DNA of 64,000 nucleotides from Gemmatimonadota bacterium (GTDB lineage Bacteria; Gemmatimonadota; Gemmatimonadetes; Palauibacterales; KS3-K002): positions 1,668,611 through 1,732,610 of the forward strand of contig CP070722.1 in assembly GCA_020350785.1 (NCBI GenBank), in the 5' to 3' direction. Under the pieces are notes generated by a model. That model was not told where the DNA came from. It worked only from the letters and a program-made list of their open reading frames with translations, and did not search any database. This document shows, in pieces, positions 1 through 64,000 of the stretch. Position numbers and translations under genes: made by a program. Numbering within the stretch: position 1 is the first letter of the stretch; each line of letters starts with the position of its first letter.

Positions 1-1
1 A

Positions 2-1951
2 GAACGTGCGCCGTCACCGGGTGCCGATGGGCAGCAGTCGCTCGCACACTATTCTTTGGGAATCGCGTTCAGGGCACGCGGATTCTACGGAGAGGCGCGT
101 CAAGAGTTCGAGCGTGGCCGCGCGGTCGGCGAGGAAGTGGATCTAATAGATCAGGCCGAGGCTGAGCTTGCGCTGCTCGATAGTGATGCGCAGGTAGCAC
201 TGGCGCGATACGATGCGCTTCTTGCACGCTCCGGCGGTAACTGCAAGCTGTGGAACGAGCGCGGGGTGACTCTACACTTGCTCGGTCGGTCGGGCGAAGC
301 CGAGGCGAGTTACCGTGAGGCGCTGAAACTCGACGGCGATTACGCCCTGGCCTGGAACAACGTGGGTGTACTGAGCGTGTATTGCGGTGACAGCCGGGGT
401 GCTGAAGAAGCCTTTGGCCGGGCGCTTGGGTGTCGACCGGATCTCGATGACGCGCGCTTCAACCTGGGCTTGCTCCTGGTTGCGACCGGCCGGGCGGACC
501 GTAGTCTGAGGATCTACCGCGAGATTCTCGAATCCGATGGGGGAAGGGCGGAAGCGTGGAACAGGCTGGGGGCAGCGCTGATGGAGCTGGATCGTGTAAG
601 GGAGGCCCGCAACGCGTTCGCGCGTGCCGTCGAGGCGGATCCGAGTCTGGCGTCGGCTCGGTATAACCTCAGCTTCGCTCTGGCGCGGCTGGGCGATCAC
701 GACGGCGCACTGAGGGAAACGAAGCAGGCGCTGGAGCTCGACCCCTACTATACAGCGCCGCGCTATAGGCTGTCGATCGACTTGCAGTACGAAGGCGGGG
801 AAGTCTGGGCGCCGGAGCTGGCGGCGCCTGAACGGTTGGAAGCTAGGGGGCCTGGCGTACGAGAGTTCGAGTTCGATCCGGCTGAACTCGCACAGGTATT
901 CGAAGAACTCGATTCGGTTGAACCGGAGGCTGGAGACAGGCGAGCGGGCGACCTGTTCCGCCTAGCTCGCGACAACCTGGAGAATGGACTTTACGATCGG
1001 GCGCTGTCGGAAGCGGTGCGCGCGCTGCGCGAGGATGGCGACTCTGCGGAGGGGGCGCTGATCATCGCCGAGGTGTACAGGCAGCGCGGGCTCTACGGCG
1101 AGGCACTGGAGCGGTTTGAGGAAGCGCGCTCGATTCGGCCCGGCAATCCGGAGGCGCTTGCGGGTGTCGTGGGTTGCCTGCTGCGGCTGGATCGGGCAGC
1201 GGAGGCCCGCGAGGTGGCCGAGGAACTGCAACCGCTGGCCGCTTCCAGCGTCGGGCACTTGCTTGTTGTGGCAGAGGCGTTGACGAGCACGGGTGAAGCC
1301 AAGCGAGCGATCGAGGTTCTTGGCGTTGCGAGCGAACATGCTCCGCACGATGCGGTCGTGCATCGCCAGATCGCTAAGGCCGCACTGGCGGCCGGGAATC
1401 GACGGCGGGCGCGCGAGGCATATCGGAGGGCTATTGCCGAGGATCCCGATTTCACGGCGGCTCGCGTCGAGTTGGGCCGGATGTTGATGGAGGAAGGGGC
1501 ATACAGCGAAGCGGAGGGCGAGGTCCGTCAGGCATTGGAGCTGGTGCCCGCCTATGCCGAAGCCAACTTCGTGCTCGCCGAGGTCCTCAGCCGGCAGGGT
1601 AAGACACGCGAGATCATCAATCTGCTGGCGGGTTTCTTGGAGGCCGAACCATTCAACCTTGACGCTTTGATGCTGCTCGGGGAAGCGCTAGGCAGAGAGG
1701 GGCGACGCAGGGAGGCGGAGCAGGCGCTGCGGATGCTGCTGCGATTCGATCCGGAGCGGCCGGCCGCTCTGTTCCGCCTCGGCGAGTTGGCATCGGAGTC
1801 GGGCCGTCACGAGGAAGCTCTTGGTTGCTGGCGGAGGCTCGTCGACCTCGACCCGGAAGGCGAGTACGCCACGCGGGCCAGACTAAAGGCACGAGCAGCC
1901 CGACGACTGGGCGGCGGCTTCGACGAGTTTACCGCAGGGAGTGGCGCCTGA
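2..1951 (+). CDS. TPR-repeat protein. The ORF is open to the window edge, so the 5' end is probably partial; the first in-window start is TTG at 56.
   Basis: Translation is rich in TPR-like helical repeats (recurring A/L/G/Y/E heptads, many 'EA...L..DP' units). There is no in-frame stop upstream of position 56, and the N-terminus reads like the middle of a repeat. The stop overlaps the start of the next gene (ATGA). Confidence 0.6.
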   Translation, partial: ERAPSPGADGQQSLAHYSLGIAFRARGFYGEARQEFERGRAVGEEVDLIDQAEAELALLDSDAQVALARYDALLARSGGNCKLWNERGVTLHLLGRSGEAEASYREALKLDGDYALAWNNVGVLSVYCGDSRGAEEAFGRALGCRPDLDDARFNLGLLLVATGRADRSLRIYREILESDGGRAEAWNRLGAALMELDRVREARNAFARAVEADPSLASARYNLSFALARLGDHDGALRETKQALELDPYYTAPRYRLSIDLQYEGGEVWAPELAAPERLEARGPGVREFEFDPAELAQVFEELDSVEPEAGDRRAGDLFRLARDNLENGLYDRALSEAVRALREDGDSAEGALIIAEVYRQRGLYGEALERFEEARSIRPGNPEALAGVVGCLLRLDRAAEAREVAEELQPLAASSVGHLLVVAEALTSTGEAKRAIEVLGVASEHAPHDAVVHRQIAKAALAAGNRRRAREAYRRAIAEDPDFTAARVELGRMLMEEGAYSEAEGEVRQALELVPAYAEANFVLAEVLSRQGKTREIINLLAGFLEAEPFNLDALMLLGEALGREGRRREAEQALRMLLRFDPERPAALFRLGELASESGRHEEALGCWRRLVDLDPEGEYATRARLKARAARRLGGGFDEFTAGSGA

Positions 1952-3084
1952 TGCCGATCGAGGGGACACTGCGCGAGTTCGCCCTGCCCGACATCTTTCA
2001 ATTGCTAAATATGTCACGCAAGTCGGGGGAGCTGGGTATCGTGCAGTCGCCGTCGGGTGTACGCGGAGCAGTGCTGTTCAGCGATGGAGCAGTGATAGAT
2101 GCTCGGTTGGCCGACACGCCCTCACGTTTGGCGTACATGCTTCTGAACGCCGGTAAGATCAGCGAGGCGGAACTACGCAAGGCGGAGCGAACGCACGCTA
2201 AGAACCCTGCACAAAGTTGGAAGGAGATATTCCGAGGATTGGGATCGGTTGCCACGGAAGACTTGGATGAATACGCCAGGTTCGAGGTTGAGGAGCATAT
2301 CTACGAGATCCTCGACTGGCGCGATGGCCATTTCGTTTTCAGCGAGCGATCGATCGCGAATTCAGAGCGCGTTACATTCATTCCGGTCGAGTCGCTGCTG
2401 ATGGAGGGGGCACGGCGTGCAGATGAGCTTTCCGCCCTTGGCGCCTCGCTCGAAGGTTCGGCGGCGATTCCCAGATTGGCAGAGCAGGCGGCGACGGACA
2501 CAGGCGTGATCGACTTGTCGCCTGAAGAGTGGGAGATCTTGGGTCGAGTCGATGGGGTGGCCAACGTGAGGACGCTCTCCTGGACGCTGGGTCGGAGCGA
2601 ATTCGAGGTGAGTAAGGCCATCTCGAGCTTGGTCGCCAAAGGCATCTTGGAGTTCGGCTCGCGTCGGGAAGCGATCGCTCCCGAGCGACAGGAAGACGTA
2701 CTCGGTCAAGCGGCAGAGCTGATCGAGCGAGACGAGATGCAGGCGGCGAGAGTTCGGATCGATTCCGCGCCGAAGAGAGGGCAAGATGAGCCTCGTGCGC
2801 AATACCTAGCAGCGCTCGTGTTGGAGCGGGAGGGCGATTTGCGCGGAGCGGAGCGAGGCTACGAGGGGATTCTAAGACTCGATCCATTAGCGCACGAGGC
2901 CCGGAAGCGTCTGGGCCTGGTGCGCCTCAAGCTGGGTGACATAGCTGGTGCCGCGCGGTCGTGGGAGTTCTGTCTCCAGGCCGCCTCCGACGCCGCCGAG
3001 CGCGAGCGGTTTGAGCGGGGGTTGAGAGCGCTGCGTGAGCTACAAGCTCTAATCCATGAGATCGATGACCGGGAAAACTCGTAG
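1948..3084 (+). CDS. DUF4388 (PATAN-like) domain protein with C-terminal TPR repeats
   Basis: The N-terminus MPIEGTLREFALPDIFQLLNMSRKSGELGI...VLFSDGAVIDA is the characteristic DUF4388/PATAN signature. The C-terminal third is TPR-like. The ATG overlaps the upstream stop (ctgATGcc), indicating translational coupling. Confidence 0.7.
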   Translation: MMPIEGTLREFALPDIFQLLNMSRKSGELGIVQSPSGVRGAVLFSDGAVIDARLADTPSRLAYMLLNAGKISEAELRKAERTHAKNPAQSWKEIFRGLGSVATEDLDEYARFEVEEHIYEILDWRDGHFVFSERSIANSERVTFIPVESLLMEGARRADELSALGASLEGSAAIPRLAEQAATDTGVIDLSPEEWEILGRVDGVANVRTLSWTLGRSEFEVSKAISSLVAKGILEFGSRREAIAPERQEDVLGQAAELIERDEMQAARVRIDSAPKRGQDEPRAQYLAALVLEREGDLRGAERGYEGILRLDPLAHEARKRLGLVRLKLGDIAGAARSWEFCLQAASDAAERERFERGLRALRELQALIHEIDDRENS

Positions 3085-3880
3085 GTCGTTGCAGGAGTTG
3101 AGCGCTGAAGTCGCAACGAACCCGGGTTCCACTGCGTTCGTGGAGCTTGCCGAGGCCTACCGTGAGCGGGGCGACACGGAACGGGCGTTGCGGCTGTGCC
3201 TGCGAGGGCTGCAACGGCACCCGACCCACGCGGCGGCGCACTACGAGCTCGGACGCATTTACGAGGCGCGGAGTGAGCGGGAGCTGGCGTTGGATGAGTT
3301 TGGAATCGTTCGCCAGCTGGCGCCCGATCATCTGCCGGGCCGTCTCGCGATCGCACGGCTCTACCTCGAGGAAGGTCGGCTCGAGGATGCCGAGCGCGAG
3401 TTGAACCGAGCGGGCCGCCTCGGGGAGAGGGAGCCTGCGATCGCCGCGCTGCGGAAAGAGCTCGCAGCTGCTCGCGCCGAGGAGGAGCTGATCCGAGCTT
3501 CAGCGCCCGAGCCGGAGCGCAGGTCGCTTGCGACGCTGGCGGAGGAGCATCCGGGAACACTCGGCATCCTACTGGTGGATGGCGATGGTCAGCTGATTGA
3601 CGGGGAGATGAAGGCCGGGGAATTCGAGTCAGGGCGCATGCTGGCTGTAACGCTGAGTGGCGCGCGCAAGGAGTCTGAGCGGGTCGCGAGCCATCTCCAG
3701 TTGGGAAAGCTGAAGCGGATCGTGATTGAGAGTCCGGAGATTCGACTGACGGTGTCGCCTGCGACGCGGGGCTTTGTGGTGGTCGCCGCGCGCGGTGACT
3801 CTCCGCCTGGACAAGCGGAGCTGCTGTTGCGCCGTGCGCGGGAGCTGAGCGACCGAGAGACGCCGGAGGCGACGGGTTGA
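3056..3880 (+). CDS. TPR + Roadblock/LC7 (MglB-like) fusion protein
   Basis: There are N-terminal TPR repeats. The C-terminal region GTLGILLVDGDGQLIDGEM...GRMLAVTLSG...LKRIVIESPEIRLTV fits the Roadblock/LC7 fold pattern. The gene overlaps the upstream gene's end and its stop overlaps the next start. Confidence 0.6.
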   Translation: MRSMTGKTRRSLQELSAEVATNPGSTAFVELAEAYRERGDTERALRLCLRGLQRHPTHAAAHYELGRIYEARSERELALDEFGIVRQLAPDHLPGRLAIARLYLEEGRLEDAERELNRAGRLGEREPAIAALRKELAAARAEEELIRASAPEPERRSLATLAEEHPGTLGILLVDGDGQLIDGEMKAGEFESGRMLAVTLSGARKESERVASHLQLGKLKRIVIESPEIRLTVSPATRGFVVVAARGDSPPGQAELLLRRARELSDRETPEATG

Positions 3881-4233
3881 AGACGGTCTACGCCGATCTA
3901 TTGAGGGAGATCATGCGCATGCCCGGCGTGCGAGGAGCGATCGTCGTCGCTGTGCGGGACGGGTTGGTCGTAGATGGACGTGTTCATGTTGGAATACGAA
4001 GTGATGCTGTCGCTGCGCTTGCGGCATCGCTCTTTCAGCGAGCGCTCCGCTCGACGGAGACAGGTAGGGAAGAGAGGCGGTTTGTCGAACTGGAGGCCGA
4101 CCGCGGCCGCATCATGATGGCGGGGGAAGGTGAGTTGGCCTTAATGGCCATACTTGAGCCCAGAGCCAACGCGGGTCAGGCGCGTTTGGCGATTCAGCGA
4201 GCGGCAACGGCGCTTGCGGGAGGCGGGGGGTAG
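3877..4233 (+). CDS. Roadblock/LC7 domain protein (MglB-like)
   Basis: 118 aa. The sequence MKTVYADLLREIMRMPGVRGAIVVAVRDGLVVDG...AALAASL...LEADRGRIMMAG is the canonical Roadblock/LC7 pattern. The start overlaps the upstream stop (GTTGA). Confidence 0.7.
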   Translation: MKTVYADLLREIMRMPGVRGAIVVAVRDGLVVDGRVHVGIRSDAVAALAASLFQRALRSTETGREERRFVELEADRGRIMMAGEGELALMAILEPRANAGQARLAIQRAATALAGGGG

Positions 4234-4239
4234 CGCTGG

Positions 4240-4728
4240 ATGCGGGGTCTCAAGCTGCGGCAGATCCAGGACACCTTTTCCGAACCGCTACAGGGATTCG
4301 TGCGTGATTCCGGGGTCAGGTCGTCAGTGTTGATCAACCGCAGTGGGCAGGTGCTCGCGCAACACGGTTTCGACAAGGTATTCGATCTCGTGGGTGTCGC
4401 TTCTCTTGCTGCCGGTATCAACGCGTCGAGCCGAGCGCTGGCCAGGCAGTTGGGGGAGGATGAGTTTGAGCACCTGCATCATGCTGGACGGTCTCGTCAG
4501 CTGTTCCTCGGACACTTCGAGGCGGCTGGGGGTCAGCTCATGCTTGTAGCCGTGTTCGATGAGCGCTCCTCGATCGGCCTGGTGCGTCTGTTCTTCGAGC
4601 AATTCGTTGCCAACCTGCGCGAGTTGCCCGAAATGCAGATTGTGCGGCCGGCGGAGAATGCGAGGGATTTCGAGGCTGATCTGGAGTCGAGCCTCGATCG
4701 ATTTTTCAGGGATCTGATAGGCGGTTGA
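4240..4728 (+). CDS. Roadblock/LC7-like protein (third paralog, divergent)
   Basis: 162 aa. The sequence VRDSGVRSSVLINRSGQVLAQHGFD...VGVASLAAGINASSRALARQLGE...LMLVAVFDERSSIGLVRLFFEQF matches the Roadblock topology. The stop is 1 nt before the mglA ATG. Confidence 0.5.
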   Translation: MRGLKLRQIQDTFSEPLQGFVRDSGVRSSVLINRSGQVLAQHGFDKVFDLVGVASLAAGINASSRALARQLGEDEFEHLHHAGRSRQLFLGHFEAAGGQLMLVAVFDERSSIGLVRLFFEQFVANLRELPEMQIVRPAENARDFEADLESSLDRFFRDLIGG

Positions 4729-4729
4729 T

Positions 4730-5368
4730 ATGTCGCTGGTGAACTACGCGACGCGGGAGATCACCTGCAAGATCGTCTACTACGGCCCGGGGCGGTCGGG
4801 CAAGACGACGAATTTGCAGTACGTATACAGCCGTGTGCCATGGAACCGGAAAGGCGAGATGGTTTCGTTGGCGACCGACTCGGACCGCACGCTTTTCTTC
4901 GATTTTCTGCCCTTGGAGTTGGGTCGGATATCCGGGTTCACGACGCGTTTTCAGCTGTACACGGTGCCGGGACAGGTTTACTACAACGCGACGCGCAAGC
5001 TAGTACTCCAGGGAGCTGACGGGGTAGTATTCGTAGCCGACAGTCAGCGATCACAGTTCGCTGAAGATATCGAGTCGTTCCGTAATCTTCAGGAGAATCT
5101 GTTGGAGCATGGCATCGACATCCGCGAGATCCCGGTCGTGATTCAATACAACAAACGGGACCTGCCCAACACATTCAGCGTCGCATACTTGGAGGAGGAG
5201 CTTAACTTCCGCAATGTGCCCAGTTTTCCGGCCGCCGCACTCCACGGGAAAGGGGTGTTCGACACGCTCCGATCGGTCAGCGAGGGGGTGTTGAGAAAAC
5301 TGGCCAGGAAGCTCAATGGCTCGACGGATGCGATCACACCAGAGGTTGACCGTGCCGGTAAACGTTGA
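4730..5368 (+). CDS. mglA: Ras-like polarity GTPase MglA
   Basis: Near-colinear match to my memory of Myxococcus MglA: CKIVYYGPGRSGKTTNLQYVY (P-loop), DSDRTLFFDFLPLELG (intrinsic Arg), YTVPGQVYY (switch II Gln), VIQYNKRDLP (G4 NKxD). Length is 212 aa. Confidence 0.9.
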   Translation: MSLVNYATREITCKIVYYGPGRSGKTTNLQYVYSRVPWNRKGEMVSLATDSDRTLFFDFLPLELGRISGFTTRFQLYTVPGQVYYNATRKLVLQGADGVVFVADSQRSQFAEDIESFRNLQENLLEHGIDIREIPVVIQYNKRDLPNTFSVAYLEEELNFRNVPSFPAAALHGKGVFDTLRSVSEGVLRKLARKLNGSTDAITPEVDRAGKR

Positions 5369-5375
5369 CCCACGG

Positions 5376-6536
5376 ATGACCTTCTTTTCCTTTGTGGTCG
5401 GTCCGGAGAATCGGCTTGCCTGGGAGGCGGCGCGCACGGCGGCTGAATCACCAGGATCTGCCTACAATCCACTCTTCATTTACAGCCATACCGGGCTGGG
5501 CAAGACGCACCTGCTGGTGGCCATCGCTAACCGAGCCAGCGAGCTTCAGCCCGACATTGCAGTTGTTTATACGCCGGTCGAGCAACTATTGCGGGAGCTG
5601 GGTTCAGAATCGGGCGTAGAGGCAACCTACCACGGCGCCGAGATTCTACTCATTGATGATCTTCAATTCATCGGCCACCACAGCGACGACCACCGGGTCC
5701 TTTTCTCCTTACTCGATGACCTGTTGATGAGAGGCAGGCAGGTGGCGCTTGCCTGCGATCGGCCGCCTCTGGAGTTGGGAGAACTGGATGATCGGCTACT
5801 CTCGAGGTTCAGCGGTGGGCTGGTTGTCGATATCGGCCGCCCGGTGCTCGAGACGCGCAAGGCTATACTGGAAGCTCGTCTGGCTGCCGCCGATCTGAGA
5901 CTGCAACCTGAGGTCGTTGATGCGATCGCGCGCTTGGCGTCAGAGAACGTTCGGCAACTCAACGGTGCGCTCAATCGAGTCCTCGCGGCTCAAGAAGTGG
6001 AAGGGCGCGAAGTCCGACCGGATGAGGTGGATGGCCTACTGGTCGAACTCGTGGGCGATGCCGACCTTCCCTGGCTGGCGGACGGTCGCCGCGGCGACGA
6101 GAGCGAGTTCCAGAGTTTCTTGACCGACGTGTCCTCTGCTGTCGAGCGAGCTCTGACGACCCCGAAGTGGCATGAAGATGTGGCGCGAGCGATCCTCAAG
6201 TGGGAGGCGGAAGGCTACTCGACTCGGCGCTTGGAACAGTTGCTGGAGGACGAGAAGCCGGTCGATTCCGAGCACGAGGTCGCGGCCTACGAACAGGATA
6301 TCGAAACTCTCAGGGGTCTGCAGCGCGACTTTGACCAGTTGCAGGTCCAGGTGCCGAAAGATCTGTCTTTCAAAGATCCGGCTGCGATCCCCCAGCTGCG
6401 AGCGTTGTTGGAACGGTTGCGCCGCACCGCCCTCGCCGTGGACGACTACTTCCTTGACCCGGAGAAGGTCATCTGGGACTGGCCTGTGTTCGATCAGAAG
6501 TTCATGGAGAGCTGGGACGATGGCGATCAAAGGTAG
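5376..6536 (+). CDS. DnaA-like AAA+ ATPase paralog (DnaA domain III only; the domain IV HTH appears absent and is replaced by an acidic C-terminal domain)
   Basis: Motifs seen: FSFVVGPENRLAWEAA...NPLFIYSHTGLGKTHLL (DnaA box VII/Walker A), LLIDDLQF (Walker B), LACDRPP (sensor I), SRFSGGLVVDIGRPVLETRKAIL, and NVRQLNGALNRV (sensor II). The C-terminal ~150 aa has no DnaA signature (HTH/DNA-binding) motif. The ATG at 5376 is 8 nt after the mglA stop, and the stop overlaps the next gene. Confidence 0.75.
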   Translation: MTFFSFVVGPENRLAWEAARTAAESPGSAYNPLFIYSHTGLGKTHLLVAIANRASELQPDIAVVYTPVEQLLRELGSESGVEATYHGAEILLIDDLQFIGHHSDDHRVLFSLLDDLLMRGRQVALACDRPPLELGELDDRLLSRFSGGLVVDIGRPVLETRKAILEARLAAADLRLQPEVVDAIARLASENVRQLNGALNRVLAAQEVEGREVRPDEVDGLLVELVGDADLPWLADGRRGDESEFQSFLTDVSSAVERALTTPKWHEDVARAILKWEAEGYSTRRLEQLLEDEKPVDSEHEVAAYEQDIETLRGLQRDFDQLQVQVPKDLSFKDPAAIPQLRALLERLRRTALAVDDYFLDPEKVIWDWPVFDQKFMESWDDGDQR

Positions 6537-8145
6537 CCTGAAAGAGGCAAGCCTTCCCGACGTTCTCCAGCTCCTGGCCATGGGAGGCAAGACTGGCTGT
6601 CTCTCAGTGACGGACCGGCAGAGCTTCGGCTACGTGTATCTGGAAGAGGGTCGGGTCATCTACGCATCGCTGTTTAACCGCCGAGACCGTCTGGGGGACA
6701 TCCTCGTTCGCGAGGGCGTGGTCACGCGCGAGCAAGTCGAAGAAGCCTTGGTTGAGCAGAATCAGAAGAAGGATGGCCGGCGGATCGGCGACATTCTAAA
6801 GGATCGGGGGGAGATCGATCAGGCGGTTCTGGAACGTTATGTGGGGCACCAGGTCGAGGAAGCTGTTTATCAACTATTTGCCTGGAGCCAAGGCACCTTC
6901 TACTTCGAGCCTGCACAATCGCCGGAAGACGAGACCATCCTTGTTTCGATCGATACGGAGAGCCTTCTGCTGGAGGGCGCGCGCCGGGTTGACGAGTGGA
7001 GTCAGATTCAGAAGAAGATCCCGTCGTTCGAGCTGATATACGCTCTCGATCCGGACCGTTCGTTGTCCATATCCTCGCTGGACTTGAGCGCTGAACAACA
7101 GAAGATACTTCCCTATCTCGATGGCAGGCACAGCGCCTGGGAGATAATCGAGCTCACCGCCATGAGCGACTTCGGTCTCGGCAAAGCGCTGTACGGACTG
7201 ATCGCGGCGGGTCTGGTGCGACGCGTGGGCCGGCGCGAACGGCAAGCCGAGCGACCCCAGATACAGGCGCGGGTGCGAGAGCACAAGAACCTGGGGATCG
7301 CCTTCTACAAGACGGGTCTTTACGAGGAGGCTCTGAGGGAGCTGGAGAGGGTACGCGAGTTGGATCTGGATGACTTGGAAGCCGACTTCTGTCTCGCGCT
7401 TGTGGAGCTGCGGCGCGGTAAGCTAGAAGACGCGGGTCAAGCGCTCATGGGGATCAGAAAGCGCGGTGGCAGTTGTGCCGCGCTCTTCAACAATCTAGCT
7501 CTCGTCTACGATGGACTAGGAAGGCGGTCGCAGGCGATGTCGCTAATTGATGAGGGTTTGGCGAGGCACGAAGGCCATCCGAGGCTCGTGCTCACCAAGT
7601 CGATGCTTCTGCTCAAGCTCGGCAACACGGCGGAGGCACGGGAAGCGCTCGACCGGTACTTGGAGAAGGTGGAAGAGCCCGAGCCGCTGTACTACTCGAC
7701 TCGAGCTCTGGCCGAGGCCATGTCGGCCGACATCGCCTCGGCGACCGTGACCGCGTTAGCGGGCTTAGCCAAGCATCCGAATGAGGCAGCACTGAGCAAC
7801 AACGCCGGAGTAATACTGGAAAGGGATGGTGACCTGAGTCGAGCTCGGTCAATGTATCAGAGGGCGCTCGATTTGAATGGTGACTTGCCTCAGGCATCGA
7901 AGAACCTCGGCGACCTGCTCTACCGCGAGGGGGAGTACGATGATGCGGCCCGTGCCTACGAACAGGCCTTGCGGGTGGATCCTCAGCTCGGCGACGACAT
8001 CTACGCGAGACTGGGTAATATCTATTACAAGGCTGGGGGGAGGGAAATAGCGATCGAGATGTGGGAGAAGGCGCTCCAGCTCAACCCGGCCAATGAAGTG
8101 GTGCGAACGAACCTGGAGTTTGTGAAGGGGGCGATTCGTGAGTGA
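6520..8145 (+). CDS. DUF4388 (PATAN-like) domain protein with C-terminal TPR repeats (second paralog)
   Basis: The N-terminus MAIKGSLKEASLPDVLQLLAMGGKTGCLSVTD...VYLEEGRVIYA parallels gene 1948-3084. The remainder is TPR-like. The start overlaps the end of the DnaA-like gene. Confidence 0.7.
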   Translation: MAIKGSLKEASLPDVLQLLAMGGKTGCLSVTDRQSFGYVYLEEGRVIYASLFNRRDRLGDILVREGVVTREQVEEALVEQNQKKDGRRIGDILKDRGEIDQAVLERYVGHQVEEAVYQLFAWSQGTFYFEPAQSPEDETILVSIDTESLLLEGARRVDEWSQIQKKIPSFELIYALDPDRSLSISSLDLSAEQQKILPYLDGRHSAWEIIELTAMSDFGLGKALYGLIAAGLVRRVGRRERQAERPQIQARVREHKNLGIAFYKTGLYEEALRELERVRELDLDDLEADFCLALVELRRGKLEDAGQALMGIRKRGGSCAALFNNLALVYDGLGRRSQAMSLIDEGLARHEGHPRLVLTKSMLLLKLGNTAEAREALDRYLEKVEEPEPLYYSTRALAEAMSADIASATVTALAGLAKHPNEAALSNNAGVILERDGDLSRARSMYQRALDLNGDLPQASKNLGDLLYREGEYDDAARAYEQALRVDPQLGDDIYARLGNIYYKAGGREIAIEMWEKALQLNPANEVVRTNLEFVKGAIRE

Positions 8146-8203
8146 TGCGGCGCTTCGAACGCCGCCACTGGAGATCGACGAAGGACGCAGCTAGTTCTCT
8201 CTC

Positions 8204-9178
8204 ATGAGCGAAGGGGCTCGATGCGTCGCTTGGCTGGCTATCCCGATCTTGTGGTCGGTGGCTGCGGGTCAGGGCGGCCCGCAGGGCCAGGTCCGGGTGG
8301 GCGCCGTGACACTCCATTACTGGCCCGGCCAAAGGGCTGCGGCGGAGGCGCTGGCGGCTGGGCTTGAGCAACCCGTGCCTATGCCGGGGCTACCCGAGGA
8401 TATTCTGGCCGGGGGCACGATCACCGTCTACCTGGCTCCGGATCCACAGACGTTCGACTCGCTCGCGCCCGGGGTACCCGATTGGAGTGGAGCTATAGCC
8501 TTTCCGGAGGGCGACGAGATCGTTCTGCCGGTATTCTCCTCCCGCGGGGGTGGAGTCCCGCTGGCGGTGGTGCTCCAGCACGAATTGGCGCACGTGGCGT
8601 TGAGCCGGTACCTGGGGAGGCGAGTACCGCGCTGGTTTCACGAGGGCTACGCTCAACTGGCGTCCGGTAGCTGGGGGTCCGAAGACGCCTGGGCGCTGAG
8701 GTTCGCCATCCTGCTGGGCAAGCTGCCCTCGCTCGAGGCGATCGATCTGGAATTTCGCGAGGGGCGCGTGCGGGCCGATCACGCGTATCTTCTTTCCCAC
8801 ACTGCGGTCGAGCACCTCTATCGTCTGGGCGGGAAAGCCGGTTTCGCGCGGTTGCTGGAGCGCTGGCGCGAGGTCGGAGAACTCGACCTTGCCATGCGAC
8901 GCACCTACGGGTTGACCCAGGGCCAATTCGAGCGGACCTGGCGACGCGAAGTGGGGCGCCGGTTCGGTTGGCTGCTTGTACTGACCCAGACGATCGTATT
9001 CTGGACGATGTTGACGATCATTCTGCTCGTTCTGGGGTACTGGAAGAAACGGCGGACGCGTCGCAAGCTGGTGGCTCTGGAGGCCGCGGTGGCGGCGGCT
9101 GAGGCGGATGCGCTTGCCAATGCGGCCTTAGATCGAGGTGCTGATTTGGCTGATGAAGGCGTAATTGACGGGCCGTAG
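8204..9178 (+). CDS. Membrane-anchored Peptidase_MA_2-like (HEXXH) protein
   Basis: Signal-like N-terminus; HELAHVALSRYLGRRVPRWFHEGYAQLAS (HExxH...E zincin-like motif shared with gene 58983-61625); C-terminal TM segment (LLVLTQTIVFWTMLTIILLVLGYW) followed by an Ala-rich tail. Confidence 0.5.
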   Translation: MSEGARCVAWLAIPILWSVAAGQGGPQGQVRVGAVTLHYWPGQRAAAEALAAGLEQPVPMPGLPEDILAGGTITVYLAPDPQTFDSLAPGVPDWSGAIAFPEGDEIVLPVFSSRGGGVPLAVVLQHELAHVALSRYLGRRVPRWFHEGYAQLASGSWGSEDAWALRFAILLGKLPSLEAIDLEFREGRVRADHAYLLSHTAVEHLYRLGGKAGFARLLERWREVGELDLAMRRTYGLTQGQFERTWRREVGRRFGWLLVLTQTIVFWTMLTIILLVLGYWKKRRTRRKLVALEAAVAAAEADALANAALDRGADLADEGVIDGP

Positions 9179-9204
9179 GCGCTGGGATAGCTTACTAGCC
9201 GTTC

Positions 9205-9495
9205 ATGCCAGAGGTAGATCCACGACGACGAAGCGGACGCGGGTCGCGAGCGGCCCGCGAGAGGACTAAGGCTGAGCGGATGGGTAGTCCGGCACGAGCT
9301 ACGGGGAATGGGCCCGGGCCACGCGCACTGCAGTTCACACGGCTCAACTGGGTGCTGCTTGGCGGAGGCGTGGTTCTCATTGTGACTGGCTATGCGGCTC
9401 TGGGGAGAAGCTCACCGCTCCTGTCGACAGTCCTGGCGCCGCTACTTCTGGTCGGGGCCTACGCGGTCCTGATCCCGCTGGGCCTGATACGCTGA
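9205..9495 (+). CDS. Small hypothetical membrane protein (basic N-terminus, two predicted TM helices)
   Basis: ORF with hydrophobic C-terminal half (WVLLGGGVVLIVTGYAALG...LAPLLLVGAYAVLIPLGLI). No recognisable family, and the start is uncertain. Confidence 0.3.
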   Translation: MPEVDPRRRSGRGSRAARERTKAERMGSPARATGNGPGPRALQFTRLNWVLLGGGVVLIVTGYAALGRSSPLLSTVLAPLLLVGAYAVLIPLGLIR

Positions 9496-9556
9496 GGTCG
9501 GCTCGGCCTAACGGCGCGTTGGCCGGGTAGAAACTGTAGTCGGGCTCAGGACTCGC

Positions 9557-9630
9557 GGGCGCGTAGCTCAGCTGGCGAGAGCGCTGCCCTTACAAGGCAG
9601 AGGCCCCTGGTTCGAGTCCAGGCGCGCCCA
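9557..9630 (+). tRNA. tRNA-Val (anticodon TAC), no encoded CCA
   Basis: GGGCGCGTAGCTCAGCTGGCGAGAGCGCTGCCCTTACAAGGCAGAGGCCCCTGGTTCGAGTCCAGGCGCGCCCA folds as a cloverleaf: 7-bp acceptor stem GGGCGCG/CGCGCCC, anticodon stem CTGCC/GGCAG with loop CTTACAA (anticodon TAC), and a T-arm GGTTCGAGTCC. Confidence 0.9.
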
Positions 9631-9754
9631 TTGCAGGCTGGCAAGAGACGCGGCTGAACTGGCTGGCTCGGTTGGCCGACGTGGACCGAAGATCGGGAAC
9701 TTCATTTCGCGGGTGGCGCCCGCGGGGAAGCACCCTAGTCTTGGAGATCAACTC

Positions 9755-11500
9755 ATGAAGCTCGAGATCACCGCTCGCATAGCAGTAGCCCGTGTGGCTC
9801 TCGCGGCAGCGACCCTCGTCGTACTGCTTTTGCCGCCCCTCGCCCGTGAGTCGCAGGCTGCCGGCCAGCAAGAGCCTGGGGGACGTTTCCGCGTTCTCGT
9901 GGTTCCGTTGGAATCCAGCGCGCTCGACAAGAAATTCGGTGGTAAGGTAGCTGACGAGATCCGAAAGCGGCTCGAGGATTTTAGCACTCACGCCCCGATA
10001 CCTGTGAAGGAGTACTCGCGCGCGCTCAAGCAGTACGAGGTCAAGGAAGAGGAGCTGAACGCGATCAAGGCGAGGCAGCTTGCAAATCTGATGGGCGCGC
10101 AGGTTGCCTTCTACGGGACGATCGAAGCCGCCGGGGGAGCCTATCGGGCAGACGGCGTCTTCATCGGCGTGCAGAGCGGTGATGAGCTCCACGTGCCTGC
10201 CGTCACGATTAGTGACAAGAGCAACGAGTCGGTGAGCAAAGTAGCGGATGCGGCGATCGCCGCCTTTCAGCAGCAGGTGCAGTTCGACCGAGCTGTGACT
10301 TTCTGCGCCGACTACGTGGGGAGCCAGCAGCCCGAGAACGCGATCCGCAACTGCAATGAGGCCCTGGCGATCAACCCGGGCAGCGTGCCGGCGCTGTTCA
10401 ACAAGGGGCTAGCCTTTCGCCAGATGTTCGAAGGCGAGACGGCTGGCACGAATGGCTGGGCGGACTCGGCGGTCCACTACTTCGAAAGGGTGCTCGAGGT
10501 TCAGCCGGGCAAGCGCGAGGCCATGCAGAACGCGGCCTACATCTACTCCAAAGTGGGTGCGGCCGAGAAGGCCAGCGAGCTTTACAAGCAGTACCTGGAG
10601 CTGGATCCCGGTAATGTCCCGGTTCGCCTCAAGGTCGCCTACGACCTGGCGCAAGCGGAACTGATGGTCGAGGCCATCGAGATCATCCAGGCCGGCCTCG
10701 AGTTCGCCGAGGAAGACGTCGACCTCCTGCAGTCGCTGGGCGACTACTCGCTCCGCTACTCGTCGCAGGATTCCACCTATCTGGACACGGCCCTGGAGGC
10801 CTACGAGAAGGTGTTGCGGGTCAAGGGTGAGGAGACCGATCTGACCATCCTCGTGAACGCGCTGGCCGCCTACACGCAGGCAAACCGGACCGATGAGGCG
10901 ATCGCCTTCGCCGAACGCGCCCTCCAGTCACACTCGGACAGCCCACGGCTGTGGGCGGTTTACGCCGACGCGCTTGGCCGGAAGGAGAGGTACAGAGAGG
11001 CCAGCGCGGCGATGGACAAGGTGCTGGAACTCGATCCGTCTTATGCCAACGCCTACCTCAAGCGAGGTCAGTTCAAACTGCGCGCCGGCGATGAGGCCGC
11101 CGGGATGGCCGACTTCACCAATGCGATCGAAAGTGGCAGCTCCTCACAGGACGACGTCTTCCGCTTCTTCTGGGGTGAAGGCCACGCGGCGCGCAACGAG
11201 AAGGATTACTCTAAGGCGATCTCAGAGTTTGAGCGGGCCAACCGTTTCGTGGAGGCGAGCCAAAGGCGCGAGCTGGAGTTCTGGTGGGCTTACACCTACT
11301 ACCAGCTTGGGGAGCAGCAGGCGACCCCGGAGGGTGCCGGCGTCAGCCAGCTGAACCGGGCGCAGTCCAACTTCCAGGCGGCGGTTGATCATTTCGAGCG
11401 AGCGGGCAACGTGAGGGCCGAGGTTGCTCAGCTAAAGGATGCGGCTGACAAGTGGCTGCTCAATATCGATGCCCGAATCAGGCGGGCGCAGCGCGGCTAG
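9755..11500 (+). CDS. Secreted/lipoprotein-like TPR-repeat protein
   Basis: MKLEITARIAVARVALAAATLVVLLLPPLA is a signal peptide. The body is TPR-rich (AYDLAQAEL..., AYLKRGQFKLRAGDEAAG...). The upstream in-frame ATG at 9713 is also possible. Confidence 0.6.
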   Translation: MKLEITARIAVARVALAAATLVVLLLPPLARESQAAGQQEPGGRFRVLVVPLESSALDKKFGGKVADEIRKRLEDFSTHAPIPVKEYSRALKQYEVKEEELNAIKARQLANLMGAQVAFYGTIEAAGGAYRADGVFIGVQSGDELHVPAVTISDKSNESVSKVADAAIAAFQQQVQFDRAVTFCADYVGSQQPENAIRNCNEALAINPGSVPALFNKGLAFRQMFEGETAGTNGWADSAVHYFERVLEVQPGKREAMQNAAYIYSKVGAAEKASELYKQYLELDPGNVPVRLKVAYDLAQAELMVEAIEIIQAGLEFAEEDVDLLQSLGDYSLRYSSQDSTYLDTALEAYEKVLRVKGEETDLTILVNALAAYTQANRTDEAIAFAERALQSHSDSPRLWAVYADALGRKERYREASAAMDKVLELDPSYANAYLKRGQFKLRAGDEAAGMADFTNAIESGSSSQDDVFRFFWGEGHAARNEKDYSKAISEFERANRFVEASQRRELEFWWAYTYYQLGEQQATPEGAGVSQLNRAQSNFQAAVDHFERAGNVRAEVAQLKDAADKWLLNIDARIRRAQRG

Positions 11501-11525
11501 ACGGAAATCACCGCGCCAGAAAGAG

Positions 11526-11559
11526 GAGCCCGGGCAAAGAGCCCGGGCTCTTTTTTTTT
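11526..11559 (+). terminator. Rho-independent terminator
   Basis: GAGCCCGGGC-aaaga-GCCCGGGCTC forms a perfect 10-bp GC stem followed by T9, located 26 nt after the TPR gene stop. Confidence 0.8.
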
Positions 11560-11624
11560 GGCCCGGGACCCCGGGGGTCAGGCGCGCCGACCGTGGCCCT
11601 TTGACCGTGCGGAGGAAGTCCTTG

Positions 11625-11680
11625 ACGGGGTGGGGCGGTTACACTAGCTTGGGGGGCAGAGTGGGGTAAAATGGGGGCAG
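11625..11680 (+). promoter_or_regulatory. Putative dcw-cluster promoter with MraZ-operator-like GTGGGG direct repeats
   Basis: TTGACG (11622-11627) and a TAAAAT -10-like hexamer (11667-11672) are embedded in direct repeats GTGGGG (11629), TGGGGGG (11650), GTGGGG (11661) and TGGGGG (11672), spaced about 10-11 nt apart. This is reminiscent of the GTGGG repeat operators bound by MraZ upstream of mraZ in E. coli/Bacillus. Confidence 0.35.
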
Positions 11681-11752
11681 ATGCAGGCTGCGCCCATCGT
11701 GTGGCCCGGAATCCCGCCGACTGGGCTTACAGTGACTTGCCGGGGAGGGAAC

Positions 11753-12184
11753 TTGACCGGCTTTTTGGGGAGCTACCTCCATCAGCTGGACGAGAAGGGC
11801 CGCCTTGCGCTGCCGGCGTCTTTTCGCCGGGCAGCGGGTGAGGCGGGCTTTGTCCTGATCCATGGCCACGAGACGGCTTTGTTGCTTTACCCGCAGGCCG
11901 CTTGGGGGAAGGTGGAGGAGCGACTGGCCGAGCTGCTTCAGCGGCAGCCCGAGTCGAAGGCCTCCGTGCTTCGGCTCACGGCGAATGCGGTCGAGGTCAC
12001 GCCTGACAAACAGGGCCGGATTCTGGTGCCCGAGCGTCTTAAGAAAGCTGCCAAACTCGACTCGGAAGCACTGATTGTCGGGGTGCTGGACAAGATAGAG
12101 ATCTGGAACCCCGAGCTGTTTGAGATGACCACGAAGGAAGCGAGACCGGGGTTCGAGCAGTTCGTGCGACAGATCCTCGTGTGA
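11753..12184 (+). CDS. mraZ: Transcriptional regulator MraZ
   Basis: FLGSYLHQLDEKGRLALPASFRR and a second half ...QGRILVPERLKKAAKLDSEALIVGVLDKIEIW give a duplicated DxxGR MraZ motif. The long ORF starts at 11681; I prefer TTG 11753, preceded by GGGGAGGGA. Confidence 0.85.
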   Translation: MTGFLGSYLHQLDEKGRLALPASFRRAAGEAGFVLIHGHETALLLYPQAAWGKVEERLAELLQRQPESKASVLRLTANAVEVTPDKQGRILVPERLKKAAKLDSEALIVGVLDKIEIWNPELFEMTTKEARPGFEQFVRQILV

Positions 12185-12370
12185 GGCTTCGGGCTCGACG
12201 GAGATGGGGAGTGGTGTGTTGGGCGGGGCGGTGGCGTCAAAGCCATCGACCGTCGACCCCGTCTGAAGGGACGGTGGGCAGGTGGCAGGGGGAGGGCTGT
12301 GTGGGGTCTAGGGGTAGGGCAAGGCCGTCTGTCCACCGTCTCTCTATAGGTCGCGACGAAGGAATGAGAT

Positions 12371-13321
12371 TTGGCGTGGGGCGCGTCGGAGGGGGTCTTG
12401 AGCGCCTTCCATGAACCGGTCTTGCTGACCGAGGTCGTGCGCCTGCTGGCGCCGGAGCGCGGCGGTGTGTTTCTGGACGGGACCGTGGGTGGTGGCGGCC
12501 ACGCCGAGGCGATCCTGAGAGCGGGCACGGGTGTTCGTCTGCTGGCGCTGGACCGGGACGCAGAGGCGCTGGAGAGCGCTAGAGACCGGCTGCGGTCCTT
12601 CGCGGGGAGAGTCGAGTATCGAGAGGGCGATTTCGCAGAAACGGCGGACTTGTTCGGTCTGGGGGAGGGCGCATTGGCTGGAGTACTGTTGGACCTGGGG
12701 GTGTCCTCCCACCAGATCGATCGGTTGGAGCGGGGCTTCACTTTTCGAGCGGGGGCCCCGTTGGACATGCGGATGTCGCGGAGAAGTTCGACCACGGCGG
12801 CGGAGCTGCTGGAGGCGGCGACGGCGGAGGAGCTGGGTGAGATATTCCGGACCTACGCCGAGGAGCGACGGGGCCGGCGGCTGGCCGCGGGCTTAGTCGA
12901 GGCGCGGCGACGGAAACCCCTGCGGAAGAGCGACGACCTGATCGAGGCGATCGAGGCAGTTTGGGGACGCCGGGTGGCGGAGTCCGATCTGGCCAGGATT
13001 TTCCAGGCGTTGCGGATTGCCGTGAATCACGAGCTGGATTCGTTGGGAGCGGGGCTTCCGGTTCTCCGCGATCTACTGCAGCCTGGCGGTCGCCTGGTAG
13101 TCATCTCGTACCACTCGCTGGAGGATCGGCTGGTCAAGCGAGCATTCCGTGAGTGGGGCCGCGATTGCGTCTGTCCGCCCGGGCTGCCCGAGTGCCGGTG
13201 CCGCGGGCGCGCCTTGGGACGAGAGCTTACGAGGAAGCCTGTGAGACCTGAAGCCGCAGAGACGGACCGGAACCCACGTGCGCGGAGCGCGCGGCTGCGT
13301 GCTTGGGAAAGTGCTGGATGA
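12371..13321 (+). CDS. rsmH: 16S rRNA (cytosine1402-N4)-methyltransferase RsmH (MraW)
   Basis: HEPVLLTEVVRLL...FLDGTVGGGGHAEAIL...LLALDRDAEAL...GVLLDLGVSSHQID...GRLVVISYHSLEDRLVK are RsmH signatures. It sits in the expected dcw position. Confidence 0.9.
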   Translation: MAWGASEGVLSAFHEPVLLTEVVRLLAPERGGVFLDGTVGGGGHAEAILRAGTGVRLLALDRDAEALESARDRLRSFAGRVEYREGDFAETADLFGLGEGALAGVLLDLGVSSHQIDRLERGFTFRAGAPLDMRMSRRSSTTAAELLEAATAEELGEIFRTYAEERRGRRLAAGLVEARRRKPLRKSDDLIEAIEAVWGRRVAESDLARIFQALRIAVNHELDSLGAGLPVLRDLLQPGGRLVVISYHSLEDRLVKRAFREWGRDCVCPPGLPECRCRGRALGRELTRKPVRPEAAETDRNPRARSARLRAWESAG

Positions 13322-13620
13322 GACTGCGCGGCCTGTTCACGGCTTTCTCTGCGATGCTGCTCCTTGCCGGAATGTTTGTGGCTGTGCACAGGGGGGCTCG
13401 GGGACGTGAGCTCGCGCAAGGTATCAGTGACCTGGACGATCGACAGGAAGCGGTGGACTTAAAGCGACAAGATCTCGAGGCGCGGATCGCGCATCTGAGC
13501 AGCCGACCGAGAATAGAGCGTGCTGCGAGGGATCTAGGATTTCACACTCCCAGTGAAGAGGAGTTGGTGGTTCTCGATCTGCGTCGTCGTACGTCGCGTG
13601 CCGGAGGAGGTTCGCAGTGA
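13303..13620 (+). CDS. ftsL: Cell division protein FtsL-like
   Basis: About 100 aa with one TM (LFTAFSAMLLLAGMFVAVH) followed by a coiled coil (LDDRQEAVDLKRQDLEARIAHL). Positioned between rsmH and ftsI; overlaps both neighbours. Confidence 0.6.
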   Translation: MGKCWMRLRGLFTAFSAMLLLAGMFVAVHRGARGRELAQGISDLDDRQEAVDLKRQDLEARIAHLSSRPRIERAARDLGFHTPSEEELVVLDLRRRTSRAGGGSQ

Positions 13621-15641
13621 GATCGGAGCTTCGCCAGGTTCGACGTCGTCATCTCAGGCATGGCGTGCTGCAGATCTCGCTGCTGCTGGGGACCGTGGTT
13701 GTGCTCGGCCGTGCTTTTCAGCTTCAGGTCGTCCAGGCAGAGAGATGGCGCGACTTGGCGGTACAGAATCACACGGTGAACGTGGGGCTGCCGGCGCCGC
13801 GCGGTGCCATCTTCGATCGACACGGTCGCGAACTGGCCGTCAGCCGCATCAGCTATGACCTCTACGTGGCGCCGAACGAGCTCGAGGACCCAGAAGCGGC
13901 CCTCCCGCTACTGAGGGAGGTAGCGGAGCTGCCGGCCAAGCATGCGAAGTGGATTCGGGAGGGGAAGCCTGTTTGGGTCAGACTGGCGAGGCGCATCTCT
14001 GAAGCGGAGAAGGACGAGCTGGAGAAGGTCTTGAGGAAAGGCTTGCATCCGGAACCGGTCGCCGAGCGCCGCTATCCGCTGAGTCGTCTGGCGGCGGAGA
14101 TCGTCGGCAGCGTGGGCGAGGGCGGGCGGGGGCAGAGTGGGCTGGAGCTCAGCTTCGATTCGCTGCTCACCGGTCAACCAGGCACGGGAATCAGGCGACG
14201 GGATGCAAAGGACGAATCGGCGGCCTGGCCGGTCGTCCCTGTGGTTGCACCGACGGCGGGCCACGACCTGTACCTGACGATTGACGCCGAGCTGCAGGCG
14301 CTGGCCGAGTCGGTGCTGGAGGGGGCCATCGTTGAGACCGACGCCAGCGGCGGCGATCTGGTGATCTTGGAGCCGAGTAGCGGTGAGCTGCTCGCCGTAG
14401 TCAGCCGCAGGAGAGGCCGGCGGATCCAGAATCTGACGGCGGTCACGGAACCTTATGAGGCGGGCTCGACGCTCAAGCCGTTCACCGCCGCGGCCTTGCT
14501 GGCGGAGGGGCTGGCGAAGCTGACGGACATTGTCGATACGGGCAACGGCAGGTACCGGGCGGCCGGCCGGACGATCCGGGACGACAACCCGCGTGGGCGT
14601 CTGTCGCTGGCTCAGACACTGGCCGTGTCGAGCAATGTTGGCATGGCGTTGTTCGCCGAGCGATTGCCGGAGGGCGTTCAGTATAGATACCTGCGCGATT
14701 TCGGGTTCGGCACCCCGACCGGCCTGGCCTACCCGTCTGAATCGGGTGGTCTGCTGCGCAAGCCGTCACAATGGTCGAAGCAAAGTCGCGCCTCACTTGC
14801 CATCGGCTATGAGGTGTCCGTTACGCCGCTCCAGCTAGCGCTAGCGTATGGGGCGTTGGCGAACGGTGGCCTGCTGATGCGGCCACAACTGGTTCGGGAG
14901 GTTCGCGGTCCGGAGGGCCAACTCCGCTGGAAAGGTGAAGCGGAGGTGGTGCGCCGGGCGATTGATGAAGACGTGGCGTCGCTGCTACGTGACGTGCTGG
15001 TCGAAGCGGTCACGCAGGGCACAGGGCGAAGCGCCGATGTCCAGGGAGTGCGCGTGGCGGGCAAAACGGGAACCGCCTGGCGCTTCGATCGCGAGCGCGG
15101 TTACGCGGGCCACACCTATACTTCGTCGTTTGCGGGGTTGATACCTGCAGAGCAGCCGGAGTGGGTGATGCTGGTCAAGCTCGATGCGCCGAGTGGGCAG
15201 TATTATGGCGGGGCCACAGCAGCCCCCGTCATGCGCACCGCAGTGCGCGCTGCGTTGGCAGGGAGCTACTGGTCGGCGCCGCCCTTGCTGGGGGAACCGG
15301 AGTCTCCTGGCGAGCAGGCGGGAATACCTGCGTCTCGCGTGGCGGCCAGCGGCCCTTATGTCTTCGCTCTCGATGCCCCGCTGCTGAGGGCGAGTGAGGA
15401 GACTGCTTGGGATGAGCGAGGATCGGAAACTGTCGTTCCGGAAATACGGGGTCAGTCGTTACGAGCGGCGGTTCATCAGTTGCATCAGGCGGGCCTACAA
15501 GTTGTTGCACGTGGAGGTGGACGTGTGGTTTCGGTCGAACCGGGGGTGGGGGTCAGGCTTCATCGGGGAGCGCGAGTGGTCATCGTCGGCGGTGAGCGCG
15601 CTTCTCCCCCAGCGACTGACCGGCTGGCAGGTGAGGGATGA
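13617..15641 (+). CDS. ftsI: Peptidoglycan D,D-transpeptidase FtsI (class B PBP) with C-terminal PASTA domain
   Basis: N-terminal TM; SxxK (GSTLKPF), SSN (VSSNVG) and KTG (AGKTGTA) motifs. The C-terminal segment VVPEIRGQSLRAAVHQLHQAGLQVV...GARVVIV is PASTA-like. Confidence 0.9.
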   Translation: MRSELRQVRRRHLRHGVLQISLLLGTVVVLGRAFQLQVVQAERWRDLAVQNHTVNVGLPAPRGAIFDRHGRELAVSRISYDLYVAPNELEDPEAALPLLREVAELPAKHAKWIREGKPVWVRLARRISEAEKDELEKVLRKGLHPEPVAERRYPLSRLAAEIVGSVGEGGRGQSGLELSFDSLLTGQPGTGIRRRDAKDESAAWPVVPVVAPTAGHDLYLTIDAELQALAESVLEGAIVETDASGGDLVILEPSSGELLAVVSRRRGRRIQNLTAVTEPYEAGSTLKPFTAAALLAEGLAKLTDIVDTGNGRYRAAGRTIRDDNPRGRLSLAQTLAVSSNVGMALFAERLPEGVQYRYLRDFGFGTPTGLAYPSESGGLLRKPSQWSKQSRASLAIGYEVSVTPLQLALAYGALANGGLLMRPQLVREVRGPEGQLRWKGEAEVVRRAIDEDVASLLRDVLVEAVTQGTGRSADVQGVRVAGKTGTAWRFDRERGYAGHTYTSSFAGLIPAEQPEWVMLVKLDAPSGQYYGGATAAPVMRTAVRAALAGSYWSAPPLLGEPESPGEQAGIPASRVAASGPYVFALDAPLLRASEETAWDERGSETVVPEIRGQSLRAAVHQLHQAGLQVVARGGGRVVSVEPGVGVRLHRGARVVIVGGERASPPATDRLAGEG

Positions 15642-17098
15642 TACCGCTCACCGCAATCCTCGCACGTCTGCGCGCGGCAAGACTGCTGGAATCCTCCTAC
15701 CCCGAGGGTGAAATCCTCGTCGAAGGAATAAGCGATGATTCCAGGCAAGTACAGGTCGGCGAGCTGTATTGCGCGATCAAAGGGTACGTCCACGATGGGC
15801 ACAGCTACCTGAGAGACGTAGCGGCGGCGGGGGCTGCAGCCGCTCTGGTGGAAGAGCCGGAGGTCGGGCTGGAACTGCCACAAGTCCGCGTCAGAGACAG
15901 TAGACGCGCCGCTGCTATCGCGGCGCAAGTCGTATACGGCGAGCCAGCCGCTGGCATGAAGCTGGTGGGGGTTACCGGGACGAACGGCAAGACGACAACG
16001 GTCCACCTGGCTCGACACGTCTTGTCGGGGCTGCAGCCCACGGGCTCGCTCGGCACGTTGGGCGTCGTCGACGCCGGGGGTTCGGCGCTGGACCTGGGGC
16101 TGACGACACCGGGCCCGGTGGAGTTCGCTCGGCGTCTGGCCGAACTGAAGAGGGGTGGCACGAGGTATGTCGTCGCCGAGATATCATCGCATGCTCTGAC
16201 GCAGGGGCGGGTCGATGGCGCCGCTTTTGCAGCGGGCGTCTTCACCAACCTGAGCCGCGACCACCTCGACTACCACAGTGATTTCCACGAATACCGGGCG
16301 GCCAAGTTGCGATTGGCAGAGCTGGTCGCCCCCGGCGGCGTCCTGGTGCTGAACGCTGATGAGCCGGCCTGGTCGGCTCTTAGAGATCATCAGGGTAGTG
16401 TGACTTTCGGGCTCCAAGCGGCGGCCAACTACCGCGCTGACGGACTTGTTCTCAGCCCGGCGGGCTCGACCTGGACACTGGTCGCGCCCGATGGAGAGGT
16501 CAATGTCGACCTGCCTTTGCTGGGCGAGTTCAATGTGAGCAACGCTCTTGCGGCGGCTGCGTTGGCAGGAGCGCTTGGAATGGCTGTGCCGAAGATCGGT
16601 GAGAGATTGGCCACGGTGCCGGCGGTCCCCGGCCGGCTCGAGCGCTTGGGCGAGAATCCTTTGATTCTCAGGGACTACGCTCACACGCCGGATGCGCTGG
16701 GCAAAGCGCTGACTGCGTTGCGTCCGCTTGTGAGAGGGCGCCTGCTGGTGGTCTTTGGGTGCGGTGGCGATCGCGACAAAGGAAAACGGCCGTTGATGGG
16801 GCGTGCGGCGGCTGAAGGGGCGGATTATTCGATTGTCACATCGGACAACCCACGAACCGAGCGGCCCGAGGCGATCATCGACGATATCCTGCTGGGAATC
16901 GGGTCGGCGACCTTCGAGCGAATTGTGGATCGCCGCGAGGCGATAGCCCGCGCCATCGAGATAGCGGGGCCGGATGATGTCGTCTTGCTGGCGGGCAAAG
17001 GGCACGAGGCGTACCAAGTTGTGGGCACCGAACGGCGACCTTTCGATGAGGCGCTGATCGTGAGCGAGATGCTAACGGGTGGACGAGGCCGCTGCTGA
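15638..17098 (+). CDS. murE: UDP-N-acetylmuramoyl-L-alanyl-D-glutamate--2,6-diaminopimelate ligase MurE
   Basis: GVTGTNGKTTT P-loop and the DNPR motif (TSDNPRTERPEAI), which indicates meso-DAP specificity. ATGA overlap with ftsI. Confidence 0.9.
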   Translation: MIPLTAILARLRAARLLESSYPEGEILVEGISDDSRQVQVGELYCAIKGYVHDGHSYLRDVAAAGAAAALVEEPEVGLELPQVRVRDSRRAAAIAAQVVYGEPAAGMKLVGVTGTNGKTTTVHLARHVLSGLQPTGSLGTLGVVDAGGSALDLGLTTPGPVEFARRLAELKRGGTRYVVAEISSHALTQGRVDGAAFAAGVFTNLSRDHLDYHSDFHEYRAAKLRLAELVAPGGVLVLNADEPAWSALRDHQGSVTFGLQAAANYRADGLVLSPAGSTWTLVAPDGEVNVDLPLLGEFNVSNALAAAALAGALGMAVPKIGERLATVPAVPGRLERLGENPLILRDYAHTPDALGKALTALRPLVRGRLLVVFGCGGDRDKGKRPLMGRAAAEGADYSIVTSDNPRTERPEAIIDDILLGIGSATFERIVDRREAIARAIEIAGPDDVVLLAGKGHEAYQVVGTERRPFDEALIVSEMLTGGRGRC

Positions 17099-18502
17099 AT
17101 GGTGCGCTTTTCCTGGAGCAGCCAGAGCGTACGTCAGGCGCTGGGTTTGCCTGCGGTGGAGGGATCGCCGCGCACGTACACGGGTGTGTGCACCGATACG
17201 CGGGTCGTACGCCCGGGCGAGTTGTTCGTCGCGTTGACGGGAGAGCATTTCGACGGTGCGGACTTCGTGGGTGATGCCGCCAAGGCGGGCGCCCGCGGGG
17301 CAGTGGTGGAGCGATGCACGGCGGAGTTTCCGGTCGAACTGGAGCTCTTCTTGGTGGACGACGCGCTGCGCGCTCTCGGTGACCTTGCGGCGCTGCGGCG
17401 CCGCGCGCTGGGACCGACGGTGATCGGAATAACCGGGACCAGCGGAAAGACCACGACGCGGGTGATCACGGCCGCTGCGTTGGGTCCGGAGGCGTACGGG
17501 AGTCCGGGCAACTACAACAATCTCGTCGGGCTGCCTTTGTCGATTCTGCGGGCGCCCGAGGCCGCAGCGATCTGGGTGCTGGAGATCGCATCCAACCAGC
17601 CCGGAGAAGTTGAGCGGCTGGGCCGGGTCGCGGAGCCGGAGTACGGAGTTGTGACCTCTGTGAGCGAGGGTCATCTGGAGGGGCTCGGCGATCTGCGAGG
17701 TGTGCTGGACGAGAAGCTGTCGCTGCTCTCGACGATGAGAGCTGATGGTCATTCGTTCGTGGCGGACCAGCCGGCGGAACTGGCGTCGCGGGCCCGGGAG
17801 ATTCGCCCCCAAACCAGGACTGTCGGACTGGAGAGGGGCGCAGACGTGCATCCCGATAGCTGGTCACTGACGCGTGATGGGGTAAGCTGGCGCTGGCAGG
17901 GTGTCGAGTTCGGGCTGGCCGGGCACGGCCTACACTTGATTCGCGATGCGATGTTCGCGCTGGCCATTGCCGATCGCTTGGGGCTTGATTTGGTGGAGGT
18001 TTCCGCGCGCGTCAGGGGCGCCTCTCTGCCGCCAATGAGAGGTGAGATTCGGCAACTCGACGGTCTGACGTTGCTGGTTGACTGCTATAACGCGAACCCA
18101 GCCTCATTCCGGGCCGCTATCGAGACACTCACCGCGCTTGCCGAAGGTCGCCGTCGAGCGGCGCTCGTTGGCACGATGCTGGAGCTGGGAGGCCGGGCCG
18201 GTGAACTGCATGAGCAGGTTGCAGCGTGGCTTGTGGATGCTGGCATCGAGATCATCGCGGCGGTGGGAGAGTTTGCGGCGCCTCTGTCGCGGCTGCGGGC
18301 CTCCTACCCCGGTCGGGTCATTCTGGAGGAGGATGTGATCGCCGCGTACGGAGCGCTGGCGGCCGAACTGCGTGGCGACGAGGTCGTTCTGGTCAAGGCT
18401 TCGCGCGGGATGCGATTCGAACGGACGCTGTCGTTTTTTGGGCGCGACTTCGGCGGTCAGGGAGATCTGGAGATCGACGGGTCAGGAGCTAGCGAGGCCT
18501 AG
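17099..18502 (+). CDS. murF: UDP-N-acetylmuramoyl-tripeptide--D-alanyl-D-alanine ligase MurF
   Basis: GITGTSGKTTT motif and Mur ligase architecture. Starts immediately after the murE stop. Confidence 0.9.
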   Translation: MVRFSWSSQSVRQALGLPAVEGSPRTYTGVCTDTRVVRPGELFVALTGEHFDGADFVGDAAKAGARGAVVERCTAEFPVELELFLVDDALRALGDLAALRRRALGPTVIGITGTSGKTTTRVITAAALGPEAYGSPGNYNNLVGLPLSILRAPEAAAIWVLEIASNQPGEVERLGRVAEPEYGVVTSVSEGHLEGLGDLRGVLDEKLSLLSTMRADGHSFVADQPAELASRAREIRPQTRTVGLERGADVHPDSWSLTRDGVSWRWQGVEFGLAGHGLHLIRDAMFALAIADRLGLDLVEVSARVRGASLPPMRGEIRQLDGLTLLVDCYNANPASFRAAIETLTALAEGRRRAALVGTMLELGGRAGELHEQVAAWLVDAGIEIIAAVGEFAAPLSRLRASYPGRVILEEDVIAAYGALAAELRGDEVVLVKASRGMRFERTLSFFGRDFGGQGDLEIDGSGASEA

Positions 18503-18503
18503 A

Positions 18504-19610
18504 GTGCTGTACGAGCTACTGTTTCCGCTGGCCGATCGCCATATCGTCTTCAACCTGTTCCAGTACATCACGTTCAGGGCGGGCGGAGCCATGCTCACCG
18601 CCCTGCTGATCGCTTTTGTCACGGGTCCGTCGATTCTCTCGTGGCTGAGAAGCCGCGGGGTTGGGCAGGTAATAAGGTTGGATGGCCCCCACGCCCATCT
18701 AGGCAAAGCGGGCACGCCGACGATGGGTGGTCTGATCATCCTGGCCGCGGTTGTGCTGCCGACGGTAGTGTGGGCGCGGCTGGACAACACCTATGTTCTG
18801 ACCGGCCTGGGACTGACCACGGCGATGGGGGTTTTGGGTTTCATCGATGACTACTTAAAGGTCGTTCGTCGCCAGTCCCGCGGTTTGGTGGCCCGCTACA
18901 AGTTCGTCGGCCAATTCGTCCTCGGCTTGCTCTTGGGTTTCCTGATTTGGCAATTCCCGTTGAGCGAATACCCGCCGAATCACACGACGCTGCCCTTCTT
19001 CAAGGAGCTGCGACTCGTGATTTGGGCGCCGCTGTTCATCCCATTCGTCGCGGTGGTCGTGACTGGCAGCGCGAACGCGGTGAACCTGACTGATGGTCTG
19101 GACGGGCTGGCGGCGGGTCTTGCCGCCATCGCCGGCAGTACGTTTGGCCTTTTCGCCTATCTCATAGGCCGCGTCGATGCTTCTCAGTATCTGGGACTGT
19201 TCTACTTGCCGGGAATAGGCGAGCTATCTGTATTCTGCGCGGCGCTGGCCGGTGGCGCTTTGGGGTTTTTGTGGTTCAACAGTCACCCCGCGGAAGTGTT
19301 CATGGGTGACACGGGCTCGCTGGCGCTGGGTGGAGCACTGGGTGCCGTGGCGGTACTGATCAAGGGCGAGTTCTTGTTGTTGATCATCGGTGCGGTATTC
19401 GTGGCCGAGGCTATGTCGGTGATACTGCAAACCAGTTGGTTCAAGTACACCCGGAGGCGATACGGAAAAGGTCAGCGGATCTTCCGAATGGCGCCACTGC
19501 ATCACCATTTCGAGCAGCTCGGGTGGTCAGAATCGAAAGTGGTCGTGCGATTCTGGATCGTGGGAATCCTGGCTGCCTTGATAGCGCTCAGCACGCTGAA
19601 GGTGCGGTGA
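18504..19610 (+). CDS. mraY: Phospho-N-acetylmuramoyl-pentapeptide transferase MraY
   Basis: GTG start just after the murF TAG. Multi-TM protein with NAVNLTDGLDGLA and MGDTGSLALGG motifs. Confidence 0.9.
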   Translation: MLYELLFPLADRHIVFNLFQYITFRAGGAMLTALLIAFVTGPSILSWLRSRGVGQVIRLDGPHAHLGKAGTPTMGGLIILAAVVLPTVVWARLDNTYVLTGLGLTTAMGVLGFIDDYLKVVRRQSRGLVARYKFVGQFVLGLLLGFLIWQFPLSEYPPNHTTLPFFKELRLVIWAPLFIPFVAVVVTGSANAVNLTDGLDGLAAGLAAIAGSTFGLFAYLIGRVDASQYLGLFYLPGIGELSVFCAALAGGALGFLWFNSHPAEVFMGDTGSLALGGALGAVAVLIKGEFLLLIIGAVFVAEAMSVILQTSWFKYTRRRYGKGQRIFRMAPLHHHFEQLGWSESKVVVRFWIVGILAALIALSTLKVR

Positions 19611-20989
19611 TGGTACGTCTTGCCTGGTCTGAGCTCCGCGTGGGAGTGCTCGGCCTTGGACGCAGCGGGCGGGCCGCGGCGCGGCTTCTGAGGAGAGCCG
19701 GTGCTTCGGTCTATGCCAGCGATGCGGCGGATTCAGGCGAATTGCGGTCGGCGGCGCGCGAACTCCGTTCCGAGGGGGTGAATGTCGATCTGGGTCGCCA
19801 TGACCGCTCCGCCCTGGCTGACTGCGATCTGCTGGTGGCCAGTCCTGGGATTCCACCCACCGCCGAGGTTTTCGGTTGGCCGGAGGTGAAGTCTCTTCGT
19901 GTGATATCTGAACTGGAGCTGGCATTCGCGTTTCTGGCGGCCCCGATCATCGCCGTCACCGGGACGAACGGAAAGACGACTACGACGGCCTGGATCGGCG
20001 AGGTTTTGCGGCGCGGCGGTGTGCGTGTCGGTGTGGGCGGCAATATCGGACGAGCCTTGTCGGAATTGGCCGCGGATCGTGAGGCTGGCTACGAGTGGGT
20101 CGTGGCGGAGGTCAGCTCTTTTCAGTTGGCTCAAATCGAGCGCTTCAATCCAGCCATCGGAGTCCTTCTCAACCTGTGTCCGGATCATCTTGATCGCTAC
20201 GAAGATGTGAACCTGTACTACGCGGATAAGGCAAGGCTGTTCGCGAATGCGAGTCCCGAGAGCCGCTGGGTGCTGAACGGTGAGGATCTGGAGGTCCGAC
20301 GTATGGCGGAGGGGCGACTTGGGCGGGCCACCTGCTTCTGGGTCGCTACGCCGCCGACCGGAGACGAAGACGCGGCCTTTCTCGCGCGGGGTAGGATCTT
20401 GGTGGCGCGGATGGAAGGAAGAGAGATAGAGCTCTTGGCCAGAGACGAGCTGAAACTCCTGGGCACGCACAATGTGGCGAACGCGCTCGCCGCGGCACTG
20501 GTCGCGCTCTATGTGCGAGTTCCGCTCGAGGCGATACGGGAGGGACTGCGCGAGTTCGAGCCCTTGCCTCACCGGCTTCAGCCGGTAGCGGAGTATGGCG
20601 GAGTCCTCTGGATCAACGATTCCAAGGCCACCAACGTTGCTTCGACACGAGTGGCTCTGCAGGCGATGGACCGTCCGGTCGTTCTCCTGCTGGGAGGTCG
20701 CCCGAAGGGGCAGTCCTTTGCCGGGTTGACAGGCGACCTGACGGGGCGCGTCAAAGCCGTCGTCGCCTACGGCGAAGCGGGGGAGCAGATCGAAGAGGAG
20801 TTGGGGAAACGGGTTCGGGTGGTCAGGGTGGAGGGTTCGCTGGAGGACGTGGTCGATTGCGCTGCGCGGTTGACTGAGCCCGGAGATGCCGTGTTGCTCG
20901 CCCCAGCATGCGCAAGCTTCGACATGTTCCACGACTACGAGGAGCGCGGTTCGGTCTTCACCCGACTGGTCAGCGAGGCGGCAGCATGA
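19610..20989 (+). CDS. murD: UDP-N-acetylmuramoylalanine--D-glutamate ligase MurD
   Basis: VGVLGLGRSGRAAARLL Rossmann motif, VTGTNGKTTTTAWI and DSKATN. The ATG overlaps the mraY TGA. Confidence 0.9.
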   Translation: MVRLAWSELRVGVLGLGRSGRAAARLLRRAGASVYASDAADSGELRSAARELRSEGVNVDLGRHDRSALADCDLLVASPGIPPTAEVFGWPEVKSLRVISELELAFAFLAAPIIAVTGTNGKTTTTAWIGEVLRRGGVRVGVGGNIGRALSELAADREAGYEWVVAEVSSFQLAQIERFNPAIGVLLNLCPDHLDRYEDVNLYYADKARLFANASPESRWVLNGEDLEVRRMAEGRLGRATCFWVATPPTGDEDAAFLARGRILVARMEGREIELLARDELKLLGTHNVANALAAALVALYVRVPLEAIREGLREFEPLPHRLQPVAEYGGVLWINDSKATNVASTRVALQAMDRPVVLLLGGRPKGQSFAGLTGDLTGRVKAVVAYGEAGEQIEEELGKRVRVVRVEGSLEDVVDCAARLTEPGDAVLLAPACASFDMFHDYEERGSVFTRLVSEAAA

Positions 20990-22134
20990 GAGACCTTGCA
21001 GCCACCCTGACGGTCGAAGCCTACGTGCCAGCCGCGGGCAGTGCCCGGCGTGATGCCGGCATGGTGTTGGCCATTACGGTGTTCTTCGTGTTGGTCGGTT
21101 TGCTCACGGTTTACAGCGCCAGTTCCTTCCTGGCTCAGAGCAAGGGTCTACCGGACCACTACTTTCTGCGTCAACAGGCGAGCAGAGCTTTAGTCGGCCT
21201 GGTCGTACTATACGTTCTTGCCCGGGTGGATTACCGAATCTACCGCCGACTCGCATGGCCGCTACTCGGTTTGACAGCCGCGGCGCTTCTGGTGCTCGTC
21301 CTTCCGGGGACGGAGGCGATCGCGCCGTCTCGCAACGGCGCGCGCAGGTGGCTCGAGATCGGCGTGACGGTGCAGCCGTCGGAGGCAGCCAAGCTGGTGA
21401 TGATCATCTGGGCGGCGGCGCTGGCCGCGAAGAAAGGCGAGCGGGTCAGGAGTCTGCGTTGGGGACTTGCGGCGTTCGGTGTCGTTTACATGGCGATCGC
21501 CTTCCTCATCATGCTCGAGCCCGATCTTTCGTCGGCGGCATTGATCGGCCTGCTGTGCGCCATAGTGTTGTTCACGGCAGGTGCGAGGATCGGTCATTTC
21601 ATTCTCTTGGGGCTGCTGGCAGTGCCGATCCTCTGGGAGTATGTACAGGCGGCCAGCTATCGAATGAATCGGCTCGTCACCTTCTTGAACCCGGGGTCCG
21701 ACCCGACCGGTGTCGGCCACCAGTTGAAGCAGTCGTTGATCGCGGTCGGATCGGGCGGCCTGTTCGGTGTCGGCTATGGAGAGAGCGCACAGAAGTACGA
21801 CTTCTTGCCTGAGCTGCACAACGACTTCGCCTTCGCGATCATCGCCGAGGAGTGGGGACTGATCGGCGTCGTGACCGTCGTTTTGGCGCTGGCGGCGTTC
21901 GGGTTTATGGGGCTTCGGATTGCACGGCGAGCGCCGGATGCTTTCGGGTTCCTGCTGGCCGTCGGACTTACGGCTCAGATCGTGATCGGTGCGCTGATTC
22001 ATATGGGAGTGACGTTAGGTCTGCTGCCCACGACCGGGATCACGTTCCCTTTCATCAGCTTTGGAGGCTCGAGCCTGGTCGTGTCTCTAGCGGCGGTCGG
22101 GATACTGCTGAACATCGGAAGCTGGCGAGCGTGA
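20986..22134 (+). CDS. ftsW: Peptidoglycan glycosyltransferase FtsW (SEDS family)
   Basis: 10-TM SEDS pattern (LLTVYSASS..., PSEAAKL, HNDFAFAIIAEEWG, PFISFGGSS). Overlaps murD stop. Confidence 0.9.
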   Translation: MRDLAATLTVEAYVPAAGSARRDAGMVLAITVFFVLVGLLTVYSASSFLAQSKGLPDHYFLRQQASRALVGLVVLYVLARVDYRIYRRLAWPLLGLTAAALLVLVLPGTEAIAPSRNGARRWLEIGVTVQPSEAAKLVMIIWAAALAAKKGERVRSLRWGLAAFGVVYMAIAFLIMLEPDLSSAALIGLLCAIVLFTAGARIGHFILLGLLAVPILWEYVQAASYRMNRLVTFLNPGSDPTGVGHQLKQSLIAVGSGGLFGVGYGESAQKYDFLPELHNDFAFAIIAEEWGLIGVVTVVLALAAFGFMGLRIARRAPDAFGFLLAVGLTAQIVIGALIHMGVTLGLLPTTGITFPFISFGGSSLVVSLAAVGILLNIGSWRA

Positions 22135-22138
22135 CTAC

Positions 22139-23278
22139 GTGGGATACCGAGCGATCGTTGCCGGCGGCGGAACAGGCGGGCACCTCTACCCGGCCCTCAA
22201 TTTGGCCGCTGCCCTGGAGCGCCGAAGTATGGGTTCGCTGGAGGTCCTGCTGGTCGGAGCCGAACGCGGGATCGAGTCGCGAGTGTTGCCTGACAAAGGG
22301 GTGGATCACCGTCTGCTACCGTTGCAGCCGATTTATCGGAGTCGGCCTTGGCGCAACTGGCGAACCCTGGTCTCGGCGTTTGCGGTTGCCCGCGATATCA
22401 AGACTCTGTTCGCGAGCTTCGCTCCAAACCTGGTCGTGGGCACGGGTGGCTATGTGGCGGGTCCAGTCGTTGCTTGGGCTGCGGCGCGGAATCTTCCCAC
22501 GGCGATCCAGGAGCAGAACAGTTATCCCGGAGTCACCACGCGTTGGTTGGCACCGTACGTCGATCAGATTCACCTGGGCTACGCGGAGGCCATGAGATAT
22601 CTACTCCCCGGCCGGACCACCGAAGTCCGGGCGCACGGCGTTCCCATTGGCTGGCCTGAACAACGGCCGGAACCGCAAGCCGTGCGCCGCCAGTTCGCCC
22701 TGAGGGCGGGGCGATTAGTGCTGGCAGCGGGTGGAAGCCAGGGTTCGGCTTCGCTGAACGCTGCACTGTTGGCTGGTCTCGAAGCCGCAAGCCGCGGCGA
22801 TCTGCCAGGCTTGCCGCCCGAGACTCAGCTGCTCTGGTCGACCGGGCCGGCTCACCACGATGCGGTGAGCCGCCGCCTAGACGAACTGAAGGTGGGTCCC
22901 GAGGTGACGGCACTATCCTATATCGACGGGATGGAGAAGGTGCTCTCGCTGGCAACGCTGGCGGTTTCGCGAGCCGGTGCCGTTACGCTGGCTGAGTACT
23001 GTGCGTGGGGTGTCCCCTCCGTGCTGGTGCCGCTGCCGCACGCTACCGCACAGCACCAACTGCACAACGCGCGGGCTCTGGCCGCGGCGGGAGCGGCGCT
23101 GGTCGTAGAGGAGGGCGAGCTGGGAGAGTCTCCGGAGCTGCTATGGAGGGAGCTAATCGGGCTGCTGAGTTCGGAGGCCAGGCTCGAACGAATGGGCGCG
23201 GCGGCGCGGAGGAGGGGCAATCCAGATGCAGCCGATCGCATAGCCGATGACCTTTGGCGTCTGTTGGAGGATCGTTGA
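22139..23278 (+). CDS. murG: UDP-GlcNAc--MurNAc-pentapeptide GlcNAc transferase MurG
   Basis: IVAGGGTGGHLYPAL N-terminal G-loop motif and GT28 C-terminal domain. Likely GTG start. Confidence 0.9.
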   Translation: MGYRAIVAGGGTGGHLYPALNLAAALERRSMGSLEVLLVGAERGIESRVLPDKGVDHRLLPLQPIYRSRPWRNWRTLVSAFAVARDIKTLFASFAPNLVVGTGGYVAGPVVAWAAARNLPTAIQEQNSYPGVTTRWLAPYVDQIHLGYAEAMRYLLPGRTTEVRAHGVPIGWPEQRPEPQAVRRQFALRAGRLVLAAGGSQGSASLNAALLAGLEAASRGDLPGLPPETQLLWSTGPAHHDAVSRRLDELKVGPEVTALSYIDGMEKVLSLATLAVSRAGAVTLAEYCAWGVPSVLVPLPHATAQHQLHNARALAAAGAALVVEEGELGESPELLWRELIGLLSSEARLERMGAAARRRGNPDAADRIADDLWRLLEDR

Positions 23279-24693
23279 GGCCTAATACGGAACTGGCACG
23301 GTTGGTAGAACGGGGGGCCCCGATCCACCTGTTGGGAATCGGCGGCGCCGGCATGGCGAGCCTGGCGCTGCTACTTCAGGCGCGGGGAGCACGCGTAAGC
23401 GGTTGTGACCAGGAGCTCAGCGACATGACGGCGGACCTGGAGCGCCGGGGGATCTCGGTCGAGCGCGGTCACAGCCCTGAGCATGCGGCGGCTGTGGAGG
23501 CGCTCGTCTATACGGCCGCTATTCCGGAAGATCATCCCGAGTTGCGGGCGGCCCGGGAGCGCGGATTGCCGGCGATCAAACGCAGCAGTGCCCTCGGCGA
23601 GCTGGCCAACGCCGGCAGGCTGGTAGCCGTCGCCGGCACGCATGGGAAAACCACGACGACGGCTCTGACGGCGATGGCGCTCGAAGCGGCGGGTGTGGAC
23701 CCGGTAGCCTTGGTGGGCGGCCGGGTGCCCGCCTGGGGTGGCAACGCCCGCATAGGCGGCGGCCAGACTTTCGTGGTCGAGGCAGACGAGTACGATCGCT
23801 CTTTCCTCGCGCTCTGGCCGCTAATCGCGGTCGTGACCTCGGTAGAGCCGGAGCACCTCGACACCTATGGAAGCACAGAAGAGATGGAGGCGGCGTTCGA
23901 CAACTTCGTGAGCCGGGTACCGGATGAAGGCCGTGTGGTCGTCTGCACAGATGATCCGGGCGCTCGTCGCAGGTTGCGGCTGGTCGGACAAAGAGGTCTC
24001 TCCTACGGATTGCGGAGTGACGCAGATCTGCGGGCGGAGCATATCGACCATGCGGTGGACCGCACACATTTCTCCGCCAGCTGGCGAGGAGAGCCGATCG
24101 GGTCATTCGAGCTCCTGCTGCGAGGAGAGCACAACGTTAGAAACGCGCTGGCCTCACTCGGCGTCTTGCTGGCCATGGATATCGAGCCGGGGGTGGCGGC
24201 GGGGGCGCTGGCGGGCTTCGGCGGAGTCGAACGACGATTCCAGAAGTTGGGGGAGGCGGGTGGGATCACGGTGATCGACGACTACGCACACCACCCGACG
24301 GAGGTAGCGGCGACGCTCGATACAGCGAAGCTGGTCTTCAAGGATCAGCGTTTGGTGGCCGCGTTTCAACCGCACCTCTACAGCCGGACCGCCGCTTTCG
24401 CCGTTGAATTCGGCAAGGCGTTGGCACGGGCTGACGTGGTGTTCGTCACGGATGTCTATCGGGCCCGCGAGGCTCCGATTCCGGGTGTCACCGGTGAACT
24501 GGTCGCAACGGCCGCGCGCGCGCAGCGGGGCGGAGATGGTGTGCGCTACCGGGAGAACCTGGCGGCGCTTAGAGCGGCCCTGAGAGAGGAGCTGCGGGCT
24601 GGCGACGTGCTGATCACGCTTGGGGCGGGCGACATCGGACAAATGGCGCACGTCTTGTTCGACGAGCTTAGGCGGAGTCATGTGGATGCGTGA
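23254..24693 (+). CDS. murC: UDP-N-acetylmuramate--L-alanine ligase MurC
   Basis: IHLLGIGGAGMASLALLL, AVAGTHGKTTTTAL and the Mur ligase C-terminal domain. Confidence 0.9.
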   Translation: MASVGGSLRPNTELARLVERGAPIHLLGIGGAGMASLALLLQARGARVSGCDQELSDMTADLERRGISVERGHSPEHAAAVEALVYTAAIPEDHPELRAARERGLPAIKRSSALGELANAGRLVAVAGTHGKTTTTALTAMALEAAGVDPVALVGGRVPAWGGNARIGGGQTFVVEADEYDRSFLALWPLIAVVTSVEPEHLDTYGSTEEMEAAFDNFVSRVPDEGRVVVCTDDPGARRRLRLVGQRGLSYGLRSDADLRAEHIDHAVDRTHFSASWRGEPIGSFELLLRGEHNVRNALASLGVLLAMDIEPGVAAGALAGFGGVERRFQKLGEAGGITVIDDYAHHPTEVAATLDTAKLVFKDQRLVAAFQPHLYSRTAAFAVEFGKALARADVVFVTDVYRAREAPIPGVTGELVATAARAQRGGDGVRYRENLAALRAALREELRAGDVLITLGAGDIGQMAHVLFDELRRSHVDA

Positions 24694-25573
24694 TGTACCG
24701 CTGGCGGGCCTGACGCGCTGGAAGATCGGCGGGCCGGCGCCGGCCTTTGCGAGGGCGCGAACGGAGCTGGAGCTGCGTGATCTCTTAGCCGAGCTCGGGG
24801 AGGGACCGGTTCTGGTAATGGGGAGCGGAGCGAACTTGCTGATCGCCGACGAAGGCTCGGGTTGCCCCGTCTTGGTTCTTGACGGTGAATTCAAGACGTT
24901 CGATCTGGCGGAGCAGAGCATCCGTTGTGGCGCCGCGGCGTTGATTTCGTCCGTGGTTCAGGCCGCACGGCGCGCTGGACGTGGGGGCCTCTGGATTCTT
25001 GAGGCAGTGCCAGGGACGATGGGTGGCGCGCTGCGCATGAACGCGGGCACTCCCGAGGAGGGGATCTGGGAACGAGTTCTCTGGGCCGAGATCATGCGGC
25101 GCGACGGCCGGTTGGATCGGGTCCAGCGCGAAGATGTCGAGCCGCGCTACCGGGGGATCGACCTTGATCCCTCGGCGATCTTCCTGCGAACCGAGATCTC
25201 GGCGCCGCCAGGCGACGCTGGACGTGTCGAGGAGGAGCACGCGCGGCGTCGGGAAGCGAAGCTCAAGGCGCAGGTTTACGACCAACCCACGTGCGGGTCG
25301 ACATGGAAGAACCCGGAAGCGCCCTCTCCTTCGGCCTGGCAACTGGTGGACCGTGTCGGGATGCGAGGGGCCAGGCGCGGTGGCGCACAGGTATCGCCGA
25401 AGCACGCCAACTTCATCGTGAACCTCGGGGGCGCGCGCGCCGCTGACGTGGTCGAGCTGATGATTGAGACGCGCCGTCGTGTGCTGAGCGAGACGGGCAT
25501 CGCGCTGGAGCCCGAGATTCAGTTCTGGGGATTCTCCGAGGATGTTCTCAGGCAGCTGGGGGTGGCGGCGTGA
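24680..25573 (+). CDS. murB: UDP-N-acetylenolpyruvoylglucosamine reductase MurB
   Basis: FAD-binding PCMH pattern (TRWKIGGPA...GSGANLL...GTMGGALRMNAG) and C-terminal CGSTWKNP. The ATG 24680 overlaps the murC end. Confidence 0.85.
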   Translation: MWMRDVPLAGLTRWKIGGPAPAFARARTELELRDLLAELGEGPVLVMGSGANLLIADEGSGCPVLVLDGEFKTFDLAEQSIRCGAAALISSVVQAARRAGRGGLWILEAVPGTMGGALRMNAGTPEEGIWERVLWAEIMRRDGRLDRVQREDVEPRYRGIDLDPSAIFLRTEISAPPGDAGRVEEEHARRREAKLKAQVYDQPTCGSTWKNPEAPSPSAWQLVDRVGMRGARRGGAQVSPKHANFIVNLGGARAADVVELMIETRRRVLSETGIALEPEIQFWGFSEDVLRQLGVAA

Positions 25574-26322
25574 AGGGACGGAGCGCGCTTCCCTGGGTCG
25601 CTTTCCTGACGGGAATGGTGATTGTCGCCGGAGGAATCGCGGGGACGCACTGGGGTCGCAGGCTGCTGACCCGCGTCGATTACTTCGACGTTCGCCGAGT
25701 TGAAGTCGTGGGCACGCGCTGGGTCGCGCCGGACGCCCTACTGGAACTGGCGGCCATCCGCGGGGGTCGTTCGGTCTGGGAGGATTATACGGATGTTGAA
25801 ATGCGGCTGGTCGAGCATCCGCTGATCGATGAGGCACAAGTGAGGCGTGCGGGCTGGCGTTCGTTGCGCATTGTCGTACGTGAGACTGAACCGGTGGCTT
25901 TCGTTGGAGTGCCCGAGCTCCGCGCGGTGCACGGGGACGGGACCGTGATTCCGCTGGATCTCGCCGGCACCGAGCTCGATTTGCCCCTAATCACTGAAGA
26001 GGCTTCACTGGCTGAGGATTCGAGTCGCGTGGTGGCGGGGCCGGCGCTAGAAGCACTGGAGATTTTCGTCAGCTTGAACGAACTGGATCCAGGACTGGGC
26101 GGGGTAGTATCCGATTTCGGTTTAGCGCAAGGGGCGGGGTTGTGGGTGAATCTGGTGGCCTCGCAGCCCGCCCGGCGTTTGGCGCTACCGGATCGGGTTG
26201 ACGAGAGGCTTGTACGACGTATCCGGGCGACGCTTGACGATCTGCGGAGGCGCGGCATAGCGGCCGACCTGATCGAGGCGCGCTTTGCGGGAATCATCGT
26301 GGTGCGGAGAGAACGGCTATGA
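25570..26322 (+). CDS. ftsQ: Cell division protein FtsQ (POTRA)
   Basis: N-terminal TM then POTRA-like VRRVEVVGTRWVAPDALLE. Sits in the canonical position between murB and ftsA; the start and stop overlap both neighbours. Confidence 0.8.
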   Translation: MKGRSALPWVAFLTGMVIVAGGIAGTHWGRRLLTRVDYFDVRRVEVVGTRWVAPDALLELAAIRGGRSVWEDYTDVEMRLVEHPLIDEAQVRRAGWRSLRIVVRETEPVAFVGVPELRAVHGDGTVIPLDLAGTELDLPLITEEASLAEDSSRVVAGPALEALEIFVSLNELDPGLGGVVSDFGLAQGAGLWVNLVASQPARRLALPDRVDERLVRRIRATLDDLRRRGIAADLIEARFAGIIVVRRERL

Positions 26323-27557
26323 TTGCGACACCCTACCTGATTGGGGCGCTAGACATCGGATCGACGAAGACGTGCGCCGTGCTTGGCGAGCTGCTGCTCA
26401 GCGGTGACGGCCCAGCCCAGGTCAAGATACTGGGTGTGGGGCAGGTCAAGCCGAATGGTGTTCGCCGCGATGCGGTGAGCAACCTGGAGGAGACGACCGA
26501 GGAAATTCGCCAGGCGCTCAAGCAGGCCGAGCTGATGGCAGGTGTTCAGCCCAGGGGCCTATATGTGGGGATCTCCGCTGACTACGTTCAGACGAGCACG
26601 TCGAATGGTGTCGTGGCGATCGGAGCGGATGAGATCGATGAAGATGATCTCGATCGAGTACACGAAGTTGCCCGCGCCGTTGTCGTGCCGCCCGACCGCG
26701 AGCTGCTGCATGTAATCCCACAGGATTACTCCGTCGATCATCGGGGTGGTATCCAGTACCCTGTCGGGATGTTGGGCACCAGGTTGGAGGCAGAAGTTTT
26801 CATGGTACTCGGTTCTGGGGCGGCCGCGCGCAACTTGCGCAAGGCCGTATCACGGGCTGGATACGAGGTCGTTCAGCTGGTGCTCAATCCGCTGGCAGCG
26901 GGGTTGGCCGTCTTGACGCCGGAGGAGCGCGAAGTCGGGACCGCGGTTGTCACGATTGGGGGCAGGATGACCGAGATCGCGATCTTTCACGAGGGCAAGA
27001 TCAGGCACGTGACGGTCGTACCCTGCGGGGGAGTGAGTTTCACAAACGACTTGGTGAAGGGTCTGGGCATCCCATATGCCGAGGCGGAGAAGGTCAAGGA
27101 GCGGCATGGCGTAGCGACCACGCGGCTTGCCGATTCGGAACAGACGATCGATGTGCCGGGCCCGGCACCGGGCGCGCGAAAGCACATGCCCAAGGAACTG
27201 GTAGCGCACATCATCGAACAGCGGATGGATGAGGTCCTGTCGCTGGTGCTTCAGGAGATCGAGCGTGCTGGTTTCTCCAATCGCCTGGGTGGCGGCGTGG
27301 TGCTGACGGGTGGGGGGGCCAGCCTGGAGGGGACACTGGAGGTAGCGCACTCGGTGTTCACGATGCCGGTGCGGTGTGGCGCACCGGGCGATGGTCTCAG
27401 CGGGTTGGCCGACTCAGTCCGTCGGCCGAAGTTCGCGACGGCTGCGGGGCTACTGCTGTTCGGCGCAGGTCGAATACGAGAGGGTCTTGGAAACGGGCGG
27501 GGTTCGACGCTACGAGCGCTCGCCAGAGTCGGGGGCTGGTTGAGGGAGTTCTTTTAA
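26319..27557 (+). CDS. ftsA: Cell division protein FtsA
   Basis: Actin-fold motifs LIGALDIGSTKTCAVLG, VLTGGGASLEG. Confidence 0.9.
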   Translation: MIATPYLIGALDIGSTKTCAVLGELLLSGDGPAQVKILGVGQVKPNGVRRDAVSNLEETTEEIRQALKQAELMAGVQPRGLYVGISADYVQTSTSNGVVAIGADEIDEDDLDRVHEVARAVVVPPDRELLHVIPQDYSVDHRGGIQYPVGMLGTRLEAEVFMVLGSGAAARNLRKAVSRAGYEVVQLVLNPLAAGLAVLTPEEREVGTAVVTIGGRMTEIAIFHEGKIRHVTVVPCGGVSFTNDLVKGLGIPYAEAEKVKERHGVATTRLADSEQTIDVPGPAPGARKHMPKELVAHIIEQRMDEVLSLVLQEIERAGFSNRLGGGVVLTGGGASLEGTLEVAHSVFTMPVRCGAPGDGLSGLADSVRRPKFATAAGLLLFGAGRIREGLGNGRGSTLRALARVGGWLREFF

Positions 27558-27566
27558 GGGGAGGGG

Positions 27567-28697
27567 ATGACCATGATTCGTTTCGAGATGGCTGACTCGA
27601 GTGCACGACATGCCAAGATGCGAGTCATCGGAATCGGGGGCGGTGGTAACAACGCTGTCGATCGGATGATCCAGGAGGATCTGCCGGGCGTCGACTTTGT
27701 GGCCGTGAACACGGACAGCCAGGCACTGAGCAATTGCCGGGCGTCGATTAAGATTCAGATCGGCAAGAAGCTGACCCGCGGCTTGGGCGCGGGAGCTCGG
27801 CCCGAGATTGGACGGCAGGCGATAGAAGAAAACAAGCAGGAGGTCGTTGAAGTCCTGCGCGGCGCTGACATGGTATTTGTTACGGCGGGTCTAGGCGGCG
27901 GTACCGGCACGGGTGCGGCCCCGATCGTGGGGCAGTTGGCCCGTGAGCTCGGCGCTCTGAGCATCGCGATAGTGACGAAGCCGTTCGAGTTCGAGGGTAA
28001 GAAGCGCATGCACCAGGCAGAGATCGGCTTGGCCGAGATTCGCAGGGCCGTTGACACGGTGATAGTCGTACCCAACCAGAGGCTCTTGTCCGTCGTCGGG
28101 AAAGGGACGAGTTTCCGTGAGGCCCTCAAGAAGGCCGACGAGGTGTTGTTGCAGGCCACTAGGGGCATCTCCGATCTGATCAGCGTGACCGGGGATGTGA
28201 ATGTCGATTTCGCCGACGTCCGCACAGTGATGGCGAATCGGGGGCCGGCACTGATGGGCACGGGCTGTGCGAAAGGAGAGAACCGCGCGCAGGAAGCGGC
28301 GCAAGAAGCAATCTCGTCACCGCTGCTCGACGATATCTCGATTAGCGGCGCCAAGGCTGTGCTGATCAACATCACGGGTGGTCCCGATCTGACGATCGAT
28401 GAGGTCACCACCATCAGCACGGTCATCGGAGAGGCGGCTGGCGATGAGGCCGAGATCATCTTCGGTACGGTGCACGATGCAACGCTGGAGAACGAGTTGC
28501 GCGTGACGGTGATCGCTACCGGCTTCGAGCCCGCCGATGTGAGTGCCTCGGCGGCCGTGCTCCGGCCGGCGTTTGGGGCCAAGAAGTCTAGCCGTCAAGT
28601 GAGCGTGCCGGTGGGCGACCGGAGCGTGATACCGTTGGAATTCACGGATCCGCGCGAGCTCGAAATCCCGACGTTCATTCGACGTCAGATGGACTGA
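27567..28697 (+). CDS. ftsZ: Cell division GTPase FtsZ
   Basis: GIGGGGNNAV, tubulin signature GLGGGTGTGAAP, NTDxQAL. GGGGAGGGG SD is 3 nt upstream. Confidence 0.95.
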   Translation: MTMIRFEMADSSARHAKMRVIGIGGGGNNAVDRMIQEDLPGVDFVAVNTDSQALSNCRASIKIQIGKKLTRGLGAGARPEIGRQAIEENKQEVVEVLRGADMVFVTAGLGGGTGTGAAPIVGQLARELGALSIAIVTKPFEFEGKKRMHQAEIGLAEIRRAVDTVIVVPNQRLLSVVGKGTSFREALKKADEVLLQATRGISDLISVTGDVNVDFADVRTVMANRGPALMGTGCAKGENRAQEAAQEAISSPLLDDISISGAKAVLINITGGPDLTIDEVTTISTVIGEAAGDEAEIIFGTVHDATLENELRVTVIATGFEPADVSASAAVLRPAFGAKKSSRQVSVPVGDRSVIPLEFTDPRELEIPTFIRRQMD

Positions 28698-28713
28698 CGG
28701 GGAGGCGCATCAA

Positions 28714-30009
28714 GTGCGACCACCGCTGGATTTGCTGGATAACCGTCCGCCGCCGAGCCGAGGGAACAGTCGAGGTTTGCTCGTGTTCGCCGTCCTGTTC
28801 ACAGGCGGCCTGACTCTCATTCTGGGCCGGCCGGCAAGCTCCCAGAAGCTCGCTTCACTGCCGGCCATAGTAGTCTCGAGCGGAGAAGCGGAGTATCGAA
28901 CCGAGACGGATACGCTGCGACGCGGCGAGGTGTTGGCGCAGGTATTGGCACGTCAGTCGTTGAGCCCGAACCAGACCGCTGAAGCCGTCGAGGCGTTGAG
29001 CGCCTACGCAAACCCGCGCAGGCTCCGGGCAGGCGTGGCAGTCCAGGTTAGCCGCACGGCTTGGGATAGCCTAGTTGATGTCACGGTGCATGTGGATCCG
29101 GATAGACTTGTTCGACTCGTGCCAAATGGAACGGGCTGGGGGGCTGAGCTTAGCGAACTGACCGTGACTGTCGATACGATGGTGGTGGCGGGAGTGATCG
29201 AGAGCAGTCTCTACAACTCGGTGATGGATTTGCCGCTAGTCGGGCTGAGCGCCCAAGAGCGTATCGAGCAGATGATGTGGGGCATCTATGATCCGTTCCA
29301 ATGGAGTATCGACTTTGGGTTAGACATAAGATCTGGCGACCGATATCGCGCTGTATATGAGCGGCATGTCCGGCCCGACGGCTCTGTGCGCTATGGCAAG
29401 GTACTGGCGGCTGAGTTCGTCAACCGGGGGAAGATCTATCGAGCTTACTGGTATCCCGAACGGGAAGAGTATTTCGACGAGGACGGCGGCTCGATGAGGC
29501 GGGTCTTCCTGAAGGCGCCAGTCGACTTTCGGCGCATCTCCTCCCGATTCAGCAAGCGTCGCTACCATCCCAAGCTTGGCGTCTACCGCGCGCACCTGGG
29601 TACGGACTATGCCGCGGACACCGGCACGCAGGTCTTTTCCACGGCTGATGGAACGGTCACACGGGCCGATTGGTGGGGAGGTTACGGACGCCTTGTCGAA
29701 ATCCGCCATGTCAACGGCTACCGAACGAGATACGGGCATCTCAGCGCTATCACGCGTGGCATCAAGGCTGGGGTGAAAGTACGTCAGGGCCAGGTAATAG
29801 GCCGAGTCGGATCTTCCGGGTTGGCAACCGGCCCGCACTTGCATTACGAGATGCTTCACAACGGCAAGCAGATCGATGCGCGGGCCGTGAATCTGCCGTC
29901 GGGCGAACCCGTGGCCAGCGATCACCTCGCTGAATTCAGACGGCAGCGCGAGAGGTTGGTCAGCTACTTGCGCCGAGCTGAGGAGACCGGCGGCCGGTTG
30001 GTGGATTAG
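28714..30009 (+). CDS. M23 family (LytM-type) metallopeptidase
   Basis: HLGTDYAADTGTQVFSTADGTV...GHLS...GRVGSSGLATGPHLHYEM are the HxxxD...HxH M23 motifs. N-terminal TM. GTG start with GGGGAGG SD. Confidence 0.85.
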   Translation: MRPPLDLLDNRPPPSRGNSRGLLVFAVLFTGGLTLILGRPASSQKLASLPAIVVSSGEAEYRTETDTLRRGEVLAQVLARQSLSPNQTAEAVEALSAYANPRRLRAGVAVQVSRTAWDSLVDVTVHVDPDRLVRLVPNGTGWGAELSELTVTVDTMVVAGVIESSLYNSVMDLPLVGLSAQERIEQMMWGIYDPFQWSIDFGLDIRSGDRYRAVYERHVRPDGSVRYGKVLAAEFVNRGKIYRAYWYPEREEYFDEDGGSMRRVFLKAPVDFRRISSRFSKRRYHPKLGVYRAHLGTDYAADTGTQVFSTADGTVTRADWWGGYGRLVEIRHVNGYRTRYGHLSAITRGIKAGVKVRQGQVIGRVGSSGLATGPHLHYEMLHNGKQIDARAVNLPSGEPVASDHLAEFRRQRERLVSYLRRAEETGGRLVD

Positions 30010-30025
30010 CCGAGGAACGGCTTGC

Positions 30026-30868
30026 TTGATTAGGCGGGATCCCACTGAGCGTGGCGGGACGGACTCGCACCAGGCCGATATCTCGAATTCGCGCTCGCCC
30101 TCCAAGACTGCCCACGGTTCCAAGAACTCTTGGATTGCGACGACCCGGGCATTGCTCTCCAGTTGGTCGCTGCGCCTCGGCCTGCTCTTGCTGTTGCCGA
30201 TCCTCATCTACGTACCGTGGCGCCAGAAGTTCGAGTGGCGAATAGGCGAGAGCGATGTGGTATCGGTTCGGGCGGTGCGTCACAGGTTCCTTTGGGATCC
30301 GCCCTGGAACTCGCAGCTAGACGTTTTCCGCCTGTTGGTTGAATTGGCGGCCCTGGTTGCGCTGGTGATGCTGGCCTACCTGTATGAACGGAGTATGCGG
30401 CACACCCGCAGATCGGCGAAAACCGAACAGGTCTACAGCGAGCAAGACTGGCAAGAGGAACTCCGACGACACAGTGAAGGTCGGCCGCCCAGCGCCTGTC
30501 CTGCCTGCGGGCGGACGGGCTTCTACGGCCCGCGCGATGATCCAGCGGGCCAGCATCTCCGGCATTGCAGCTTTTGCGGGTTTCAGCAGCGTGTCGGGGG
30601 CGAGCCGACGCGCTTGATACCTTGCGTACACGACTGCGACAAAGTGGTATGGATAGCGGGTGCCCCACAGATAGCCTGGGTCGACCCGGGGCAGGAGGTT
30701 TACGAGTGCGAGTTCTGTGGCGGTCGTGCTGACGTGCAGGCGTGCACGGTGGCGAGCCCCGGCGATGATCCGGCGCATCCGTGGTGGGACGTTCCTCAGA
30801 ACCTGTCGCACGAAGACTACATCAGATTTTGGCTGAGAAACGGTGCACCGGGCCGGGTTTACCACTGA
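30026..30868 (+). CDS. Hypothetical membrane protein with four CxxC pairs (putative zinc-ribbon domain)
   Basis: Two hydrophobic helices (LGLLLLLPILIYVPW; LVELAALVALVMLAYLY), then CPACGRTGFYG...HCSFCGF...CVHDCD...CEFCGG. TTG start directly after the M23 gene; the true start is uncertain. I prefer this strand over antisense ORFs 30317-30985(-) and 30204-30668(-). Confidence 0.4.
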   Translation: MIRRDPTERGGTDSHQADISNSRSPSKTAHGSKNSWIATTRALLSSWSLRLGLLLLLPILIYVPWRQKFEWRIGESDVVSVRAVRHRFLWDPPWNSQLDVFRLLVELAALVALVMLAYLYERSMRHTRRSAKTEQVYSEQDWQEELRRHSEGRPPSACPACGRTGFYGPRDDPAGQHLRHCSFCGFQQRVGGEPTRLIPCVHDCDKVVWIAGAPQIAWVDPGQEVYECEFCGGRADVQACTVASPGDDPAHPWWDVPQNLSHEDYIRFWLRNGAPGRVYH

Positions 30869-30904
30869 CAAAAATTCACACGAGATGGGCAGGACGACCA
30901 GAAC

Positions 30905-32851
30905 GTGACGCTGTTGAAGTCGGCACTCTTCATTCTTGGGACCGGGTCGATCATCTACTTCGTGCGTTGGTGGTATCGCGCACATGAGGAGCCGGTGCGA
31001 GGCCGCGTCTGGGCGGCCGGATTGCGCTCGGCCGCCATCTGTTTCGCTTATCTCATCCTGTTGAATCCGACCGTTTCGACGAGACAGCCGACTGGGGAAC
31101 GGGAACAGGCGGTCCTCCTGGATGCCTCTTTGAGCATGTCAGGTCGCCTGGGCCCCGGTCCGACGAGCGTCTGGCAGGCTGCAGCGGAGTCGGCGGGCCG
31201 GGTCGACGGCGTGTGGCTGTTCGGTGGTGAGGTGCCGGCGCATTCGTCAAAGGATTCCCTGCCGCCCGAACCGTTCTTCACAGAGTCGCGGTTGGCGCCG
31301 GCGGTACGCACGGCAGCCACCTCGGCGGTGAGCCTGGTCGCTTACACCGATGGGCGGATTAGCGATATAAGCACAAGCCTGGAAGAAGCACGCCGGCGCG
31401 GTGTCGGCCTCCAGATCGTGGTTCTCGGCACGGAGTATCCGGGAATTGGCATCTCCGAGTTGTCAGCGCCGACCTGGGCCGAGCTGGGCGATACGGTCGT
31501 CGTCCGGGCAGAGATTGTAGCCCGGATGGCTGAGCGCGAGAGCGTGACCGTCGAGATCGTGGATGAGGCGGAACGGGTCCAGGCTGCCCTGAGTGTGCGT
31601 GTTCCGGCGGGCACTCGCTTCAGTCCCGCGCACCTCGCCTTGCCGGTTTCGGGCGCCGTGGGCATGCGCCGCTACAGCGCGCGGTTGCGCGGCGAGGAGC
31701 TCGATCTTGAAGGCCGCGACAACGCTCGCACCTTCTATATCGACCTCCAGGCAAGGCCGCTTGGCCCCGTGCTCGTCTCGCTGACCCCGGATTGGGAGGC
31801 TTCCTTTCTGCTATCCAGTCTGGAGCGCCTGTCCGAGGCGCCAGTCCACGCCTACGTCTGGCTGGCGGACAGTCTGGTGGATATGAGCGACTACACACCG
31901 GCCTCTCAGACCCAAGTGATCCGCCGAGCCCGAGAGGCGCCACTTCTGGTTCTGCAAGGCTACGGGGCCGGGTCGCCCGCTTGGGTGCAAAGCCTGGCGC
32001 AAAGCGCTCGGCGACTCCTGGTACTGCCCGCGGGCGCGCAGCCCTTCGAGCTTCCCGGCTGGGGAGTGCGGATCGGCCCGCCGGCCTCCGGGGAGTGGTA
32101 CGTGGCTGGAGAGTTGCCGTCTTCTCCTTTGGCTCTTGACGTGGGAGGTTACCCGATCGATGCGCTGGCGCCCGTGCTTCGCGTGAGGAGGATCTCGGTG
32201 GACGGTGCGGCCTGGCCGGTGTTGAACCTGCAGCTACTCAGACGCGGCGGGCCGTTGCCGGCCCTGCTGGCGGGTCGCTCGGACGGGCGTCGCTGGGCCG
32301 TGGCCAGCGGCGAAGGGTACTGGCGTTGGGCATTCAGACCCGGTCCGAGTCGCCAGCTCTACCGGGCCCTCTGGACTGCCGTGGCGGGGTGGCTGATGGA
32401 AGGCGAGCGTGTCGCCGATTCGAGTCTGAAGCCGCTGGAGACAGTCGTGAGCCGAGGCGAGTCGATAGAGTGGCTGACAGCGCCGAGTCTGGATTCTATG
32501 TCGGTAGAGGTGCGAGAAACGGAGGGTGCTGTGGTCTGGTCGGGTTCGGCGTTGGAAGAGGACTCGCTTGAAGTCGCCCTTCCCCCGGGCCGCTACGTCT
32601 ACCGGGCGCAGGCCTGGCGCGGTGGGGCAGCAGTGTCTTCCGCGCAAGGCCCGGTTGAAGTCGAAGAGTTTTCCCGCGAATTCCTACCGGGCGCCAGCGT
32701 GACTGCGGACTCGACGGCAGCCACCTTCGTGGCGGGTGAGAGCGCAGAGGCGCACGGCAGGGGACTCGCTACGCTTGGCTGGCCCTACCTGTTGCTGATG
32801 GCGCTCTTTTCGGCCGAGTGGGTGGTACGGCGCCTGAGCGGGCTGCGTTGA
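30905..32851 (+). CDS. BatA-like membrane protein with vWA (MIDAS) motif (orphan paralog of gene 55691-57991)
   Basis: N-terminal TM pair (FILGTGSIIYFVRWW; AAICFAYLILLNP), LLDASLSMSG MIDAS-like DxSxS, and a C-terminal anchor PYLLLMALFSAEWVVRRLSG that closely mirrors the C-terminus of gene 55691-57991 (LLLIGLVSAEWGYRRSRG). Confidence 0.6.
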   Translation: MTLLKSALFILGTGSIIYFVRWWYRAHEEPVRGRVWAAGLRSAAICFAYLILLNPTVSTRQPTGEREQAVLLDASLSMSGRLGPGPTSVWQAAAESAGRVDGVWLFGGEVPAHSSKDSLPPEPFFTESRLAPAVRTAATSAVSLVAYTDGRISDISTSLEEARRRGVGLQIVVLGTEYPGIGISELSAPTWAELGDTVVVRAEIVARMAERESVTVEIVDEAERVQAALSVRVPAGTRFSPAHLALPVSGAVGMRRYSARLRGEELDLEGRDNARTFYIDLQARPLGPVLVSLTPDWEASFLLSSLERLSEAPVHAYVWLADSLVDMSDYTPASQTQVIRRAREAPLLVLQGYGAGSPAWVQSLAQSARRLLVLPAGAQPFELPGWGVRIGPPASGEWYVAGELPSSPLALDVGGYPIDALAPVLRVRRISVDGAAWPVLNLQLLRRGGPLPALLAGRSDGRRWAVASGEGYWRWAFRPGPSRQLYRALWTAVAGWLMEGERVADSSLKPLETVVSRGESIEWLTAPSLDSMSVEVRETEGAVVWSGSALEEDSLEVALPPGRYVYRAQAWRGGAAVSSAQGPVEVEEFSREFLPGASVTADSTAATFVAGESAEAHGRGLATLGWPYLLLMALFSAEWVVRRLSGLR

Positions 32852-32867
32852 GTGGAGTTGGGCGCGA

Positions 32868-34949
32868 ATGAGTGGCACATCGATACTCGACCGACCGGTT
32901 CAGTACCTGAAGGGTGTGGGTCCGCGCCGCGCTGAAGCGTTAGGCAAGCTGGGCATAACGCGGGCGCGTGACCTGCTCCGGCACGCTCCCCACCGTTATC
33001 TCGATGCTACGACGGTGACGCCGATTGCCCGGTTGGCGCCGGGGATGGAGGGCACGGCGATCGGTGACGTCGTGTCAAAAGGCGTCATTCCGACGCGCAA
33101 GGGCCTGCGCCTCTTTCAGGCGGTCATTCGGGACTCCTCGGGGCTGATCGAGTGTTCGTGGCCGGGCCAGCCCTTCCTCGACCGAACGATTCGCAAGGGC
33201 GACACTCTCCTAGTCGCCGGCCCGGTGCGCTTTTTCCACGGCAGGCAAATCCAGCCGCGTGAGTTCACGGTCCTGGCGCGGGCCGGTGACTCGGCCGATG
33301 AGGAGGGAACCGTGTTCCCGGTCTATCCGGCGACGGCGAATCTGACCCATCGGCAGATCCGCCGAATAGTGCAGGAGAATCTGGACGGGCTACTCGCAGC
33401 CGCCGAACAGGAGGAGTCCGTTGTCAGTGAGGGCTTACGACGTGAACATGGATTAGCCACTCTGAGAGAGGCGCTGGAGTGGCTGCACAGACCGCCTACG
33501 TTGGCGCATGCGGAGGAAGCGCGTCGGCGCCTGGCCTTCGAAGAGCTCTTTGTCCTTCAGGTGCTCTACGCGCGTGCCCGCTACGAGAACCGTGAGAGTC
33601 GCCGGGGTGTGGCGTTCGAGCGCAAGAACTCCCTCGTCGGGCCGTTCTCGAAGGCGCTTCCTTTTCAACTCACTGCTGCCCAGAAGAAGGTATTGGCGGA
33701 AATCTCGAAGGACATGTCGAAGCCTCAACCGATGAACCGCCTGCTGCAAGGAGACGTTGGCAGCGGCAAGACCGTGGTGGCTGTGTTCGCGATGCTGCGA
33801 GCCATCGAGAACGGCTACCAGGCCGCTTTGATGGCGCCTACCGAACTTCTGGCCGAGCAACACTTCGCGACGATCCAGCAACTGCTGACCGAGCTTCCCG
33901 TTCGTACGGGCTTGCTGCGTGGTGGGCTCAAAACGTCTGAGCGGCGCGCTGTATTGGAGGAGGTAGCCAGCGGCGAAGCACAACTAATAATAGGGACACA
34001 CGCTCTGATTCAGGAGAGCGTCGAGTTTCAGCGCCTCGGGCTCGCCGTCATCGATGAGCAGCATCGCTTCGGCGTTCGACAGCGGATGAAGCTGCGGCGC
34101 GCTGGTGCGGATCCAGATGTTCTCGTCATGTCGGCGACACCGATCCCGCGATCCCTGGCCCTGACATTCTACGGAGACCTCGATATCTCGGTCCTCGACG
34201 AGCTGCCGCCGGGCCGCCGTCCCGTGCGGACGGTGCTTCGCCGAGCGAGCGCAAGGTCGCGAGTCTTCGAGTTCCTGCGGGCCGAGGTGGCATCGGGCCG
34301 TCAGGCATATGTGGTCTATCCAGTCATCGAGGAATCAGAGACGCTGGATGTGCGCTCGGCGACGGAGGCTTTTGAGCATCTCTCGAAAGAGGTGCTAGCG
34401 GATCTCAGGGTCGGGCTGATCCATGGTCGTCTACCGAGCGATCAGAAAGACGATATCATGCGGCTGTTCGTGTGCGGGGAGATCGATGCGCTGGTTTCCA
34501 CGACGGTGATCGAGGTTGGCATCGATGTTCCGAATGCAAGCGTCATGATCGTGGAGGGGGCGGAGCGGTTCGGCCTCTCACAGCTACACCAGCTACGGGG
34601 CCGGGTCGGGAGGGGCGGGGCTCAGAGCTACTGCATCGTTCTCTACGTCGGCGCGGAGCCGCCGGAGCGACTGGCGATCTTCGCCTCCACCAACGACGGG
34701 TTCGAAATCGCCCGCGCCGACTTACGACTGCGAGGATACGGCGAATTCTTCGGCGCAAAGCAACACGGTCTTCCAGAGTTCACCTTCGCCGATCTCTCCC
34801 GCGATGAGCCACTGCTCCATGCGGCGCGCGATGCTGCAGCGCGCATCATTGGAACCGATCCGCTGTTGGAGCGCCGAGAGCAGCGGGCCTTGAACCAGGC
34901 GTTGCGCAGCGAGTATCGGGAGCGGCTACAGCTTTACGATGTAGGTTGA
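32868..34949 (+). CDS. recG: ATP-dependent DNA helicase RecG
   Basis: N-terminal wedge domain. Helicase motifs LLQGDVGSGKT, DEQHRFG, SATPIPRS, QLHQLRGRVGRG and a RecG-type C-terminus. Confidence 0.9.
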   Translation: MSGTSILDRPVQYLKGVGPRRAEALGKLGITRARDLLRHAPHRYLDATTVTPIARLAPGMEGTAIGDVVSKGVIPTRKGLRLFQAVIRDSSGLIECSWPGQPFLDRTIRKGDTLLVAGPVRFFHGRQIQPREFTVLARAGDSADEEGTVFPVYPATANLTHRQIRRIVQENLDGLLAAAEQEESVVSEGLRREHGLATLREALEWLHRPPTLAHAEEARRRLAFEELFVLQVLYARARYENRESRRGVAFERKNSLVGPFSKALPFQLTAAQKKVLAEISKDMSKPQPMNRLLQGDVGSGKTVVAVFAMLRAIENGYQAALMAPTELLAEQHFATIQQLLTELPVRTGLLRGGLKTSERRAVLEEVASGEAQLIIGTHALIQESVEFQRLGLAVIDEQHRFGVRQRMKLRRAGADPDVLVMSATPIPRSLALTFYGDLDISVLDELPPGRRPVRTVLRRASARSRVFEFLRAEVASGRQAYVVYPVIEESETLDVRSATEAFEHLSKEVLADLRVGLIHGRLPSDQKDDIMRLFVCGEIDALVSTTVIEVGIDVPNASVMIVEGAERFGLSQLHQLRGRVGRGGAQSYCIVLYVGAEPPERLAIFASTNDGFEIARADLRLRGYGEFFGAKQHGLPEFTFADLSRDEPLLHAARDAAARIIGTDPLLERREQRALNQALRSEYRERLQLYDVG

Positions 34950-34991
34950 TCGGAGTCGTATAAGATCATATAATATAACATCTTATGGTGC

Positions 34992-35597
34992 TTACCTGAA
35001 GTAGTACCGGAGAGCCAGTTCACCGGGCTTGGCCGTCAGGCGGACGGCGCTCTTCTCCTCCGGTGGTTCGTAGGGGATGTCGCTGGGCCCACCACGCTTT
35101 TGGAAGTCGACTATGAACAGCAGGACGCTGGCGCCGAAACTTAGCTGGGCGCCGATTAGGCTGGCGCGAGCCTGCCGGTCTTTGGAGACGACGTCCTGGT
35201 AGAGCGATTCGAGGCGTGCATCCTGATAGGATCCGTCGGGGTTAACGGCGCGGCAGTTGGGCGGATCGGCGTTGCAGAGAGCCAGTAGGGCGTCGAAGTC
35301 GTCGTCGGCGCTGCTGCTGATAGAGAAGCCGAGGACGCCGAGCCCGACCGAGGTGGCCAGGGTGATCCATTTGGTGATTCCCACACAGGGTCCGTAGCGG
35401 GGGAGTGGCAGATCGAGTGCGGAGTATGAGACGGTGTCGGCGCTGGGGGAATAGGCGAGCTCTAGAAGCCGATCGTGTTGAGCCACGACGTATTCGCTCG
35501 CCTTGAAGGTGGCAGCGGCGCTGTTCGTTTGAGCGTAGACTGAGGCCACCCCTCGCGCCAACAGGAATACCAGTGAGAGTAGGGTCAGCGATCTCAT
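34992..35597 (-). CDS. Secreted hypothetical protein
   Basis: MRSLTLLSLVFLLARGVASVYAQ is a signal peptide. Convergent with recG; the stop overlaps the start of the next minus-strand gene. Confidence 0.5.
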   Translation of the reverse strand: MRSLTLLSLVFLLARGVASVYAQTNSAAATFKASEYVVAQHDRLLELAYSPSADTVSYSALDLPLPRYGPCVGITKWITLATSVGLGVLGFSISSSADDDFDALLALCNADPPNCRAVNPDGSYQDARLESLYQDVVSKDRQARASLIGAQLSFGASVLLFIVDFQKRGGPSDIPYEPPEEKSAVRLTAKPGELALRYYFR

Positions 35598-36790
35598 CTT
35601 AATTCTGCCATCTTACCGCGATAAGGCGAACCCAGGCCGCCTCCGGCCTTGCCATACATCGACACCAGAATGCGGCCCTGGTGCACGATCACCGGCGTCT
35701 CGATCAGGCCATCGAATTCCACCATCCAGATCGATTCGCCGTCCCGGCCCAGAAAGTGGAGCTTCCCGTCCAGAGTGCCCACCAGCAGTCCATTCCTGAC
35801 CAGCGTCGGGGGGGCGATCACGGCGCCCTTGCACTCAGCGATGACGCGAGCCGCTCCATCCGTGAGGTCAAACGCCAGCACCTGGCCGGTACGCGTCACG
35901 GCGTAGCCGAGGTTCCCGTCGAGCACGGGGCCTGACTGAAAGTTACCAAATCCGGAGATCTGCCACAAAAGCTCGAGGTTCGGGGTAGTCCAGGCGAGCA
36001 GCGACCCATTTTCGGTGGCGAGGAAGACCGTGCTCCCATCGCTCGCGAGCTCGCCGACGGCGATGTCGGGGCCCTGTGCTGCCGCGCGCCGCATTCCGCT
36101 GAAACGGTCAAACAGGTAGAGGCTATCTAGGGCGACTACCACTACCCAGTCGGTCAAAACGAGCGGGCCGGCGCTGGGCGGTCCTCGGAAAGCTGTGGAC
36201 CAAATAGGTTCGCCCTCGGGTGTACGACACCCCGCCGGGTCCTCGGATCGCGAGCAGCGATCGAAGGCGAACAGGCCGCCATTCTCGGTCGCAACAAACA
36301 GAGTGTCGCCGGCCATGGCGAGCGGCGTTCTTACTGAGGCGAACCGCTGCTTCCAGCGGTCGTCGCCCAGGGCGACGTCGAGTGCGCGGAGCTCGCCCAG
36401 GCCCTCGGTCGCCGTATAGATGGCGTCGCCGATGATTATCGGCGAAACGGGAGGGCCTTCTAGACGCTTGCGCCAGAACAAGGACCCGTCCTGGCGGCTG
36501 CGTGCTTCGAGGTAACGGTCGGAGGTAGCGGCGATGATGGCCTCTCCGGCCAGGACGGGCATGCCTTGGATGCCCGAGCCGACTCCCTCCGACCAGACCG
36601 TTGTCGGCTCGGCGGTCGAGAGGCGCTCGGTGCGGAAAGGGGCGCGGGCCATGTTTCCCATGTATACGGGCCAATAGGCACCGGCATCGACGGGCACGGG
36701 ACGGGCTGGCTGGTTGCAGGCGATCGCCGCTACGAGGGTGGCGGCAGCCAAGGCGAGGAGGGTCAGGGGCCGGCGTCTCGGTAAATTGAC
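35594..36790 (-). CDS. PQQ-repeat beta-propeller lipoprotein (BamB-like)
   Basis: A lipobox-like LVAAIAC, then repeated ...G.LY..T.DG.L.A.D...G...W modules typical of PQQ/BamB propellers. The ORF extends to 36928, but the first ~46 aa are non-signal-like, so the start is uncertain and no canonical start codon was found at the signal peptide. Confidence 0.5.
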   Translation of the reverse strand, partial: VNLPRRRPLTLLALAAATLVAAIACNQPARPVPVDAGAYWPVYMGNMARAPFRTERLSTAEPTTVWSEGVGSGIQGMPVLAGEAIIAATSDRYLEARSRQDGSLFWRKRLEGPPVSPIIIGDAIYTATEGLGELRALDVALGDDRWKQRFASVRTPLAMAGDTLFVATENGGLFAFDRCSRSEDPAGCRTPEGEPIWSTAFRGPPSAGPLVLTDWVVVVALDSLYLFDRFSGMRRAAAQGPDIAVGELASDGSTVFLATENGSLLAWTTPNLELLWQISGFGNFQSGPVLDGNLGYAVTRTGQVLAFDLTDGAARVIAECKGAVIAPPTLVRNGLLVGTLDGKLHFLGRDGESIWMVEFDGLIETPVIVHQGRILVSMYGKAGGGLGSPYRGKMAELR

Positions 36791-36921
36791 ACCTCCCCGA
36801 GGCGGATCTATGTTGGCCGCCCGAGCACTGTGGCACTCGCACGAGAAGGGCGGGCGGCGCTCCGCAGGATTGGCGTTTAGGTTGGCAGCGTTTCCTCTCG
36901 TCACCTCGAGACTCCGACTAG

Positions 36922-38223
36922 ATGACAATGAACGTGTACATCAAGGACCTGGCCGGCCACGTCGGTGGCGAGGTCACCGTGCAGGGCTGGCTGCACAATA
37001 AACGCTCCAGCGGCAAGATCGCGTTCCTCATCGTACGGGACGGCACCGGCCTGGTGCAAGGCGTAATGAGCAAAGGGGACGTGGATGCAGGAGTGTGGGA
37101 GCGGGTTCAGCAGGCGGAGTACGAGGCCAGCGTGAGGGTCAGGGGTTTGGTGCGTGCAGACGATCGTGCCCCTGGTGGTCATGAATTGGGGCTGACGGAC
37201 CTGCAGATCATCGGGCGGTCGAGCGACGACTATCCGATACAGCTCAAGGAGCACGGGGTCGATTTCCTCCTGGAAAACCGTCATCTGTGGCTCCGCACGC
37301 CGCGGCAGGTCGCGATCATGCGGGTGCGTGACGAGCTGGTCAAAGCGATCCGCGACTTCATGTACGACCGGGGATTCGTGAACGTCGATACGCCAATCTT
37401 GACCGGGGCCATTGGGGAGTCGGCGGGCACGCTGTTTCAGACCGATTACTTCGATCTGGGCACGGCCTACCTGGCGCAAACTGGCCAGCTCTACAACGAG
37501 GCCAACGCGGCGGCCCTGGGTCGGGTGTATTGCTTCGGGCCGACGTTTCGGGCGGAGAAGTCGAAGACGCGCAGACATCTGACGGAGTTCTGGATGCTCG
37601 AGCCAGAGATGGCCTGGTGCGACAGCGACTGCAACATGCGGTTTCAGGAAGAGTTGGTCAGCTATCTCGTAAGCCGCGCTCTGGAGCGGAGCCGCGCGCA
37701 GCTGGAGGAGCTGGAAAGGGATGTGTCGCGTCTGCAAGCCGTCACGCCACCGTTTCCGCGCATCTCCTATGACGAGGCCGTCGACAGGCTGCAGGCGCTG
37801 GGCTCTGAGATCGTCTGGGGCGACGACCTGGGCGCCGAGGATGAGACTTTGGTCGCGCAGGACTATGACCGGCCGGTCTTCATCTACAACTACCCGAAGC
37901 AGGCGAAGGCTTTCTACATGAAGGAAAACCCGGACGATCCGCGAACCGTGCTCTGCGACGACCTGATCGCGCCCGAGGGCTACGGCGAGCTCATCGGGGG
38001 GAGCCAGCGGGAAGACGACTATGAGAAGCTGCTGGCCCGGATCCGGGAGCAAGGTCTGCCCGTCGAGTCTTACGGCTGGTACCTGGATCTAAGGCGCTAC
38101 GGAACTTTCCCGCACAGCGGATTCGGCCTCGGATTGGAGCGAACGGTCGCCTGGGTCTGCGGGGTTCACCATATTCGTGAGTGTATCGCCTATCCGCGGA
38201 CTTTGAACCGCCTCTCACCGTAG
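36922..38223 (+). CDS. Class IIb aminoacyl-tRNA synthetase, either asparaginyl-tRNA synthetase or archaeal-type aspartyl-tRNA synthetase
   Basis: OB-fold N-terminus (VTVQGWLHNKRSSGKIAFLIVRDG). Class II motif 2 FRAE and motif 3 GFGLGLERTVAWVCG...IAYPR. The HSGFGLGLER motif and 433-aa length fit AsnRS slightly better than AspRS. Confidence 0.85.
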   Translation: MTMNVYIKDLAGHVGGEVTVQGWLHNKRSSGKIAFLIVRDGTGLVQGVMSKGDVDAGVWERVQQAEYEASVRVRGLVRADDRAPGGHELGLTDLQIIGRSSDDYPIQLKEHGVDFLLENRHLWLRTPRQVAIMRVRDELVKAIRDFMYDRGFVNVDTPILTGAIGESAGTLFQTDYFDLGTAYLAQTGQLYNEANAAALGRVYCFGPTFRAEKSKTRRHLTEFWMLEPEMAWCDSDCNMRFQEELVSYLVSRALERSRAQLEELERDVSRLQAVTPPFPRISYDEAVDRLQALGSEIVWGDDLGAEDETLVAQDYDRPVFIYNYPKQAKAFYMKENPDDPRTVLCDDLIAPEGYGELIGGSQREDDYEKLLARIREQGLPVESYGWYLDLRRYGTFPHSGFGLGLERTVAWVCGVHHIRECIAYPRTLNRLSP

Positions 38224-38284
38224 CGATCTGCCCAGCCTGCGATGGATTGCATGAATGATGGGGGTGGTGGAGGCGAGGTGGCTC

Positions 38285-39083
38285 TCACGCCTCACCCTTG
38301 ATCTCGTCCCAGATGGCGTCCAGTTCGGGCAGGGACGCTTCGCCGAGTCTGAGGCCGCGTTCCTCTGCCAGCGACTCCAGCCTCTTGAATCGTTGCTGGA
38401 ATTTCGCGTTTGCGAGGCGGAGGGCCGTCGCGGCGTGGAGGCCGCTGAGTCGGGCGACGTTGACAACGGCGAACAACAGGTCCCCGATCTCTCGTTCCAG
38501 TTCATCGCGCTTGACGCCTTCCAGGTGTTCGGCAACCTCTTCGACCTCCTCACGGATCTTGGCGAAGGCGTCACGGGCATGATCCCAATCGAAGCCGACA
38601 CCGGCGGCCCGATCCTGGATCCGCTGTGCGCGCGCGAGCGGGTCGAGTCGTTGGGCGAGGCCGCCAAAGACATCGTTGCCCTGTCGCTCGTTGGCTTTCT
38701 CGGTTTCCCAATGAGGCCGCTCGGCCGCATCGCCGTAAAGGTGGGGATGGCGGCGACGCATCTTTTCCTCCAGTGTGGCCACCACATCCTGGGCCGCAAA
38801 AGCTCTGCGTTCCTCTGCCAGGACGATCTGGAAGGCCACGTTGAGCAGCAGGTCGCCTATCTCGCTCTGCAGCCTATGGTCATCTACGCCGTCCAGAATG
38901 GCTTCGGCCAGCTCGGCGGATTCCTCCAGCAGGTACGGTGTCAATGAGGCCGGAGTCTGGGCGGCGTCCCAGGGGCAGCCGGCGCGGAGGAAGCGGACGA
39001 GGTCGAGGGCTCGGTCCAGGATGCCGGGGGCCGAGGGTTTCTCTTTGGGCGGAAGTTCGTTGTTTTCAGGCATTTCTTGCATT
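38285..39083 (-). CDS. mazG: Nucleoside triphosphate pyrophosphohydrolase MazG
   Basis: LRAGCPWDAAQTPASLTPYLLEESAELAEAI and a second EE...E..E..GDLLF repeat form the tandem MazG domains. The long ORF runs on to 39742, but similarity begins at MQEMPENNE (ATG 39083 or 39074). Confidence 0.85.
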
Positions 39084-39127
39084 GAACACTGGCGTCCTCT
39101 ATACTGACGGCCGTAAACACTGACACG

Positions 39128-40279
39128 ATGAACACAAGCGACTTGTCTAAGGTGCGCGCCTGGGTCGATATCGACCTCGGTGCGCTCGTTGCAAACTACG
39201 ACACCCTGCAGGCGCGGGCCAAGCCGGCGGTGGGCGTACTGCCTATCGTCAAGGCCGATGCCTACGGCCTGGGCATGTGCCCCGTCGTGAGGGCGCTGGA
39301 GCCACGCGGCCCCTGGGGCTACGGAGTGGCGGCCATCTCCGAAGGGATAGAGCTGCGCGAGAAAGGGATTGGGCGGCGGGTCATATGTTTCTTCTGTACC
39401 CCGGAGGAACTGGATCTCGCGGCTGAGGCCAATATCATTCCCGCGATCGGCGATCTCACGGCCCTGGACCGGTACCGCTCGAGCGCTCGGCGGATGGGCC
39501 GTCGCCTGCCTTTCCATCTCGAGATCGATACGGGCATGGGACGTTGCGGCTTCCACCACGCCGACACGGCGCGCTGGCTGCCGCGGGTTCTGGAAGCGTG
39601 TGCTGAAGATCTGGAGTGGGAGGGTACATTCGCCCACTATCATTCGGCGGACGAGGCGGGCATCGAGCCGACGCAGGACCAGTGGGAGCGTTTCCAGGCC
39701 TGCGTCAGCCGATTTCCCCAGGGCAGCGGGGGTGTGAAGCATACGGCAGCCAGCGCCTCCGCGGCACGGTGGCCCCAGTTTTCGGCGGACGTATTACGGC
39801 CCGGCCTTTTCCTCTATGGCGGAGTTGCGGGGCATGAGCCCATAGAACCGCGCGCCGTGGCCGCGGTGCGCGCGCGTGTGACCAGCGTCCGGGAGGTCCC
39901 GGAGGGTTGGACCGTCAGCTATGGCGCGACCCACAGGGCGGCGCGCCCTTCGCGCTGGGCCACGTTGGCGATCGGTTACGCTGACGGGTTGCGTCGAGAG
40001 CTTTCCAACAACGGGTTCGTTCGGTTTGCTGACCGTGAGGCACCGATCGTCGGTCGCGTGTGTATGGATGTCACCGTGGTGGACGTCACGGACATCGAAG
40101 GCGTTGAGGCGGGTTCGATCGCCACGGTAATCGGGGGAGCTGGGGACGGCGAGGTGAGCTTGATGTCGGTCGCCCGACGCTGCGGCACGATTGCCTATGA
40201 GATTCTTACAGGCCTGACGCGCCGACTGCCGCGACGTTACCATGGCGGCGATTTCGAACCGAGGGGGGAGGGCCGATGA
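39128..40279 (+). CDS. alr: Alanine racemase
   Basis: VLPIVKADAYGLG carries the PLP-Lys motif. Divergent from mazG with a 44-nt spacer containing TATACT. Confidence 0.9.
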   Translation: MNTSDLSKVRAWVDIDLGALVANYDTLQARAKPAVGVLPIVKADAYGLGMCPVVRALEPRGPWGYGVAAISEGIELREKGIGRRVICFFCTPEELDLAAEANIIPAIGDLTALDRYRSSARRMGRRLPFHLEIDTGMGRCGFHHADTARWLPRVLEACAEDLEWEGTFAHYHSADEAGIEPTQDQWERFQACVSRFPQGSGGVKHTAASASAARWPQFSADVLRPGLFLYGGVAGHEPIEPRAVAAVRARVTSVREVPEGWTVSYGATHRAARPSRWATLAIGYADGLRRELSNNGFVRFADREAPIVGRVCMDVTVVDVTDIEGVEAGSIATVIGGAGDGEVSLMSVARRCGTIAYEILTGLTRRLPRRYHGGDFEPRGEGR

Positions 40280-40304
40280 GCCAAGCGCAGCCAGGGTTGG
40301 GCCG

Positions 40305-40667
40305 ATGACCGAAGAAACGAAGGGTCGGGTCGACTTCAGCAGTCTCGTAGTCAGTATCGCGACATCGGCCTTGGCCGTGTTGGGTCAGGTCGAGTTGCTT
40401 CTGGAGCCTGGAGCCGAGGGAGGAAAGGCAGGGACCGTCGAGTCCGAAGAGCCACCCCTCTCGGGTGCGGCCTTGCGTGAGCGAGTCGTGGAGGCTTTGG
40501 CGGGCGCCCGCCAGCTCATCGACACGATGGCTATGCTGGAGGAGAAGACCAGGGGAAATCTCGACGCCGATGAGCAGGAGCTTCTTCGGGGATCGCTTTC
40601 CGAGTTGCGGATCCGCTTCGTCAGCGTGGCGAACCGGCCAATAACGGCGGGGGGCACGAGCCCGTGA
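40305..40667 (+). CDS. DUF1844-like small protein
   Basis: FSSLVVSIATSALAVLGQVEL...LIDTMAMLEEKTRGNL..DEQELL...LSELRIRFV matches my recollection of the DUF1844 consensus. The ORF begins at 40242; I prefer ATG 40305. Confidence 0.45.
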   Translation: MTEETKGRVDFSSLVVSIATSALAVLGQVELLLEPGAEGGKAGTVESEEPPLSGAALRERVVEALAGARQLIDTMAMLEEKTRGNLDADEQELLRGSLSELRIRFVSVANRPITAGGTSP

Positions 40668-41959
40668 CCGTGCGGAAGGCTGCCGCCTTGGTGTTCTTGC
40701 TCGCATTGGGCTTGGCCGGGTGCAAGCGCGATGAGCTCGTCGGCGTCGACCCGGAAGTGGCGCCGGGCCCCAGCTCGAAGACGCGGGAGTCAATCTTGGC
40801 CCCCTCGCAGCTAGCTAGTTGGACGGACACCGTGTTCTCGGGCTACGCCAGCGCAGCGACCGCCACCTACCAGCTAGTCGAGGAAGGCACTGGGGAACTC
40901 GTCGCGCGCAGCCTCTTCCGCTTTGACGTTATTCAGGACAGCGTCTTCTTTCCTGACACGACCTCTGCGGTCATTCAGTTCGACTCGGCTCGCGTGATTG
41001 TTGGGATGGACACGCTGCTCTCCGCTCTGGGATCTGCAGGAACAACCTTGCGCCTCATAGCGATGGAGGAAGAGTGGGACGAGGCTTCGGCAAGCTGGGG
41101 GTTCGCGATCGATACGGCGGGCGAGCAGGTTCCCTGGGCGGGAGGGCCAGGCGGCTCGCTGGGTGCGACGCTGGCCGAATTGCAGCTCACCTCGCTCGTA
41201 GACAGCTTGATCTTCGAGCTCGGCGAGCGTTCCGATTCTCTCATCCGATCTTGGAACGACACCACCCAGGCCAATCCCGGTCTTGCGCTGGTGGTGGCGG
41301 ACTCGGGCCGCCTGTTCCTGAGGGCGCCGCGGGTCCAGTTCCGAGCGATCCCCGAGGTGCTTCCTGACACGGCCGTCGTTCTGAGAGCGTTTGCGACGGC
41401 TCGCACCTTTATCTTCGATCGCGAAGCATCGGAATTGCCGCCGGGGGCGCTTCGCCTGGGTGGAGTCGACGGCTGGCGGATGCTGACGGAGCTGATCTTG
41501 CCGGATTCCGTCCCTGCGGAGGGCACGAACGAAAGCTTCTCGCTACGCGGCGTCGTGGTCAACAGGGCCGAAATCATTCTTCTCAGCCTCGCTCCGCCCG
41601 ATAGGCCTTTCGCCGCGGAGAACGATTTCGGCGCCACCGCCTTCGAGTTGGCTGCCGACTTTCGTATTCTGGGTCCGAAGACACCGGTTGGGAATCGGTT
41701 GGTAGGGAGCGACCTACTGCTCGAGGTCGACTCCCTGGAGAGCGGATCACCTGTGAGGTTCGACGTCACCGATCAGCTGCAGCGCTGGGCCGCGGTGCCT
41801 CTGGATTCCGTGCCGCCGCCCGTTCGGATCGTCATCAGATCTCTGCCAGAAGGCGCGACATTCGGGTACTGGGAGTTCGGTGCGGCGAGGGGAGACCCGG
41901 ACCTCGCGCCGTTTCTGCGTATCGTGTTCACGCCGCCGGCCAGGTTCGACATCCCATGA
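40664..41959 (+). CDS. Hypothetical lipoprotein
   Basis: MTVRKAAALVFLLALGLAGC is a lipobox signal. The start overlaps the upstream stop. No family recognised. Confidence 0.55.
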   Translation: MTVRKAAALVFLLALGLAGCKRDELVGVDPEVAPGPSSKTRESILAPSQLASWTDTVFSGYASAATATYQLVEEGTGELVARSLFRFDVIQDSVFFPDTTSAVIQFDSARVIVGMDTLLSALGSAGTTLRLIAMEEEWDEASASWGFAIDTAGEQVPWAGGPGGSLGATLAELQLTSLVDSLIFELGERSDSLIRSWNDTTQANPGLALVVADSGRLFLRAPRVQFRAIPEVLPDTAVVLRAFATARTFIFDREASELPPGALRLGGVDGWRMLTELILPDSVPAEGTNESFSLRGVVVNRAEIILLSLAPPDRPFAAENDFGATAFELAADFRILGPKTPVGNRLVGSDLLLEVDSLESGSPVRFDVTDQLQRWAAVPLDSVPPPVRIVIRSLPEGATFGYWEFGAARGDPDLAPFLRIVFTPPARFDIP

Positions 41960-43113
41960 ACACGAGGCTGATCGCCGTTCTGGTCGCAGGCGCGTGCGCC
42001 CTGACGCCCGTCCAGGTCCAGGGTCAGGTAGAAACGGTGGGCAGCGTCGGCCTGGGACGCTCGCTCAGGCCGCTCGACGCGCGTGCCATCGCGCTGGGGA
42101 ACACCGGGGTCGCCCTACACGGTGGCAACTTGTCGTCCGTGAATCCGGCTTCCCTGACGCGCATCGGCTCGGCCGGAGTCTGGATCACCATGCAGCCGGA
42201 AAAGCGGACCCTGAGGGGCGATCAGATTCGAGGGGTCGTCGAGACTGCGAATTTTCCGCTGGCGCGGGCCGCGCTACCTCTCTCGGATCGTTGGGTGATC
42301 GGCGCCGCTTTTGGCGCCCTGTTCGATCAGGACTGGGGTGTGGAGTTCAAGGATACGATAACCGTCTCGACCGGGGACGTCGAATTCGACGAGACGCGCA
42401 CCTCAGACGGCGGGATAAGCCAGTTGCGGTTCGAGGTGGGGACGTACCTCTCCGACGCAGTGACCCTGGGCGTGGCCGGTCTCTTCTATACCGGCGAGGC
42501 ACGTCAGACGGTACGTAGGGTCTTCGAAGAGAGCGTCGGATTCGACATTTTCAGATCACAGACGGCCATTCGCTATCGGGGCTGGGGTGTGGCGCTGGGC
42601 GGCGAGTTTCAGCCGCGCGCTGAAGTCGTTCTGGGTGCCACGCTGAATTGGAATGAGGGGCTGACGGTTCGCGATGACAGCGCCGGGGTAGAGGTCGAGG
42701 TCGGGCTGCCGATCGGTTTGGATGTTGGGGGCTCCTTTCAGCTCACACGGGATTTCCTCGTCGCTCTAGCGCTGGGCTGGACGAACTGGTCGTCGGCGGA
42801 GGGCGATCTGCCGCGCGCGGGCGTGGTCGACACCTGGCGCTTTGGGGGCGGCACCGAGTTGCGAGTGGTGTCGGGCGAGAATACGCAGATGTTCTTGCGT
42901 TTCGGTGGGCACTTGGAACGCTCGCCATTCGAGCTGGGAGATGGCGCGCCCTGGGAGCGTGTTCTGAGCGTCGGTGGTGGCGCTGCCTTCCGCGGAGGCC
43001 GTGGGCGGTTTGACTTTGCTGTGGAGTTTGGGGGCCGCGGGGACGCGGAAAAGAATTTGGTGGAGGAGGACTTCATTCGCTACTCCTTCACGATGGCCGT
43101 TTTCACCATCTGA
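41956..43113 (+). CDS. Hypothetical outer-membrane beta-barrel-like protein
   Basis: MNTRLIAVLVAGACALTPVQVQGQ is a signal peptide. The body is rich in Gly/aromatic alternating beta-strand patterns, and the C-terminus ends in a YSFTMAVFTI-like terminal strand. Coupled to the upstream lipoprotein gene. Confidence 0.5.
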   Translation: MNTRLIAVLVAGACALTPVQVQGQVETVGSVGLGRSLRPLDARAIALGNTGVALHGGNLSSVNPASLTRIGSAGVWITMQPEKRTLRGDQIRGVVETANFPLARAALPLSDRWVIGAAFGALFDQDWGVEFKDTITVSTGDVEFDETRTSDGGISQLRFEVGTYLSDAVTLGVAGLFYTGEARQTVRRVFEESVGFDIFRSQTAIRYRGWGVALGGEFQPRAEVVLGATLNWNEGLTVRDDSAGVEVEVGLPIGLDVGGSFQLTRDFLVALALGWTNWSSAEGDLPRAGVVDTWRFGGGTELRVVSGENTQMFLRFGGHLERSPFELGDGAPWERVLSVGGGAAFRGGRGRFDFAVEFGGRGDAEKNLVEEDFIRYSFTMAVFTI

Positions 43114-43134
43114 GCCTGGCTGGCATTTCGGGCC

Positions 43135-44409
43135 GTGAACAAGACAGAGACGACCCCTAGGCGGGTCTATTTCCAAACATTCGGTTGCCGCGCCAACCAG
43201 TACGACAGCGAGCGGATGCGCCAGCTGCTGGAGCTGCGCGGTTGCGAGACGGTCAGCGATCCCGCACTGGCCGACGCGATCATCGTCAACAGTTGCACCG
43301 TCACCCGCAATGCCGATGCGGAGCTGCGCCGCTACGTGCGCGCGGCCAGCCGCCGGGCCGGTATCGGTACCCCCGTGGTCGTGGCGGGCTGCGCGGCAGC
43401 GGTAGCTACTGAAGCCATCGGTCGACTGGATGGTGTCAGCACGGTGGTCCCTGGGCAGGACCCCGAGGCGGTGGCCTCCTCTCTGGGCTTGCATGGCCGT
43501 GCCGGTGAGGTCGCGGGGACGGTCCTGGATCGCGCTGCTCGCGGTAGCCGGGCCTGGCTGAAGATCCAAGACGGCTGCGATTTGCGTTGCTCGTACTGTG
43601 TCATACGGGTGGCTCGAGGCCCTAACCGCTCACGCGCGCCGTTCGAAATAGCGCGCGAAGCAGGGAACCTGGCGCGGCACCACCCGGAGATCTCACTTAC
43701 CGGCATCCACATCGGCCTGTACGGAAAGGATCTGCGCCCGCGAGTCACACTGGCCGCCCTCTTGGAAACGCTGCTCGAGGAAGTCCCGGACGTGCGGTTT
43801 CGAATCGGCTCTCTCGAGTGCAATCAGCTGGACGATTCCATCGTCCGCCTGATGGAGAACTCGAGTGGCCGGCTGGCTCCTCACCTCCACGTACCGTTGC
43901 AGAGCGGCAGTGACCGCGTCCTACGGCTGATGCGCCGTGCCTATCGCGCCGAGCGCTACCGCGAGCGGGTGGAGCGACTCTGTGCAAGGGTTTGGCCCCT
44001 GGGGTTGGGTAGCGACGTGATGGTGGGTTTCCCCGGCGAGACGGATGATGACCACCGCCGCACGGTGGAGTTGATCGAGGCGCTGCCGTTCACTTACTTG
44101 CACGTCTTCCCTTACTCGGATCGGCCGAACACGGACGCGGTCGGGCTACCCAATCCAGTCCCGGCACAGGTCAAGGCTGAGCGTTCCCGTGAGATTCGGG
44201 CGCTGGCGGCCCGTAAGTCTTCTGCATACCGACGGCGACGCGTGGGGACTCCTGCCTGGATTGTGCTGGAAGGCGGCGATGCAGCCATCGCGGTGACGGG
44301 TGACTACCTGAAGATGCCTGCCTCGGATAGCTTAGTAGCGATGGGTCCGCGTCTGCAGCTGGCGCGAGTGGTCGCCGACGGAAACGGCGGTCTGCGCGCC
44401 GAAGCTTGA
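43135..44409 (+). CDS. Radical-SAM methylthiotransferase of the MiaB/RimO/MtaB family (MtaB-like)
   Basis: N-terminal MTTase motif FQTFGCRANQYDSE, radical-SAM CDLRCSYC, and a TRAM-like C-terminus. FGCR(A/V)N resembles MtaB more than MiaB (TYGCQMN) or RimO (LGCPKN). Confidence 0.8.
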   Translation: MNKTETTPRRVYFQTFGCRANQYDSERMRQLLELRGCETVSDPALADAIIVNSCTVTRNADAELRRYVRAASRRAGIGTPVVVAGCAAAVATEAIGRLDGVSTVVPGQDPEAVASSLGLHGRAGEVAGTVLDRAARGSRAWLKIQDGCDLRCSYCVIRVARGPNRSRAPFEIAREAGNLARHHPEISLTGIHIGLYGKDLRPRVTLAALLETLLEEVPDVRFRIGSLECNQLDDSIVRLMENSSGRLAPHLHVPLQSGSDRVLRLMRRAYRAERYRERVERLCARVWPLGLGSDVMVGFPGETDDDHRRTVELIEALPFTYLHVFPYSDRPNTDAVGLPNPVPAQVKAERSREIRALAARKSSAYRRRRVGTPAWIVLEGGDAAIAVTGDYLKMPASDSLVAMGPRLQLARVVADGNGGLRAEA

Positions 44410-44426
44410 ATCCGAGAACATTGGGT

Positions 44427-45743
44427 ATGGCCAAGACTTACTGGGTCGAGACGTACGGTTGCCAGATGAATGTCAGCGACAGCGAGCTTATGGAGGGTGT
44501 GCTGGCGGCGGATGGCTATTCCCAGGTTTCCACACCCGAGGAAGCGGACGTGATCCTGATTAATACGTGCGCTATCCGTGAGCATGCCGAGCGACGGGTG
44601 CTGGGCCGGGTAGCGGAGCTCAATCGGGTGAAGAAGCGCCGACCGGAGACACTGATCGGCGTGTGCGGTTGCATGGCCCAGCGGCTGGGTACTCAGCTCA
44701 TCCAGCAGGCGCAACATGTGGACATGGTGATAGGTCCGGATGCGTACCGGTCGCTTCCGCAGTTGATCGACCAGGCGAGCCGCAGCGCAGCGGCCGTCGT
44801 CGACGTGGACCTGAATCCGGCAGAGAACTACGAGGGCCTTGAGTTACGGCGGAAGTCGCGGGTCTCGGCCTGGATACCAATCCAGCGTGGCTGCAACTAC
44901 CGTTGCACCTTCTGCATCGTGCCGCACACCCGAGGGAACGAGAAGAACCGCGATCCGCGGACGATTCTTCGGGAGATCGGGCGGCTCGCTCAGGAGGAGG
45001 GGATCACGGAATTCATCCTGCTGGGCCAGACCGTGAACTCGTATCGATACGGGGACTGCGATTTCCCGGGCCTTCTTCAGGCCGTCGCACGCCTGCCCGG
45101 CGTGCGTCGCGTGCGTTACACCTCGCCACACCCCAACGATCTGACGCGCGAGCTGGTCGAGGTTATGGCAAACGAGCCGGCCATCTGTCCGCAAATGCAT
45201 CTGCCGGTCCAGTCGGGATCCGACGAGGTGCTCAAGCGCATGGCGCGCCGCTACACCAGGGAGGGGTACCTGGCCAAGGTGGCCATGCTGCGCGAACTGA
45301 TTCCGAATATCGCACTCAGCACGGACATCATCGTAGGCTTTCCCGGAGAGGCCGATGCCGATTTCGAACAGACGCTCGATCTCGTGAGTACGGTGCGTTA
45401 CGACGATGCGTTCACGTTCCGCTACTCGCCGCGCGAGGGTACGCCCTCCACCCGAATGAGGGACGAGTTGTTGGTGCCCGATCATGTGGCGCAGGACAGA
45501 TTGGAACGCCTCATCACTCTTGTGAGGAAGATCGCGGCGGAAAAGAACCTCTCGGAGGTGGGTCGAACGACGGAGGTCCTGATTGAGAAGAGGGCGCGGC
45601 GCGGCATGCTCCTTCAGGGCCGGACGGACACCAATAAGGTCGTCCTGATTCCTGGGCCGGAGGAGTGGATCGGGAGATACGTGACGGCCGTGCTCACGGG
45701 CACCAGCGGCGCCACCTTTACCGGCTTTCCAGTTGGATCATGA
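44427..45743 (+). CDS. miaB: tRNA-2-methylthio-N6-dimethylallyladenosine synthase MiaB
   Basis: MAKTYWVETYGCQMNVSDSE (the MiaB-type TYGCQMN motif), radical-SAM CNYRCTFC and a TRAM domain. The ORF starts at 44406; I prefer ATG 44427. Confidence 0.85.
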   Translation: MAKTYWVETYGCQMNVSDSELMEGVLAADGYSQVSTPEEADVILINTCAIREHAERRVLGRVAELNRVKKRRPETLIGVCGCMAQRLGTQLIQQAQHVDMVIGPDAYRSLPQLIDQASRSAAAVVDVDLNPAENYEGLELRRKSRVSAWIPIQRGCNYRCTFCIVPHTRGNEKNRDPRTILREIGRLAQEEGITEFILLGQTVNSYRYGDCDFPGLLQAVARLPGVRRVRYTSPHPNDLTRELVEVMANEPAICPQMHLPVQSGSDEVLKRMARRYTREGYLAKVAMLRELIPNIALSTDIIVGFPGEADADFEQTLDLVSTVRYDDAFTFRYSPREGTPSTRMRDELLVPDHVAQDRLERLITLVRKIAAEKNLSEVGRTTEVLIEKRARRGMLLQGRTDTNKVVLIPGPEEWIGRYVTAVLTGTSGATFTGFPVGS

Positions 45744-46072
45744 GTAAGCGAGTGATCGCGCTCCGTCTGGGGGCTGCGCTCGTGGCCGTTGCCGCTCTCG
45801 TTCTCTTCGCCTACGAGAACGCCAGCCAATCCGTCGACTTGAGCCTCGGGGTGTTCACACTCAGAGGTCTATCGCTGCCTGTGGTCCTTTACGCCGCGGT
45901 CGTCATCGGGATGGCGGTGATGCTTCTAGCGGGACTACGCTCTGATCTGCGCACCCACGATGCGCTGAAGCACTACGACAAGATTGCGTCCGATGTGCTT
46001 CGCTCCATCGATGGCCGCGAAGGCTCGAGCGAGGAAGCCGGGTCCGCCAAGGAAGCTCGCGACAAAGTCTGA
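45740..46072 (+). CDS. Small inner-membrane protein (LapA/DUF1049-like)
   Basis: About 110 aa with two TM helices (LGAALVAVAALVLFAY; LPVVLYAAVVIGMAVMLLAG) and a charged tail. ATGA overlap with miaB stop. Confidence 0.4.
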   Translation: MSKRVIALRLGAALVAVAALVLFAYENASQSVDLSLGVFTLRGLSLPVVLYAAVVIGMAVMLLAGLRSDLRTHDALKHYDKIASDVLRSIDGREGSSEEAGSAKEARDKV

Positions 46073-46147
46073 CACTCTCGACAGTCTGTGCCTCTATCTG
46101 TCGCCTTGACGTCGACACCGCTCCCCGTCGGCGCCGGAGCCCTTCCC

Positions 46148-47302
46148 TCAGCGCAATAGCATAGGAGGCACGGCTATCTGCTGAGGCAGCAGGCGGCCGA
46201 GAAACTCGCGCGTGCGCTCGATGCTGCCGTCGAGGCTGAGCGGATTGTGCGTCCCACCTTCGTAGAGGTAGGCCTCGAATTCCGGTTCGCCGCGCCCCAG
46301 GTCCGACATTACTTCGATCAGTCGCTCGGCCTCCCCGACCGGGACGGTGTCGTCATCGGTTCCATGGTGCACCTGCAGTTGGGTCAAGCTCGCGGCGAAG
46401 TAGACGGGAGAGCGCCGGAGTATCTCGGGGCGCACGTCGGCGATCGTCGTTTCACCGTTCTTGAGGGGCTGGATGTACTCCTGGTTGAGGAAATCGAGGC
46501 CGGGCAGGTCGCGGGGTGCTCCCAGGAGCGCCTCTTCCACGACTTCCTGAACGAAGGGGCCGAAGAAGTCGGTGGGGCCGAAAAACTCGACCACGAGGTC
46601 GATGCGCGGGTCACGCTCGGCCATGAGCAAGGCTACGCAGGCTCCGCGGCTGAAACCCAGAATACCTATTCGATCGGCATCCGCTTCCGCAGTCGTGGCG
46701 GCAACGACGTTGAGCAGGGCAAGAGCGTCATCGACGTCATAGTCCCAAGGGCTGGGCTCTCCCTCGGACGTATAGGTTACGCCCTGGTATCGGAGTGGCT
46801 CCGCACGAAACGAAGGCGCGACGAAGATCGACTTCCCGACGTCGGGTCCTAGGAAGATGGGAAGGAAGAATAGCAGATCATCGATATCCACGCCTCTGTC
46901 GCCGCCGTGCGTGTAAACCAGGATCGGGAGGCTGCCCGCCGCAGCTCCGTTGGGAACGAGGATCGCGCCGTAGTGTCGCACGCCGGCGACCGAATGCGAG
47001 ACGATCTGCAGCGTTGCAGCGACTCCCCCCAGGTCGAGTTGCTCGGTCAATACGACCTGGACGTCCTGGGCCGATACATCGCGGCCGTTCCAGTCCGCTT
47101 CGATGGCAGCGATCTCGGCTGGGCCGGGTTGGGCGAAAAGCTGGGTGAGGTTTACGCCCTCGACGATGCGGTCTTCAGGCCGAGTGGTTGAATCGTCACA
47201 GCCCGTCAGCGCCCCGAGGCTGAAGGCGCAACCGGCGACGGTCACCGCCTTGGCCAGGTGGCCGGCAGGTCGCAACGCGGCCTGGATACGTTCTGGAATC
47301 AA
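46148..47302 (-). CDS. Alpha/beta-hydrolase lipoprotein (S9/dienelactone-hydrolase-like)
   Basis: Lipobox LTGC. GFSRGA is the GxSxG nucleophile elbow. The late acidic and His residues (HHGTDDDTVP) fit an S9-type triad. Confidence 0.7.
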   Translation of the reverse strand: MIPERIQAALRPAGHLAKAVTVAGCAFSLGALTGCDDSTTRPEDRIVEGVNLTQLFAQPGPAEIAAIEADWNGRDVSAQDVQVVLTEQLDLGGVAATLQIVSHSVAGVRHYGAILVPNGAAAGSLPILVYTHGGDRGVDIDDLLFFLPIFLGPDVGKSIFVAPSFRAEPLRYQGVTYTSEGEPSPWDYDVDDALALLNVVAATTAEADADRIGILGFSRGACVALLMAERDPRIDLVVEFFGPTDFFGPFVQEVVEEALLGAPRDLPGLDFLNQEYIQPLKNGETTIADVRPEILRRSPVYFAASLTQLQVHHGTDDDTVPVGEAERLIEVMSDLGRGEPEFEAYLYEGGTHNPLSLDGSIERTREFLGRLLPQQIAVPPMLLR

Positions 47303-47491
47303 GCTTTACTCCTTCCCAGTGAGACGATCTTCGCGAATCCGTCTGTGGGCGCGACTCGTTCGCCGCAGCCGCGATCAAGAATACGACGAAGCGTGGTCGA
47401 ATGACCAGCCCTGCCACTGTTGATCGGCCGTTGATGGGAGCTCAACAGGATCGAGAGGCTGTGCGCGGCCCGCATAGAGGCCTTCTCGACT

Positions 47492-49834
47492 TTGACCAAG
47501 CGCCGACCGCCCAGACCGCGACCGCTCGCCCTTGCCGCTCTGGCTCTGGCAGGCGGGATCACGACCGGGTTGCAGGGAAGGAGCGAGCTTCTGGCTCCGG
47601 CTGCGGCCACGGCAGTCGGGCTCTGCCTGGCAGCGGTGCTTCTCGATCGGCGCGACTGGCTCCATGTCGCAGCGCTCTCGTGCGTCGCGGTCGGTGGACT
47701 GAGCATTGGCGCGGGGGCACAGGCGCGAAGCCGCACGGACTGCCGTGATACCTGGGAAGCCGGTGACCGGGTCCAGGTGATCGGGGTCGCGGTCAGCTTC
47801 CTGCCGGGTGGCGAGCAGGGGAGTGTGCGGTTGCAGCCATGGCCGGCGGCCTCGGGTGAGAGCTGCAGGTGGGACGGAAACCTGCGTATCTGGGCCGAGG
47901 GTCCCGTTCGGCCGGGAAGCAGCTACGAGGTGAGGGGGGTTTGGCAGCTCGCTCGCACTCCGGGCTCGGTCAAGCGCCGGCCCGAGCGACGCGGCTGGGT
48001 ATCAGCCTTCGACTTGACGGAGGTCGCGCCGGCCGAGCTTCGCAAGCACCCATTCCTGACGGTTCGGGGCACGCTGGCAGAGAAGTTATGGCGCGCCTAC
48101 CCGCGCCGCTGGGCGCCGCTGGCTGAGGCATTGGTGCTGGGTCAGCGCGAGACGCTAAGCCCGGAGATCCAGCAGCGCATCGCACGTGCGGGTCTGGCTC
48201 ACCTCCTCGCTATCTCCGGTCTCCATGTCGGCATGTTGGCGGCGGCCGCATTCGCTCTGGCGCGAATGGCCAGGGTGCCGGTGCACGCCAGTCGAGTCAT
48301 GACCCTCTTGGTGACGACGCTCTACGTCCTGCTGATCGGCGCTCCGGAGTCGGCGGTGCGCGCGGCATTGATCGTGGCACTGTGGGTGCTGGCGCGCCTG
48401 GCGGGGCGCGCCTCGTCGCCCTTCGATGCCTTGGGGCTGGCCGCGTTGACCCTGCTACTCATAAGGCCTTGGAGCGTTCTGGAACCCGGATTCCTGCTCT
48501 CTTTCGGGGGAGCGGCGGCTGTGAGTTACGCCTATCGCGAGGTGGTCGGTCAGGGGTGGCTTCGGGAGCGAGCGGCGCCGATCCGAGGCATCGCCGTGAG
48601 TCTGCTGACGAGCCTTGCCACCGTGTTGCTCGTCGCTCCTATTACGGCGACCTACTTCGGCCGCGTTACGCCGGCGGCGATAGTCGGTAACCTGTTTGCC
48701 GTTCCGCTCTTGGCCCTGGCGATGCCGGCTCTCTTCGCATCGGCCGTTCTTTCGCCGTGGCCGTCTCTGGCGTCGTGGCCTGCGGGAGCGGCCATCGTCC
48801 TTCTGCAAGGCATCGAGCTGCTGGCCGGCTTGCTGAGCCAGGTCGGCTGGGGCTCCTTCGAGGTGGCACGCCCCGGCGTCCTACCTGCGCTCACATATCT
48901 GGTGTTATTGGTGATGGGGGCCCACGCATTTCACGGTGCCTGGCAGCGACGCAGGTTCATTCTGGTTCTGGGGACCGCGATCGCGGTCTCAATGATGTGG
49001 CCTCCCCTTCAGCGACTGTCCGCTCCGGACGGACTGACGATCTACGTGTTCGACGTGGGACAGGGTGACGCGATCGCGATTGCGACGCCAAAGCGCCACT
49101 GGCTGTTAGTGGACGCCGGCACGAAGTTCCGCGACTTCGATGCCGGAGCCCGGCGCGTCCTGCCGGCCCTAAGGGAGCAAGGCGCCGGGCGACTCGTCGC
49201 CTGGCTGGCCAGCCACCCCGATCTGGACCATGTGGGCGGGGCACCGTCCGTCTTCGACGCCTTGACGGTCGACCGGGTCATCGGATCCGGCAAGCTGACC
49301 GGTCAGGCCGGGCAGCTTGCAGTGCTGCGCTGGCTGGCCGACCGAGAGGTTCCCTGGCTTTGGGCTGACGAAGGGACGCGCCTGTCGGTGGACGAGGTGG
49401 ACCTGGTTTTCCTACACCCCGAGAAGAACTCGCTGGCCTCGGCGCTGGAGAGCGCGCCCAACGAATTCAGTTTGGTATTCCTACTCGAGTTCGGTGAATT
49501 TCGCATGCTATTCACCGGTGATGTGCCCGGGGCGGTCGAGGATCGCTTGAGCCGCGAGCGTCCCGAGCTGCTGAAGGCGCAGGTGCTCAAGGTCTCTCAT
49601 CACGGGAGCTCCAGCTCCACGTCGCGTCTGTTCCTATCGACGGTCCAGCCCGAGCTTGCGGTCATCTCCGTGGGCCGCGGTAATCGCTACGGTCATCCTT
49701 CGCCGCAAGTGCTCGCCCGCCTGCTGGCACGCAACATCGCGGTCAGGCGCACCGATCGCGACGGTACTCTGGTGATCGAGGCCAAACGCGATGGTAAATG
49801 GCGTGTGCGCTCGGCCGCCGAGGGCTACTGGTGA
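47492..49834 (+). CDS. comEC: DNA internalisation-related competence protein ComEC/Rec2
   Basis: Multi-TM competence domain plus a C-terminal metallo-beta-lactamase domain (VFDVGQGDAIAI...HPDLDHVGG...KVSHHGS). TTG start; an earlier start is possible. Confidence 0.85.
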   Translation: MTKRRPPRPRPLALAALALAGGITTGLQGRSELLAPAAATAVGLCLAAVLLDRRDWLHVAALSCVAVGGLSIGAGAQARSRTDCRDTWEAGDRVQVIGVAVSFLPGGEQGSVRLQPWPAASGESCRWDGNLRIWAEGPVRPGSSYEVRGVWQLARTPGSVKRRPERRGWVSAFDLTEVAPAELRKHPFLTVRGTLAEKLWRAYPRRWAPLAEALVLGQRETLSPEIQQRIARAGLAHLLAISGLHVGMLAAAAFALARMARVPVHASRVMTLLVTTLYVLLIGAPESAVRAALIVALWVLARLAGRASSPFDALGLAALTLLLIRPWSVLEPGFLLSFGGAAAVSYAYREVVGQGWLRERAAPIRGIAVSLLTSLATVLLVAPITATYFGRVTPAAIVGNLFAVPLLALAMPALFASAVLSPWPSLASWPAGAAIVLLQGIELLAGLLSQVGWGSFEVARPGVLPALTYLVLLVMGAHAFHGAWQRRRFILVLGTAIAVSMMWPPLQRLSAPDGLTIYVFDVGQGDAIAIATPKRHWLLVDAGTKFRDFDAGARRVLPALREQGAGRLVAWLASHPDLDHVGGAPSVFDALTVDRVIGSGKLTGQAGQLAVLRWLADREVPWLWADEGTRLSVDEVDLVFLHPEKNSLASALESAPNEFSLVFLLEFGEFRMLFTGDVPGAVEDRLSRERPELLKAQVLKVSHHGSSSSTSRLFLSTVQPELAVISVGRGNRYGHPSPQVLARLLARNIAVRRTDRDGTLVIEAKRDGKWRVRSAAEGYW

Positions 49835-49914
49835 GACCTTGACCCGGCTGGCGGTGGATCTATCCTTCCGGTTGCAGTCGAGGTGGAGACGAGAGGCCCT
49901 GACGCCCGGCGCGG

Positions 49915-50988
49915 ATGACGACGCTCCTACCCACACGCTACGCTGAGAGATCGAACTCCACCTTCTTCGAGGTGGCTGACCTGCTCGTTACCATCGACTA
50001 CCGGGTCGTCAGGCGTAAGAGCCTTCTGCTGATGCCGGGCCCGCCGTCGGCGCGCCTCCTGGTGACGATTGCGGAGACCCAGAGGCTTGCCCACGAGTAT
50101 CGGATGCCGAAAGCCCGACGCGTGGGCGGCGAGATCAGTCGAATCGAGCGAGGTTTGTACGCCTTCCTGGATGAAGTGGTCCGTAGCGCGGTGCAGATGA
50201 AAGCGCTGGAGAGCGCCGAGCGAGCGGTTGAGGAGTTGGAGTCAGACCACCTGTATGGAGCGGCCGAGCTGGCCCCAGCCGAGCGGGCATCTGGTCTGAG
50301 CGATGACCGGTTCGAGCAGGCCCCTTTCGTCGGGGAGCTGGTCGATAAGCTCGTAACTGCGTTTCGGCTTCTTACAAATGTCACCTCCTTGACTCGTGAA
50401 GGGCTCGAGGCCTACCAGGGCGATCGCAGTGCGGCGCTGGAAAAGGTGGTCGAATCAGCCTCACTGACATCAGCTCTCCGCGTTCAAAGCCTCGTTCAGG
50501 CGGTCGAAGCATTTCTTCATCACGAGGTCGACGCCACGACGGACGTCAAAGTGCTACGTGAAAGGACACTCGATTATCTGGCCGAGGTGAGGCGTAGAAG
50601 CGACGTCGCGGCGGTGATCAGTGATGAGCAGGCTCACGTGATCGTTAATGACTTCGTTCCGGCGTACTTGAAGCTCAGAAAGCGATATGATGCGGCAGCG
50701 GAGGCGCCGCACAATCTGGTGGAACACGCGCTGGGCAGCTTTTTCGGCGGAGGCATCGCAGGATATCTCGTGATCTCTCTGTTCGGGGAGGCCGTCATCA
50801 GGAACCTGACGGGCATGTATGTTGACCTCCCCGGCTGGTATCTCGGGGCGGCGGTCGCCTTTGCCTGGCCGTACCTGAAGGGGGCCGTCGGGCTTCTCAC
50901 CCGCGACAAGAAGCTCGACCGGGAGCGCGAGGCGCTCCTTAAGAGGATCAACGCCCGGCTGAGGTTGATGTGGCCGGAGGAGAACTGA
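49915..50988 (+). CDS. Hypothetical protein with C-terminal TM pair
   Basis: 357 aa, largely helical, with hydrophobic C-terminal segments (FFGGGIAGYLVISLFG; LGAAVAFAWPYL). No family recognised. Confidence 0.4.
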   Translation: MTTLLPTRYAERSNSTFFEVADLLVTIDYRVVRRKSLLLMPGPPSARLLVTIAETQRLAHEYRMPKARRVGGEISRIERGLYAFLDEVVRSAVQMKALESAERAVEELESDHLYGAAELAPAERASGLSDDRFEQAPFVGELVDKLVTAFRLLTNVTSLTREGLEAYQGDRSAALEKVVESASLTSALRVQSLVQAVEAFLHHEVDATTDVKVLRERTLDYLAEVRRRSDVAAVISDEQAHVIVNDFVPAYLKLRKRYDAAAEAPHNLVEHALGSFFGGGIAGYLVISLFGEAVIRNLTGMYVDLPGWYLGAAVAFAWPYLKGAVGLLTRDKKLDREREALLKRINARLRLMWPEEN

Positions 50989-51030
50989 ATCCGTTGACAG
51001 GCGGGCAAACGATCAGCAGCAACCGGTGAG

Positions 51031-51633
51031 TTGGAAATCATGGCCTGGATAGAAGAGGTCGTACCGGAAAAGGCGACGGGCTTGCTCAAGAGGCTATATG
51101 GCGACGCCATCAAGCGGGCGGGCAGGGTCTGGGGGATCGTGAGGATCATGAGCTTGAATCCACCGGCCATGCGGGACAGCATGCGGTTCTACACCACGGT
51201 CATGCATGGCGATTCACCGCTCAGTCGCAGACAGCGCGAGTTTCTGGCGACAGTAGTCTCCGTCGAGCTCGATTGCCGCTATTGAACTCAGGCGCATGCG
51301 CACGACCTCCGGGAAGAGGTCGCAGCCGAGTTCAGCGATCGCGCCCAGGCGGACGCCTTCGTGCTCGCTGTGGTCCGGGATTGGCGCAGCGCGCCTATCG
51401 ATGCTGCGGACCGAGCGTTGGGTGCGTTTGCGGTCAAGCTTACCAGCCGCAGCCATGAGTGCGGGGCTGACGACATCGAGACGTTGAGGCGGAACGGGTT
51501 CAGCGATCGAGCCATCCACGATGCGGTTCAGGTTATCGCCTACTTCAACTACATCACCCGGATCGCTGACGCGCTTGGGGTCGAGCCGGAGAGCTTCATA
51601 CAGGATTGGGGGGGAGCCATGTCTGAGCGTTGA
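51031..51633 (+). CDS. CMD/AhpD-family (carboxymuconolactone decarboxylase-like) protein with in-frame TGA at 51283-51285. This is either a selenocysteine-containing candidate or a nonsense-interrupted pseudogene.
   Basis: ORFs 51031-51285 and 51361-51633 are in the same frame, separated only by one TGA. The joined translation reads ...LSRRQREFLATVVSVELDCRY[TGA]TQAHAHDLREE...DAVQVIAYFNYITRIADALGVE, which matches the AhpD/CMD core. The TGA falls exactly on the second Cys of the catalytic C-x-x-C-x-x-x-H motif (C-R-Y-U-T-Q-A-H). Confidence 0.6.
51303..51322 (+). promoter_or_regulatory. Candidate bacterial SECIS-like hairpin downstream of the in-frame TGA
   Basis: CGACCTC-cgggaa-GAGGTCG is a perfect 7-bp stem with a 6-nt loop containing GG. 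It starts 18 nt 3' of the TGA, which is about where bacterial SECIS elements sit. Confidence 0.3.
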
Positions 51634-51663
51634 GCGCTGGGTGAGCGCATGGCCGTGCGGTGC

Positions 51664-52731
51664 CTAGGGTCCCTCGCTGTCCACGTATACGATCCCCAAC
51701 GTGAAGGCGCCGGCCTCAGCCGTCCAAACCGGCTCCATTGTCTCGAGATCGATCGCCACCACTCCGCCGGAACTGCCTACGTCTCCCTCGTAAGTCACAT
51801 AGGCCAGCTTGCCGCCTTTCCCGAGGGCTACGCCGTGGGGATGAGGGCGGCCGATGTCGATACGGGCCCGCTCTTGTAGCTCGGGGAGCCGTAGAATCGA
51901 CACCGAAGCGTCATTACGATTTGCGGTCACCAGCGTTCGGCCGTTGTCGGCGATCGCGATCTGCGCGGGCCCGGGCCCGACCGCCGCGACACCCAGCGGT
52001 TCACCCTGAATGCTGAAGGCGCGAATCTCGCCGGCGGCGTGAAGCGCGACGTAGAGCGTCGCTCCGTCGGGCGACCAGACGAGATTGAGTGGCTTGAAGC
52101 GCGGCAGGCCGGCGGGCCCCGGCAGCGTGTCGACAAAAAAGCGATCGACTTGACCTAGCGAAGCCACATCGAGCACCACGACCTCATCACTCATGCTGCA
52201 AGCGACTGCAACGAGCTCTCCCGATGGTTGGACCTGAGCGTCGTGCGGGGCAGGGCAGAGGGTGGGGCGTGCCACGATCGACAGATCACTGAGGTTGACG
52301 ACCGCCATCGCGCTCGGCCGGCCCTGGCCGCTGCGGTAATAATCGGGGATGAACCCACGGCTGCCGTCCGGCGTCACACCGATACGGGCTGCGCCCTTGG
52401 TGCCAAGTCCGACCCGACCGACCAGGCGGTCTCCAGGCCGCTCGAATTTCCAGAGTGTCGGTTCGCCGTGCGACAAAGTGGCGTACCAGTGGCGGCCGTC
52501 GGGGGCCACGACGATCCCGTGGGGCCCATCGATTTCATCTCGGCGACGCTCGAGGGAGAAGCTGCCGGTGATTCGCCCGTCTCGGGGGTCGAGCTGCAGA
52601 ACCTCGTCCGTTGCACCTGACGTAACGTAGAGGCGCGCCTCGAACGATTCTCCGCCTCCCTGGTTAGACGAGCCGCAGGCGTGCAGCGTGACTGCTATCA
52701 GCAAGCCTGTGTATCTAAAGCGTGGACGCAC
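51664..52731 (-). CDS. YVTN-family beta-propeller lipoprotein
   Basis: Signal/lipobox LHAC. Repeated ~40-aa units (G.ITGSF...GPHGIVVAPDGRHWYATL; ARIGVTPDGSRGFI; LNLVWSPDGATLYVAL; IAIADNGRTLVTANR; PHGVALGKGGKLAYVT) are typical YVTN propeller blades. Confidence 0.6.
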   Translation of the reverse strand: MRPRFRYTGLLIAVTLHACGSSNQGGGESFEARLYVTSGATDEVLQLDPRDGRITGSFSLERRRDEIDGPHGIVVAPDGRHWYATLSHGEPTLWKFERPGDRLVGRVGLGTKGAARIGVTPDGSRGFIPDYYRSGQGRPSAMAVVNLSDLSIVARPTLCPAPHDAQVQPSGELVAVACSMSDEVVVLDVASLGQVDRFFVDTLPGPAGLPRFKPLNLVWSPDGATLYVALHAAGEIRAFSIQGEPLGVAAVGPGPAQIAIADNGRTLVTANRNDASVSILRLPELQERARIDIGRPHPHGVALGKGGKLAYVTYEGDVGSSGGVVAIDLETMEPVWTAEAGAFTLGIVYVDSEGP

Positions 52732-52751
52732 GTCGGAAACTCAACGCGAAC

Positions 52752-54521
52752 TCAAAAGCCCGGCCGCAGAATCCACAGTCCGCTGTTGAGATCCGATGCG
52801 AAGACCCTATCGCTGTGAAGCTGCGGTGCCCACGTGCAGGTGGCCGAGCTGACCTGGCAGCCGGAGCCCTGAGCGTAGAGGACACTGGCGATCTCGCGGC
52901 CTTGCCTCTCCAGTTCGCCAAGCAACGCACCGCTGACGTCCAGGGCGCGGATACCGTTCTCGTACCAGGCCGCGTAAAGGATCGCCCGCTCCTCGTCCAG
53001 CCAGAAATTGTGCGGCGTCGCGCCCGGTACACGGAACGTCGCTACTTCACGGGGCTTCCTGAGGTCGCTGGCATCGACGATGTGCATCAAACCCGGCGTA
53101 CCGAAGTCCTCCTCGCCGACGAAGACGTAGCCGGTAGTCGGCCAGTACCAGGCGTTGTGGACTTGGCCGCCGGCCGTCTGGATTCGGCTCACCTCCACCG
53201 GTCGGGTAGGCGAGCCGCCGGCGATGCCGTTGCCCACGTCGAGGATCACGAGGCCTGCGTCCCAGTGAGACAAAAAAGCGAGACCGTCTCGGACGTAGAC
53301 GTCGTGGAGGAAACTCGACCCGGCATAGAAGCCGGCCACCTGACGCGGCGTGGCAGGGTCGGATATGTCGAGGATCCGCAAACCATTGCCCAGCCCATCG
53401 ACAACGACGTAGACGTAGTCGCCGGCAACCCACACGTTGTGAACACCCGACTCGAGACCCGTCGTGAAGCGTGTGATTACGGTCGGGTGAGCCGGATCGC
53501 TCAGGTCCAGAAGGGTGATACCATTCTGTGCGTCGTTGGATAGTTCGTGCGTGATCACCGCGATCGCACCGTCCTCCCGGACTTTCACGTCGTTCACGAC
53601 GCGGGCGTCCACCCGCACCGAATCAACGAGAGCCGGAGAGTTGGACGAGCCGAGGTGCCAAACATGCAGCCGGTCGCCGCAGCGGCCGTTCCGGCATGAC
53701 CAGGTGCCCGTGTAAGCGAATAGGCCCAGTGCGGGGAAATCGTGAACCCAAAGATCCGACGTGAAGCGCGCGCTGACCGAGCCTTGACCGATAACGCTGA
53801 AGCTGCCGGACAGCGCGCGAGCTTCAATGATCATGTCCAGAGTGTCCGCGGCATCGGATGCCGACGCGATGATCCGGGCCGTGCCGGGCGCGTAGCCCAC
53901 AAACCCCCCGGCTCCTGTGATCAGGCCAGCCGCCGCGGGTGAAACCGACCAGGCGAGGGTGGGATCGCTGACCTCGGTTCCCGTGGAGTCCCGCACCACG
54001 GCCGAGTAGGTGACCACATCCCCCTGCCGCGCGACGTCAGGCCCCGCGATCTGCAGCGAGCGTCCGCTACCTGGCGGCGCCGGCGGGCTCACGCTGAAGT
54101 CGATCGCCAACGCCGCAATCGATTCTCCTGCCAGGCGCGCCTCCAGCGATCCCTCGTACGAGCCGGCAGCCGGCGCCGAGTCGAGGATGATCGACAGCGC
54201 AACCGTCGCGCTGGCGCCGGGGTTCAAAGTCGGAATCTCAGCCGGAACCGCCTGTAGCTGGGCCCCGACGACGGGGCTTCCTTCTCTAAGGATCTGGCCC
54301 GAGATCAGCTGAATCGGGCCGACCGCCTGGGTTCCGCGGTTATCGATCGCGACCGTCGTGGATCGGTCGGCGCCGAGATTAACCAGAGCGGGAACGAAGG
54401 CCAGGTTGACGACGCCCGGCCCCGGGTCCGGATCCGTCGGGTCGCTGCCTCCGCAGCCCAGCGTGGCCGAGGCGGCCAGGAGGGCGGCGGAAAGAAGAAG
54501 GCCATGGGAACAGCTTGTCAT
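52752..54521 (-). CDS. LVIVD-repeat beta-propeller lipoprotein
   Basis: Lipobox (LLLSAALLAASATLGCGG) when started at ATG 54521. Repeated V...D.A...D.GL.ILD.S.P blades (GLRILDISDPATP, GLVILDVGNG, GIRALDVSG) are characteristic of LVIVD repeats. The ORF itself extends to 54596. Confidence 0.6.
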   Translation of the reverse strand: MTSCSHGLLLSAALLAASATLGCGGSDPTDPDPGPGVVNLAFVPALVNLGADRSTTVAIDNRGTQAVGPIQLISGQILREGSPVVGAQLQAVPAEIPTLNPGASATVALSIILDSAPAAGSYEGSLEARLAGESIAALAIDFSVSPPAPPGSGRSLQIAGPDVARQGDVVTYSAVVRDSTGTEVSDPTLAWSVSPAAAGLITGAGGFVGYAPGTARIIASASDAADTLDMIIEARALSGSFSVIGQGSVSARFTSDLWVHDFPALGLFAYTGTWSCRNGRCGDRLHVWHLGSSNSPALVDSVRVDARVVNDVKVREDGAIAVITHELSNDAQNGITLLDLSDPAHPTVITRFTTGLESGVHNVWVAGDYVYVVVDGLGNGLRILDISDPATPRQVAGFYAGSSFLHDVYVRDGLAFLSHWDAGLVILDVGNGIAGGSPTRPVEVSRIQTAGGQVHNAWYWPTTGYVFVGEEDFGTPGLMHIVDASDLRKPREVATFRVPGATPHNFWLDEERAILYAAWYENGIRALDVSGALLGELERQGREIASVLYAQGSGCQVSSATCTWAPQLHSDRVFASDLNSGLWILRPGF

Positions 54522-54856
54522 CGCGTCATCTCGTCGGCAGGGCGTGTTCGACCCCTGGGTGGCTTCAGATTCAAGTAGGTTGCCAGGCCGTAACACTACT
54601 CATAACAATTATCGGCTGTAAAGTGTGCCAGTCCAACGGCGCGGCGCGCTCCCGGCGTCCAATCCCAAGAGGCTCGAGCCGTCGCCCGGAGTCGAGTCCC
54701 GCGGCTCGCGCTTGGGGCGCCGATTCAGCGGACCGATTTTCCATCGAAACGCCTGCGGATCGGCGGTGTACGGAGTGAACCCGGACCCAGCGCTGGAGAC
54801 GATCGAGAGCATCGACTCGAGCGATCTTGAAACGACCCTTCGCCTCGGAGTAACGG

Positions 54857-55690
54857 TTGCCGGCGATTCGCATCGGCCCTGCAGGACTGGGTGTCATGGC
54901 TGTGGCTTCCCTGGTGACGGGCGCAGTAGCCTTGCGGGGCGTCGAAACGGCTATCGCGGTCCGTGACGTCGCCGGGAGGCAGCCGGGCCTGCCGGCGCCA
55001 CCCCCAGATGATTCGGTACGGCGAGTACCGGCGGGCTGGGAGTTCTATTTCACCAGGGCCGTCTACAGCGGCTACCGGAGGGGCGCGCTCGTCAGTTGGA
55101 GTGTCGATTTTCCGAAGGCGGACCGCCAGTTCTTGATCGGGCTGCAGCGACTGACGACGATCGAGGCCTATGCGCGCGAGAACCCGGTGAGGTTGGATGA
55201 TCCCGGACTCCGGCGGTTCCCGTTTCTCTATGCGCTCGAGGTAGGCTACATGTCGTTGAGCCGGGCCGAGGTGGAGGGCCTACGCGACTATCTTCTGGCT
55301 GGCGGATTCCTGGTGATCGATGACTTCTGGGGGTCCCTGGAATGGGAGAATTTCGAGTCGGAGATGCGCCGTGTGCTGCCGGAGCATCGGATCGTCGATC
55401 TCGGCCCCGATCATCCCGTGCTGAGCGTCTTCTACGAGATCGATGAGCTGGTCCAAGTTCCGAACGTGGGGCAGGGGCGCATGGGAGGGCCGACCTGGGA
55501 GCGGGACGGCTTCGTGCCGGCCTTGAAGGGCATCTTCGACGACGATGGGCGACTGATGGTGGCAATCAACTGGAACACCGACTTGGGGGATGCTTGGGAG
55601 TGGGCGGATCATCCTTACTATCCGCTCAAGTACTCGACCTTCGCTTACGAGCTGGGGATAAACTTGATCATCTACGCGATGAGTCACTGA
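54857..55690 (+). CDS. DUF4159 domain protein (secreted)
   Basis: Signal-like N-terminus. GGFLVIDDFWG...NFESEMRRVLPE...HPVLSVFYEID...GLINLIIYAMSH is the DUF4159 pattern and is paralogous to gene 61622-62416. Confidence 0.7.
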   Translation: MPAIRIGPAGLGVMAVASLVTGAVALRGVETAIAVRDVAGRQPGLPAPPPDDSVRRVPAGWEFYFTRAVYSGYRRGALVSWSVDFPKADRQFLIGLQRLTTIEAYARENPVRLDDPGLRRFPFLYALEVGYMSLSRAEVEGLRDYLLAGGFLVIDDFWGSLEWENFESEMRRVLPEHRIVDLGPDHPVLSVFYEIDELVQVPNVGQGRMGGPTWERDGFVPALKGIFDDDGRLMVAINWNTDLGDAWEWADHPYYPLKYSTFAYELGINLIIYAMSH

Positions 55691-57991
55691 ATGACTGGCA
55701 TCTTCGAATCCGCTTTCCAGTTCCTTTTCAAGTATCGCCCACTGGTTTACGAGAAGGGCCGCCTGGCATTCGCGTTGCCCTGGCCGATCTATGTGATTCT
55801 GCTGGTGGTGGGACTTGCCCTAGTCCTTACGCTATTGACGTACAGCCGCGCTCGAGCCAAGAGCCGCCGCGATATCATCATGCTTGCCACGCTCCGGACT
55901 GCAGCGCTGGCCGTTCTGCTGTTTTGCCTGTCTCGGCCGACCTTGCTGGTACCTACTGTGGTCCCGCAGCGGAACTTCCTGGGCATCCTGATCGACGACT
56001 CTCGCAGCATGGGGATCGCGGACATGGCTGGGGCGCCGAGAAACCAGTTCGCGCAAATCGCTTTCGCGGGCCCCGATAGCGCCCTGGGTGCGGCTCTTGC
56101 CGAGCGATTTCTACTCCGATTCTTCCGCTTCGACGACGGTACGGGCCGGATCGATGATGTTACGACTCTCTCGGCGGTCGGTGCGAGAACGGATTTGGCC
56201 CAAGCTTTGGACGCAGCACAGCGCGAGCTGGGCACGGTTCCCCTGGCCGGGTTGATCGCGATTACCGACGGCGCGGATAACAGCGAGTCGTCGGCTCTTA
56301 GCGAAACGCTGCTCCGCCTGCGTGCGGATTCCGTGCCGGTCTACGTGATCGGGGTTGGCCAAGAACGATTCGAGCGGGACTTGGAGCTCAGGCGTGTCGA
56401 GGTACCGCGAAACGTGCTGCTGGGCTCGTCGCTAGTCGTGGATCTGGTGGTCGAGCAACGAGGATACAGCCGGCAGACTGTACGGGTCGACGTCGAAGAT
56501 GAGGGTAGGATCGTTGCGTCGGAGGAGTTGAGATTGCCGGCTGACGGCGAGTCGGCGACGGCCCGGGTACAGTTCAAGGCGGAGCAGCCGGGAGCACGGC
56601 GTCTCCGCTTTCGCGTCGCTTCGCAGCCCGGGGAGCTGGTCACGCGCAACAACGAGCGCGAGGCACTCGTCGTAGTGGAGGATACGCGGAACAAGATACT
56701 CTACTTCGAGGGAGAGCCCCGTTTCGAGGTCAAGTTCCTGCGCCGGGCGGTGTCCGAGGACGATAACATTCACGTGGTCACGCTACAGCGAACTGCGGAG
56801 AACAAGTTTCTGCGGCTGGACGTCGATGATCCTGAGGAGCTGGCGGCGGGCTTTCCGCAGACCCGGGAAGAGCTTTTCGCTTACCGGGGCCTCGTTCTGG
56901 GCAGCGTAGAGGCCAGCTTCTTCACGCACGACCAGCTGCGTATGATCGAGGAATTCGTCGGGCAACGGGGCGGCGGCCTGCTGGTACTTGGCGGCCGCCG
57001 TGCTCTCGATCAAGGTGGTTATGCGGGCACGCCTTTATCGGATGTGCTTCCCGTCGTCTTGCCGCGGCCCGGCGAAGAGTCGCCCGGGGACTTCTACTCC
57101 GAGGTCACGGTGGAAGCGACCCGCTTCGGGCGCCTGCATCCTGTGACTCGGATTGGCGGCAGCGAAGAGGAATCCGCGGCACGCTGGAGCGAGCTGCCCG
57201 CCGTTTCGGCAGTCAATCGGATAACGCAGGTCAAGCCGGGTGCCAGCCAGCTATTGAGCGGCAAGGGCGACGATCTGACCGAACCTCTCGTCGTTCTCGC
57301 CTTTCAGCGATATGGCCGAGGTAAGTCCCTTGCGTTGCCGATACAGGACTCTTGGATCTGGCAGATGCATGCGGACATTCCCCTCGAGGATATGACACAC
57401 GAGACGTTCTGGCGGCAGCTCTTGCGTTGGCTCGTCAGCTACGTGCCTGATCCGGTGATGGCCTCGGCATCGCGAGATCGGGTTGGTCCTGGTGAGTGGG
57501 TCACGTTGGCCGCGGAGGTGCAGGACGAGACGTTCTTGCACGTCAACAACGCGGAGGTCAGCGCGCGAGTGACCTCTCCCAGCGGTGTGACGAAGCAAGT
57601 CCCCCTGAACTGGAGTATCGAGGCCGATGGAGTGTACCACGTCAGGTATGCGGCATCCGAGGAGGGACTACATCGGGTGGGAGTGGAGGCGCGCAAGGAG
57701 GGCCGCTTCATCGGCGGTCACGCCACCTACTTCGAGGTCGGTGATCTGGCCACCGAGTTCTACGATGCCGAACTGCGAGCCGATCTGCTGCGGCGCGTCG
57801 CCGAGGAGACTGGCGGCCGGTACTACACGCCGGAGACCTCGTCAATGTTGGCGGAAGACGTCAGTGTCACCGACGCGGGGGCGACCGTCGTGGAAGAGCG
57901 CGATCTCTGGGATCTACCGCTCGTCTTCCTGCTTCTGATCGGTCTGGTCAGTGCGGAGTGGGGGTACCGCAGAAGCAGGGGGCTGGTATGA
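55691..57991 (+). CDS. BatA-like membrane protein (N-terminal double-TM, vWA/MIDAS, C-terminal TM anchor)
   Basis: FKYRPLVYEKGRLAFALPWPIYVILLVVGLALVLT (BatA-type N-terminus), GILIDDSRSMG (DxSxS MIDAS), and C-terminal LVFLLLIGLVSAEWGYRR. ATGA overlap with the upstream DUF4159 gene. Confidence 0.7.
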   Translation: MTGIFESAFQFLFKYRPLVYEKGRLAFALPWPIYVILLVVGLALVLTLLTYSRARAKSRRDIIMLATLRTAALAVLLFCLSRPTLLVPTVVPQRNFLGILIDDSRSMGIADMAGAPRNQFAQIAFAGPDSALGAALAERFLLRFFRFDDGTGRIDDVTTLSAVGARTDLAQALDAAQRELGTVPLAGLIAITDGADNSESSALSETLLRLRADSVPVYVIGVGQERFERDLELRRVEVPRNVLLGSSLVVDLVVEQRGYSRQTVRVDVEDEGRIVASEELRLPADGESATARVQFKAEQPGARRLRFRVASQPGELVTRNNEREALVVVEDTRNKILYFEGEPRFEVKFLRRAVSEDDNIHVVTLQRTAENKFLRLDVDDPEELAAGFPQTREELFAYRGLVLGSVEASFFTHDQLRMIEEFVGQRGGGLLVLGGRRALDQGGYAGTPLSDVLPVVLPRPGEESPGDFYSEVTVEATRFGRLHPVTRIGGSEEESAARWSELPAVSAVNRITQVKPGASQLLSGKGDDLTEPLVVLAFQRYGRGKSLALPIQDSWIWQMHADIPLEDMTHETFWRQLLRWLVSYVPDPVMASASRDRVGPGEWVTLAAEVQDETFLHVNNAEVSARVTSPSGVTKQVPLNWSIEADGVYHVRYAASEEGLHRVGVEARKEGRFIGGHATYFEVGDLATEFYDAELRADLLRRVAEETGGRYYTPETSSMLAEDVSVTDAGATVVEERDLWDLPLVFLLLIGLVSAEWGYRRSRGLV

Positions 57992-58983
57992 GGCCGACGG
58001 CGGCCTGGCTTCTGGCGGCGAGTCTGGCTGCAACACCCGTGTGCGCGCAGACGCAACTGGTGGTCATCACGGGACTGAGCGGCGAGCCTCGTTACGCAGA
58101 AGAATTCCACGCGTGGGCGACAACGCTGTTAGAGGCTGCGTTGAATCGCTGGGGCCTGGCGGAGTCGAGCGTGCACTATCTGGCAGAGGCGACAGAGCGT
58201 GACCCCGAGCGGATCGTAGCGCGCTCGACGCGCGAGAACATAGAAGAGATCTTAAGGGCACTCGCCGAGCGTGTCGGGCCCGACGAGCAAATCTTTATCA
58301 TCCTTATCGGCCACGGCACGGTTCGGGGCGAGGAGGCACGGGTGAATCTGCCGGGCCCGGACATGACGGCGGCCAACTTCGCGGCTTTGCTGGAGGCTTT
58401 CCCGACACAGAAGATCGTTTTCGTGAATGCGGCTAGCGCCAGTGGTGGCTTCATTGAAGCCCTCTCGGCTGGGAATCGGACAGTCATCACCGCCACCCGG
58501 AGCGCCAGCGAGCGTAACCGAACTCTGTTTGGGCGCTACTTCGTAGAAGCTTTTGCCGGGGCCGGCGCGGATGTGGACAAGGATGACCGCGTCTCGGCCC
58601 TGGAAGCCTTCAGCTACGCGAAGCGCGAGGTCGCACGCGCTTACGAGGCCGAAGGCCGACTCCTGACCGAGCACGCCCTGCTAGACGATAACGGAGATGG
58701 TGAGGGCAGCGACGAGCCCCAGGGAGACCCGGACGGAAGCCTGGCTCGGTCCGTGTTCATGGTCGGCGGCCTGGGCGCGGCCGCCGGTCGCGAGCAGCCC
58801 GCGGACCCGAGACTCGCGGAGCTGTACCGTGATCGTGAGGAGTTGGAGCGGCAGGTCGCCGCTTTGCGCGCCCGCAAGAACGAGATGGATCCTGAGGCGT
58901 ACGAGCGACAGCTGGAGGCGACGCTGATCGAGATCGCATTGAAGACGCGGGCGATCAGGGAGGTCGAGGAGGGAGTGCGCTGA
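57988..58983 (+). CDS. Secreted hypothetical protein (possible caspase/legumain-like fold)
   Basis: Signal MRPTAAWLLAASLAATPVCAQ. IFIILIGHG...(about 40 aa)...VFVNAASASGG resembles the His-Gly ... nucleophile strand arrangement of C13/C14 peptidases, with Ser/Ala where Cys is expected. This is weak, motif-level inference only. The start overlaps the upstream stop. Confidence 0.45.
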   Translation: MRPTAAWLLAASLAATPVCAQTQLVVITGLSGEPRYAEEFHAWATTLLEAALNRWGLAESSVHYLAEATERDPERIVARSTRENIEEILRALAERVGPDEQIFIILIGHGTVRGEEARVNLPGPDMTAANFAALLEAFPTQKIVFVNAASASGGFIEALSAGNRTVITATRSASERNRTLFGRYFVEAFAGAGADVDKDDRVSALEAFSYAKREVARAYEAEGRLLTEHALLDDNGDGEGSDEPQGDPDGSLARSVFMVGGLGAAAGREQPADPRLAELYRDREELERQVAALRARKNEMDPEAYERQLEATLIEIALKTRAIREVEEGVR

Positions 58984-61625
58984 TGCTCTACCGTGTCTTG
59001 AGCGCGGCTTTGGCGCTGCTGGCGCTGGTCACGAGTCGGCCAGCAGCGCAATCCCTCGCCGACGCCGAGACCGCTTTCCGCAGCGGACGGTACGAAGACG
59101 CCATCTCGCTTTACGCCAGGCTAGCCGAGGGCGAGCCGGCGTCGGTCGCGATCGTGAGGGGCTGGGCGCGCGCGCTGGCGGAGGTCGGACGTTACGCGGA
59201 TGCGGAGCGTGTCGCGCGTGCTCATGCCGAATCATTCCCCGACTCACCGGAGCTATGGAACACTCTCGGTGAGGCTCGCTACGCGCGGGGCGAAGTCAAC
59301 GGGGCCGCGGAGGCCTTCAGGCGGGCGATTCAAGACGAGGCGAGCGATGCGCTCGAGGCCCGGCTCAACCTAGCGATTCTGCGCTACGAGCGAGGCGAGC
59401 GCGAGGCTGCCTTGTCCGAGTTCGACTACTTCATCGACTTCTACAATCGGGCCGAGAGCCTGACGTCGGAAGAGCTCACGGTCGTTGCCTCGGCCGTGCG
59501 TTACTTAGGCGTTGAGGAACCTGAACTCTACCAGGACGCGCTGCGTGCCTACGATGAAGCCATCGACGCGGACCCCGGCAACCTGGAGCCGCGGGTTAAG
59601 GTGGGCGACCTGTTCCTGGAGAAATACCGCAGCGGTGATGCGGCGAAGGAGTTCGAGGATGTTCTGGCGGTGAATCCGAGGCACCCGCTGGCGCTTCTCG
59701 GGACGGCTCGCCGCATGCGTTTCGACGGCGAGCCCGGAGCCGCGGAGATGGCACGGCGCGGACTCGAGGTGAACCCCAACCTGGTCGCGGCTCGGGTCAC
59801 GGTCGCCGAACTGCTGCTGGAGCTGGAGGACTACGACGCCGCTATCGCGGAGTTGCGGAGGGCGCTGGAGGTCAACCCCTCGTCTCTCGAGGCGCTGGCC
59901 GTGCTGGCCGCGAGCCGCTACCTGCAGGGCGATGTCGGCGGCTTCGACGAGGCGCGCCGTCGAGTGTCGAGCATCAACCCCGTGTATGCCGGGCTGTACA
60001 ACAAGCTGGCGGAGGCCAGCGCGCGAAACCGACGGTATCAAGAGGCCGCGGAGTTCGCGCGCCAGGCTGTCGAGCTCGACGGCAAGTCCTGGCGCGGTTT
60101 CGCGCTGCTAGGGATCAATCAGCTCCGCATCGGGGAGATCGAGCAGGGAAAGCAGAACCTGGAGGTTGCCTTCCGGGGTGACCCTTACGATGTCTGGACA
60201 AAGAACACTCTCGATCTACTGGATACTTTCGACGACTACAGCGAGACGCGCACGGGGCGATTCGTGCTGGCGATGGCCGGCCAGGAATCTGCCCTGCTCT
60301 CGATCTATTTGGCCGATCTGGCCGACGATGCTTTCGAGCGTCTGGCCGGCCTGTACGGCTATCGACCGGCCACGCCGATCCGTGTCGAGCTTTATCGGAG
60401 TCATGCCGACTTTTCGGTCCGCACGGTGGGATTGGTGGGCCTCGGAGCTCTAGGTGTGAGCTTTGGACCTGTAATCGCGATGGATTCCCCCTCGGCACGC
60501 CAGGCCGGTGAGTTCAACTGGGGTTCGACGTTTTGGCACGAGCTGGCACACACCTTCCACTTGGGAATGAGCGACCATCGCGTTCCGCGTTGGTTCTCCG
60601 AAGGGCTGGCCGTCTACGAGGAACGCCGCGCGATGCCGGGTTGGGGCGACGACGTGTCCCCCGGATTCCTCACTGCCCACCTTCGGGGTCAGCTGCTGTC
60701 GATCGGCGAGTTGAACTCCGGATTCACGCGGCCCACATACCCGGAGCAGGTGGGATACTCCTACTACCAGGCCTCGCTCGTCTGCGAGTTCATCGAGCGG
60801 GAGGCGGGTCCGCAGGCGCTGGTGAGCATGCTGAATGGCTACGGGCAGGGATTGAGCACCGTTCAGGTCTTCCGGCAGGTGCTCGCGGCTGACGTCGATG
60901 AGGTTAGCGATCGCTTCTTCGTCTACCTGGAGGAGCGCTTCGCCGGCCCCCTGGCGGCTATGCGTCCGGCGCGCCGGCTCCCGCACGGAGAAAACCCTCC
61001 GCGTGAGCTCTTGGCCGAGTGGGCGAAGAATGATCCAGGTGACTACTATGCACAGTTGGCGTTTGGCCGCACGCTGCTGGAGGAAGATGTGCTGGCCGAC
61101 GCGATCGTTCACTTGAAACGGGCGAAGTCGCTATTCCCGGAATACGCCGGCCCTGGCAGCCCTTACTGGCACCTGGCGGCAGCCTACCGGAAAGCAGGGG
61201 ATCTGGCTGCGGCGGCCGCCGAGCTCGAGGCGTTGACCGGTATAAACGAGCATGAGTATCAGGCCAACCTGATGTTGGCCGATCTGCGTGAGAGACTCGG
61301 CGACAAGCGCGGCGCCGCGGCGGCCCTCGAGCGTATCATCTTCATCTATCCTTACGAGCTGGATCTCCATGCGCGCTTGGCGAATCTCTATGCCGACCTG
61401 GGGGAGTGGGGGGGCGCGATTCGAGAGCGGAAAGCGGCGCTGGCCTTGGACCCGGTAGATCGGGCGGAAGCTCTGTATCAGCTGGCGTTGGCACAGTGGA
61501 AATCGGGCGCCAGCGATGAGGCTCGGCGCACGGTGCTGCAGGCGCTCGAGTCAGCGCCGAGCTTCGAAGCGGCCCTCGAACTGTTGTTGGAGATCCGCGG
61601 AAGCACAGAGGAGCGACCGCGATGA
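58983..61625 (+). CDS. TPR-repeat protein with C-terminal Peptidase_MA_2-like (HEXXH) domain
   Basis: Signal-like N-terminus, about 450 aa of TPR, then WHELAHTFHLGMSDHRVPRWFSEGLAVYEE (HExxH...E), then more TPR. The start overlaps the upstream stop (GCTGATG). Confidence 0.65.
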   Translation: MLYRVLSAALALLALVTSRPAAQSLADAETAFRSGRYEDAISLYARLAEGEPASVAIVRGWARALAEVGRYADAERVARAHAESFPDSPELWNTLGEARYARGEVNGAAEAFRRAIQDEASDALEARLNLAILRYERGEREAALSEFDYFIDFYNRAESLTSEELTVVASAVRYLGVEEPELYQDALRAYDEAIDADPGNLEPRVKVGDLFLEKYRSGDAAKEFEDVLAVNPRHPLALLGTARRMRFDGEPGAAEMARRGLEVNPNLVAARVTVAELLLELEDYDAAIAELRRALEVNPSSLEALAVLAASRYLQGDVGGFDEARRRVSSINPVYAGLYNKLAEASARNRRYQEAAEFARQAVELDGKSWRGFALLGINQLRIGEIEQGKQNLEVAFRGDPYDVWTKNTLDLLDTFDDYSETRTGRFVLAMAGQESALLSIYLADLADDAFERLAGLYGYRPATPIRVELYRSHADFSVRTVGLVGLGALGVSFGPVIAMDSPSARQAGEFNWGSTFWHELAHTFHLGMSDHRVPRWFSEGLAVYEERRAMPGWGDDVSPGFLTAHLRGQLLSIGELNSGFTRPTYPEQVGYSYYQASLVCEFIEREAGPQALVSMLNGYGQGLSTVQVFRQVLAADVDEVSDRFFVYLEERFAGPLAAMRPARRLPHGENPPRELLAEWAKNDPGDYYAQLAFGRTLLEEDVLADAIVHLKRAKSLFPEYAGPGSPYWHLAAAYRKAGDLAAAAAELEALTGINEHEYQANLMLADLRERLGDKRGAAAALERIIFIYPYELDLHARLANLYADLGEWGGAIRERKAALALDPVDRAEALYQLALAQWKSGASDEARRTVLQALESAPSFEAALELLLEIRGSTEERPR

Positions 61626-62416
61626 TTCGTTCCGTCCTGAGCGGTGTGACGCTGCTGCTGTTGGCGCTGGGAAATGTCGAGCCAGCGGTGGCGCAATCAC
61701 TTTGCTCGTTGGAGCGTGGTCGAAGGGGTAACCACGACTTCGATGAGTACAACACCGCTTACGACGGCAAGTTCACATTCGTGCGTATTCGCTTCAACTC
61801 ATTGGGTGGCTTCAGCGGAGGTGGCGGTTATTGGCGCGGGGACTTGAAGTGGGATCACGATTACCCGAGGGCCGAGTGCCATCTGATGAAGATATTGGAC
61901 GAGGTGACTGACATAGGCCCCTACCTGGAAGGCGGCAACATCCTTGCCGTCGACGACCCCGAGCTGTTCAAGTATCCCGTGGCCTACTTGGTCGAGCCGG
62001 GCTTCTGGAGTCTCACGGAACAGGAGGCCGAGAGCCTTCGCAGCTACCTGCTCAAGGGTGGTTTTCTGATAGTCGACGATTTTGCTGGTGGCCAGTGGTT
62101 CAATTTTGTCGACCGATTGGGTGACCTGTTTCCTGAAGGGCGCCTGGTCGAACTGGATGTGACACATCCGATATTTCACTCCTTCTTCGACATCGAGACT
62201 CTTGATCACACGCACCCGTACTACGGCGTGAGGGCCGAATTCTACGGTTTGTTCGAGGACAACGATCCGAATAAACGTCTCATGATGGTGATTAACTACA
62301 ACAACGATATCGGCGAGTCATGGGAATGGTCGGATCGGGGATTCATACCGATAGAGTTGTCAAACGAGGCCTACAAGCTTGGTGTGAACTACATCGTCTA
62401 CGCGATGACCCATTGA
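61622..62416 (+). CDS. DUF4159 domain protein (second paralog, secreted)
   Basis: Signal MIRSVLSGVTLLLLALGNVEPAVAQ. GGFLIVDDFAGGQWFNFVD...HPIFHSFFDIE...NYIVYAMTH is colinear with gene 54857-55690. Confidence 0.7.
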   Translation: MIRSVLSGVTLLLLALGNVEPAVAQSLCSLERGRRGNHDFDEYNTAYDGKFTFVRIRFNSLGGFSGGGGYWRGDLKWDHDYPRAECHLMKILDEVTDIGPYLEGGNILAVDDPELFKYPVAYLVEPGFWSLTEQEAESLRSYLLKGGFLIVDDFAGGQWFNFVDRLGDLFPEGRLVELDVTHPIFHSFFDIETLDHTHPYYGVRAEFYGLFEDNDPNKRLMMVINYNNDIGESWEWSDRGFIPIELSNEAYKLGVNYIVYAMTH

Positions 62417-62445
62417 GGCCGCTGGGCAGAGAGAGAGAACGAAAC

Positions 62446-63477
62446 ATGGGCACGGAAGAAAAGGTCGCGCTGCGATTCGCCGACGACATCGCTCTCGCAG
62501 AGCGGATGCAAGCCGCGACCAGCCGAATCTTGAGCGAGCTTCGCAAGCTGATCGTCGGGCAGGACGAGGTGATCGAGCAGGTGCTGCTTTCACTGTTCGT
62601 CGGCGGCAACAGCCTGATCGTGGGTGTTCCGGGGCTGGCGAAGACCTTGCTAATACACAGCATTGCGCAGGTGCTGGACCTGAAATTCTCGCGCATCCAG
62701 TTCACGCCTGATCTCATGCCGTCCGACATCACGGGAACGGACCTTATCCAAGAGGATCCAAAGACGGGACAACGCCGGATGGTCTTCGCTCCGGGCCCGG
62801 TTTTCGCGAACATCGTCTTGGCGGACGAGATCAACCGTACGCCGCCGAAAACGCAGGCCGCGCTGCTGGAGGCGATGCAAGAGCATCGGGTGACGGTTCA
62901 GGGGCGGACGTACCAGCTGGATGAGCCCTTCCATGTCTTTGCCACTCAGAACCCGATCGAGCTGGAGGGTACCTACCCGCTTCCGGAAGCGCAGCTGGAC
63001 CGCTTCATGTTCAAGGTCACGATGGACCACTTACCGGCGGACGAGGAATTGGAGGTGGTTCGCAGCACGACGGCAGTGCAGAGCTATAGGTTCGAGAACG
63101 TCGTGACCGGAGAGGACATCGTCGCCTTCCAGGGCCTGGTGCGCAAAGTTCCGGTGTCGGATATGGTATTACGCTACGCCCTTGATCTGGTTCGGACGAC
63201 GCGTCCGAATGGGGGCGGCTCTCCTGAGTTCATTCGCAAATGGGTGTCGTACGGCGCGAGCGTGCGGGCGGCTCAGTACCTGATACTGGGCGCGAAAGCG
63301 CGAGCGCTGATTCGCGCCCGCTATCACGTGAATTTCGAGGACATTCGAGCGCTTGCGCAGCCGGTCTTGAGGCATCGAATTCTCACGAATTTCCATGCGG
63401 AGTCCGAGCAGGTGACATCGGATCAGCTCATCGACCGGCTTCTGGAGACTATTCCAACACCACGGTCGGGTTTGTGA
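62446..63477 (+). CDS. MoxR-family AAA+ ATPase
   Basis: LRKLIVGQDEVIEQVLLSLFVGGNSLIVGVPGLAKT (Walker A), ANIVLADEINR (Walker B), FHVFATQNPIELEGTYPLPEAQLDRF. GAGAGAGA SD-like sequence upstream of ATG 62446. Confidence 0.9.
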   Translation: MGTEEKVALRFADDIALAERMQAATSRILSELRKLIVGQDEVIEQVLLSLFVGGNSLIVGVPGLAKTLLIHSIAQVLDLKFSRIQFTPDLMPSDITGTDLIQEDPKTGQRRMVFAPGPVFANIVLADEINRTPPKTQAALLEAMQEHRVTVQGRTYQLDEPFHVFATQNPIELEGTYPLPEAQLDRFMFKVTMDHLPADEELEVVRSTTAVQSYRFENVVTGEDIVAFQGLVRKVPVSDMVLRYALDLVRTTRPNGGGSPEFIRKWVSYGASVRAAQYLILGAKARALIRARYHVNFEDIRALAQPVLRHRILTNFHAESEQVTSDQLIDRLLETIPTPRSGL

Positions 63478-64000
63478 GGACTTACGGGTTTCTGGATCCG
63501 GTCGTTCTGGCCAGAATCGACAACCTCGAGTTGCTGGCACGCACCGTCGTAGATGGCTTCATCAACGGATTGCACCGCTCGCCCTATCTCGGTCTTTCGA
63601 TCGACTTTGCAGAACACCGCCCCTACATGCCCGGCGATGACATTCGACGAATCGATTGGCGTGTCTTCGGGCGCACGGACCGCTTCTACGTCAAGGAATT
63701 CGAGGCCGACACGAACGCGAATTTCATCGCGATTCTCGATATCTCGCGCTCGATGGACTACACGAGCGATGGAATCAGCAAGCTGGACTACGGGCGCTAC
63801 CTGGCAGCTTGTCTCAGTTACTTCTCTCGGCAACAGCGCGACCGGGTAGGATTGGTGACGATCGACTCCGACGTCGTAGAGATGGTTCCGCCATCTGCGA
63901 AGCATCTGGACATTGTACTGCATACGATCGATAGGATTAGCCCGGGGGGTCGGGGAGAACTGGAGGTACCACTTCTGAAGATCGCCGAAGCGATCAAGCG
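63474..64000 (+). CDS. DUF58 domain protein (3' partial at window end)
   Basis: GTG overlaps the MoxR TGA. GLHRSPYLGLSIDFAEHRPYMPGDDIRRIDWRVFGRTDRFYVKEFEAD is the canonical DUF58 core that partners MoxR and vWA proteins. Confidence 0.8.
   Translation, partial: MRTYGFLDPVVLARIDNLELLARTVVDGFINGLHRSPYLGLSIDFAEHRPYMPGDDIRRIDWRVFGRTDRFYVKEFEADTNANFIAILDISRSMDYTSDGISKLDYGRYLAACLSYFSRQQRDRVGLVTIDSDVVEMVPPSAKHLDIVLHTIDRISPGGRGELEVPLLKIAEAIK

Follow-up and report, generated by a model that had tools for sequence, protein, structure and literature searches.

The eight genes at positions 1 to 8145 of the window (the whole 64,000-nt stretch of Gemmatimonadota DNA analyzed here) are, by sequence comparison, the conserved core of a che-type operon of about 16 genes in Gemmatimonadota. 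In relatives, the order is cheW-cheY-cheA-cheC/X-[g1..g8]-cheR-cheD-cheB-cheWW, and neighboring genes are only a few bases apart all along it; that the same order and spacing are found in about 80 species shows that the arrangement did not arise by chance. By analogy with known systems, we think it somewhat probable that the operon encodes an MglA switch under chemosensory control, modulated by c-di-GMP, and that this switch sets the position of a polar apparatus other than a flagellum, probably type IV pili. The core genes and one internal motif are:

g1, 1..1951, + strand: large TPR protein, 5'-truncated, with 649 of ~899 codons inside the window
g2, 1951..3084, + strand: PATAN domain (DUF4388; PF14332, residues 4-160, 6.9e-26), winged-helix-like segment and TPR, no receiver domain
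g3, 3056..3880, + strand: fusion of N-terminal TPR (TPR_19, 8e-11) and C-terminal Roadblock/LC7 (Robl_LC7, 1.7e-06)
g4, 3877..4233, + strand: small stand-alone Roadblock/LC7 protein with a TTG start (Robl_LC7, 1.2e-09)
g5, 4240..4728, + strand: MglB orthologue, the Roadblock protein that partners MglA as its GAP, extended by a C-terminal helix (Robl_LC7, 6.8e-10)
g6, 4730..5368, + strand: MglA, group-1-type small GTPase (PDB matches)
g7, 5352..6536, + strand: DnaA-derived AAA+ ATPase, domain III plus a helical C-terminal domain (Bac_DnaA, 135.9 bits)
g8, 6520..8145, + strand: PATAN domain (DUF4388; PF14332, 1.3e-39) with an alpha-clip insertion, winged-helix-like segment and long TPR array (many TPR families), no receiver domain
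Motif in g8, 6688..6852, + strand: tandem MshEN-type predicted c-di-GMP-binding motif in the PATAN domain (aa 57-111: RLGDILVREGVVTREQVEEALVEQ / RIGDILKDRGEIDQAVLERYVGHQ)

An earlier sequence-only reading had described these eight open reading frames, and their strand, coordinates and domain assignments hold in our check of the window. All Pfam calls for g1-g8 lie above gathering cut-offs, including the DUF4388, Robl_LC7 and Bac_DnaA calls that it had proposed for HMM searches. Specifically, its three Roadblock proteins, one of them TPR-fused, score 28.1 bits (g3; residues 162-242), 38.2 bits (g4) and 39.0 bits (g5), where the cut-off is 23; its two receiver-less PATAN-TPR proteins score 91.1 bits (g2) and 135.4 bits (g8); and Pfam TPR families match g1, g2, g3 and g8, as claimed. 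Its identifier for DUF4388, PF13614, was wrong (the correct one is PF14332). The overlapping or short-gap junctions that it saw from 1951 to 6536 are also there, ranging from a 29-nt overlap to a 7-nt gap: g1/g2 overlap by 1 nt at 1951, g2/g3 by 29 nt (3056 vs. 3084; also the median across 66 loci) and g3/g4 by 4 nt (g4 TTG at 3877); g4/g5 and g5/g6 are separated by 6 and 1 nt; g6/g7 by 7 nt if g7 starts at ATG 5376, or overlap by 17 nt if it starts at GTG 5352, which fits the homologue length of 392-394 aa; and g7/g8 overlap by 17 nt (6520 vs. 6536). A terminator scan of 1-8145 found no convincing terminator inside the block. Tight packing, the lack of an internal terminator and junction spacing that is repeated in 55-80 species thus favor the single operon that had been suggested, but its extent was underestimated, as the eight genes are only the middle of the ~16-gene che operon.

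The gene-neighborhood survey that had been recommended was run as a genome scan, which returned 201 loci; colinearity was judged on the best 80 of these 201, all of them from Gemmatimonadota, and the eight-gene synteny proved conserved. The che-nested block occurs in all three sampled lineages (Palauibacterales-like, Longimicrobiaceae and Gemmatimonadales), with examples on a complete Gemmatimonadota chromosome (L001), in an 85%-identical relative of the window (L004) and on a Gemmatimonadales contig (L003). Median gaps at each junction from cheC/X to cheR are -29 to +20 nt (53-81 loci), and the window's proteins are 60-88% identical to those of the clade containing Ca. Kutchimonas, from which the window would belong to Palauibacterales.

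The frame of g1 is open from base 2, its start codon is absent from the window, and its TPR matches span several Pfam families (e.g., TPR_2 at 3.8e-50). Since the alignment with the 899-aa L004 orthologue begins at residue 252 (82% identity to residues 252-899), ~750 nt of g1 lie beyond the left window edge; in relatives, cheC/X precedes g1 with a median gap of 3 nt. A g3-g5 interval of ~337 nt, i.e., of g4 size, is present in every locus compared. The top PDB match of g4 is a generic Robl_LC7 protein (7f8m, 2.6e-05), with neither MglB nor MglC among the matches, and no similarity was detectable when g4, the g3 Roadblock domain and MglC were compared, which counts against reading g3/g4 as an MglC-like pair.

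On sequence similarity, g6 is a true MglA, matching Myxococcus xanthus MglA (5ymx) at E 1.7e-75 over residues 1-193 (~65% identity) and Thermus thermophilus MglA (3t12) at 4.9e-71. The intact P-loop, Arg finger and switch II Gln attributed to it are indeed retained (GPGRSGKT, the Arg of DRTLFFDF and the Gln of TVPGQ), and these motifs are at least 90% conserved among 79 orthologues. Its partner g5 is MglB by the same kind of comparison: it matches PDB MglB 6h5b at 1.9e-13, T. thermophilus MglB 1j3w aligns to residues 15-154, and the NCBIfam MglB model gives 9.1e-16, a match under that model's cut-off.

The DnaA-like AAA+ call for g7 also stands, for domain III only. In g7, as in members of the DnaA/Hda family, domain III of the DnaA type is complete: Walker A and B, sensor I, box VII arginine and sensor II are all intact and conserved, and the protein is much nearer DnaA (8.8e-41) than Hda (about 1e-06). 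Unlike them, it lacks DnaA domains I/II and the DNA-binding domain IV, with no other known DNA-binding domain detected, and ends in a private, lineage-specific helical C-terminal domain (nt 6051-6536) with a conserved tail, FxD.EKV.W.WP. Without domains I and IV, it is therefore not evidence of a replication link. The family is rare, and in Gemmatimonadales it is tandemly duplicated within one polypeptide. Public pipelines name this protein “chromosomal replication initiator protein DnaA,” a label that is probably a misannotation.

The helical insertion in the g8 PATAN domain, which the sequence-only reading did not mention, is predicted to be a conserved MshEN-type c-di-GMP-binding motif. It matches NCBIfam NF053729 (“c-di-GMP_motif, MshE-related”) at 47.5 bits (cut-off 38), Vibrio cholerae MshEN (5htl residues 6-65) at E 4.6e-08 and the T. 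thermophilus PilF c-di-GMP domains at 4e-12. As in MshE and PilF, the 24-residue motif, defined as RLGxx(L/V/I)(L/V/I)xxG...LxxxLxxQ (PMC5013675), is present in tandem; in contrast to them, where it occupies the N-terminus of a secretion or pilus ATPase, it is embedded here in a PATAN domain, and its spacer has 7 residues instead of 5. Among g8 orthologues (45-85% identity at 78 loci), R-L-G and Q are kept, whereas the Gly of motif position 10 varies. Over 240 aa, the PATAN region of g2 shares 31% identity with that of g8, of which it is a paralogue. In the window's clade, the alpha-clip insertion of g2 has degenerated: of its two half-motifs, the first is RLA...H and the second is gone. The full tandem MshEN-like motif is kept by Gemmatimonadales g2 orthologues; residues 186-239 of g2 give a weak CasR-like match.

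In the switch that we propose from these analogies, a chemoreceptor-CheA-CheY pathway would act on the MglA GTPase cycle, with MglB (g5) as the likely GAP of MglA. The Roadblock proteins g3 and g4 may pair as a second dimer and, in the manner of Myxococcus MglC, scaffold MglB or tune it, and the TPR proteins may be effectors of MglA-GTP or scaffolds, comparable to SgmX or Bd2492. Through the PATAN proteins, the switch would reach a polar apparatus that is not a flagellum; the type IV pilus motor is the most probable one (cf. cyanobacterial PATAN regulators). The g8 alpha-clip could add a c-di-GMP input, and g7 might serve as an ATP-dependent oligomerizing scaffold or timer, a role without precedent, whose conserved tail may dock on one TPR array. 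Frz is reported to act on MglA/MglB (PMC3441718; PMC4316618); PilB1/PilC are binding partners of PATAN-REC regulators, and pilus ATPase N-termini share the alpha-clip found in PATAN (10.1101/2021.06.11.447907); and SgmX proximity labelling recovered two PATAN proteins (PMC11580455). Against a chemosensory and pilus-directed switch, no chemoreceptor or pilus gene was found in the cluster or the 64-kb window. In other phyla, che sets that include CheC and CheD typically belong to flagellar systems, which counts against its non-flagellar output.

In this genome, a side-by-side comparison with L004 shows that cheR-cheD-cheB-cheWW (~3.3 kb) has been cleanly deleted, an event that the earlier reading overlooked:

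Deletion scar, 8138..8203, + strand: first cheR codons (GTGAGTGA) fused to the final ~50 nt between cheWW and the peptidase gene

At nearly all other loci of sufficient length, these four genes separate g8 from the peptidase gene. They are independently missing at L069; the core block can therefore persist without the adaptation arm. The two separate losses, the degenerate g2 alpha-clip and the lack of any che gene in the 64-kb window, whose left edge cuts g1, would also fit a module that is che-independent or decaying here, one that has shed the adaptation genes, and possibly the upstream che genes too, and now plays a constitutive polarity role or is heading for loss. We consider this unlikely, as all eight open reading frames are intact and 79-90% identical to those of che-bearing L004, catalytic and binding motifs are conserved, and any upstream che genes would fall outside the window. 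Moreover, CheA-CheY signalling survives loss of adaptation enzymes in other systems.

The block had also been placed “directly” upstream of the dcw division cluster; however, three genes and a terminator-like hairpin separate g8 from mraZ. The three genes, conserved neighbors and at most candidate members of the system, and the hairpin are:

8204-9178, + strand: Peptidase_MA_2 membrane protein (Pfam)
9205-9495, + strand: small membrane protein (conserved order)
9713-11500, + strand: TPR lipoprotein-like protein (Pfam)
11526..11553, both strands: GC-rich hairpin with T-run, terminator-like (terminator scan)

The trio (8204..11500) has the same order in L001, L004 and many other loci, and the hairpin, between the TPR lipoprotein gene and mraZ, forms a 10-pair stem on the - strand, 9 of the pairs being GC; on the + strand, 7 pairs precede TTTTTTT. 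Of the “cell-polarity or division-site machine” proposed earlier, the polarity half stands, as an MglA-centered module richer than mglBA, whereas the division-site half and the dcw link amount to gene order. A division-site, budding or cell-cycle polarity machine, in which the MglA module and g7 mark the pole or division plane and work together with the adjacent dcw cluster, is unlikely. It would explain why mraZ/rsmH/ftsI follow the block in the window, in 15 same-clade relatives and in Gemmatimonadales L003, so that the dcw synteny spans orders, and it would suit the origin of g7 from a replication initiator; budding-like division is reported for Gemmatimonas. Yet such phylum-wide order can arise from vertical inheritance alone, seven genes (four che and three others) intervene before mraZ in relatives, the hairpin here is strong, and g7 lacks DnaA domains I and IV. 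The immediate operon partners are chemosensory rather than division genes, and the che-operon setting points to chemosensory control rather than division-site selection.

Least probable, and in our view very unlikely, is an accessory block of a flagellar chemotaxis operon in which MglA and its partners position or regulate flagella: the cheA/W/Y/C/D/R/B set resembles flagellar che operons of other phyla and some cultured Gemmatimonadota are flagellated, but flagellar genes are absent from the cluster and its surroundings in the window, L001, L003 or L004. Palauibacterales retain the cluster though their MAGs are reported to lack flagellar assembly genes save in one species (PMC10469786), and known MglA and PATAN outputs are pili or gliding (PMC11580455; 10.1101/2021.06.11.447907).

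The proposed chemosensory MglA switch shares parts with several known systems. The M. xanthus polarity module likewise has a group-1 MglA with intrinsic Arg finger and Gln, MglB encoded immediately upstream of mglA, an additional Roadblock protein (MglC), a TPR effector (SgmX), a role for which the TPR proteins here are candidates, and, in Frz, a chemosensory pathway associated with the GTPase switch. There, however, mglA lies away from the genes for its partners Frz and RomR (PMC4316618), whereas in the present arrangement the che operon encloses the GTPase block; the cluster contains no RomR/RomX, FrzZ/FrzX, CheA-REC fusion or chemoreceptor gene, one extra Roadblock protein is TPR-fused and neither matches MglC by sequence, and a DnaA-type ATPase and two PATAN-TPR proteins are integral. 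Cyanobacterial Tax/Pix operons (PatA-type PATAN-REC, PilB1/PilC) similarly place an alpha-clip PATAN within a che-type operon, with polarity of a surface-motility machine the proposed role in both, but they lack MglA/MglB; the PATAN proteins here carry TPR arrays in place of a receiver and CheY is a separate protein in the clusters of che-bearing relatives. The Bdellovibrio MglA-Bd2492 (TPR)-RomR-CdgA hub also joins a small GTPase to a TPR partner and c-di-GMP, though no RomR or CdgA homologue was seen in the present cluster; actinobacterial conservons (CvnA-D) combine a small GTPase with Roadblock in a multi-gene operon, though no histidine kinase or DUF742 occurs here. Relative to both, che genes and the DnaA-type ATPase are peculiar to the Gemmatimonadota arrangement.

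The novelty claimed at first must be narrowed, as PATAN genes beside group-1 mglA/mglB were catalogued earlier (Makarova 2006; Wuichet & Sogaard-Andersen 2014, PMC4316618), including Gemmatimonas aurantiaca GAU_1409 (“PATAN>MglA>-PATAN>,” Table S2 of the latter), a possible instance of the present cluster. Those surveys list PATAN, MglA and MglB symbols only, and the che flanks, DnaA-type ATPase, TPR-Roadblock fusion and MshEN motif are undescribed there. Three features that we did not find in the literature searched are what this cluster adds to the published PATAN-MglA/MglB neighborhoods: its nesting among che genes, a partner derived from DnaA and a further pair of Roadblock proteins.

We found that the eight-gene MglA block with which the window opens is, in relatives, the core of a longer run of chemotaxis-type (che) genes, and that one stretch of this run has been deleted in the present genome. 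The sequence-only reading had proposed a single MglA polarity operon of eight consecutive forward-strand ORFs at window positions 1–8145, and the ORFs lie where it placed them:

g1, <1–1951, + strand, TPR protein, start codon outside the window
g2, 1951–3084, + strand, PATAN-TPR protein
g3, 3056–3880, + strand, TPR-Roadblock protein
g4, 3877–4233, + strand, Roadblock protein, TTG start
g5, 4240–4728, + strand, assigned as MglB
g6, 4730–5368, + strand, assigned as MglA
g7, 5376–6536, + strand, DnaA-type AAA+ ATPase; an alternative GTG start at 5352 fits homologues of 392–394 aa
g8, 6520–8145, + strand, PATAN-TPR protein

The junctions are as tight as had been described, all of them either overlaps of 1–29 nt or gaps of ≤7 nt, and every domain call scored above its Pfam gathering threshold: TPR arrays in g1, g2, g3 and g8, DUF4388/PatA_N in g2 (91 bits) and g8 (135 bits), Robl_LC7 in g3 (28.1 bits), g4 (38.2 bits) and g5 (39.0 bits), and Bac_DnaA in g7 (135.9 bits). 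The accession previously attached to DUF4388/PatA_N needs correcting—the family is PF14332, not PF13614, which we take to be an unrelated AAA family. The truncated g1, cut at its 5' end by the window edge, aligns to residues 252–899 of an 899-aa orthologue. A scan inside the block gave no convincing terminator-like site, and no signal in a promoter scan rose above the shuffled expectation. We rejected a defence-system identity, as a PADLOC scan of g2–g8 gave marginal matches alone (E 1e-4 to 6e-4).

In relatives, the operon reads cheW-cheY-cheA-cheC/X-(g1...g8)-cheR-cheD-cheB-cheW/cheW; as in the window, genes for the peptidase, the small protein and the TPR lipoprotein come next, then mraZ. 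This nesting was seen on a complete 4.74-Mb Gemmatimonadota chromosome (L001), on a Gemmatimonadales contig (L003) and in the closest relative found (L004), which is 85% identical in g7. Pfam confirmed the CheC/CheX, CheR, CheD, CheB and double-CheW proteins of L004; its CheA is of the form Hpt-dimerisation-HATPase-CheW without a REC domain, its CheY is a single receiver domain, and no receptor is encoded in its cluster. We scanned one genome from each species with an alignment of the private C-terminal domain of g7 and obtained 201 loci, of which the best 80 were all Gemmatimonadota and cover a Palauibacterales-like clade (including Ca. Kutchimonas), the Longimicrobiaceae and the Gemmatimonadales/Gemmatimonadaceae. 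By tblastn with all components, the 16 genes keep the same order in nearly all loci that extend far enough to show them, median intergenic distances range from −29 to +20 nt at each junction from cheC/X through cheR (53–81 loci), and a g4-sized slot is present even in loci whose g4 has diverged beyond detection. What had been read as a complete operon is therefore the conserved central part of a longer one. The one-operon claim thus holds for the tight packing and the lack of a convincing internal terminator, but not for the extent of the operon, as the eight genes are the middle of a che unit of ~16 genes in relatives. Chance co-location was considered and rejected, given colinearity in about 80 species. 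We make these statements on the identity and context of the block with high confidence.

In the window, g8 is directly followed by the peptidase gene, a clean deletion of ~3.3 kb relative to L004. The scar (8138–8203) joins the first cheR codons (GTGAGTGA) to the final ~50 nt of the spacer between cheWW and the peptidase gene, and the missing genes, cheR-cheD-cheB-cheWW, are present in L004 and about 75 other species. No che genes were detectable in the 64-kb window, which begins inside g1, and searches for exact copies of its g7 and MglA sequences matched no record in the collection used. The same four genes were lost independently at another relative's locus, L069 (JACQHC010000051). Such natural losses of the adaptation arm, here and at L069, can be used in comparisons to tell which parts the system can do without. 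A module that runs independently of che genes, or that is decaying, in the window genome would fit the deletion; however, the g1–g8 ORFs are intact and conserved and share 79–90% identity with their counterparts in L004, which bears the che genes, and we regard this explanation as improbable.

At the center of the block, g6 aligns full-length with MglA structures (5ymx, 6h17 and 3t12; E 1e-71 to 1e-75, with 5ymx at 1.7e-75). The P-loop (GPGRSGKT), arginine finger (DRTLFFDF) and catalytic Gln (in YTVPGQ) that had been read as intact are indeed all kept, and these motifs are conserved across 79 orthologues. A Ras-like fold, the P-loop, arginine finger and Gln, and the Thr of TVPGQ in place of the Asp of DxxG place g6 in group 1 of MglA, for which the reference residues are R53 (arginine finger) and Q82 (catalytic Gln; M. 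xanthus numbering). The g5 gene ends 1 nt from the mglA start, and its product matches the MglB structures 6h5b, 6izw and 1j3w (E 2e-13 to 5e-12; 1j3w over residues 15–154), a match that takes in the C-terminal helix region. By adjacency, Roadblock domain and C-terminal helix extension, we assign g5 and g6 as an MglB/MglA pair. When g4 was searched against the PDB with phmmer for relatedness to MglC, the matches at E <1 were generic Robl_LC7 proteins and dynein light chain alone, and BLASTP gave no significant alignment between g4 and the Roadblock domain of g3. As judged by these searches, both are generic Roadblock domains, and neither detectably resembles MglC or the other.

The PATAN regions of g2 and g8 are paralogous, with 31% identity across 240 aa. 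As had been noted, both proteins lack a receiver domain; Pfam gave TPR repeats in its place and no Response_reg match. PatA-type regulators carry a C-terminal REC after PATAN, whereas g2 and g8 are PATAN-domain proteins of another kind. The helical insertion of the g8 PATAN domain (the alpha-clip, aa 57–111; window 6688–6852) matches NCBIfam NF053729, “cyclic di-GMP-binding domain, MshE-related,” at 47.5 bits against a curated cut-off of 38, and a 71-aa g8 fragment matches residues 6–65 of Vibrio cholerae MshEN (5htl, E 4.6e-08) and the c-di-GMP domains of Thermus thermophilus PilF (E 4e-12). The published MshEN motif, RLGxx(L/V/I)(L/V/I)xxG(L/V/I)(L/V/I)xxxxLxxxLxxQ, occurs as two tandem units of 24 residues each (PMC5013675); the g8 alpha-clip holds two copies, with the R-L-G and Q positions conserved in 78 orthologues. 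By sequence, g8 has an MshEN-type domain and is a predicted c-di-GMP receptor. The g2 alpha-clip (aa ~58–115; window 2122–2295) is degenerate in the window's clade (RLA...H, second half lost) and falls outside the MshEN type, and Gemmatimonadales g2 orthologues have the tandem MshEN-type motif intact. The PATAN alpha-clip has been likened to the N-termini of pilus and secretion ATPases (10.1101/2021.06.11.447907); our literature search found no statement of PATAN alpha-clips binding c-di-GMP. A winged-helix-like segment lies between PATAN and the TPR array in both proteins (g2, aa 186–239, window 2506–2667; g8, aa ~187–235, window about 7078–7224), that of g2 with a weak CasR-like match (PADLOC, E 5.5e-4). 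A phmmer search of g8 against the PDB was dominated by TPR matches, with no solved PATAN structure among them.

The ATPase g7 has a full DnaA-type domain III, matching B. subtilis DnaA at 8.8e-41 versus Hda at about 1e-06 in the PDB search, and conservation across 110 homologues takes in its Walker A, Walker B, sensor I, box VII arginine and sensor II. It is not a DnaA replication initiator: the AAA+ domain III is present, but a domain check found domain I and the DnaA-box-binding domain IV absent, and positions 108–339 alone of the DnaA family TIGR00362 were matched (221 bits versus a cut-off of 343.9). Nor is it Hda, the short DnaA inactivator made of domain III only, as TIGR03420 gave 73.6 bits against a cut-off of 194.8 and the N-terminus (MTFFSFVVG) has no QL[SP]LF-type motif, the form of the N-terminal clamp-binding motif of Hda. 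The last 160 aa of g7 are modelled as a helical bundle, unrelated to DnaA domain IV and with no informative structural neighbour, that ends in a conserved FxD.EKV.W.WP tail. This C-terminal domain is rare (153 cluster representatives in 1.84 billion) and is known in two architectures alone, one of ~390 aa and one of ~650 aa, the latter a tandem double-ATPase that is typical for Gemmatimonadales. In this longer form (L003 and, among the further relatives' loci, L026–L084), two tandem DnaA domain-III modules have the same helical domain between them and the same tail, of EKVVWDWP type, at the C-terminal end. Homologues of g7 are abundant, and the named ones are all Gemmatimonadota. Both forms carry the label “chromosomal replication initiator protein DnaA” from public pipelines, probably a systematic misannotation that affects hundreds of g7-type ATPases in public databases.

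The sequence-only reading had further taken the block, as lying directly upstream of the dcw division cluster (mraZ/rsmH/ftsI), for a cell-polarity or division-site machine. It is not directly upstream: genes for a Peptidase_MA_2 membrane protein, a membrane protein of ~70–96 aa and a TPR lipoprotein-like protein (8204–11500) intervene before mraZ, as does a strong hairpin (11526–11553, between the TPR lipoprotein gene and mraZ) that is rich in GC and has a T-run on each strand; it is likely to keep the genes upstream of it separate from the dcw operon. This trio always lies between the che-mgl cluster and mraZ/rsmH/ftsI, across orders (L001, L003, L004 and others). The conserved synteny with dcw, which likewise holds across orders, is the one observation in favour of a division-site or cell-cycle machine, while the intervening genes, the hairpin, the partnership with che genes and the fact that g7 has no DNA-binding domain speak against it, and we consider such a role unlikely; what stands of the earlier interpretation is the MglA-centered, multi-component block. 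The remaining window holds dcw, RecG (32868–34949), a BamB-like protein (35594–36928, − strand), MazG (38285–39742, − strand), ComEC (47492–49834) and a second, much larger Peptidase_MA_2 protein with TPR arrays (58983–61625, 880 aa; a possible paralogue of the 8204–9178 peptidase), and no pilus or flagellar genes. Near these, four ORFs of 357–766 aa (30905–32851, 40664–41959, 49915–50988 and 55691–57991) have no Pfam match at E ≤ 1e-5.

Taken by analogy, these components suggest a chemosensory-controlled MglA switch, an overall model that we favor somewhat over its negation. The CheA–CheY pathway would modulate the GTPase cycle of MglA in the way that Frz acts on it in Myxococcus (PMC4316618), with g5 (MglB) acting as the GAP of MglA, g3 and g4 as a putative second Roadblock platform and the TPR proteins as candidate MglA-GTP effectors or scaffolds. 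The PATAN proteins might tie this switch to a polar motility machine, in analogy with Synechocystis, where PATAN regulators act at PilB1/PilC (10.1101/2021.06.11.447907); PATAN proteins recovered by SgmX proximity labelling in Myxococcus are consistent with such a link (PMC11580455). g8 would contribute a c-di-GMP input, and g7 could serve as an ATP-dependent oligomerising scaffold or timer, its tail perhaps docking on a TPR array. No pilus genes occur in the cluster or the 64-kb window. Palauibacterales MAGs reportedly have no flagellar genes, except in one species, a report that favors a non-flagellar output and makes a flagellar accessory role very doubtful (PMC10469786). More tentatively, and as a possibility that we rate well below the chemosensory-controlled switch itself, Gemmatimonadota may have a hard-wired chemosensory-to-small-GTPase operon that forms a distinct Che output class, neither flagellar nor Pil-Chp/Frz-like, in which a DnaA-derived AAA+ protein (single or tandem) would be a second nucleotide switch or oligomeric scaffold beside MglA and the PATAN-TPR proteins would link pole identity to signals from CheY and c-di-GMP. 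If so, this parts list could supply the chemosensory–PATAN–MglA links missing in Myxococcus and cyanobacteria.

How chemosensory signals reach the MglA switch remains a matter of debate in Myxococcus, whose partner genes are dispersed over the genome, and the role of PATAN outside cyanobacteria is a further question to which this block is relevant. Across the three Gemmatimonadota lineages sampled, one packed and conserved operon encodes che genes, MglA/MglB, two further Roadblock domains, four proteins with TPR arrays, a pair of PATAN proteins of which one has a predicted c-di-GMP site, and a DnaA-type ATPase—a compact version of a pathway with disputed wiring, with one surprising component (the ATPase), a co-encoded set that defines a list of candidate interaction partners and, in the window, a natural deletion variant as an added point of interest.

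Set against known systems, the association of PATAN genes with mglA/mglB is not new: it was reported in 2006 and 2014 (PMC4316618) and cited again in 2021 (10.1101/2021.06.11.447907). The 2014 table records Gemmatimonas aurantiaca GAU_1409 by gene symbols as “PATAN>MglA>-PATAN>” (PMC4316618), a candidate counterpart; in our homologue search with a Gemmatimonadaceae g7, the matches listed were uncultured Gemmatimonadales. By the 2014 survey, the signalling partners of MglA in Myxococcus and Bdellovibrio are encoded away from mglA (PMC4316618). In our literature searches we met no account of mglBA genes embedded in a che operon, of a DnaA-derived ATPase partner of MglA or of a TPR-Roadblock plus Roadblock pair, and a search on Gemmatimonadota and MglA found no MglA work, the 2014 survey being the sole mention of Gemmatimonadetes. 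Frz of Myxococcus has a CheA-REC protein (FrzE), a cytoplasmic receptor (FrzCD) and a dual-REC protein (FrzZ), whereas the L004 cluster lacks all three. The actinobacterial conservon combines a sensor kinase (CvnA), a Roadblock protein (CvnB), a DUF742 protein (CvnC) and a GTPase (CvnD), whereas g1–g8 include neither a histidine kinase nor DUF742 and the MglA here is group-1-like rather than conservon-type. The components belong with MglA, MglB and, by sequence, MshEN, and lie outside Frz, PatA-type regulators, DnaA, Hda and conservons; we class the whole as a probable chemosensory-controlled MglA polarity system that is not categorically new and whose novel parts are lineage-specific.

Follow-up and report, generated by a model that had tools for sequence, protein, structure and literature searches.

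The window analysed here, a stretch of 64,000 nt from a Gemmatimonadota bacterium (GCA_020350785.1, CP070722.1 positions 1,668,611-1,732,610, forward strand), carries a conserved block of eight genes which encode a TPR protein, a PATAN-TPR protein, three Roadblock proteins (RB1 to RB3), MglA, a DnaA-like AAA+ ATPase and a second PATAN-TPR protein. The features are:

1..1951, + strand: TPR0, large all-TPR protein, first gene of the block, cut by the 5' window edge
1951..3084, + strand: PATAN1, DUF4388/PATAN domain with TPRs C-terminal to it
3056..3880, + strand: RB1, TPR-Roadblock fusion, 274 aa (TPR helices at nt ~3089-3502, residues 12-149; Roadblock domain at nt ~3524-3856, residues 157-267)
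3877..4233, + strand: RB2, single-domain Roadblock protein, 118 aa, not of the MglB type
4240..4728, + strand: RB3, MglB orthologue, 162 aa, Roadblock core plus C-terminal extension
4730..5368, + strand: MglA, Group-1 small GTPase
5352..6536, + strand: AAA+ ATPase, DnaA-like, without DNA-binding domain IV, directly 3' of mglA
6514..8145, + strand: PATAN2, PATAN domain into which a c-di-GMP-binding segment of the MshE type is inserted, then TPRs; last gene of the block
8146..8148, no strand: junction at which cheR-cheD-cheB-cheW is absent in this genome

Open from nt 2, the TPR0 frame matches the middle of an 899-aa protein of the closest relative (locus L045) and shows Pfam TPR repeats along its whole length; in relatives the protein has ~900 aa, and the gene is collinear in all loci. 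PATAN1, whose position immediately 5' of RB1 is conserved across loci, matches PF14332 (Pfam, 6.9e-26, residues 4-160) and, more weakly, TPRs (residues 281-354). The AAA+ gene (Pfam PF00308, 2.5e-40) comes after mglA in all loci, and the match of its product to TIGR00362 is limited to positions 102-339 with a score below the cut-off. PATAN2 matches PF14332 (1.3e-39) and TPRs in Pfam, as well as a c-di-GMP motif at residues 59-113 (NF053729, 47.5 bits, cut-off 38).

Three Roadblock proteins encoded upstream of mglA

The original prediction of three tandem Roadblock genes immediately upstream of mglA, the first with an N-terminal TPR module, is borne out. The open reading frames are present on the + strand at 3056-3880, 3877-4233 and 4240-4728, and all three products pass the Robl_LC7 profile (PF03259; Pfam gathering score 23 bits), by which a Roadblock was called, with 28.1 bits for RB1 (residues 162-242), 38.2 bits for RB2 and 39.0 bits for RB3. 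The fold is seen in AlphaFold2 models and Foldseek searches of RB1 and RB2 and is predicted for RB3 by homology to solved MglB; with all three proteins, rather than a single one, assigned the fold by profile or structure, and with the TPR fusion, the multi-Roadblock model survives. RB1 and RB2 overlap by 4 nt (TTGA) with GGAGG 8 nt upstream, RB2 and RB3 are separated by 6 nt, and RB3 and mglA by 1 nt.

For RB1, an alternative NCBI start at 3065 gives a protein of 271 aa. Its residues ~10-140 match TPR_19/17/14/2/1 of Pfam (TPR_19 8e-11, TPR_17 6.2e-9, TPR_2 1.5e-7), corresponding to about three N-terminal TPRs, which AlphaFold2 models as a solenoid of eight helices in residues 12-149, and CTPR and OGT TPR structures are among its top Foldseek matches. 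Residues 157-267 adopt the canonical alpha-beta-beta-alpha-beta-beta-beta-alpha topology (pLDDT 90), as does the model of RB2 (pLDDT 88), with Foldseek TM scores of 0.7-0.84 to solved Roadblocks for both. Matches of the RB1 domain are an Asgard Roadblock, LAMTOR2 and T. thermophilus MglB (target TM 0.7-0.8), while the best PDB relatives of RB2 are Asgard Roadblocks and LAMTOR2. The RB1 family comprises ~90 clusters, and all source-named clusters are from Gemmatimonadota; in the wide family of RB2, PGVRG and the AALAAxLxxR of helix alpha2 are invariant.

RB3, which had been described as highly divergent, is instead an orthodox MglB, the canonical orthologue cognate to the neighbouring MglA, and shows the highest conservation among the three proteins. 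It matches M. xanthus MglB (phmmer 1.9e-13; hhalign probability 97.6%, E 4e-12) and T. thermophilus MglB (phmmer 4.8e-12), and the sole match of its residues 13-156 is NF052242 (NCBIfam MglB), with 58 bits against a narrow equivalog cut-off of 200 bits. The C-terminal FEAELExSLDRFF of RB3 aligns with the C-terminal helix region of M. xanthus MglB. The product of 4730-5368 aligns with M. xanthus MglA across residues 1-193 (1.7e-75). Its translation contains G21, R53, T54, T78-V-P-G-Q82 and the L55/F56/F57/F59 patch, and by its TVPGQ G3 motif, intrinsic Arg finger beside the G2 Thr and catalytic Gln it belongs to Group 1, as defined previously (PMC3199381; PMC4316618).

The proposed check of MglB surface residues gave a divided picture. 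In a gap-free alignment of helix alpha2, which included three divergent lineages, A64/G68 of M. xanthus MglB (A68/A72 in T. thermophilus) correspond to A62/A66 of RB3, invariant in the family with A/A in two distant lineages, so that the small-residue patch corresponding to the hydrophobic MglA-docking site is kept. Asn37 and Arg98 of M. xanthus MglB, which contact Switch-I and tune the GAP rate (PMC11016934), are replaced by S35 and Q99 in RB3 (D in distant lineages). RB3 is expected to act as the GAP of MglA, with S35/Q99 counting against confidence in the predicted strength of this activity. The patch is not kept in the other two proteins: the two positions read Q/R in RB2, with Q/Q in one lineage, and K, E or Q and then R in RB1. 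Substitution of the MglB patch by A64R/G68R (A68/72R in T. thermophilus) weakens MglA binding tenfold and abolishes GAP function (PMC3199381). RB1 and RB2 are devoid of the small-residue docking patch and resemble the loss-of-function MglB at this site.

MglB-specific homology, which was looked for in RB1 and RB2 together with the alpha2 patch, was not found in either. The two align with each other over the whole domain (hhalign 9e-5), with E values of 0.21 (RB1) and 0.028 (RB2) against the RB3 family and of 0.056-0.24 for the RB2 profile against MglB of the PDB, and MglB is no nearer to them than Roadblocks of archaea or eukaryotes are. Judged by these profiles, the RB1 Roadblock domain and RB2 are sister paralogues of a generic, non-MglB type and each other's closest relatives. 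Both keep an Asp-Gly pair that is characteristic of MglBs coupled to MglAs of Groups 2-5; its Asp is predicted to come within 5 A of MglA (PMC4316618).

Conservation and chemotaxis gene context

RB1-RB2-RB3 are collinear in every assessable related locus, ~70 from Gemmatimonadales to Longimicrobiaceae, which include at least 22 GTDB genomes, Longimicrobiaceae and another deep lineage. In the 41 metagenome loci, for which only RB3 served as the seed, the order was recovered without exception wherever upstream sequence exists. Junctions in relatives are 4-nt stop/start overlaps or spacers of 1-6 nt. The frames are intact in ~70 loci, the trio is retained across classes at only 32-44% identity, and its dN/dS of 0.11-0.20 indicates purifying selection; the recurrent gene order together with these ratios argues that the arrangement is not due to chance. 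As the three genes are translationally coupled and never found apart, different roles of the Roadblocks, as proposed originally, are plausible. The Roadblock half of RB1 is the fastest-evolving segment of the block, at twice the rate of RB2 (0.66 vs 0.33); the TPR half of RB1 evolves about twice as slowly as this Roadblock half.

The original prediction had missed the main context of the trio, the conserved PATAN/TPR/AAA+ block, mostly located within a che operon in relatives. In most of them the block is nested between cheW-cheY-cheA-cheC/X and cheR-cheD-cheB-cheW. According to blastn, window positions 4-8145 correspond to L045 6940-15081 and 8149-10000 to L045 18378-20200; the cheR-cheD-cheB-cheW genes, which span 3.3 kb in this closest relative, are absent from the window genome at 8146..8148, and the genome has lost cheR-cheW. 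The upstream half of the locus falls outside the window. In one lineage (L024/L070/L071), mglA, both PATAN genes, TPR0 and the AAA+ gene are gone from the locus, as is cheA, while CheY-RB1-RB2-RB3 is intact.

Discussion

The reading that we favour, with a probability of roughly 50%, is that MglB is the GAP and that RB1 and RB2 constitute an accessory layer linking it with partners of the chemosensory system or the cell pole. The RB3 homodimer would bind MglA-GTP via its alpha2 helices and position Arg53 and Gln82 of MglA for hydrolysis, and its C-terminal helix region could supply an allosteric exchange-promoting activity, as in M. xanthus MglB. RB1 and RB2 may make up another Roadblock dimer, in the simplest case a heterodimer of the two, which would stack on or tether the MglB dimer, with MglC and the LAMTOR dimers, layered beneath the Rag GTPases, as models. 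The slowly evolving TPR of RB1 might be a docking arm joining the GAP complex to another partner, for which CheY of the operon, the PATAN-TPR proteins or a polar landmark are candidates, and the chemosensory pathway could thereby set the place and time of MglA switch-off. By analogy, we infer that this accessory Roadblock layer functions like MglC or Ragulator.

A more elaborate version, which we put forward tentatively, is a Ragulator-like multi-layer platform in which an RB1:RB2 heterodimer sits on the MglB homodimer and the TPR arm receives phosphorylated CheY or a PATAN-TPR protein, such that the pathway would directly gate MglB GAP activity. A precedent for the favoured reading is provided by the layering of RomR, MglC and MglB, in which MglA-GTP breaks the contact between MglC and MglB and for which the Ragulator analogy has been drawn (PMC10329633). 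The paralogy of the RB1 domain and RB2 and their coupling might hint at heterodimer layers of this kind. Against the heterodimer speaks that the most similar Asgard Roadblocks crystallise as homodimers and that MglB and MglC are homodimeric in Myxococcus (PMC10329633). Further points against the favoured reading are the lack of significant sequence similarity of RB1 and RB2 to M. xanthus MglC and the absence of cheR-cheW from the window genome.

That the characterised prokaryotic Roadblocks, MglB, MglC and Asgard, are all homodimers (PMC10329633; PDB titles) would suit an alternative of minor but appreciable probability, in which RB1 and RB2 form separate homodimers, RB2 as an MglC-like adaptor on MglB and RB1 as an independent TPR scaffold whose Roadblock serves only to dimerise. 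The double rate of the RB1 domain compared to RB2 fits a dimerisation module better than a co-evolving partner, and a mirror-tree analysis of 19 taxa detected no preferential co-variation of RB1-RB2 or RB2-RB3. Electrostatic attraction of a basic RB2 to the acidic MglB could have been a reason to expect pairing, against which counts the confinement of this basic charge to the main clade. On the other hand, the RB1 domain and RB2 are mutually closest and always adjacent, often translationally coupled by the 4-nt overlap, and paralogous Roadblock pairs of eukaryotes (LAMTOR2/3, LAMTOR4/5 and the RagA/C C-terminal domains) are obligate heterodimers.

A hetero-oligomeric GAP/GEF in which all three Roadblocks contact MglA, as had been suggested at first, with RB1/RB2 for example as a Ragulator-like exchange factor or an alternative GAP, is unlikely. 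Platforms of Roadblock and longin domains work on GTPases in several ways (PMC3747258), the most conserved element of RB2 (AALAAxLxxR) is alpha2, the MglA-binding helix of MglB, and RB1/RB2 retain the Asp-Gly pair of MglBs coupled to Groups 2-5 (PMC4316618). However, where Arg disables MglB (PMC3199381), the native residues of RB1 and RB2 are Lys/Gln/Glu and Arg, and in the L024 lineage the trio persists with no mglA next to it. Nothing here speaks in favour of a GEF role of RB1 or RB2; in M. xanthus, the exchange-promoting element is the C-terminal helix of MglB itself (PMC11016934), a region retained by RB3.

Regulation by RB1/RB2 of another NTPase of the operon, the DnaA-like AAA+ protein or CheA, in place of MglA/MglB is less probable still. 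Although a broad connection of the Roadblock superfamily with the regulation of NTPases has been drawn (Koonin and Aravind 2000, cited in PMC4316618) and the AAA+ gene is always found 3' of mglA, the L024/L070/L071 lineage keeps the trio at a locus with neither the AAA+ gene nor cheA, and a precedent for such a pairing was not found. That RB1 and RB2 are decaying mglB duplicates without distinct function, as the fast evolution of the RB1 Roadblock domain could indicate, is effectively refuted already by the intact frames, dN/dS values, invariant family motifs and retention across classes of such low identity, and the two are no nearer to MglB than to Roadblocks of archaea or eukaryotes.

In Myxococcus, the route from chemosensory signals to MglA/MglB is still open, as is the question of what FrzX and FrzZ act on; views of what RomR/RomX do, and of MglB as a GAP or a GEF, are under revision (PMC10329633; PMC13408092), and the genes lie dispersed over the genome. 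Gemmatimonadota combine the GTPase, its putative GAP, two obligatorily linked Roadblocks, two PATAN-TPR proteins, the AAA+ protein and, in most genomes, a complete che set in one gene string. Nature also offers reduced versions, among them the three Roadblocks with CheY alone and the block lacking cheR-cheW. The arrangement provides a defined parts list for reconstitution and a compact natural system for chemosensory input to a bacterial small GTPase. Should RB1 and RB2 heterodimerise and stack on MglB, prokaryotes would have a counterpart of the layers of Roadblock dimers in Ragulator, and in a platform gated by phospho-CheY or PATAN proteins the link from Frz to MglA/MglB in Myxococcus would have a hard-wired equivalent encoded in a single gene string.

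Comparison with known systems

With MglA/MglB of M. xanthus and T. thermophilus the locus shares the Group-1 MglA, an RB3 with alpha2 patch and C-terminal helix region, and mglB directly 5' of mglA. It differs in two more Roadblock genes, one TPR-fused, always 5' of mglB, in S/Q of RB3 at N37/R98 of M. xanthus MglB, and in the location of the module in a PATAN/TPR/AAA+ block, mostly inside a che operon in relatives. In the organisms studied in a previous survey, mglA is not encoded close to signalling partners (PMC4316618). The same survey described a minority of Group-1 mglA genes as coupled to two Roadblock genes, only one of which co-evolves with MglA (Wuichet and Sogaard-Andersen 2014, PMC4316618), and listed Gemmatimonas aurantiaca only with two separate loci, MglB>MglA and PATAN>MglA>-PATAN. 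Those 1:2 systems resemble the present one in multiple Roadblock genes per mglA and occasional PATAN genes nearby, but the ratio here is 1:3, with a TPR fusion and an arrangement fixed across a phylum-level clade, which extends the 1:1 and 1:2 MglA:MglB architectures. The actinobacterial conservon (CvnA-D) is likewise an operon with an MglA-family GTPase and a Roadblock protein; its GTPase is of Group 2, the one here of Group 1, and neither a CvnA-type histidine kinase nor CvnC (DUF742) was found in the nine genes scanned.

MglC of M. xanthus, a Roadblock paralogue which is not a GAP and whose dimer is sandwiched between MglB and RomR (PMC10329633), is similar in being an extra Roadblock without an A64/G68-type patch (T/N in MglC, K/Q and R in RB1/RB2). 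RB1/RB2 have Asp-Gly-aliphatic at F25-D26-G27-I28 of MglC, and RB2 has Arg at R106. At the FDI (F25, D26, I28) and KRR (K104, R106, R110) sites RB2 reads R27-D28-G29-L30 and Q101/R103/Q107, with R107 in most relatives, D-G-aliphatic and G-x-x-R being generic to Roadblocks; the Asp of the former motif is missing in some Longimicrobia-type members. In hhalign, RB2 and the RB1 domain matched MglC (7CT3) in short segments only, at non-significant E values of 0.13 and 0.35, and 7CT3 was absent from the RB2 profile matches at E<=10 and from its top 50 Foldseek matches. Unlike MglC, which relies on RomR and is encoded elsewhere in M. xanthus, the two accessory Roadblocks are encoded with mglBA and one has its own TPR arm; RomR, RomX and RomY were not seen in the block.

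With Ragulator (LAMTOR2/3, LAMTOR4/5) and the Rag GTPases the locus would share stacked paralogous Roadblock dimers as a small-GTPase platform. For the RB1 domain as well as RB2, LAMTOR2 ranks among the best structural matches (TM ~0.8, 14-18% identity); the likeness is one of fold and concept only, and a LAMTOR1-like wrapping subunit is not found here. The Frz system acting on MglA/MglB in M. xanthus also couples a Che-type pathway to a polarity switch, with a single-domain CheY-like regulator as a candidate link. The loci are separate in Myxococcus, whereas in Gemmatimonadota the mgl block is physically enclosed by che genes within one gene string.

Three Roadblock genes upstream of mglA

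The window derives from a metagenome-assembled genome of a Gemmatimonadota bacterium. Its positions 3056-5368 hold four tightly packed genes on the same strand, three of which encode proteins with matches to the Pfam Robl_LC7 profile (gathering score 23):

3056-3880: RB1, 274 aa, a TPR-Roadblock fusion with TPR profile matches in the first ~140 residues and Robl_LC7 (28.1 bits) at residues 162-242
3877-4233: RB2, 118 aa, a single-domain Roadblock protein, Robl_LC7 38.2 bits
4240-4728: RB3, 162 aa, the predicted MglB, Robl_LC7 39.0 bits
4730-5368: MglA, 212 aa

RB1 and RB2 overlap by 4 nt (TTGA), with a GGAGG 8 nt upstream; spacers of 6 nt and 1 nt separate RB2 from RB3 and RB3 from mglA, respectively. 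AlphaFold2 on the family alignment (pLDDT 90) predicts for RB1 a TPR solenoid, with helices at residues 12-149, and a textbook alpha-beta-beta-alpha-beta-beta-beta-alpha domain at residues 157-267, whose Foldseek neighbours are Asgard Roadblock3, LAMTOR2/p14 and Thermus thermophilus MglB, and the same fold is predicted for RB2 (pLDDT 88, pTM 0.82). The tandem of three Roadblock genes, one of them TPR-fused, that had been proposed from the sequence is thus borne out, by Pfam scores for all three and by predicted folds for RB1 and RB2, and the Roadblock fold is not confined to a single one of them.

The third gene had been described in the original prediction as highly divergent, but the opposite holds, as RB3 is, judged by its sequence, an orthodox MglB and shows the lowest divergence of the trio (mean pairwise distance 0.24, against 0.33 for RB2 and 0.66 for the RB1 Roadblock domain). 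RB3 matches MglB of Myxococcus xanthus (phmmer 1.9e-13; hhalign probability 97.6%) and T. thermophilus (4.8e-12), and its sole NCBIfam match is the MglB model, which covers residues 13-156. The RB1 Roadblock domain and RB2 are each the other's nearest relative, with an hhalign value of 9e-5 across the full domain, and neither is significantly related to RB3 (hhalign 0.21 and 0.028, respectively). In a profile search with RB2, Thorarchaeota/Asgard Roadblocks come first at 2.4e-6, with LAMTOR5 and MglB appearing only at 0.05-0.2; a wide profile search gave 1719 matches, and all 120 matches listed belong to RB2's own family, those among them with a named source all being Gemmatimonadota. Orthology of RB2 or RB1 to M. 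xanthus MglC, whose query sequence was confirmed against PDB 7CT3, was rejected because profile similarity of either protein to MglC is insignificant.

MglA matches its M. xanthus counterpart over residues 1-193 (1.7e-75), and its translation contains R53-T54, TVPGQ82 and the L55/F56/F57/F59 patch, the defining features of Group-1 MglA and its MglB interface (PMC3199381; PMC4316618). A Group-1 MglA is accordingly encoded together with its cognate MglB, RB3, and we hold these identities of the parts with high confidence. The C-terminus of MglA is ~17 residues longer than that of the 195-196-aa M. xanthus and T. thermophilus proteins; this tail, whose coding sequence runs into the beginning of the AAA+ gene, is weakly conserved among relatives.

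Residues of the MglB docking surface

The MglB surface residues, a comparison that the original prediction had singled out, were compared in an L-INS-i alignment that combines M. xanthus MglB and MglC with the RB1 domain, RB2 and RB3 of three lineages only 32-50% identical to one another. Helix alpha2 aligns without gaps, and the pair of small residues is kept in RB3 and not in RB1 or RB2. At the positions of M. xanthus MglB A64 and G68, RB3 carries A/A in all three lineages (A62/A66, invariant within the close family), RB2 Q/R, Q/R and Q/Q, RB1 K/R, E/R and Q/R, and MglC T/N. With K, E or Q followed by R (Q/Q in one RB2), RB1 and RB2 therefore resemble the disabling mutant A64R/G68R (A68/72R in T. 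thermophilus), which binds MglA weakly and has lost GAP function (PMC3199381). RB3 alone looks competent for MglB-type docking; the two additional Roadblocks beside it, sisters of each other, have no MglB docking patch. An Asp-Gly pair typical of generic Roadblocks is present in RB1, RB2 and MglC, the corresponding residues being N-G in MglB and S-G in RB3. The almost invariant C-terminal FEAELExSLDRFF segment of RB3 corresponds in the alignment to the C-terminal helix region that mediates allosteric nucleotide exchange in M. xanthus MglB (PMC11016934). The switch-I contacts N37 and R98 of M. xanthus MglB are replaced by S35 and Q99 in RB3, so that a strong GAP activity of RB3 cannot be assumed.

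Conservation and context of the gene block

With the RB1 family as seed, a genome scan recovered 28 Gemmatimonadota loci, and in every sufficiently long one the order TPR0, PATAN1-TPR, RB1, RB2, RB3/MglB, MglA, DnaA-like AAA+, PATAN2-TPR is identical. The block extends to Longimicrobiaceae and another deep lineage, where identity to the window is 70% for MglA, 41-50% for RB3, 37-44% for RB2 and 32% for RB1 and where both Roadblock junctions are 4-nt overlaps. In 41 loci from a metagenome scan seeded on RB3 patterns alone, RB2 lies directly 5' of RB3 and RB1 5' of RB2, with no exception where upstream sequence is present. Linkage of RB1, RB2 and RB3 is thus obligatory. In the main clade RB2 is strongly basic (mean pI ~10) and every other block protein acidic; charge complementarity was rejected as a general feature, as RB2 is acidic in the two deep lineages. 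An invariant DGLVVDGRVHVG strand-loop motif of RB2 in the main clade (RB2 family alignments A2 and A4) is likewise lost in the deep lineages.

The block is often nested in a che operon, most relatives having cheW-cheY-cheA-cheC/X upstream and cheR-cheD-cheB-cheW downstream. The window genome is unusual in lacking the latter, which most related loci keep: compared with the closest relative, L045 (82% nucleotide identity), exactly the 3.3 kb with cheR-cheD-cheB-cheW (L045 15082-18377) are absent at 8145/8149, between PATAN2 and an M-A peptidase gene. The window opens inside TPR0, and the cheW-cheY-cheA-cheC/X half would fall outside it. TPR0 (1-1951) has an open frame from nt 2 and aligns with the middle of the 899-aa orthologue of the closest relative; the ORF at 56-1951 (631 aa) comprises the C-terminal two thirds of this ~900-aa TPR protein, which runs past the 5' end of the window.

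A reduced variant was found in three assemblies from closely related or identical populations, with the order IleS-LspA-RluD-CheY (120 aa)-RB1-RB2-RB3-PepMA (M-A peptidase) (L024 5610-7667; also L070 and L071). This locus lacks mglA, TPR0, the two PATAN genes and the AAA+ gene, and the three Roadblocks and CheY remain together after the rest of the block is gone.

Among the other block proteins, PATAN2 (6514-8145) matches at residues 59-113 (nt ~6688-6852) the NCBIfam MshE-related c-di-GMP-binding domain (47.5 versus a cut-off of 38 bits), a helical insertion with two tandem RLGxxLVxxGxVxxxxVxxxLxxQ-like motifs, of which PATAN1 holds only a degenerate copy; this suggests a c-di-GMP input into the module. 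The DnaA-like AAA+ gene (5352-6536), which invariably comes next after mglA and shares an overlap with the mglA 3' end, encodes a Bac_DnaA domain only, with ~150 further C-terminal residues and without DNA-binding domain IV; the Longimicrobiaceae protein has 549 aa and two Bac_DnaA matches (L041 9489-11138). Membership in a conservon was rejected because a domain scan of the block found neither CvnA nor CvnC. Elsewhere in the window, a search for pilus and motility genes found just housekeeping genes and a dcw cluster (11681-28697; including mraZ, mraW, ftsI, murE, murF, ftsW, murG, murC, ftsA and ftsZ, then an M23 peptidase), which begins ~3.5 kb downstream of the block, so that the polarity module and division genes are near neighbours in the window genome.

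A possible adaptor role of RB1 and RB2

RB1 and RB2 might supply a further Roadblock dimer, in the simplest case an RB1:RB2 heterodimer, which would associate with the MglB dimer; via this RB1/RB2 dimer, the TPR arm of RB1, which evolves slowly, could provide the link between the GAP and one of three candidate partners: CheY, the PATAN-TPR proteins or a polar landmark. We assign this adaptor role a probability of roughly 0.4-0.5. In M. xanthus, the RomR/MglC/MglB complex has been likened by its authors to Rag/Ragulator (PMC10329633).

Separate RB1 and RB2 homodimers are an alternative to the heterodimer suggested by the sister relationship of the two domains. A mirror-tree analysis compared the pairwise distance matrices of eight proteins or domains across 19 taxa; the raw correlations are all high (0.62-0.95) owing to the common phylogeny, and no Roadblock pair stands out in the partial correlations. 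Less probably, RB1 and RB2 might act directly on MglA, a reading that has to contend with their altered alpha2 patch, or on another NTPase. Decay of RB1 and RB2 is the weakest alternative, dN/dS versus the closest relative being 0.18-0.20 for the RB1 halves and 0.11 for RB2, next to 0.15 for RB3 and 0.06 for MglA.

Comparison with known systems

In a full-text literature search, Gemmatimonad* together with MglA was found in PMC4316618 alone, where Wuichet and Sogaard-Andersen described 1:1 MglA:MglB systems and a small 1:2 Group-1 subset in which one MglB alone co-evolves. PATAN neighbours of mglA were occasional, Gemmatimonas aurantiaca had two separate loci (MglB>MglA and PATAN>MglA>-PATAN), and mglA of studied organisms was not located near the genes for its signalling partners (PMC4316618). 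Different from these 1:1 and 1:2 systems, the ratio here is a fixed 1:3, with a TPR-Roadblock fusion, and the genes belong to a PATAN/AAA+ block that itself lies within a che operon in most relatives. Against this literature, such an architecture therefore appears to be undescribed, although it is assembled from known types of parts.

Follow-up and report, generated by a model that had tools for sequence, protein, structure and literature searches.

A TGA codon at the second cysteine position of an AhpD-like gene in a Gemmatimonadota bacterium is predicted to encode selenocysteine

A 64-kb stretch of Gemmatimonadota DNA (referred to below as the window) contains two open reading frames, 51031-51285 and 51361-51633, which had been called as separate genes. 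The question raised by this locus is whether they are parts of one gene in which an internal TGA is read as selenocysteine (Sec). An earlier note, made from the sequence alone, had proposed that both ORFs lie in one frame and that a TGA is the only interruption between them. Translation of 51031-51633 (+) confirmed this: the frame is common to the two ORFs and there is a single internal stop, TGA 51283-51285, in the context D-C-R-Y-TGA-T-Q-A-H. The note had the gene extending from 51031 to 51633. The frame and the end, where TGA 51631-51633 (+) is the terminal stop, are correct, but the start is not. Homologues begin with M-[P/A]-[W/Y/F]-I, which fits ATG 51040 (MAWIEE...) and led us to reject TTG 51031. 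On the basis of homology and profile match the predicted selenoprotein CDS occupies 51040-51633 (+) and comprises 197 codons including Sec82.

For profile searches the internal TGA was replaced by Cys in the translated product. The product scored 119.1 bits with TIGR01926 (NCBIfam, "peroxidase-related enzyme") against a curated cutoff of 81.8 and is a member of this family. Its residues 8-184 align with profile positions 7-176 of 178, that is, end to end and as a single domain. Pfam CMD (PF02627) matched the same Cys-substituted product with E = 2e-12. We also considered NF041238 (AhpD_rel_CFYUT, 'hypothetical protein 1' of the Sargasso Sea), with which the product shares a C-x-Y-U-T motif and an AhpD-like domain. 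Membership was rejected: the score, 69.8 bits, falls far below the cutoff of 175, and only positions 151-338 of 357 were aligned. Unlike the 197-aa protein, that profile has about 150 additional N-terminal positions, which find no match here. The best identity observed was 70%, with the nearest genome copy, in the Gemmatimonadota genome L004; the closest database proteins reach 63-64%.

Both the C-x-x-C(U)-x-x-x-H motif and the Glu/Tyr(His)/His proton relay are present at canonical spacing. The relay described for AhpD consists of Glu118/Cys130/His132/Cys133/His137 in the Mycobacterium tuberculosis enzyme and of Glu36/Cys48/Tyr50/Cys51/His55 in Pseudomonas aeruginosa PA0269 (PMC3141380). The window gene has Glu67/Cys79/Tyr81/Sec82/His86 with a spacing identical to both, and its middle Tyr is that of PA0269. 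Glu67 (GAG, 51238-51240, +) is the proton-relay Glu and the counterpart of Glu118 and Glu36, 12 residues before the first Cys as in PMC3141380. Cys79 (TGC, 51274-51276, +) is the first residue of C-x-x-U and the presumed resolving thiol; the in-frame TGA at 51283-51285 (+), predicted to be the Sec82 codon, takes the second Cys position; and His86 (CAT, 51295-51297, +) closes the C-x-x-U-x-x-x-H motif as the counterpart of M. tuberculosis His137, again at the spacing of PMC3141380. All five of these residues form invariant columns in alignment A1.

The statement that the TGA sits exactly at the second Cys of C-x-x-C-x-x-x-H was verified by comparison with known structures. The PDB proteins 6k40, 2pfx and 2oyo were matched over almost their full length (E = 1e-21 to 6e-19), and the TGA aligned with the second Cys of CxxC in 6k40 (CVYCAVSH) and 2pfx (CFYCLVAH). 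Extended to 3c1l and 2prr, the comparison placed a CxYC motif over C-R-Y-TGA-T-Q-A-H in all five proteins (E = 1e-21 to 4e-14). The product is expected to share the all-helical CMD/AhpD core domain of the Cys-type AhpD structures. It differs from Cys-type AhpD in that the second Cys is replaced by a predicted Sec, in that no ahpC neighbor was found, and in its low identity to the PDB proteins (best E = 1e-21).

If the TGA were a private feature of this genome, relatives should reveal it. DNA of relatives was collected with one genome per species; 593 of 600 pattern matches encode relatives, and the best 80 of these were kept. TGA was found at exactly the Sec82 codon in all 80 genomes, where it is the sole stop within about 190 codons, and Cys79 was present at every one of these 80 loci. 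The genomes carrying TGA among these best 80 bear at least seven phylum labels, with assignments to Anaerolineae, Caldilineaceae, other Chloroflexota, Gemmatimonadota (including Longimicrobiales), Actinomycetota, Planctomycetota, Latescibacterota, Thermoanaerobaculia and Calditrichaceae. Three more distant homologues (L082, L083 and L085) have TGC (Cys) at this codon, and distant full-length database proteins have Cys in the same column (CFYCTEAH, CHYCTQAH and others). A Sec/Cys pair is therefore seen at a functional site, with TGA in the window and in the 80 relatives and Cys in L082, L083, L085 and the PDB relatives; this is the pairing with Cys-containing orthologues that the earlier note had suggested looking for.

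Some labels and some codons in this collection deserve separate mention. Over the 60 nt that follow the TGA, a MAG labeled Gammaproteobacteria (L028) and a Gemmatimonadetes MAG (L023) are identical except at one position. The AhpD-like gene is also present in two MAGs labeled 'Klebsiella sp.' (L064 and L066), where the contigs are 1.7 and 18 kb long. The contigs of L028, L064 and L066 are probably mis-binned or mislabeled. Two other loci, each on a single contig, have neither TGA nor Cys: L084:3001-3582 (Logan SRR8466080) has AGA (Arg) and L087:367-963 (JGI 3300081968) has GGA (Gly) at the Sec codon, both with the downstream hairpin described below intact. AGA and GGA are each one first-base change away from TGA. 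These are either recent Sec-loss variants without the catalytic residue or read errors.

A codon that is translated should be followed by sequence under the same constraint as that preceding it. In comparison with L004, the closest relative, pN/pS was 0.187/0.637 for codons 1-81 and 0.203/0.667 for those that follow the TGA; purifying selection is equal on both halves of the gene. Downstream of the TGA all family-invariant residues are retained, with no frameshift and no second stop in 115 codons.

The earlier note had further described a perfect 7-bp hairpin 18 nt downstream of the TGA, in the position of a bacterial SECIS element, and this hairpin was found as described. The putative element lies at 51303-51322 (+) inside the CDS, with 51303-51309 pairing with 51316-51322 around an apical loop at 51310-51315 (CGGGAA). 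Its sequence is CGACCUC-CGGGAA-GAGGUCG; the perfect 7-bp stem starts 17-18 nt after the TGA, and the hairpin takes in the last part of the His88 codon and the six codons that encode D-L-R-E-E-V. The 63 nt from the TGA onward fold at z = -2.9 relative to dinucleotide shuffles. A bacterial SECIS is described as having a small apical loop that contains a G, shortly after the UGA (PMC1088965), and the hairpin fits this description as a stable stem-loop soon after the UGA with a small G-containing loop. No Rfam model matches it, and a permissive scan of 51200-51450 gave two weak, unrelated matches.

Conservation of the hairpin was analyzed in an alignment (A2) of the 60 nt from the TGA onward in 81 sequences. 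The hairpin is kept in 81/81, with compensatory changes from C-G to U-A. In stem columns 21-27 with 34-40 of A2, standard pairs fill 98.2% of cells; shifting the 3' side by 1-3 columns lowers this to 21-45%. At pair 24-37, which shows no mismatch, 66 sequences have C-G, 11 have U-A and 4 have U-G, and pair 25-36 has switched to U-A once in the 81 sequences. The observed covariation score was reached in 0 of 500 shuffles, a control that ignores the relatedness of the sequences. RNAalifold predicted the same hairpin from the 81 sequences and nothing else. The loop consensus is C-G-[G/U]-G-N-N, small and G-containing.

Conservation of the stem is in part derived from the protein, since the stem is made of codons of the conserved peptide HDLR[AE]EV. 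Because the stem consists of the D-L-R-x-E-V codons, we compared codon choice in the hairpin with the codons used for these amino acids in the remainder of the 81 genes. Leu in the hairpin is encoded by CTC in 79/80 cases (background 29%) and Glu by GAG in 80/81 (background 58%). Arg is CGG or CGT in all 81 sequences; CGC, the commonest Arg codon with a background of 44%, occurs in 0/81. Val is never GTG, against a background of 40%, and the last base of the loop is never G in the 81 sequences. Replacement of Val by Ile (GUC to AUC) occurs only alongside the synonymous change of GAC to GAU on the opposite strand of the stem. Judged from these patterns, the hairpin is under selection at the RNA level, and its codons are constrained well beyond the need of the protein.

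The Cys forms differ in what they have kept of this structure. The hairpin is absent in L085, degraded in L082 (5/7 pairs) and retained in L083. The last of these, L083:305-814 (ENA ERZ23492295), has TGC and still carries the hairpin GACCUCCGUGUCGAGGUC, which suggests a 'fossil' SECIS left by a recent Sec-to-Cys conversion. Around the hairpin of the window gene the UGA can itself pair in a 7-bp lower stem, 51283-51289 with 51327-51333 (UGAACUC/GAGUUCA), the whole having an MFE of -27.3 kcal/mol. We rejected the lower stem as part of the element, as RNAalifold on the 81 sequences gave it no support, and the pairing of the UGA is probably incidental. The hairpin resembles the SECIS of the Escherichia coli fdhF type in lying within the CDS soon after the UGA and in having a small loop with a conserved G and G/U. 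It differs from that type in that the stem starts 17-18 nt past the UGA and in having neither a conserved bulged U nor a conserved lower stem. In fdhF the stem starts about 11 nt after the UGA.

Three other explanations of the TGA have to be weighed against decoding as Sec. The gene could be a pseudogene, in which a common Cys-type AhpD-like gene lost its catalytic Cys codon (TGC or TGT) to TGA by a chance nonsense mutation. This would take a single-base change from TGC, and gene callers do report two ORFs. However, recurrence of the same TGA together with the hairpin in 80/80 relatives, the best 80 of 593 and from many phyla, is far beyond chance, and the presence of TGA in these relatives, the Cys forms and the alignment with structures exclude a private nonsense mutation. 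A recent nonsense event of the kind that the earlier note had proposed to judge from relatives is thus contradicted by them. The co-conserved hairpin with its marks of RNA-level selection and the purifying selection downstream also speak against a pseudogene, which we regard as highly improbable. The TGA could instead be read as Trp or Gly throughout the organism (code 4 or 25), and several full-length database homologues among P0001-P0011 do show W in the TGA column. The one of these that was checked, P0001, has TGA, read through by the gene call of its source. A G in the Sec column of P0006 was considered as a code-25 artefact and this was rejected, the codon being a real GGA. In the window, moreover, TGA is the stop of 27 of the 34 confident ORFs, including those of MiaB and ComEC, whose HMM matches reach the ends of their profiles. 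TGA is consequently an ordinary stop here, which excludes a code 4 or 25 reading. The G+C content of the window (63.6%) is also unlike that of known code-4/25 lineages. We consider reassignment scarcely credible.

The third explanation is that the Sec machinery has recently been lost from the genome, so that the TGA terminates and the gene is a young, intact-looking relic. In its favor, no tRNA-Sec was found in the 64-kb window with ARAGORN or Rfam, tRNA-Val (9557-9630) being the only tRNA there, and tblastn detected no match to selA, selB or selD in the window. The probes were E. coli SelA, SelB and SelD, and the targets were the window and 1.3 Mb of relatives' flanks. The loci with AGA (L084) and GGA (L087) and an intact hairpin likewise indicate that Sec loss at the site may occur in nature. 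The window, however, represents about 1-2% of a genome, and absence of sel genes there says almost nothing. Against a relic, neither the TGA nor the perfect hairpin nor the loop consensus has been damaged, the 115 downstream codons have kept the family-invariant residues free of frameshift or second stop, and pN/pS relative to L004 is equal on both sides of the TGA. Loss of the machinery is in our judgment unlikely.

Decoding of the TGA as Sec is the reading we prefer. We estimate at roughly 0.9 the probability that the AhpD-like gene 51040-51633 is functional and encodes Sec at UGA 51283-51285, its product being a predicted thiol/selenol oxidoreductase; most of the remaining doubt attaches to the sel genes of this genome. 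The candidate put forward in the earlier note has accordingly gained weight from the TGA of the best 80 relatives, from selection past the TGA, and from covariation and synonymous constraint in the hairpin. The sequence data support this assignment on all the comparative grounds by which bacterial selenoprotein genes are judged. The candidate appears to be alone in the window: strict and relaxed scans for TGA-interrupted genes, with redox motifs, gave no credible second case besides 51283, and the other candidates were rejected as low-complexity off-frame translations.

The E. coli fdhF paradigm is SelB-dependent recoding of UGA by means of a hairpin downstream of it. By analogy, when the ribosome reaches UGA 51283-51285, SelB carrying GTP and Sec-tRNA(Sec) would bind the hairpin, and Sec82 would be inserted in competition with release factor 2. 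No hairpin of this kind follows the terminal TGA (51631-51633) at the same distance, and this codon would act as a stop. Sec82 would then stand at the second-Cys position within the conserved relay Glu67/Cys79/Tyr81/Sec82/His86. Mutagenesis of M. tuberculosis AhpD reportedly identified the second position as the nucleophile. In the same way the Sec82 selenolate might attack an oxidized partner or substrate, which could be a peroxiredoxin sulfenate or disulfide or a hydroperoxide. Cys79 would resolve the intermediate as a selenenylsulfide, and an upstream reductant would recycle the enzyme.

No ahpC or other peroxiredoxin gene adjoins the AhpD-like gene in the window, and a promoter and terminator scan near the gene found nothing relevant. 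Its neighbors are ComEC (47492-49834, +), an upstream ORF of 357 aa with no NCBIfam match (49915-50988, +), a beta-propeller protein with weak matches only (51664-52731, -) and a choice-of-anchor-B protein. The syntenic block shared with L004 comprises ComEC, the AhpD-like gene, the choice-of-anchor-B gene and two more genes, at 67-68% amino-acid identity; taken with the G+C content of 63.6%, it assigns the window to a Gemmatimonadota relative. In L004 the AhpD-like gene has ComEC and the choice-of-anchor-B gene as its immediate neighbors; 49915-50988 and 51664-52731 are extra in the window and have no L004 counterpart. Otherwise the window carries common chromosomal core genes: the dcw cluster for cell division and cell wall (FtsI-like PBP, MurE, MurF, FtsW, MurC, FtsA and FtsZ; 13617-28697, +), RecG (32868-34949, +) and MiaB (44406-45743, +). 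Exact-protein look-ups placed the C-terminal ORF of the AhpD-like gene on one 1.2-kb Logan contig (L081, SRR35494129) and gave no record for the upstream ORF or for FtsZ.

The flanks of the relatives, about 20 kb for each of the 80, were searched for decoding genes as well. ARAGORN found no tRNA-Sec in them, and tblastn revealed a single sel gene. This was a selB in the Planctomycetaceae MAG JBGCDN010000011.1 (L054), located at 10758-12734, 176 nt downstream of the AhpD-like Sec gene at 10001-10582; it scored 327.6 bits with TIGR00475 (cutoff 242). This adjacency lends indirect support to the reading as Sec. A literature search on the Sec trait in Gemmatimonadota returned nothing usable. A more far-reaching proposition, which we consider rather unlikely, is that the best-80 orthologues, from at least seven phyla, form an obligately Sec clade whose SECIS stem lies in H-D-L-R-[A/E]-E-[V/I], with RNA pairing dictating the choice of amino acid. 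In that case the gene may also travel horizontally, now and then along with its decoding factor, as the selB of L054 hints. If this were true, Sec would be functionally irreplaceable and the substrate of the enzyme would be other than AhpC.

Sec-containing AhpD-like proteins are a recognized family, as the earlier note had stated. CxxU AhpD-like proteins (COG2128) were reported in 2005 as a new selenoprotein family of the Sargasso Sea with 27 sequences (PMC1088965), and the family was the fourth most abundant in GOS data with 299 sequences (PMC2398784). "AhpD-like protein, TIGR01926, CxxU" is an explicit entry in a 2026 review (PMC13188914), and BSepDB has a page on the AhpD-like selenoprotein family. 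The window gene shares with this family (COG2128/TIGR01926; Zhang & Gladyshev) the HMM family, the motif, the Sec/Cys pattern and a SECIS-like hairpin. There is no difference in kind; the window copy has at most 70% identity to L004. By these features the gene is a further member of the selenoprotein family catalogued since 2005.

In the database set P0001-P0120, more than 80 entries are C-terminal fragments of about 110 aa that start with M/V-QAHAHDL, one codon past the TGA, and several full-length entries, on short metagenome contigs, have W in the Sec column (in P0001, the one checked, the codon is TGA). The AhpD-like family looks to be widely mis-annotated in public protein sets. For the window, the two ORF fragments are to be merged into one selenoprotein gene. 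The locus gives no special handle on the biochemical function of the family; the finding is useful for annotation and not surprising, and the gene predicts a Sec-decoding trait in its genome.
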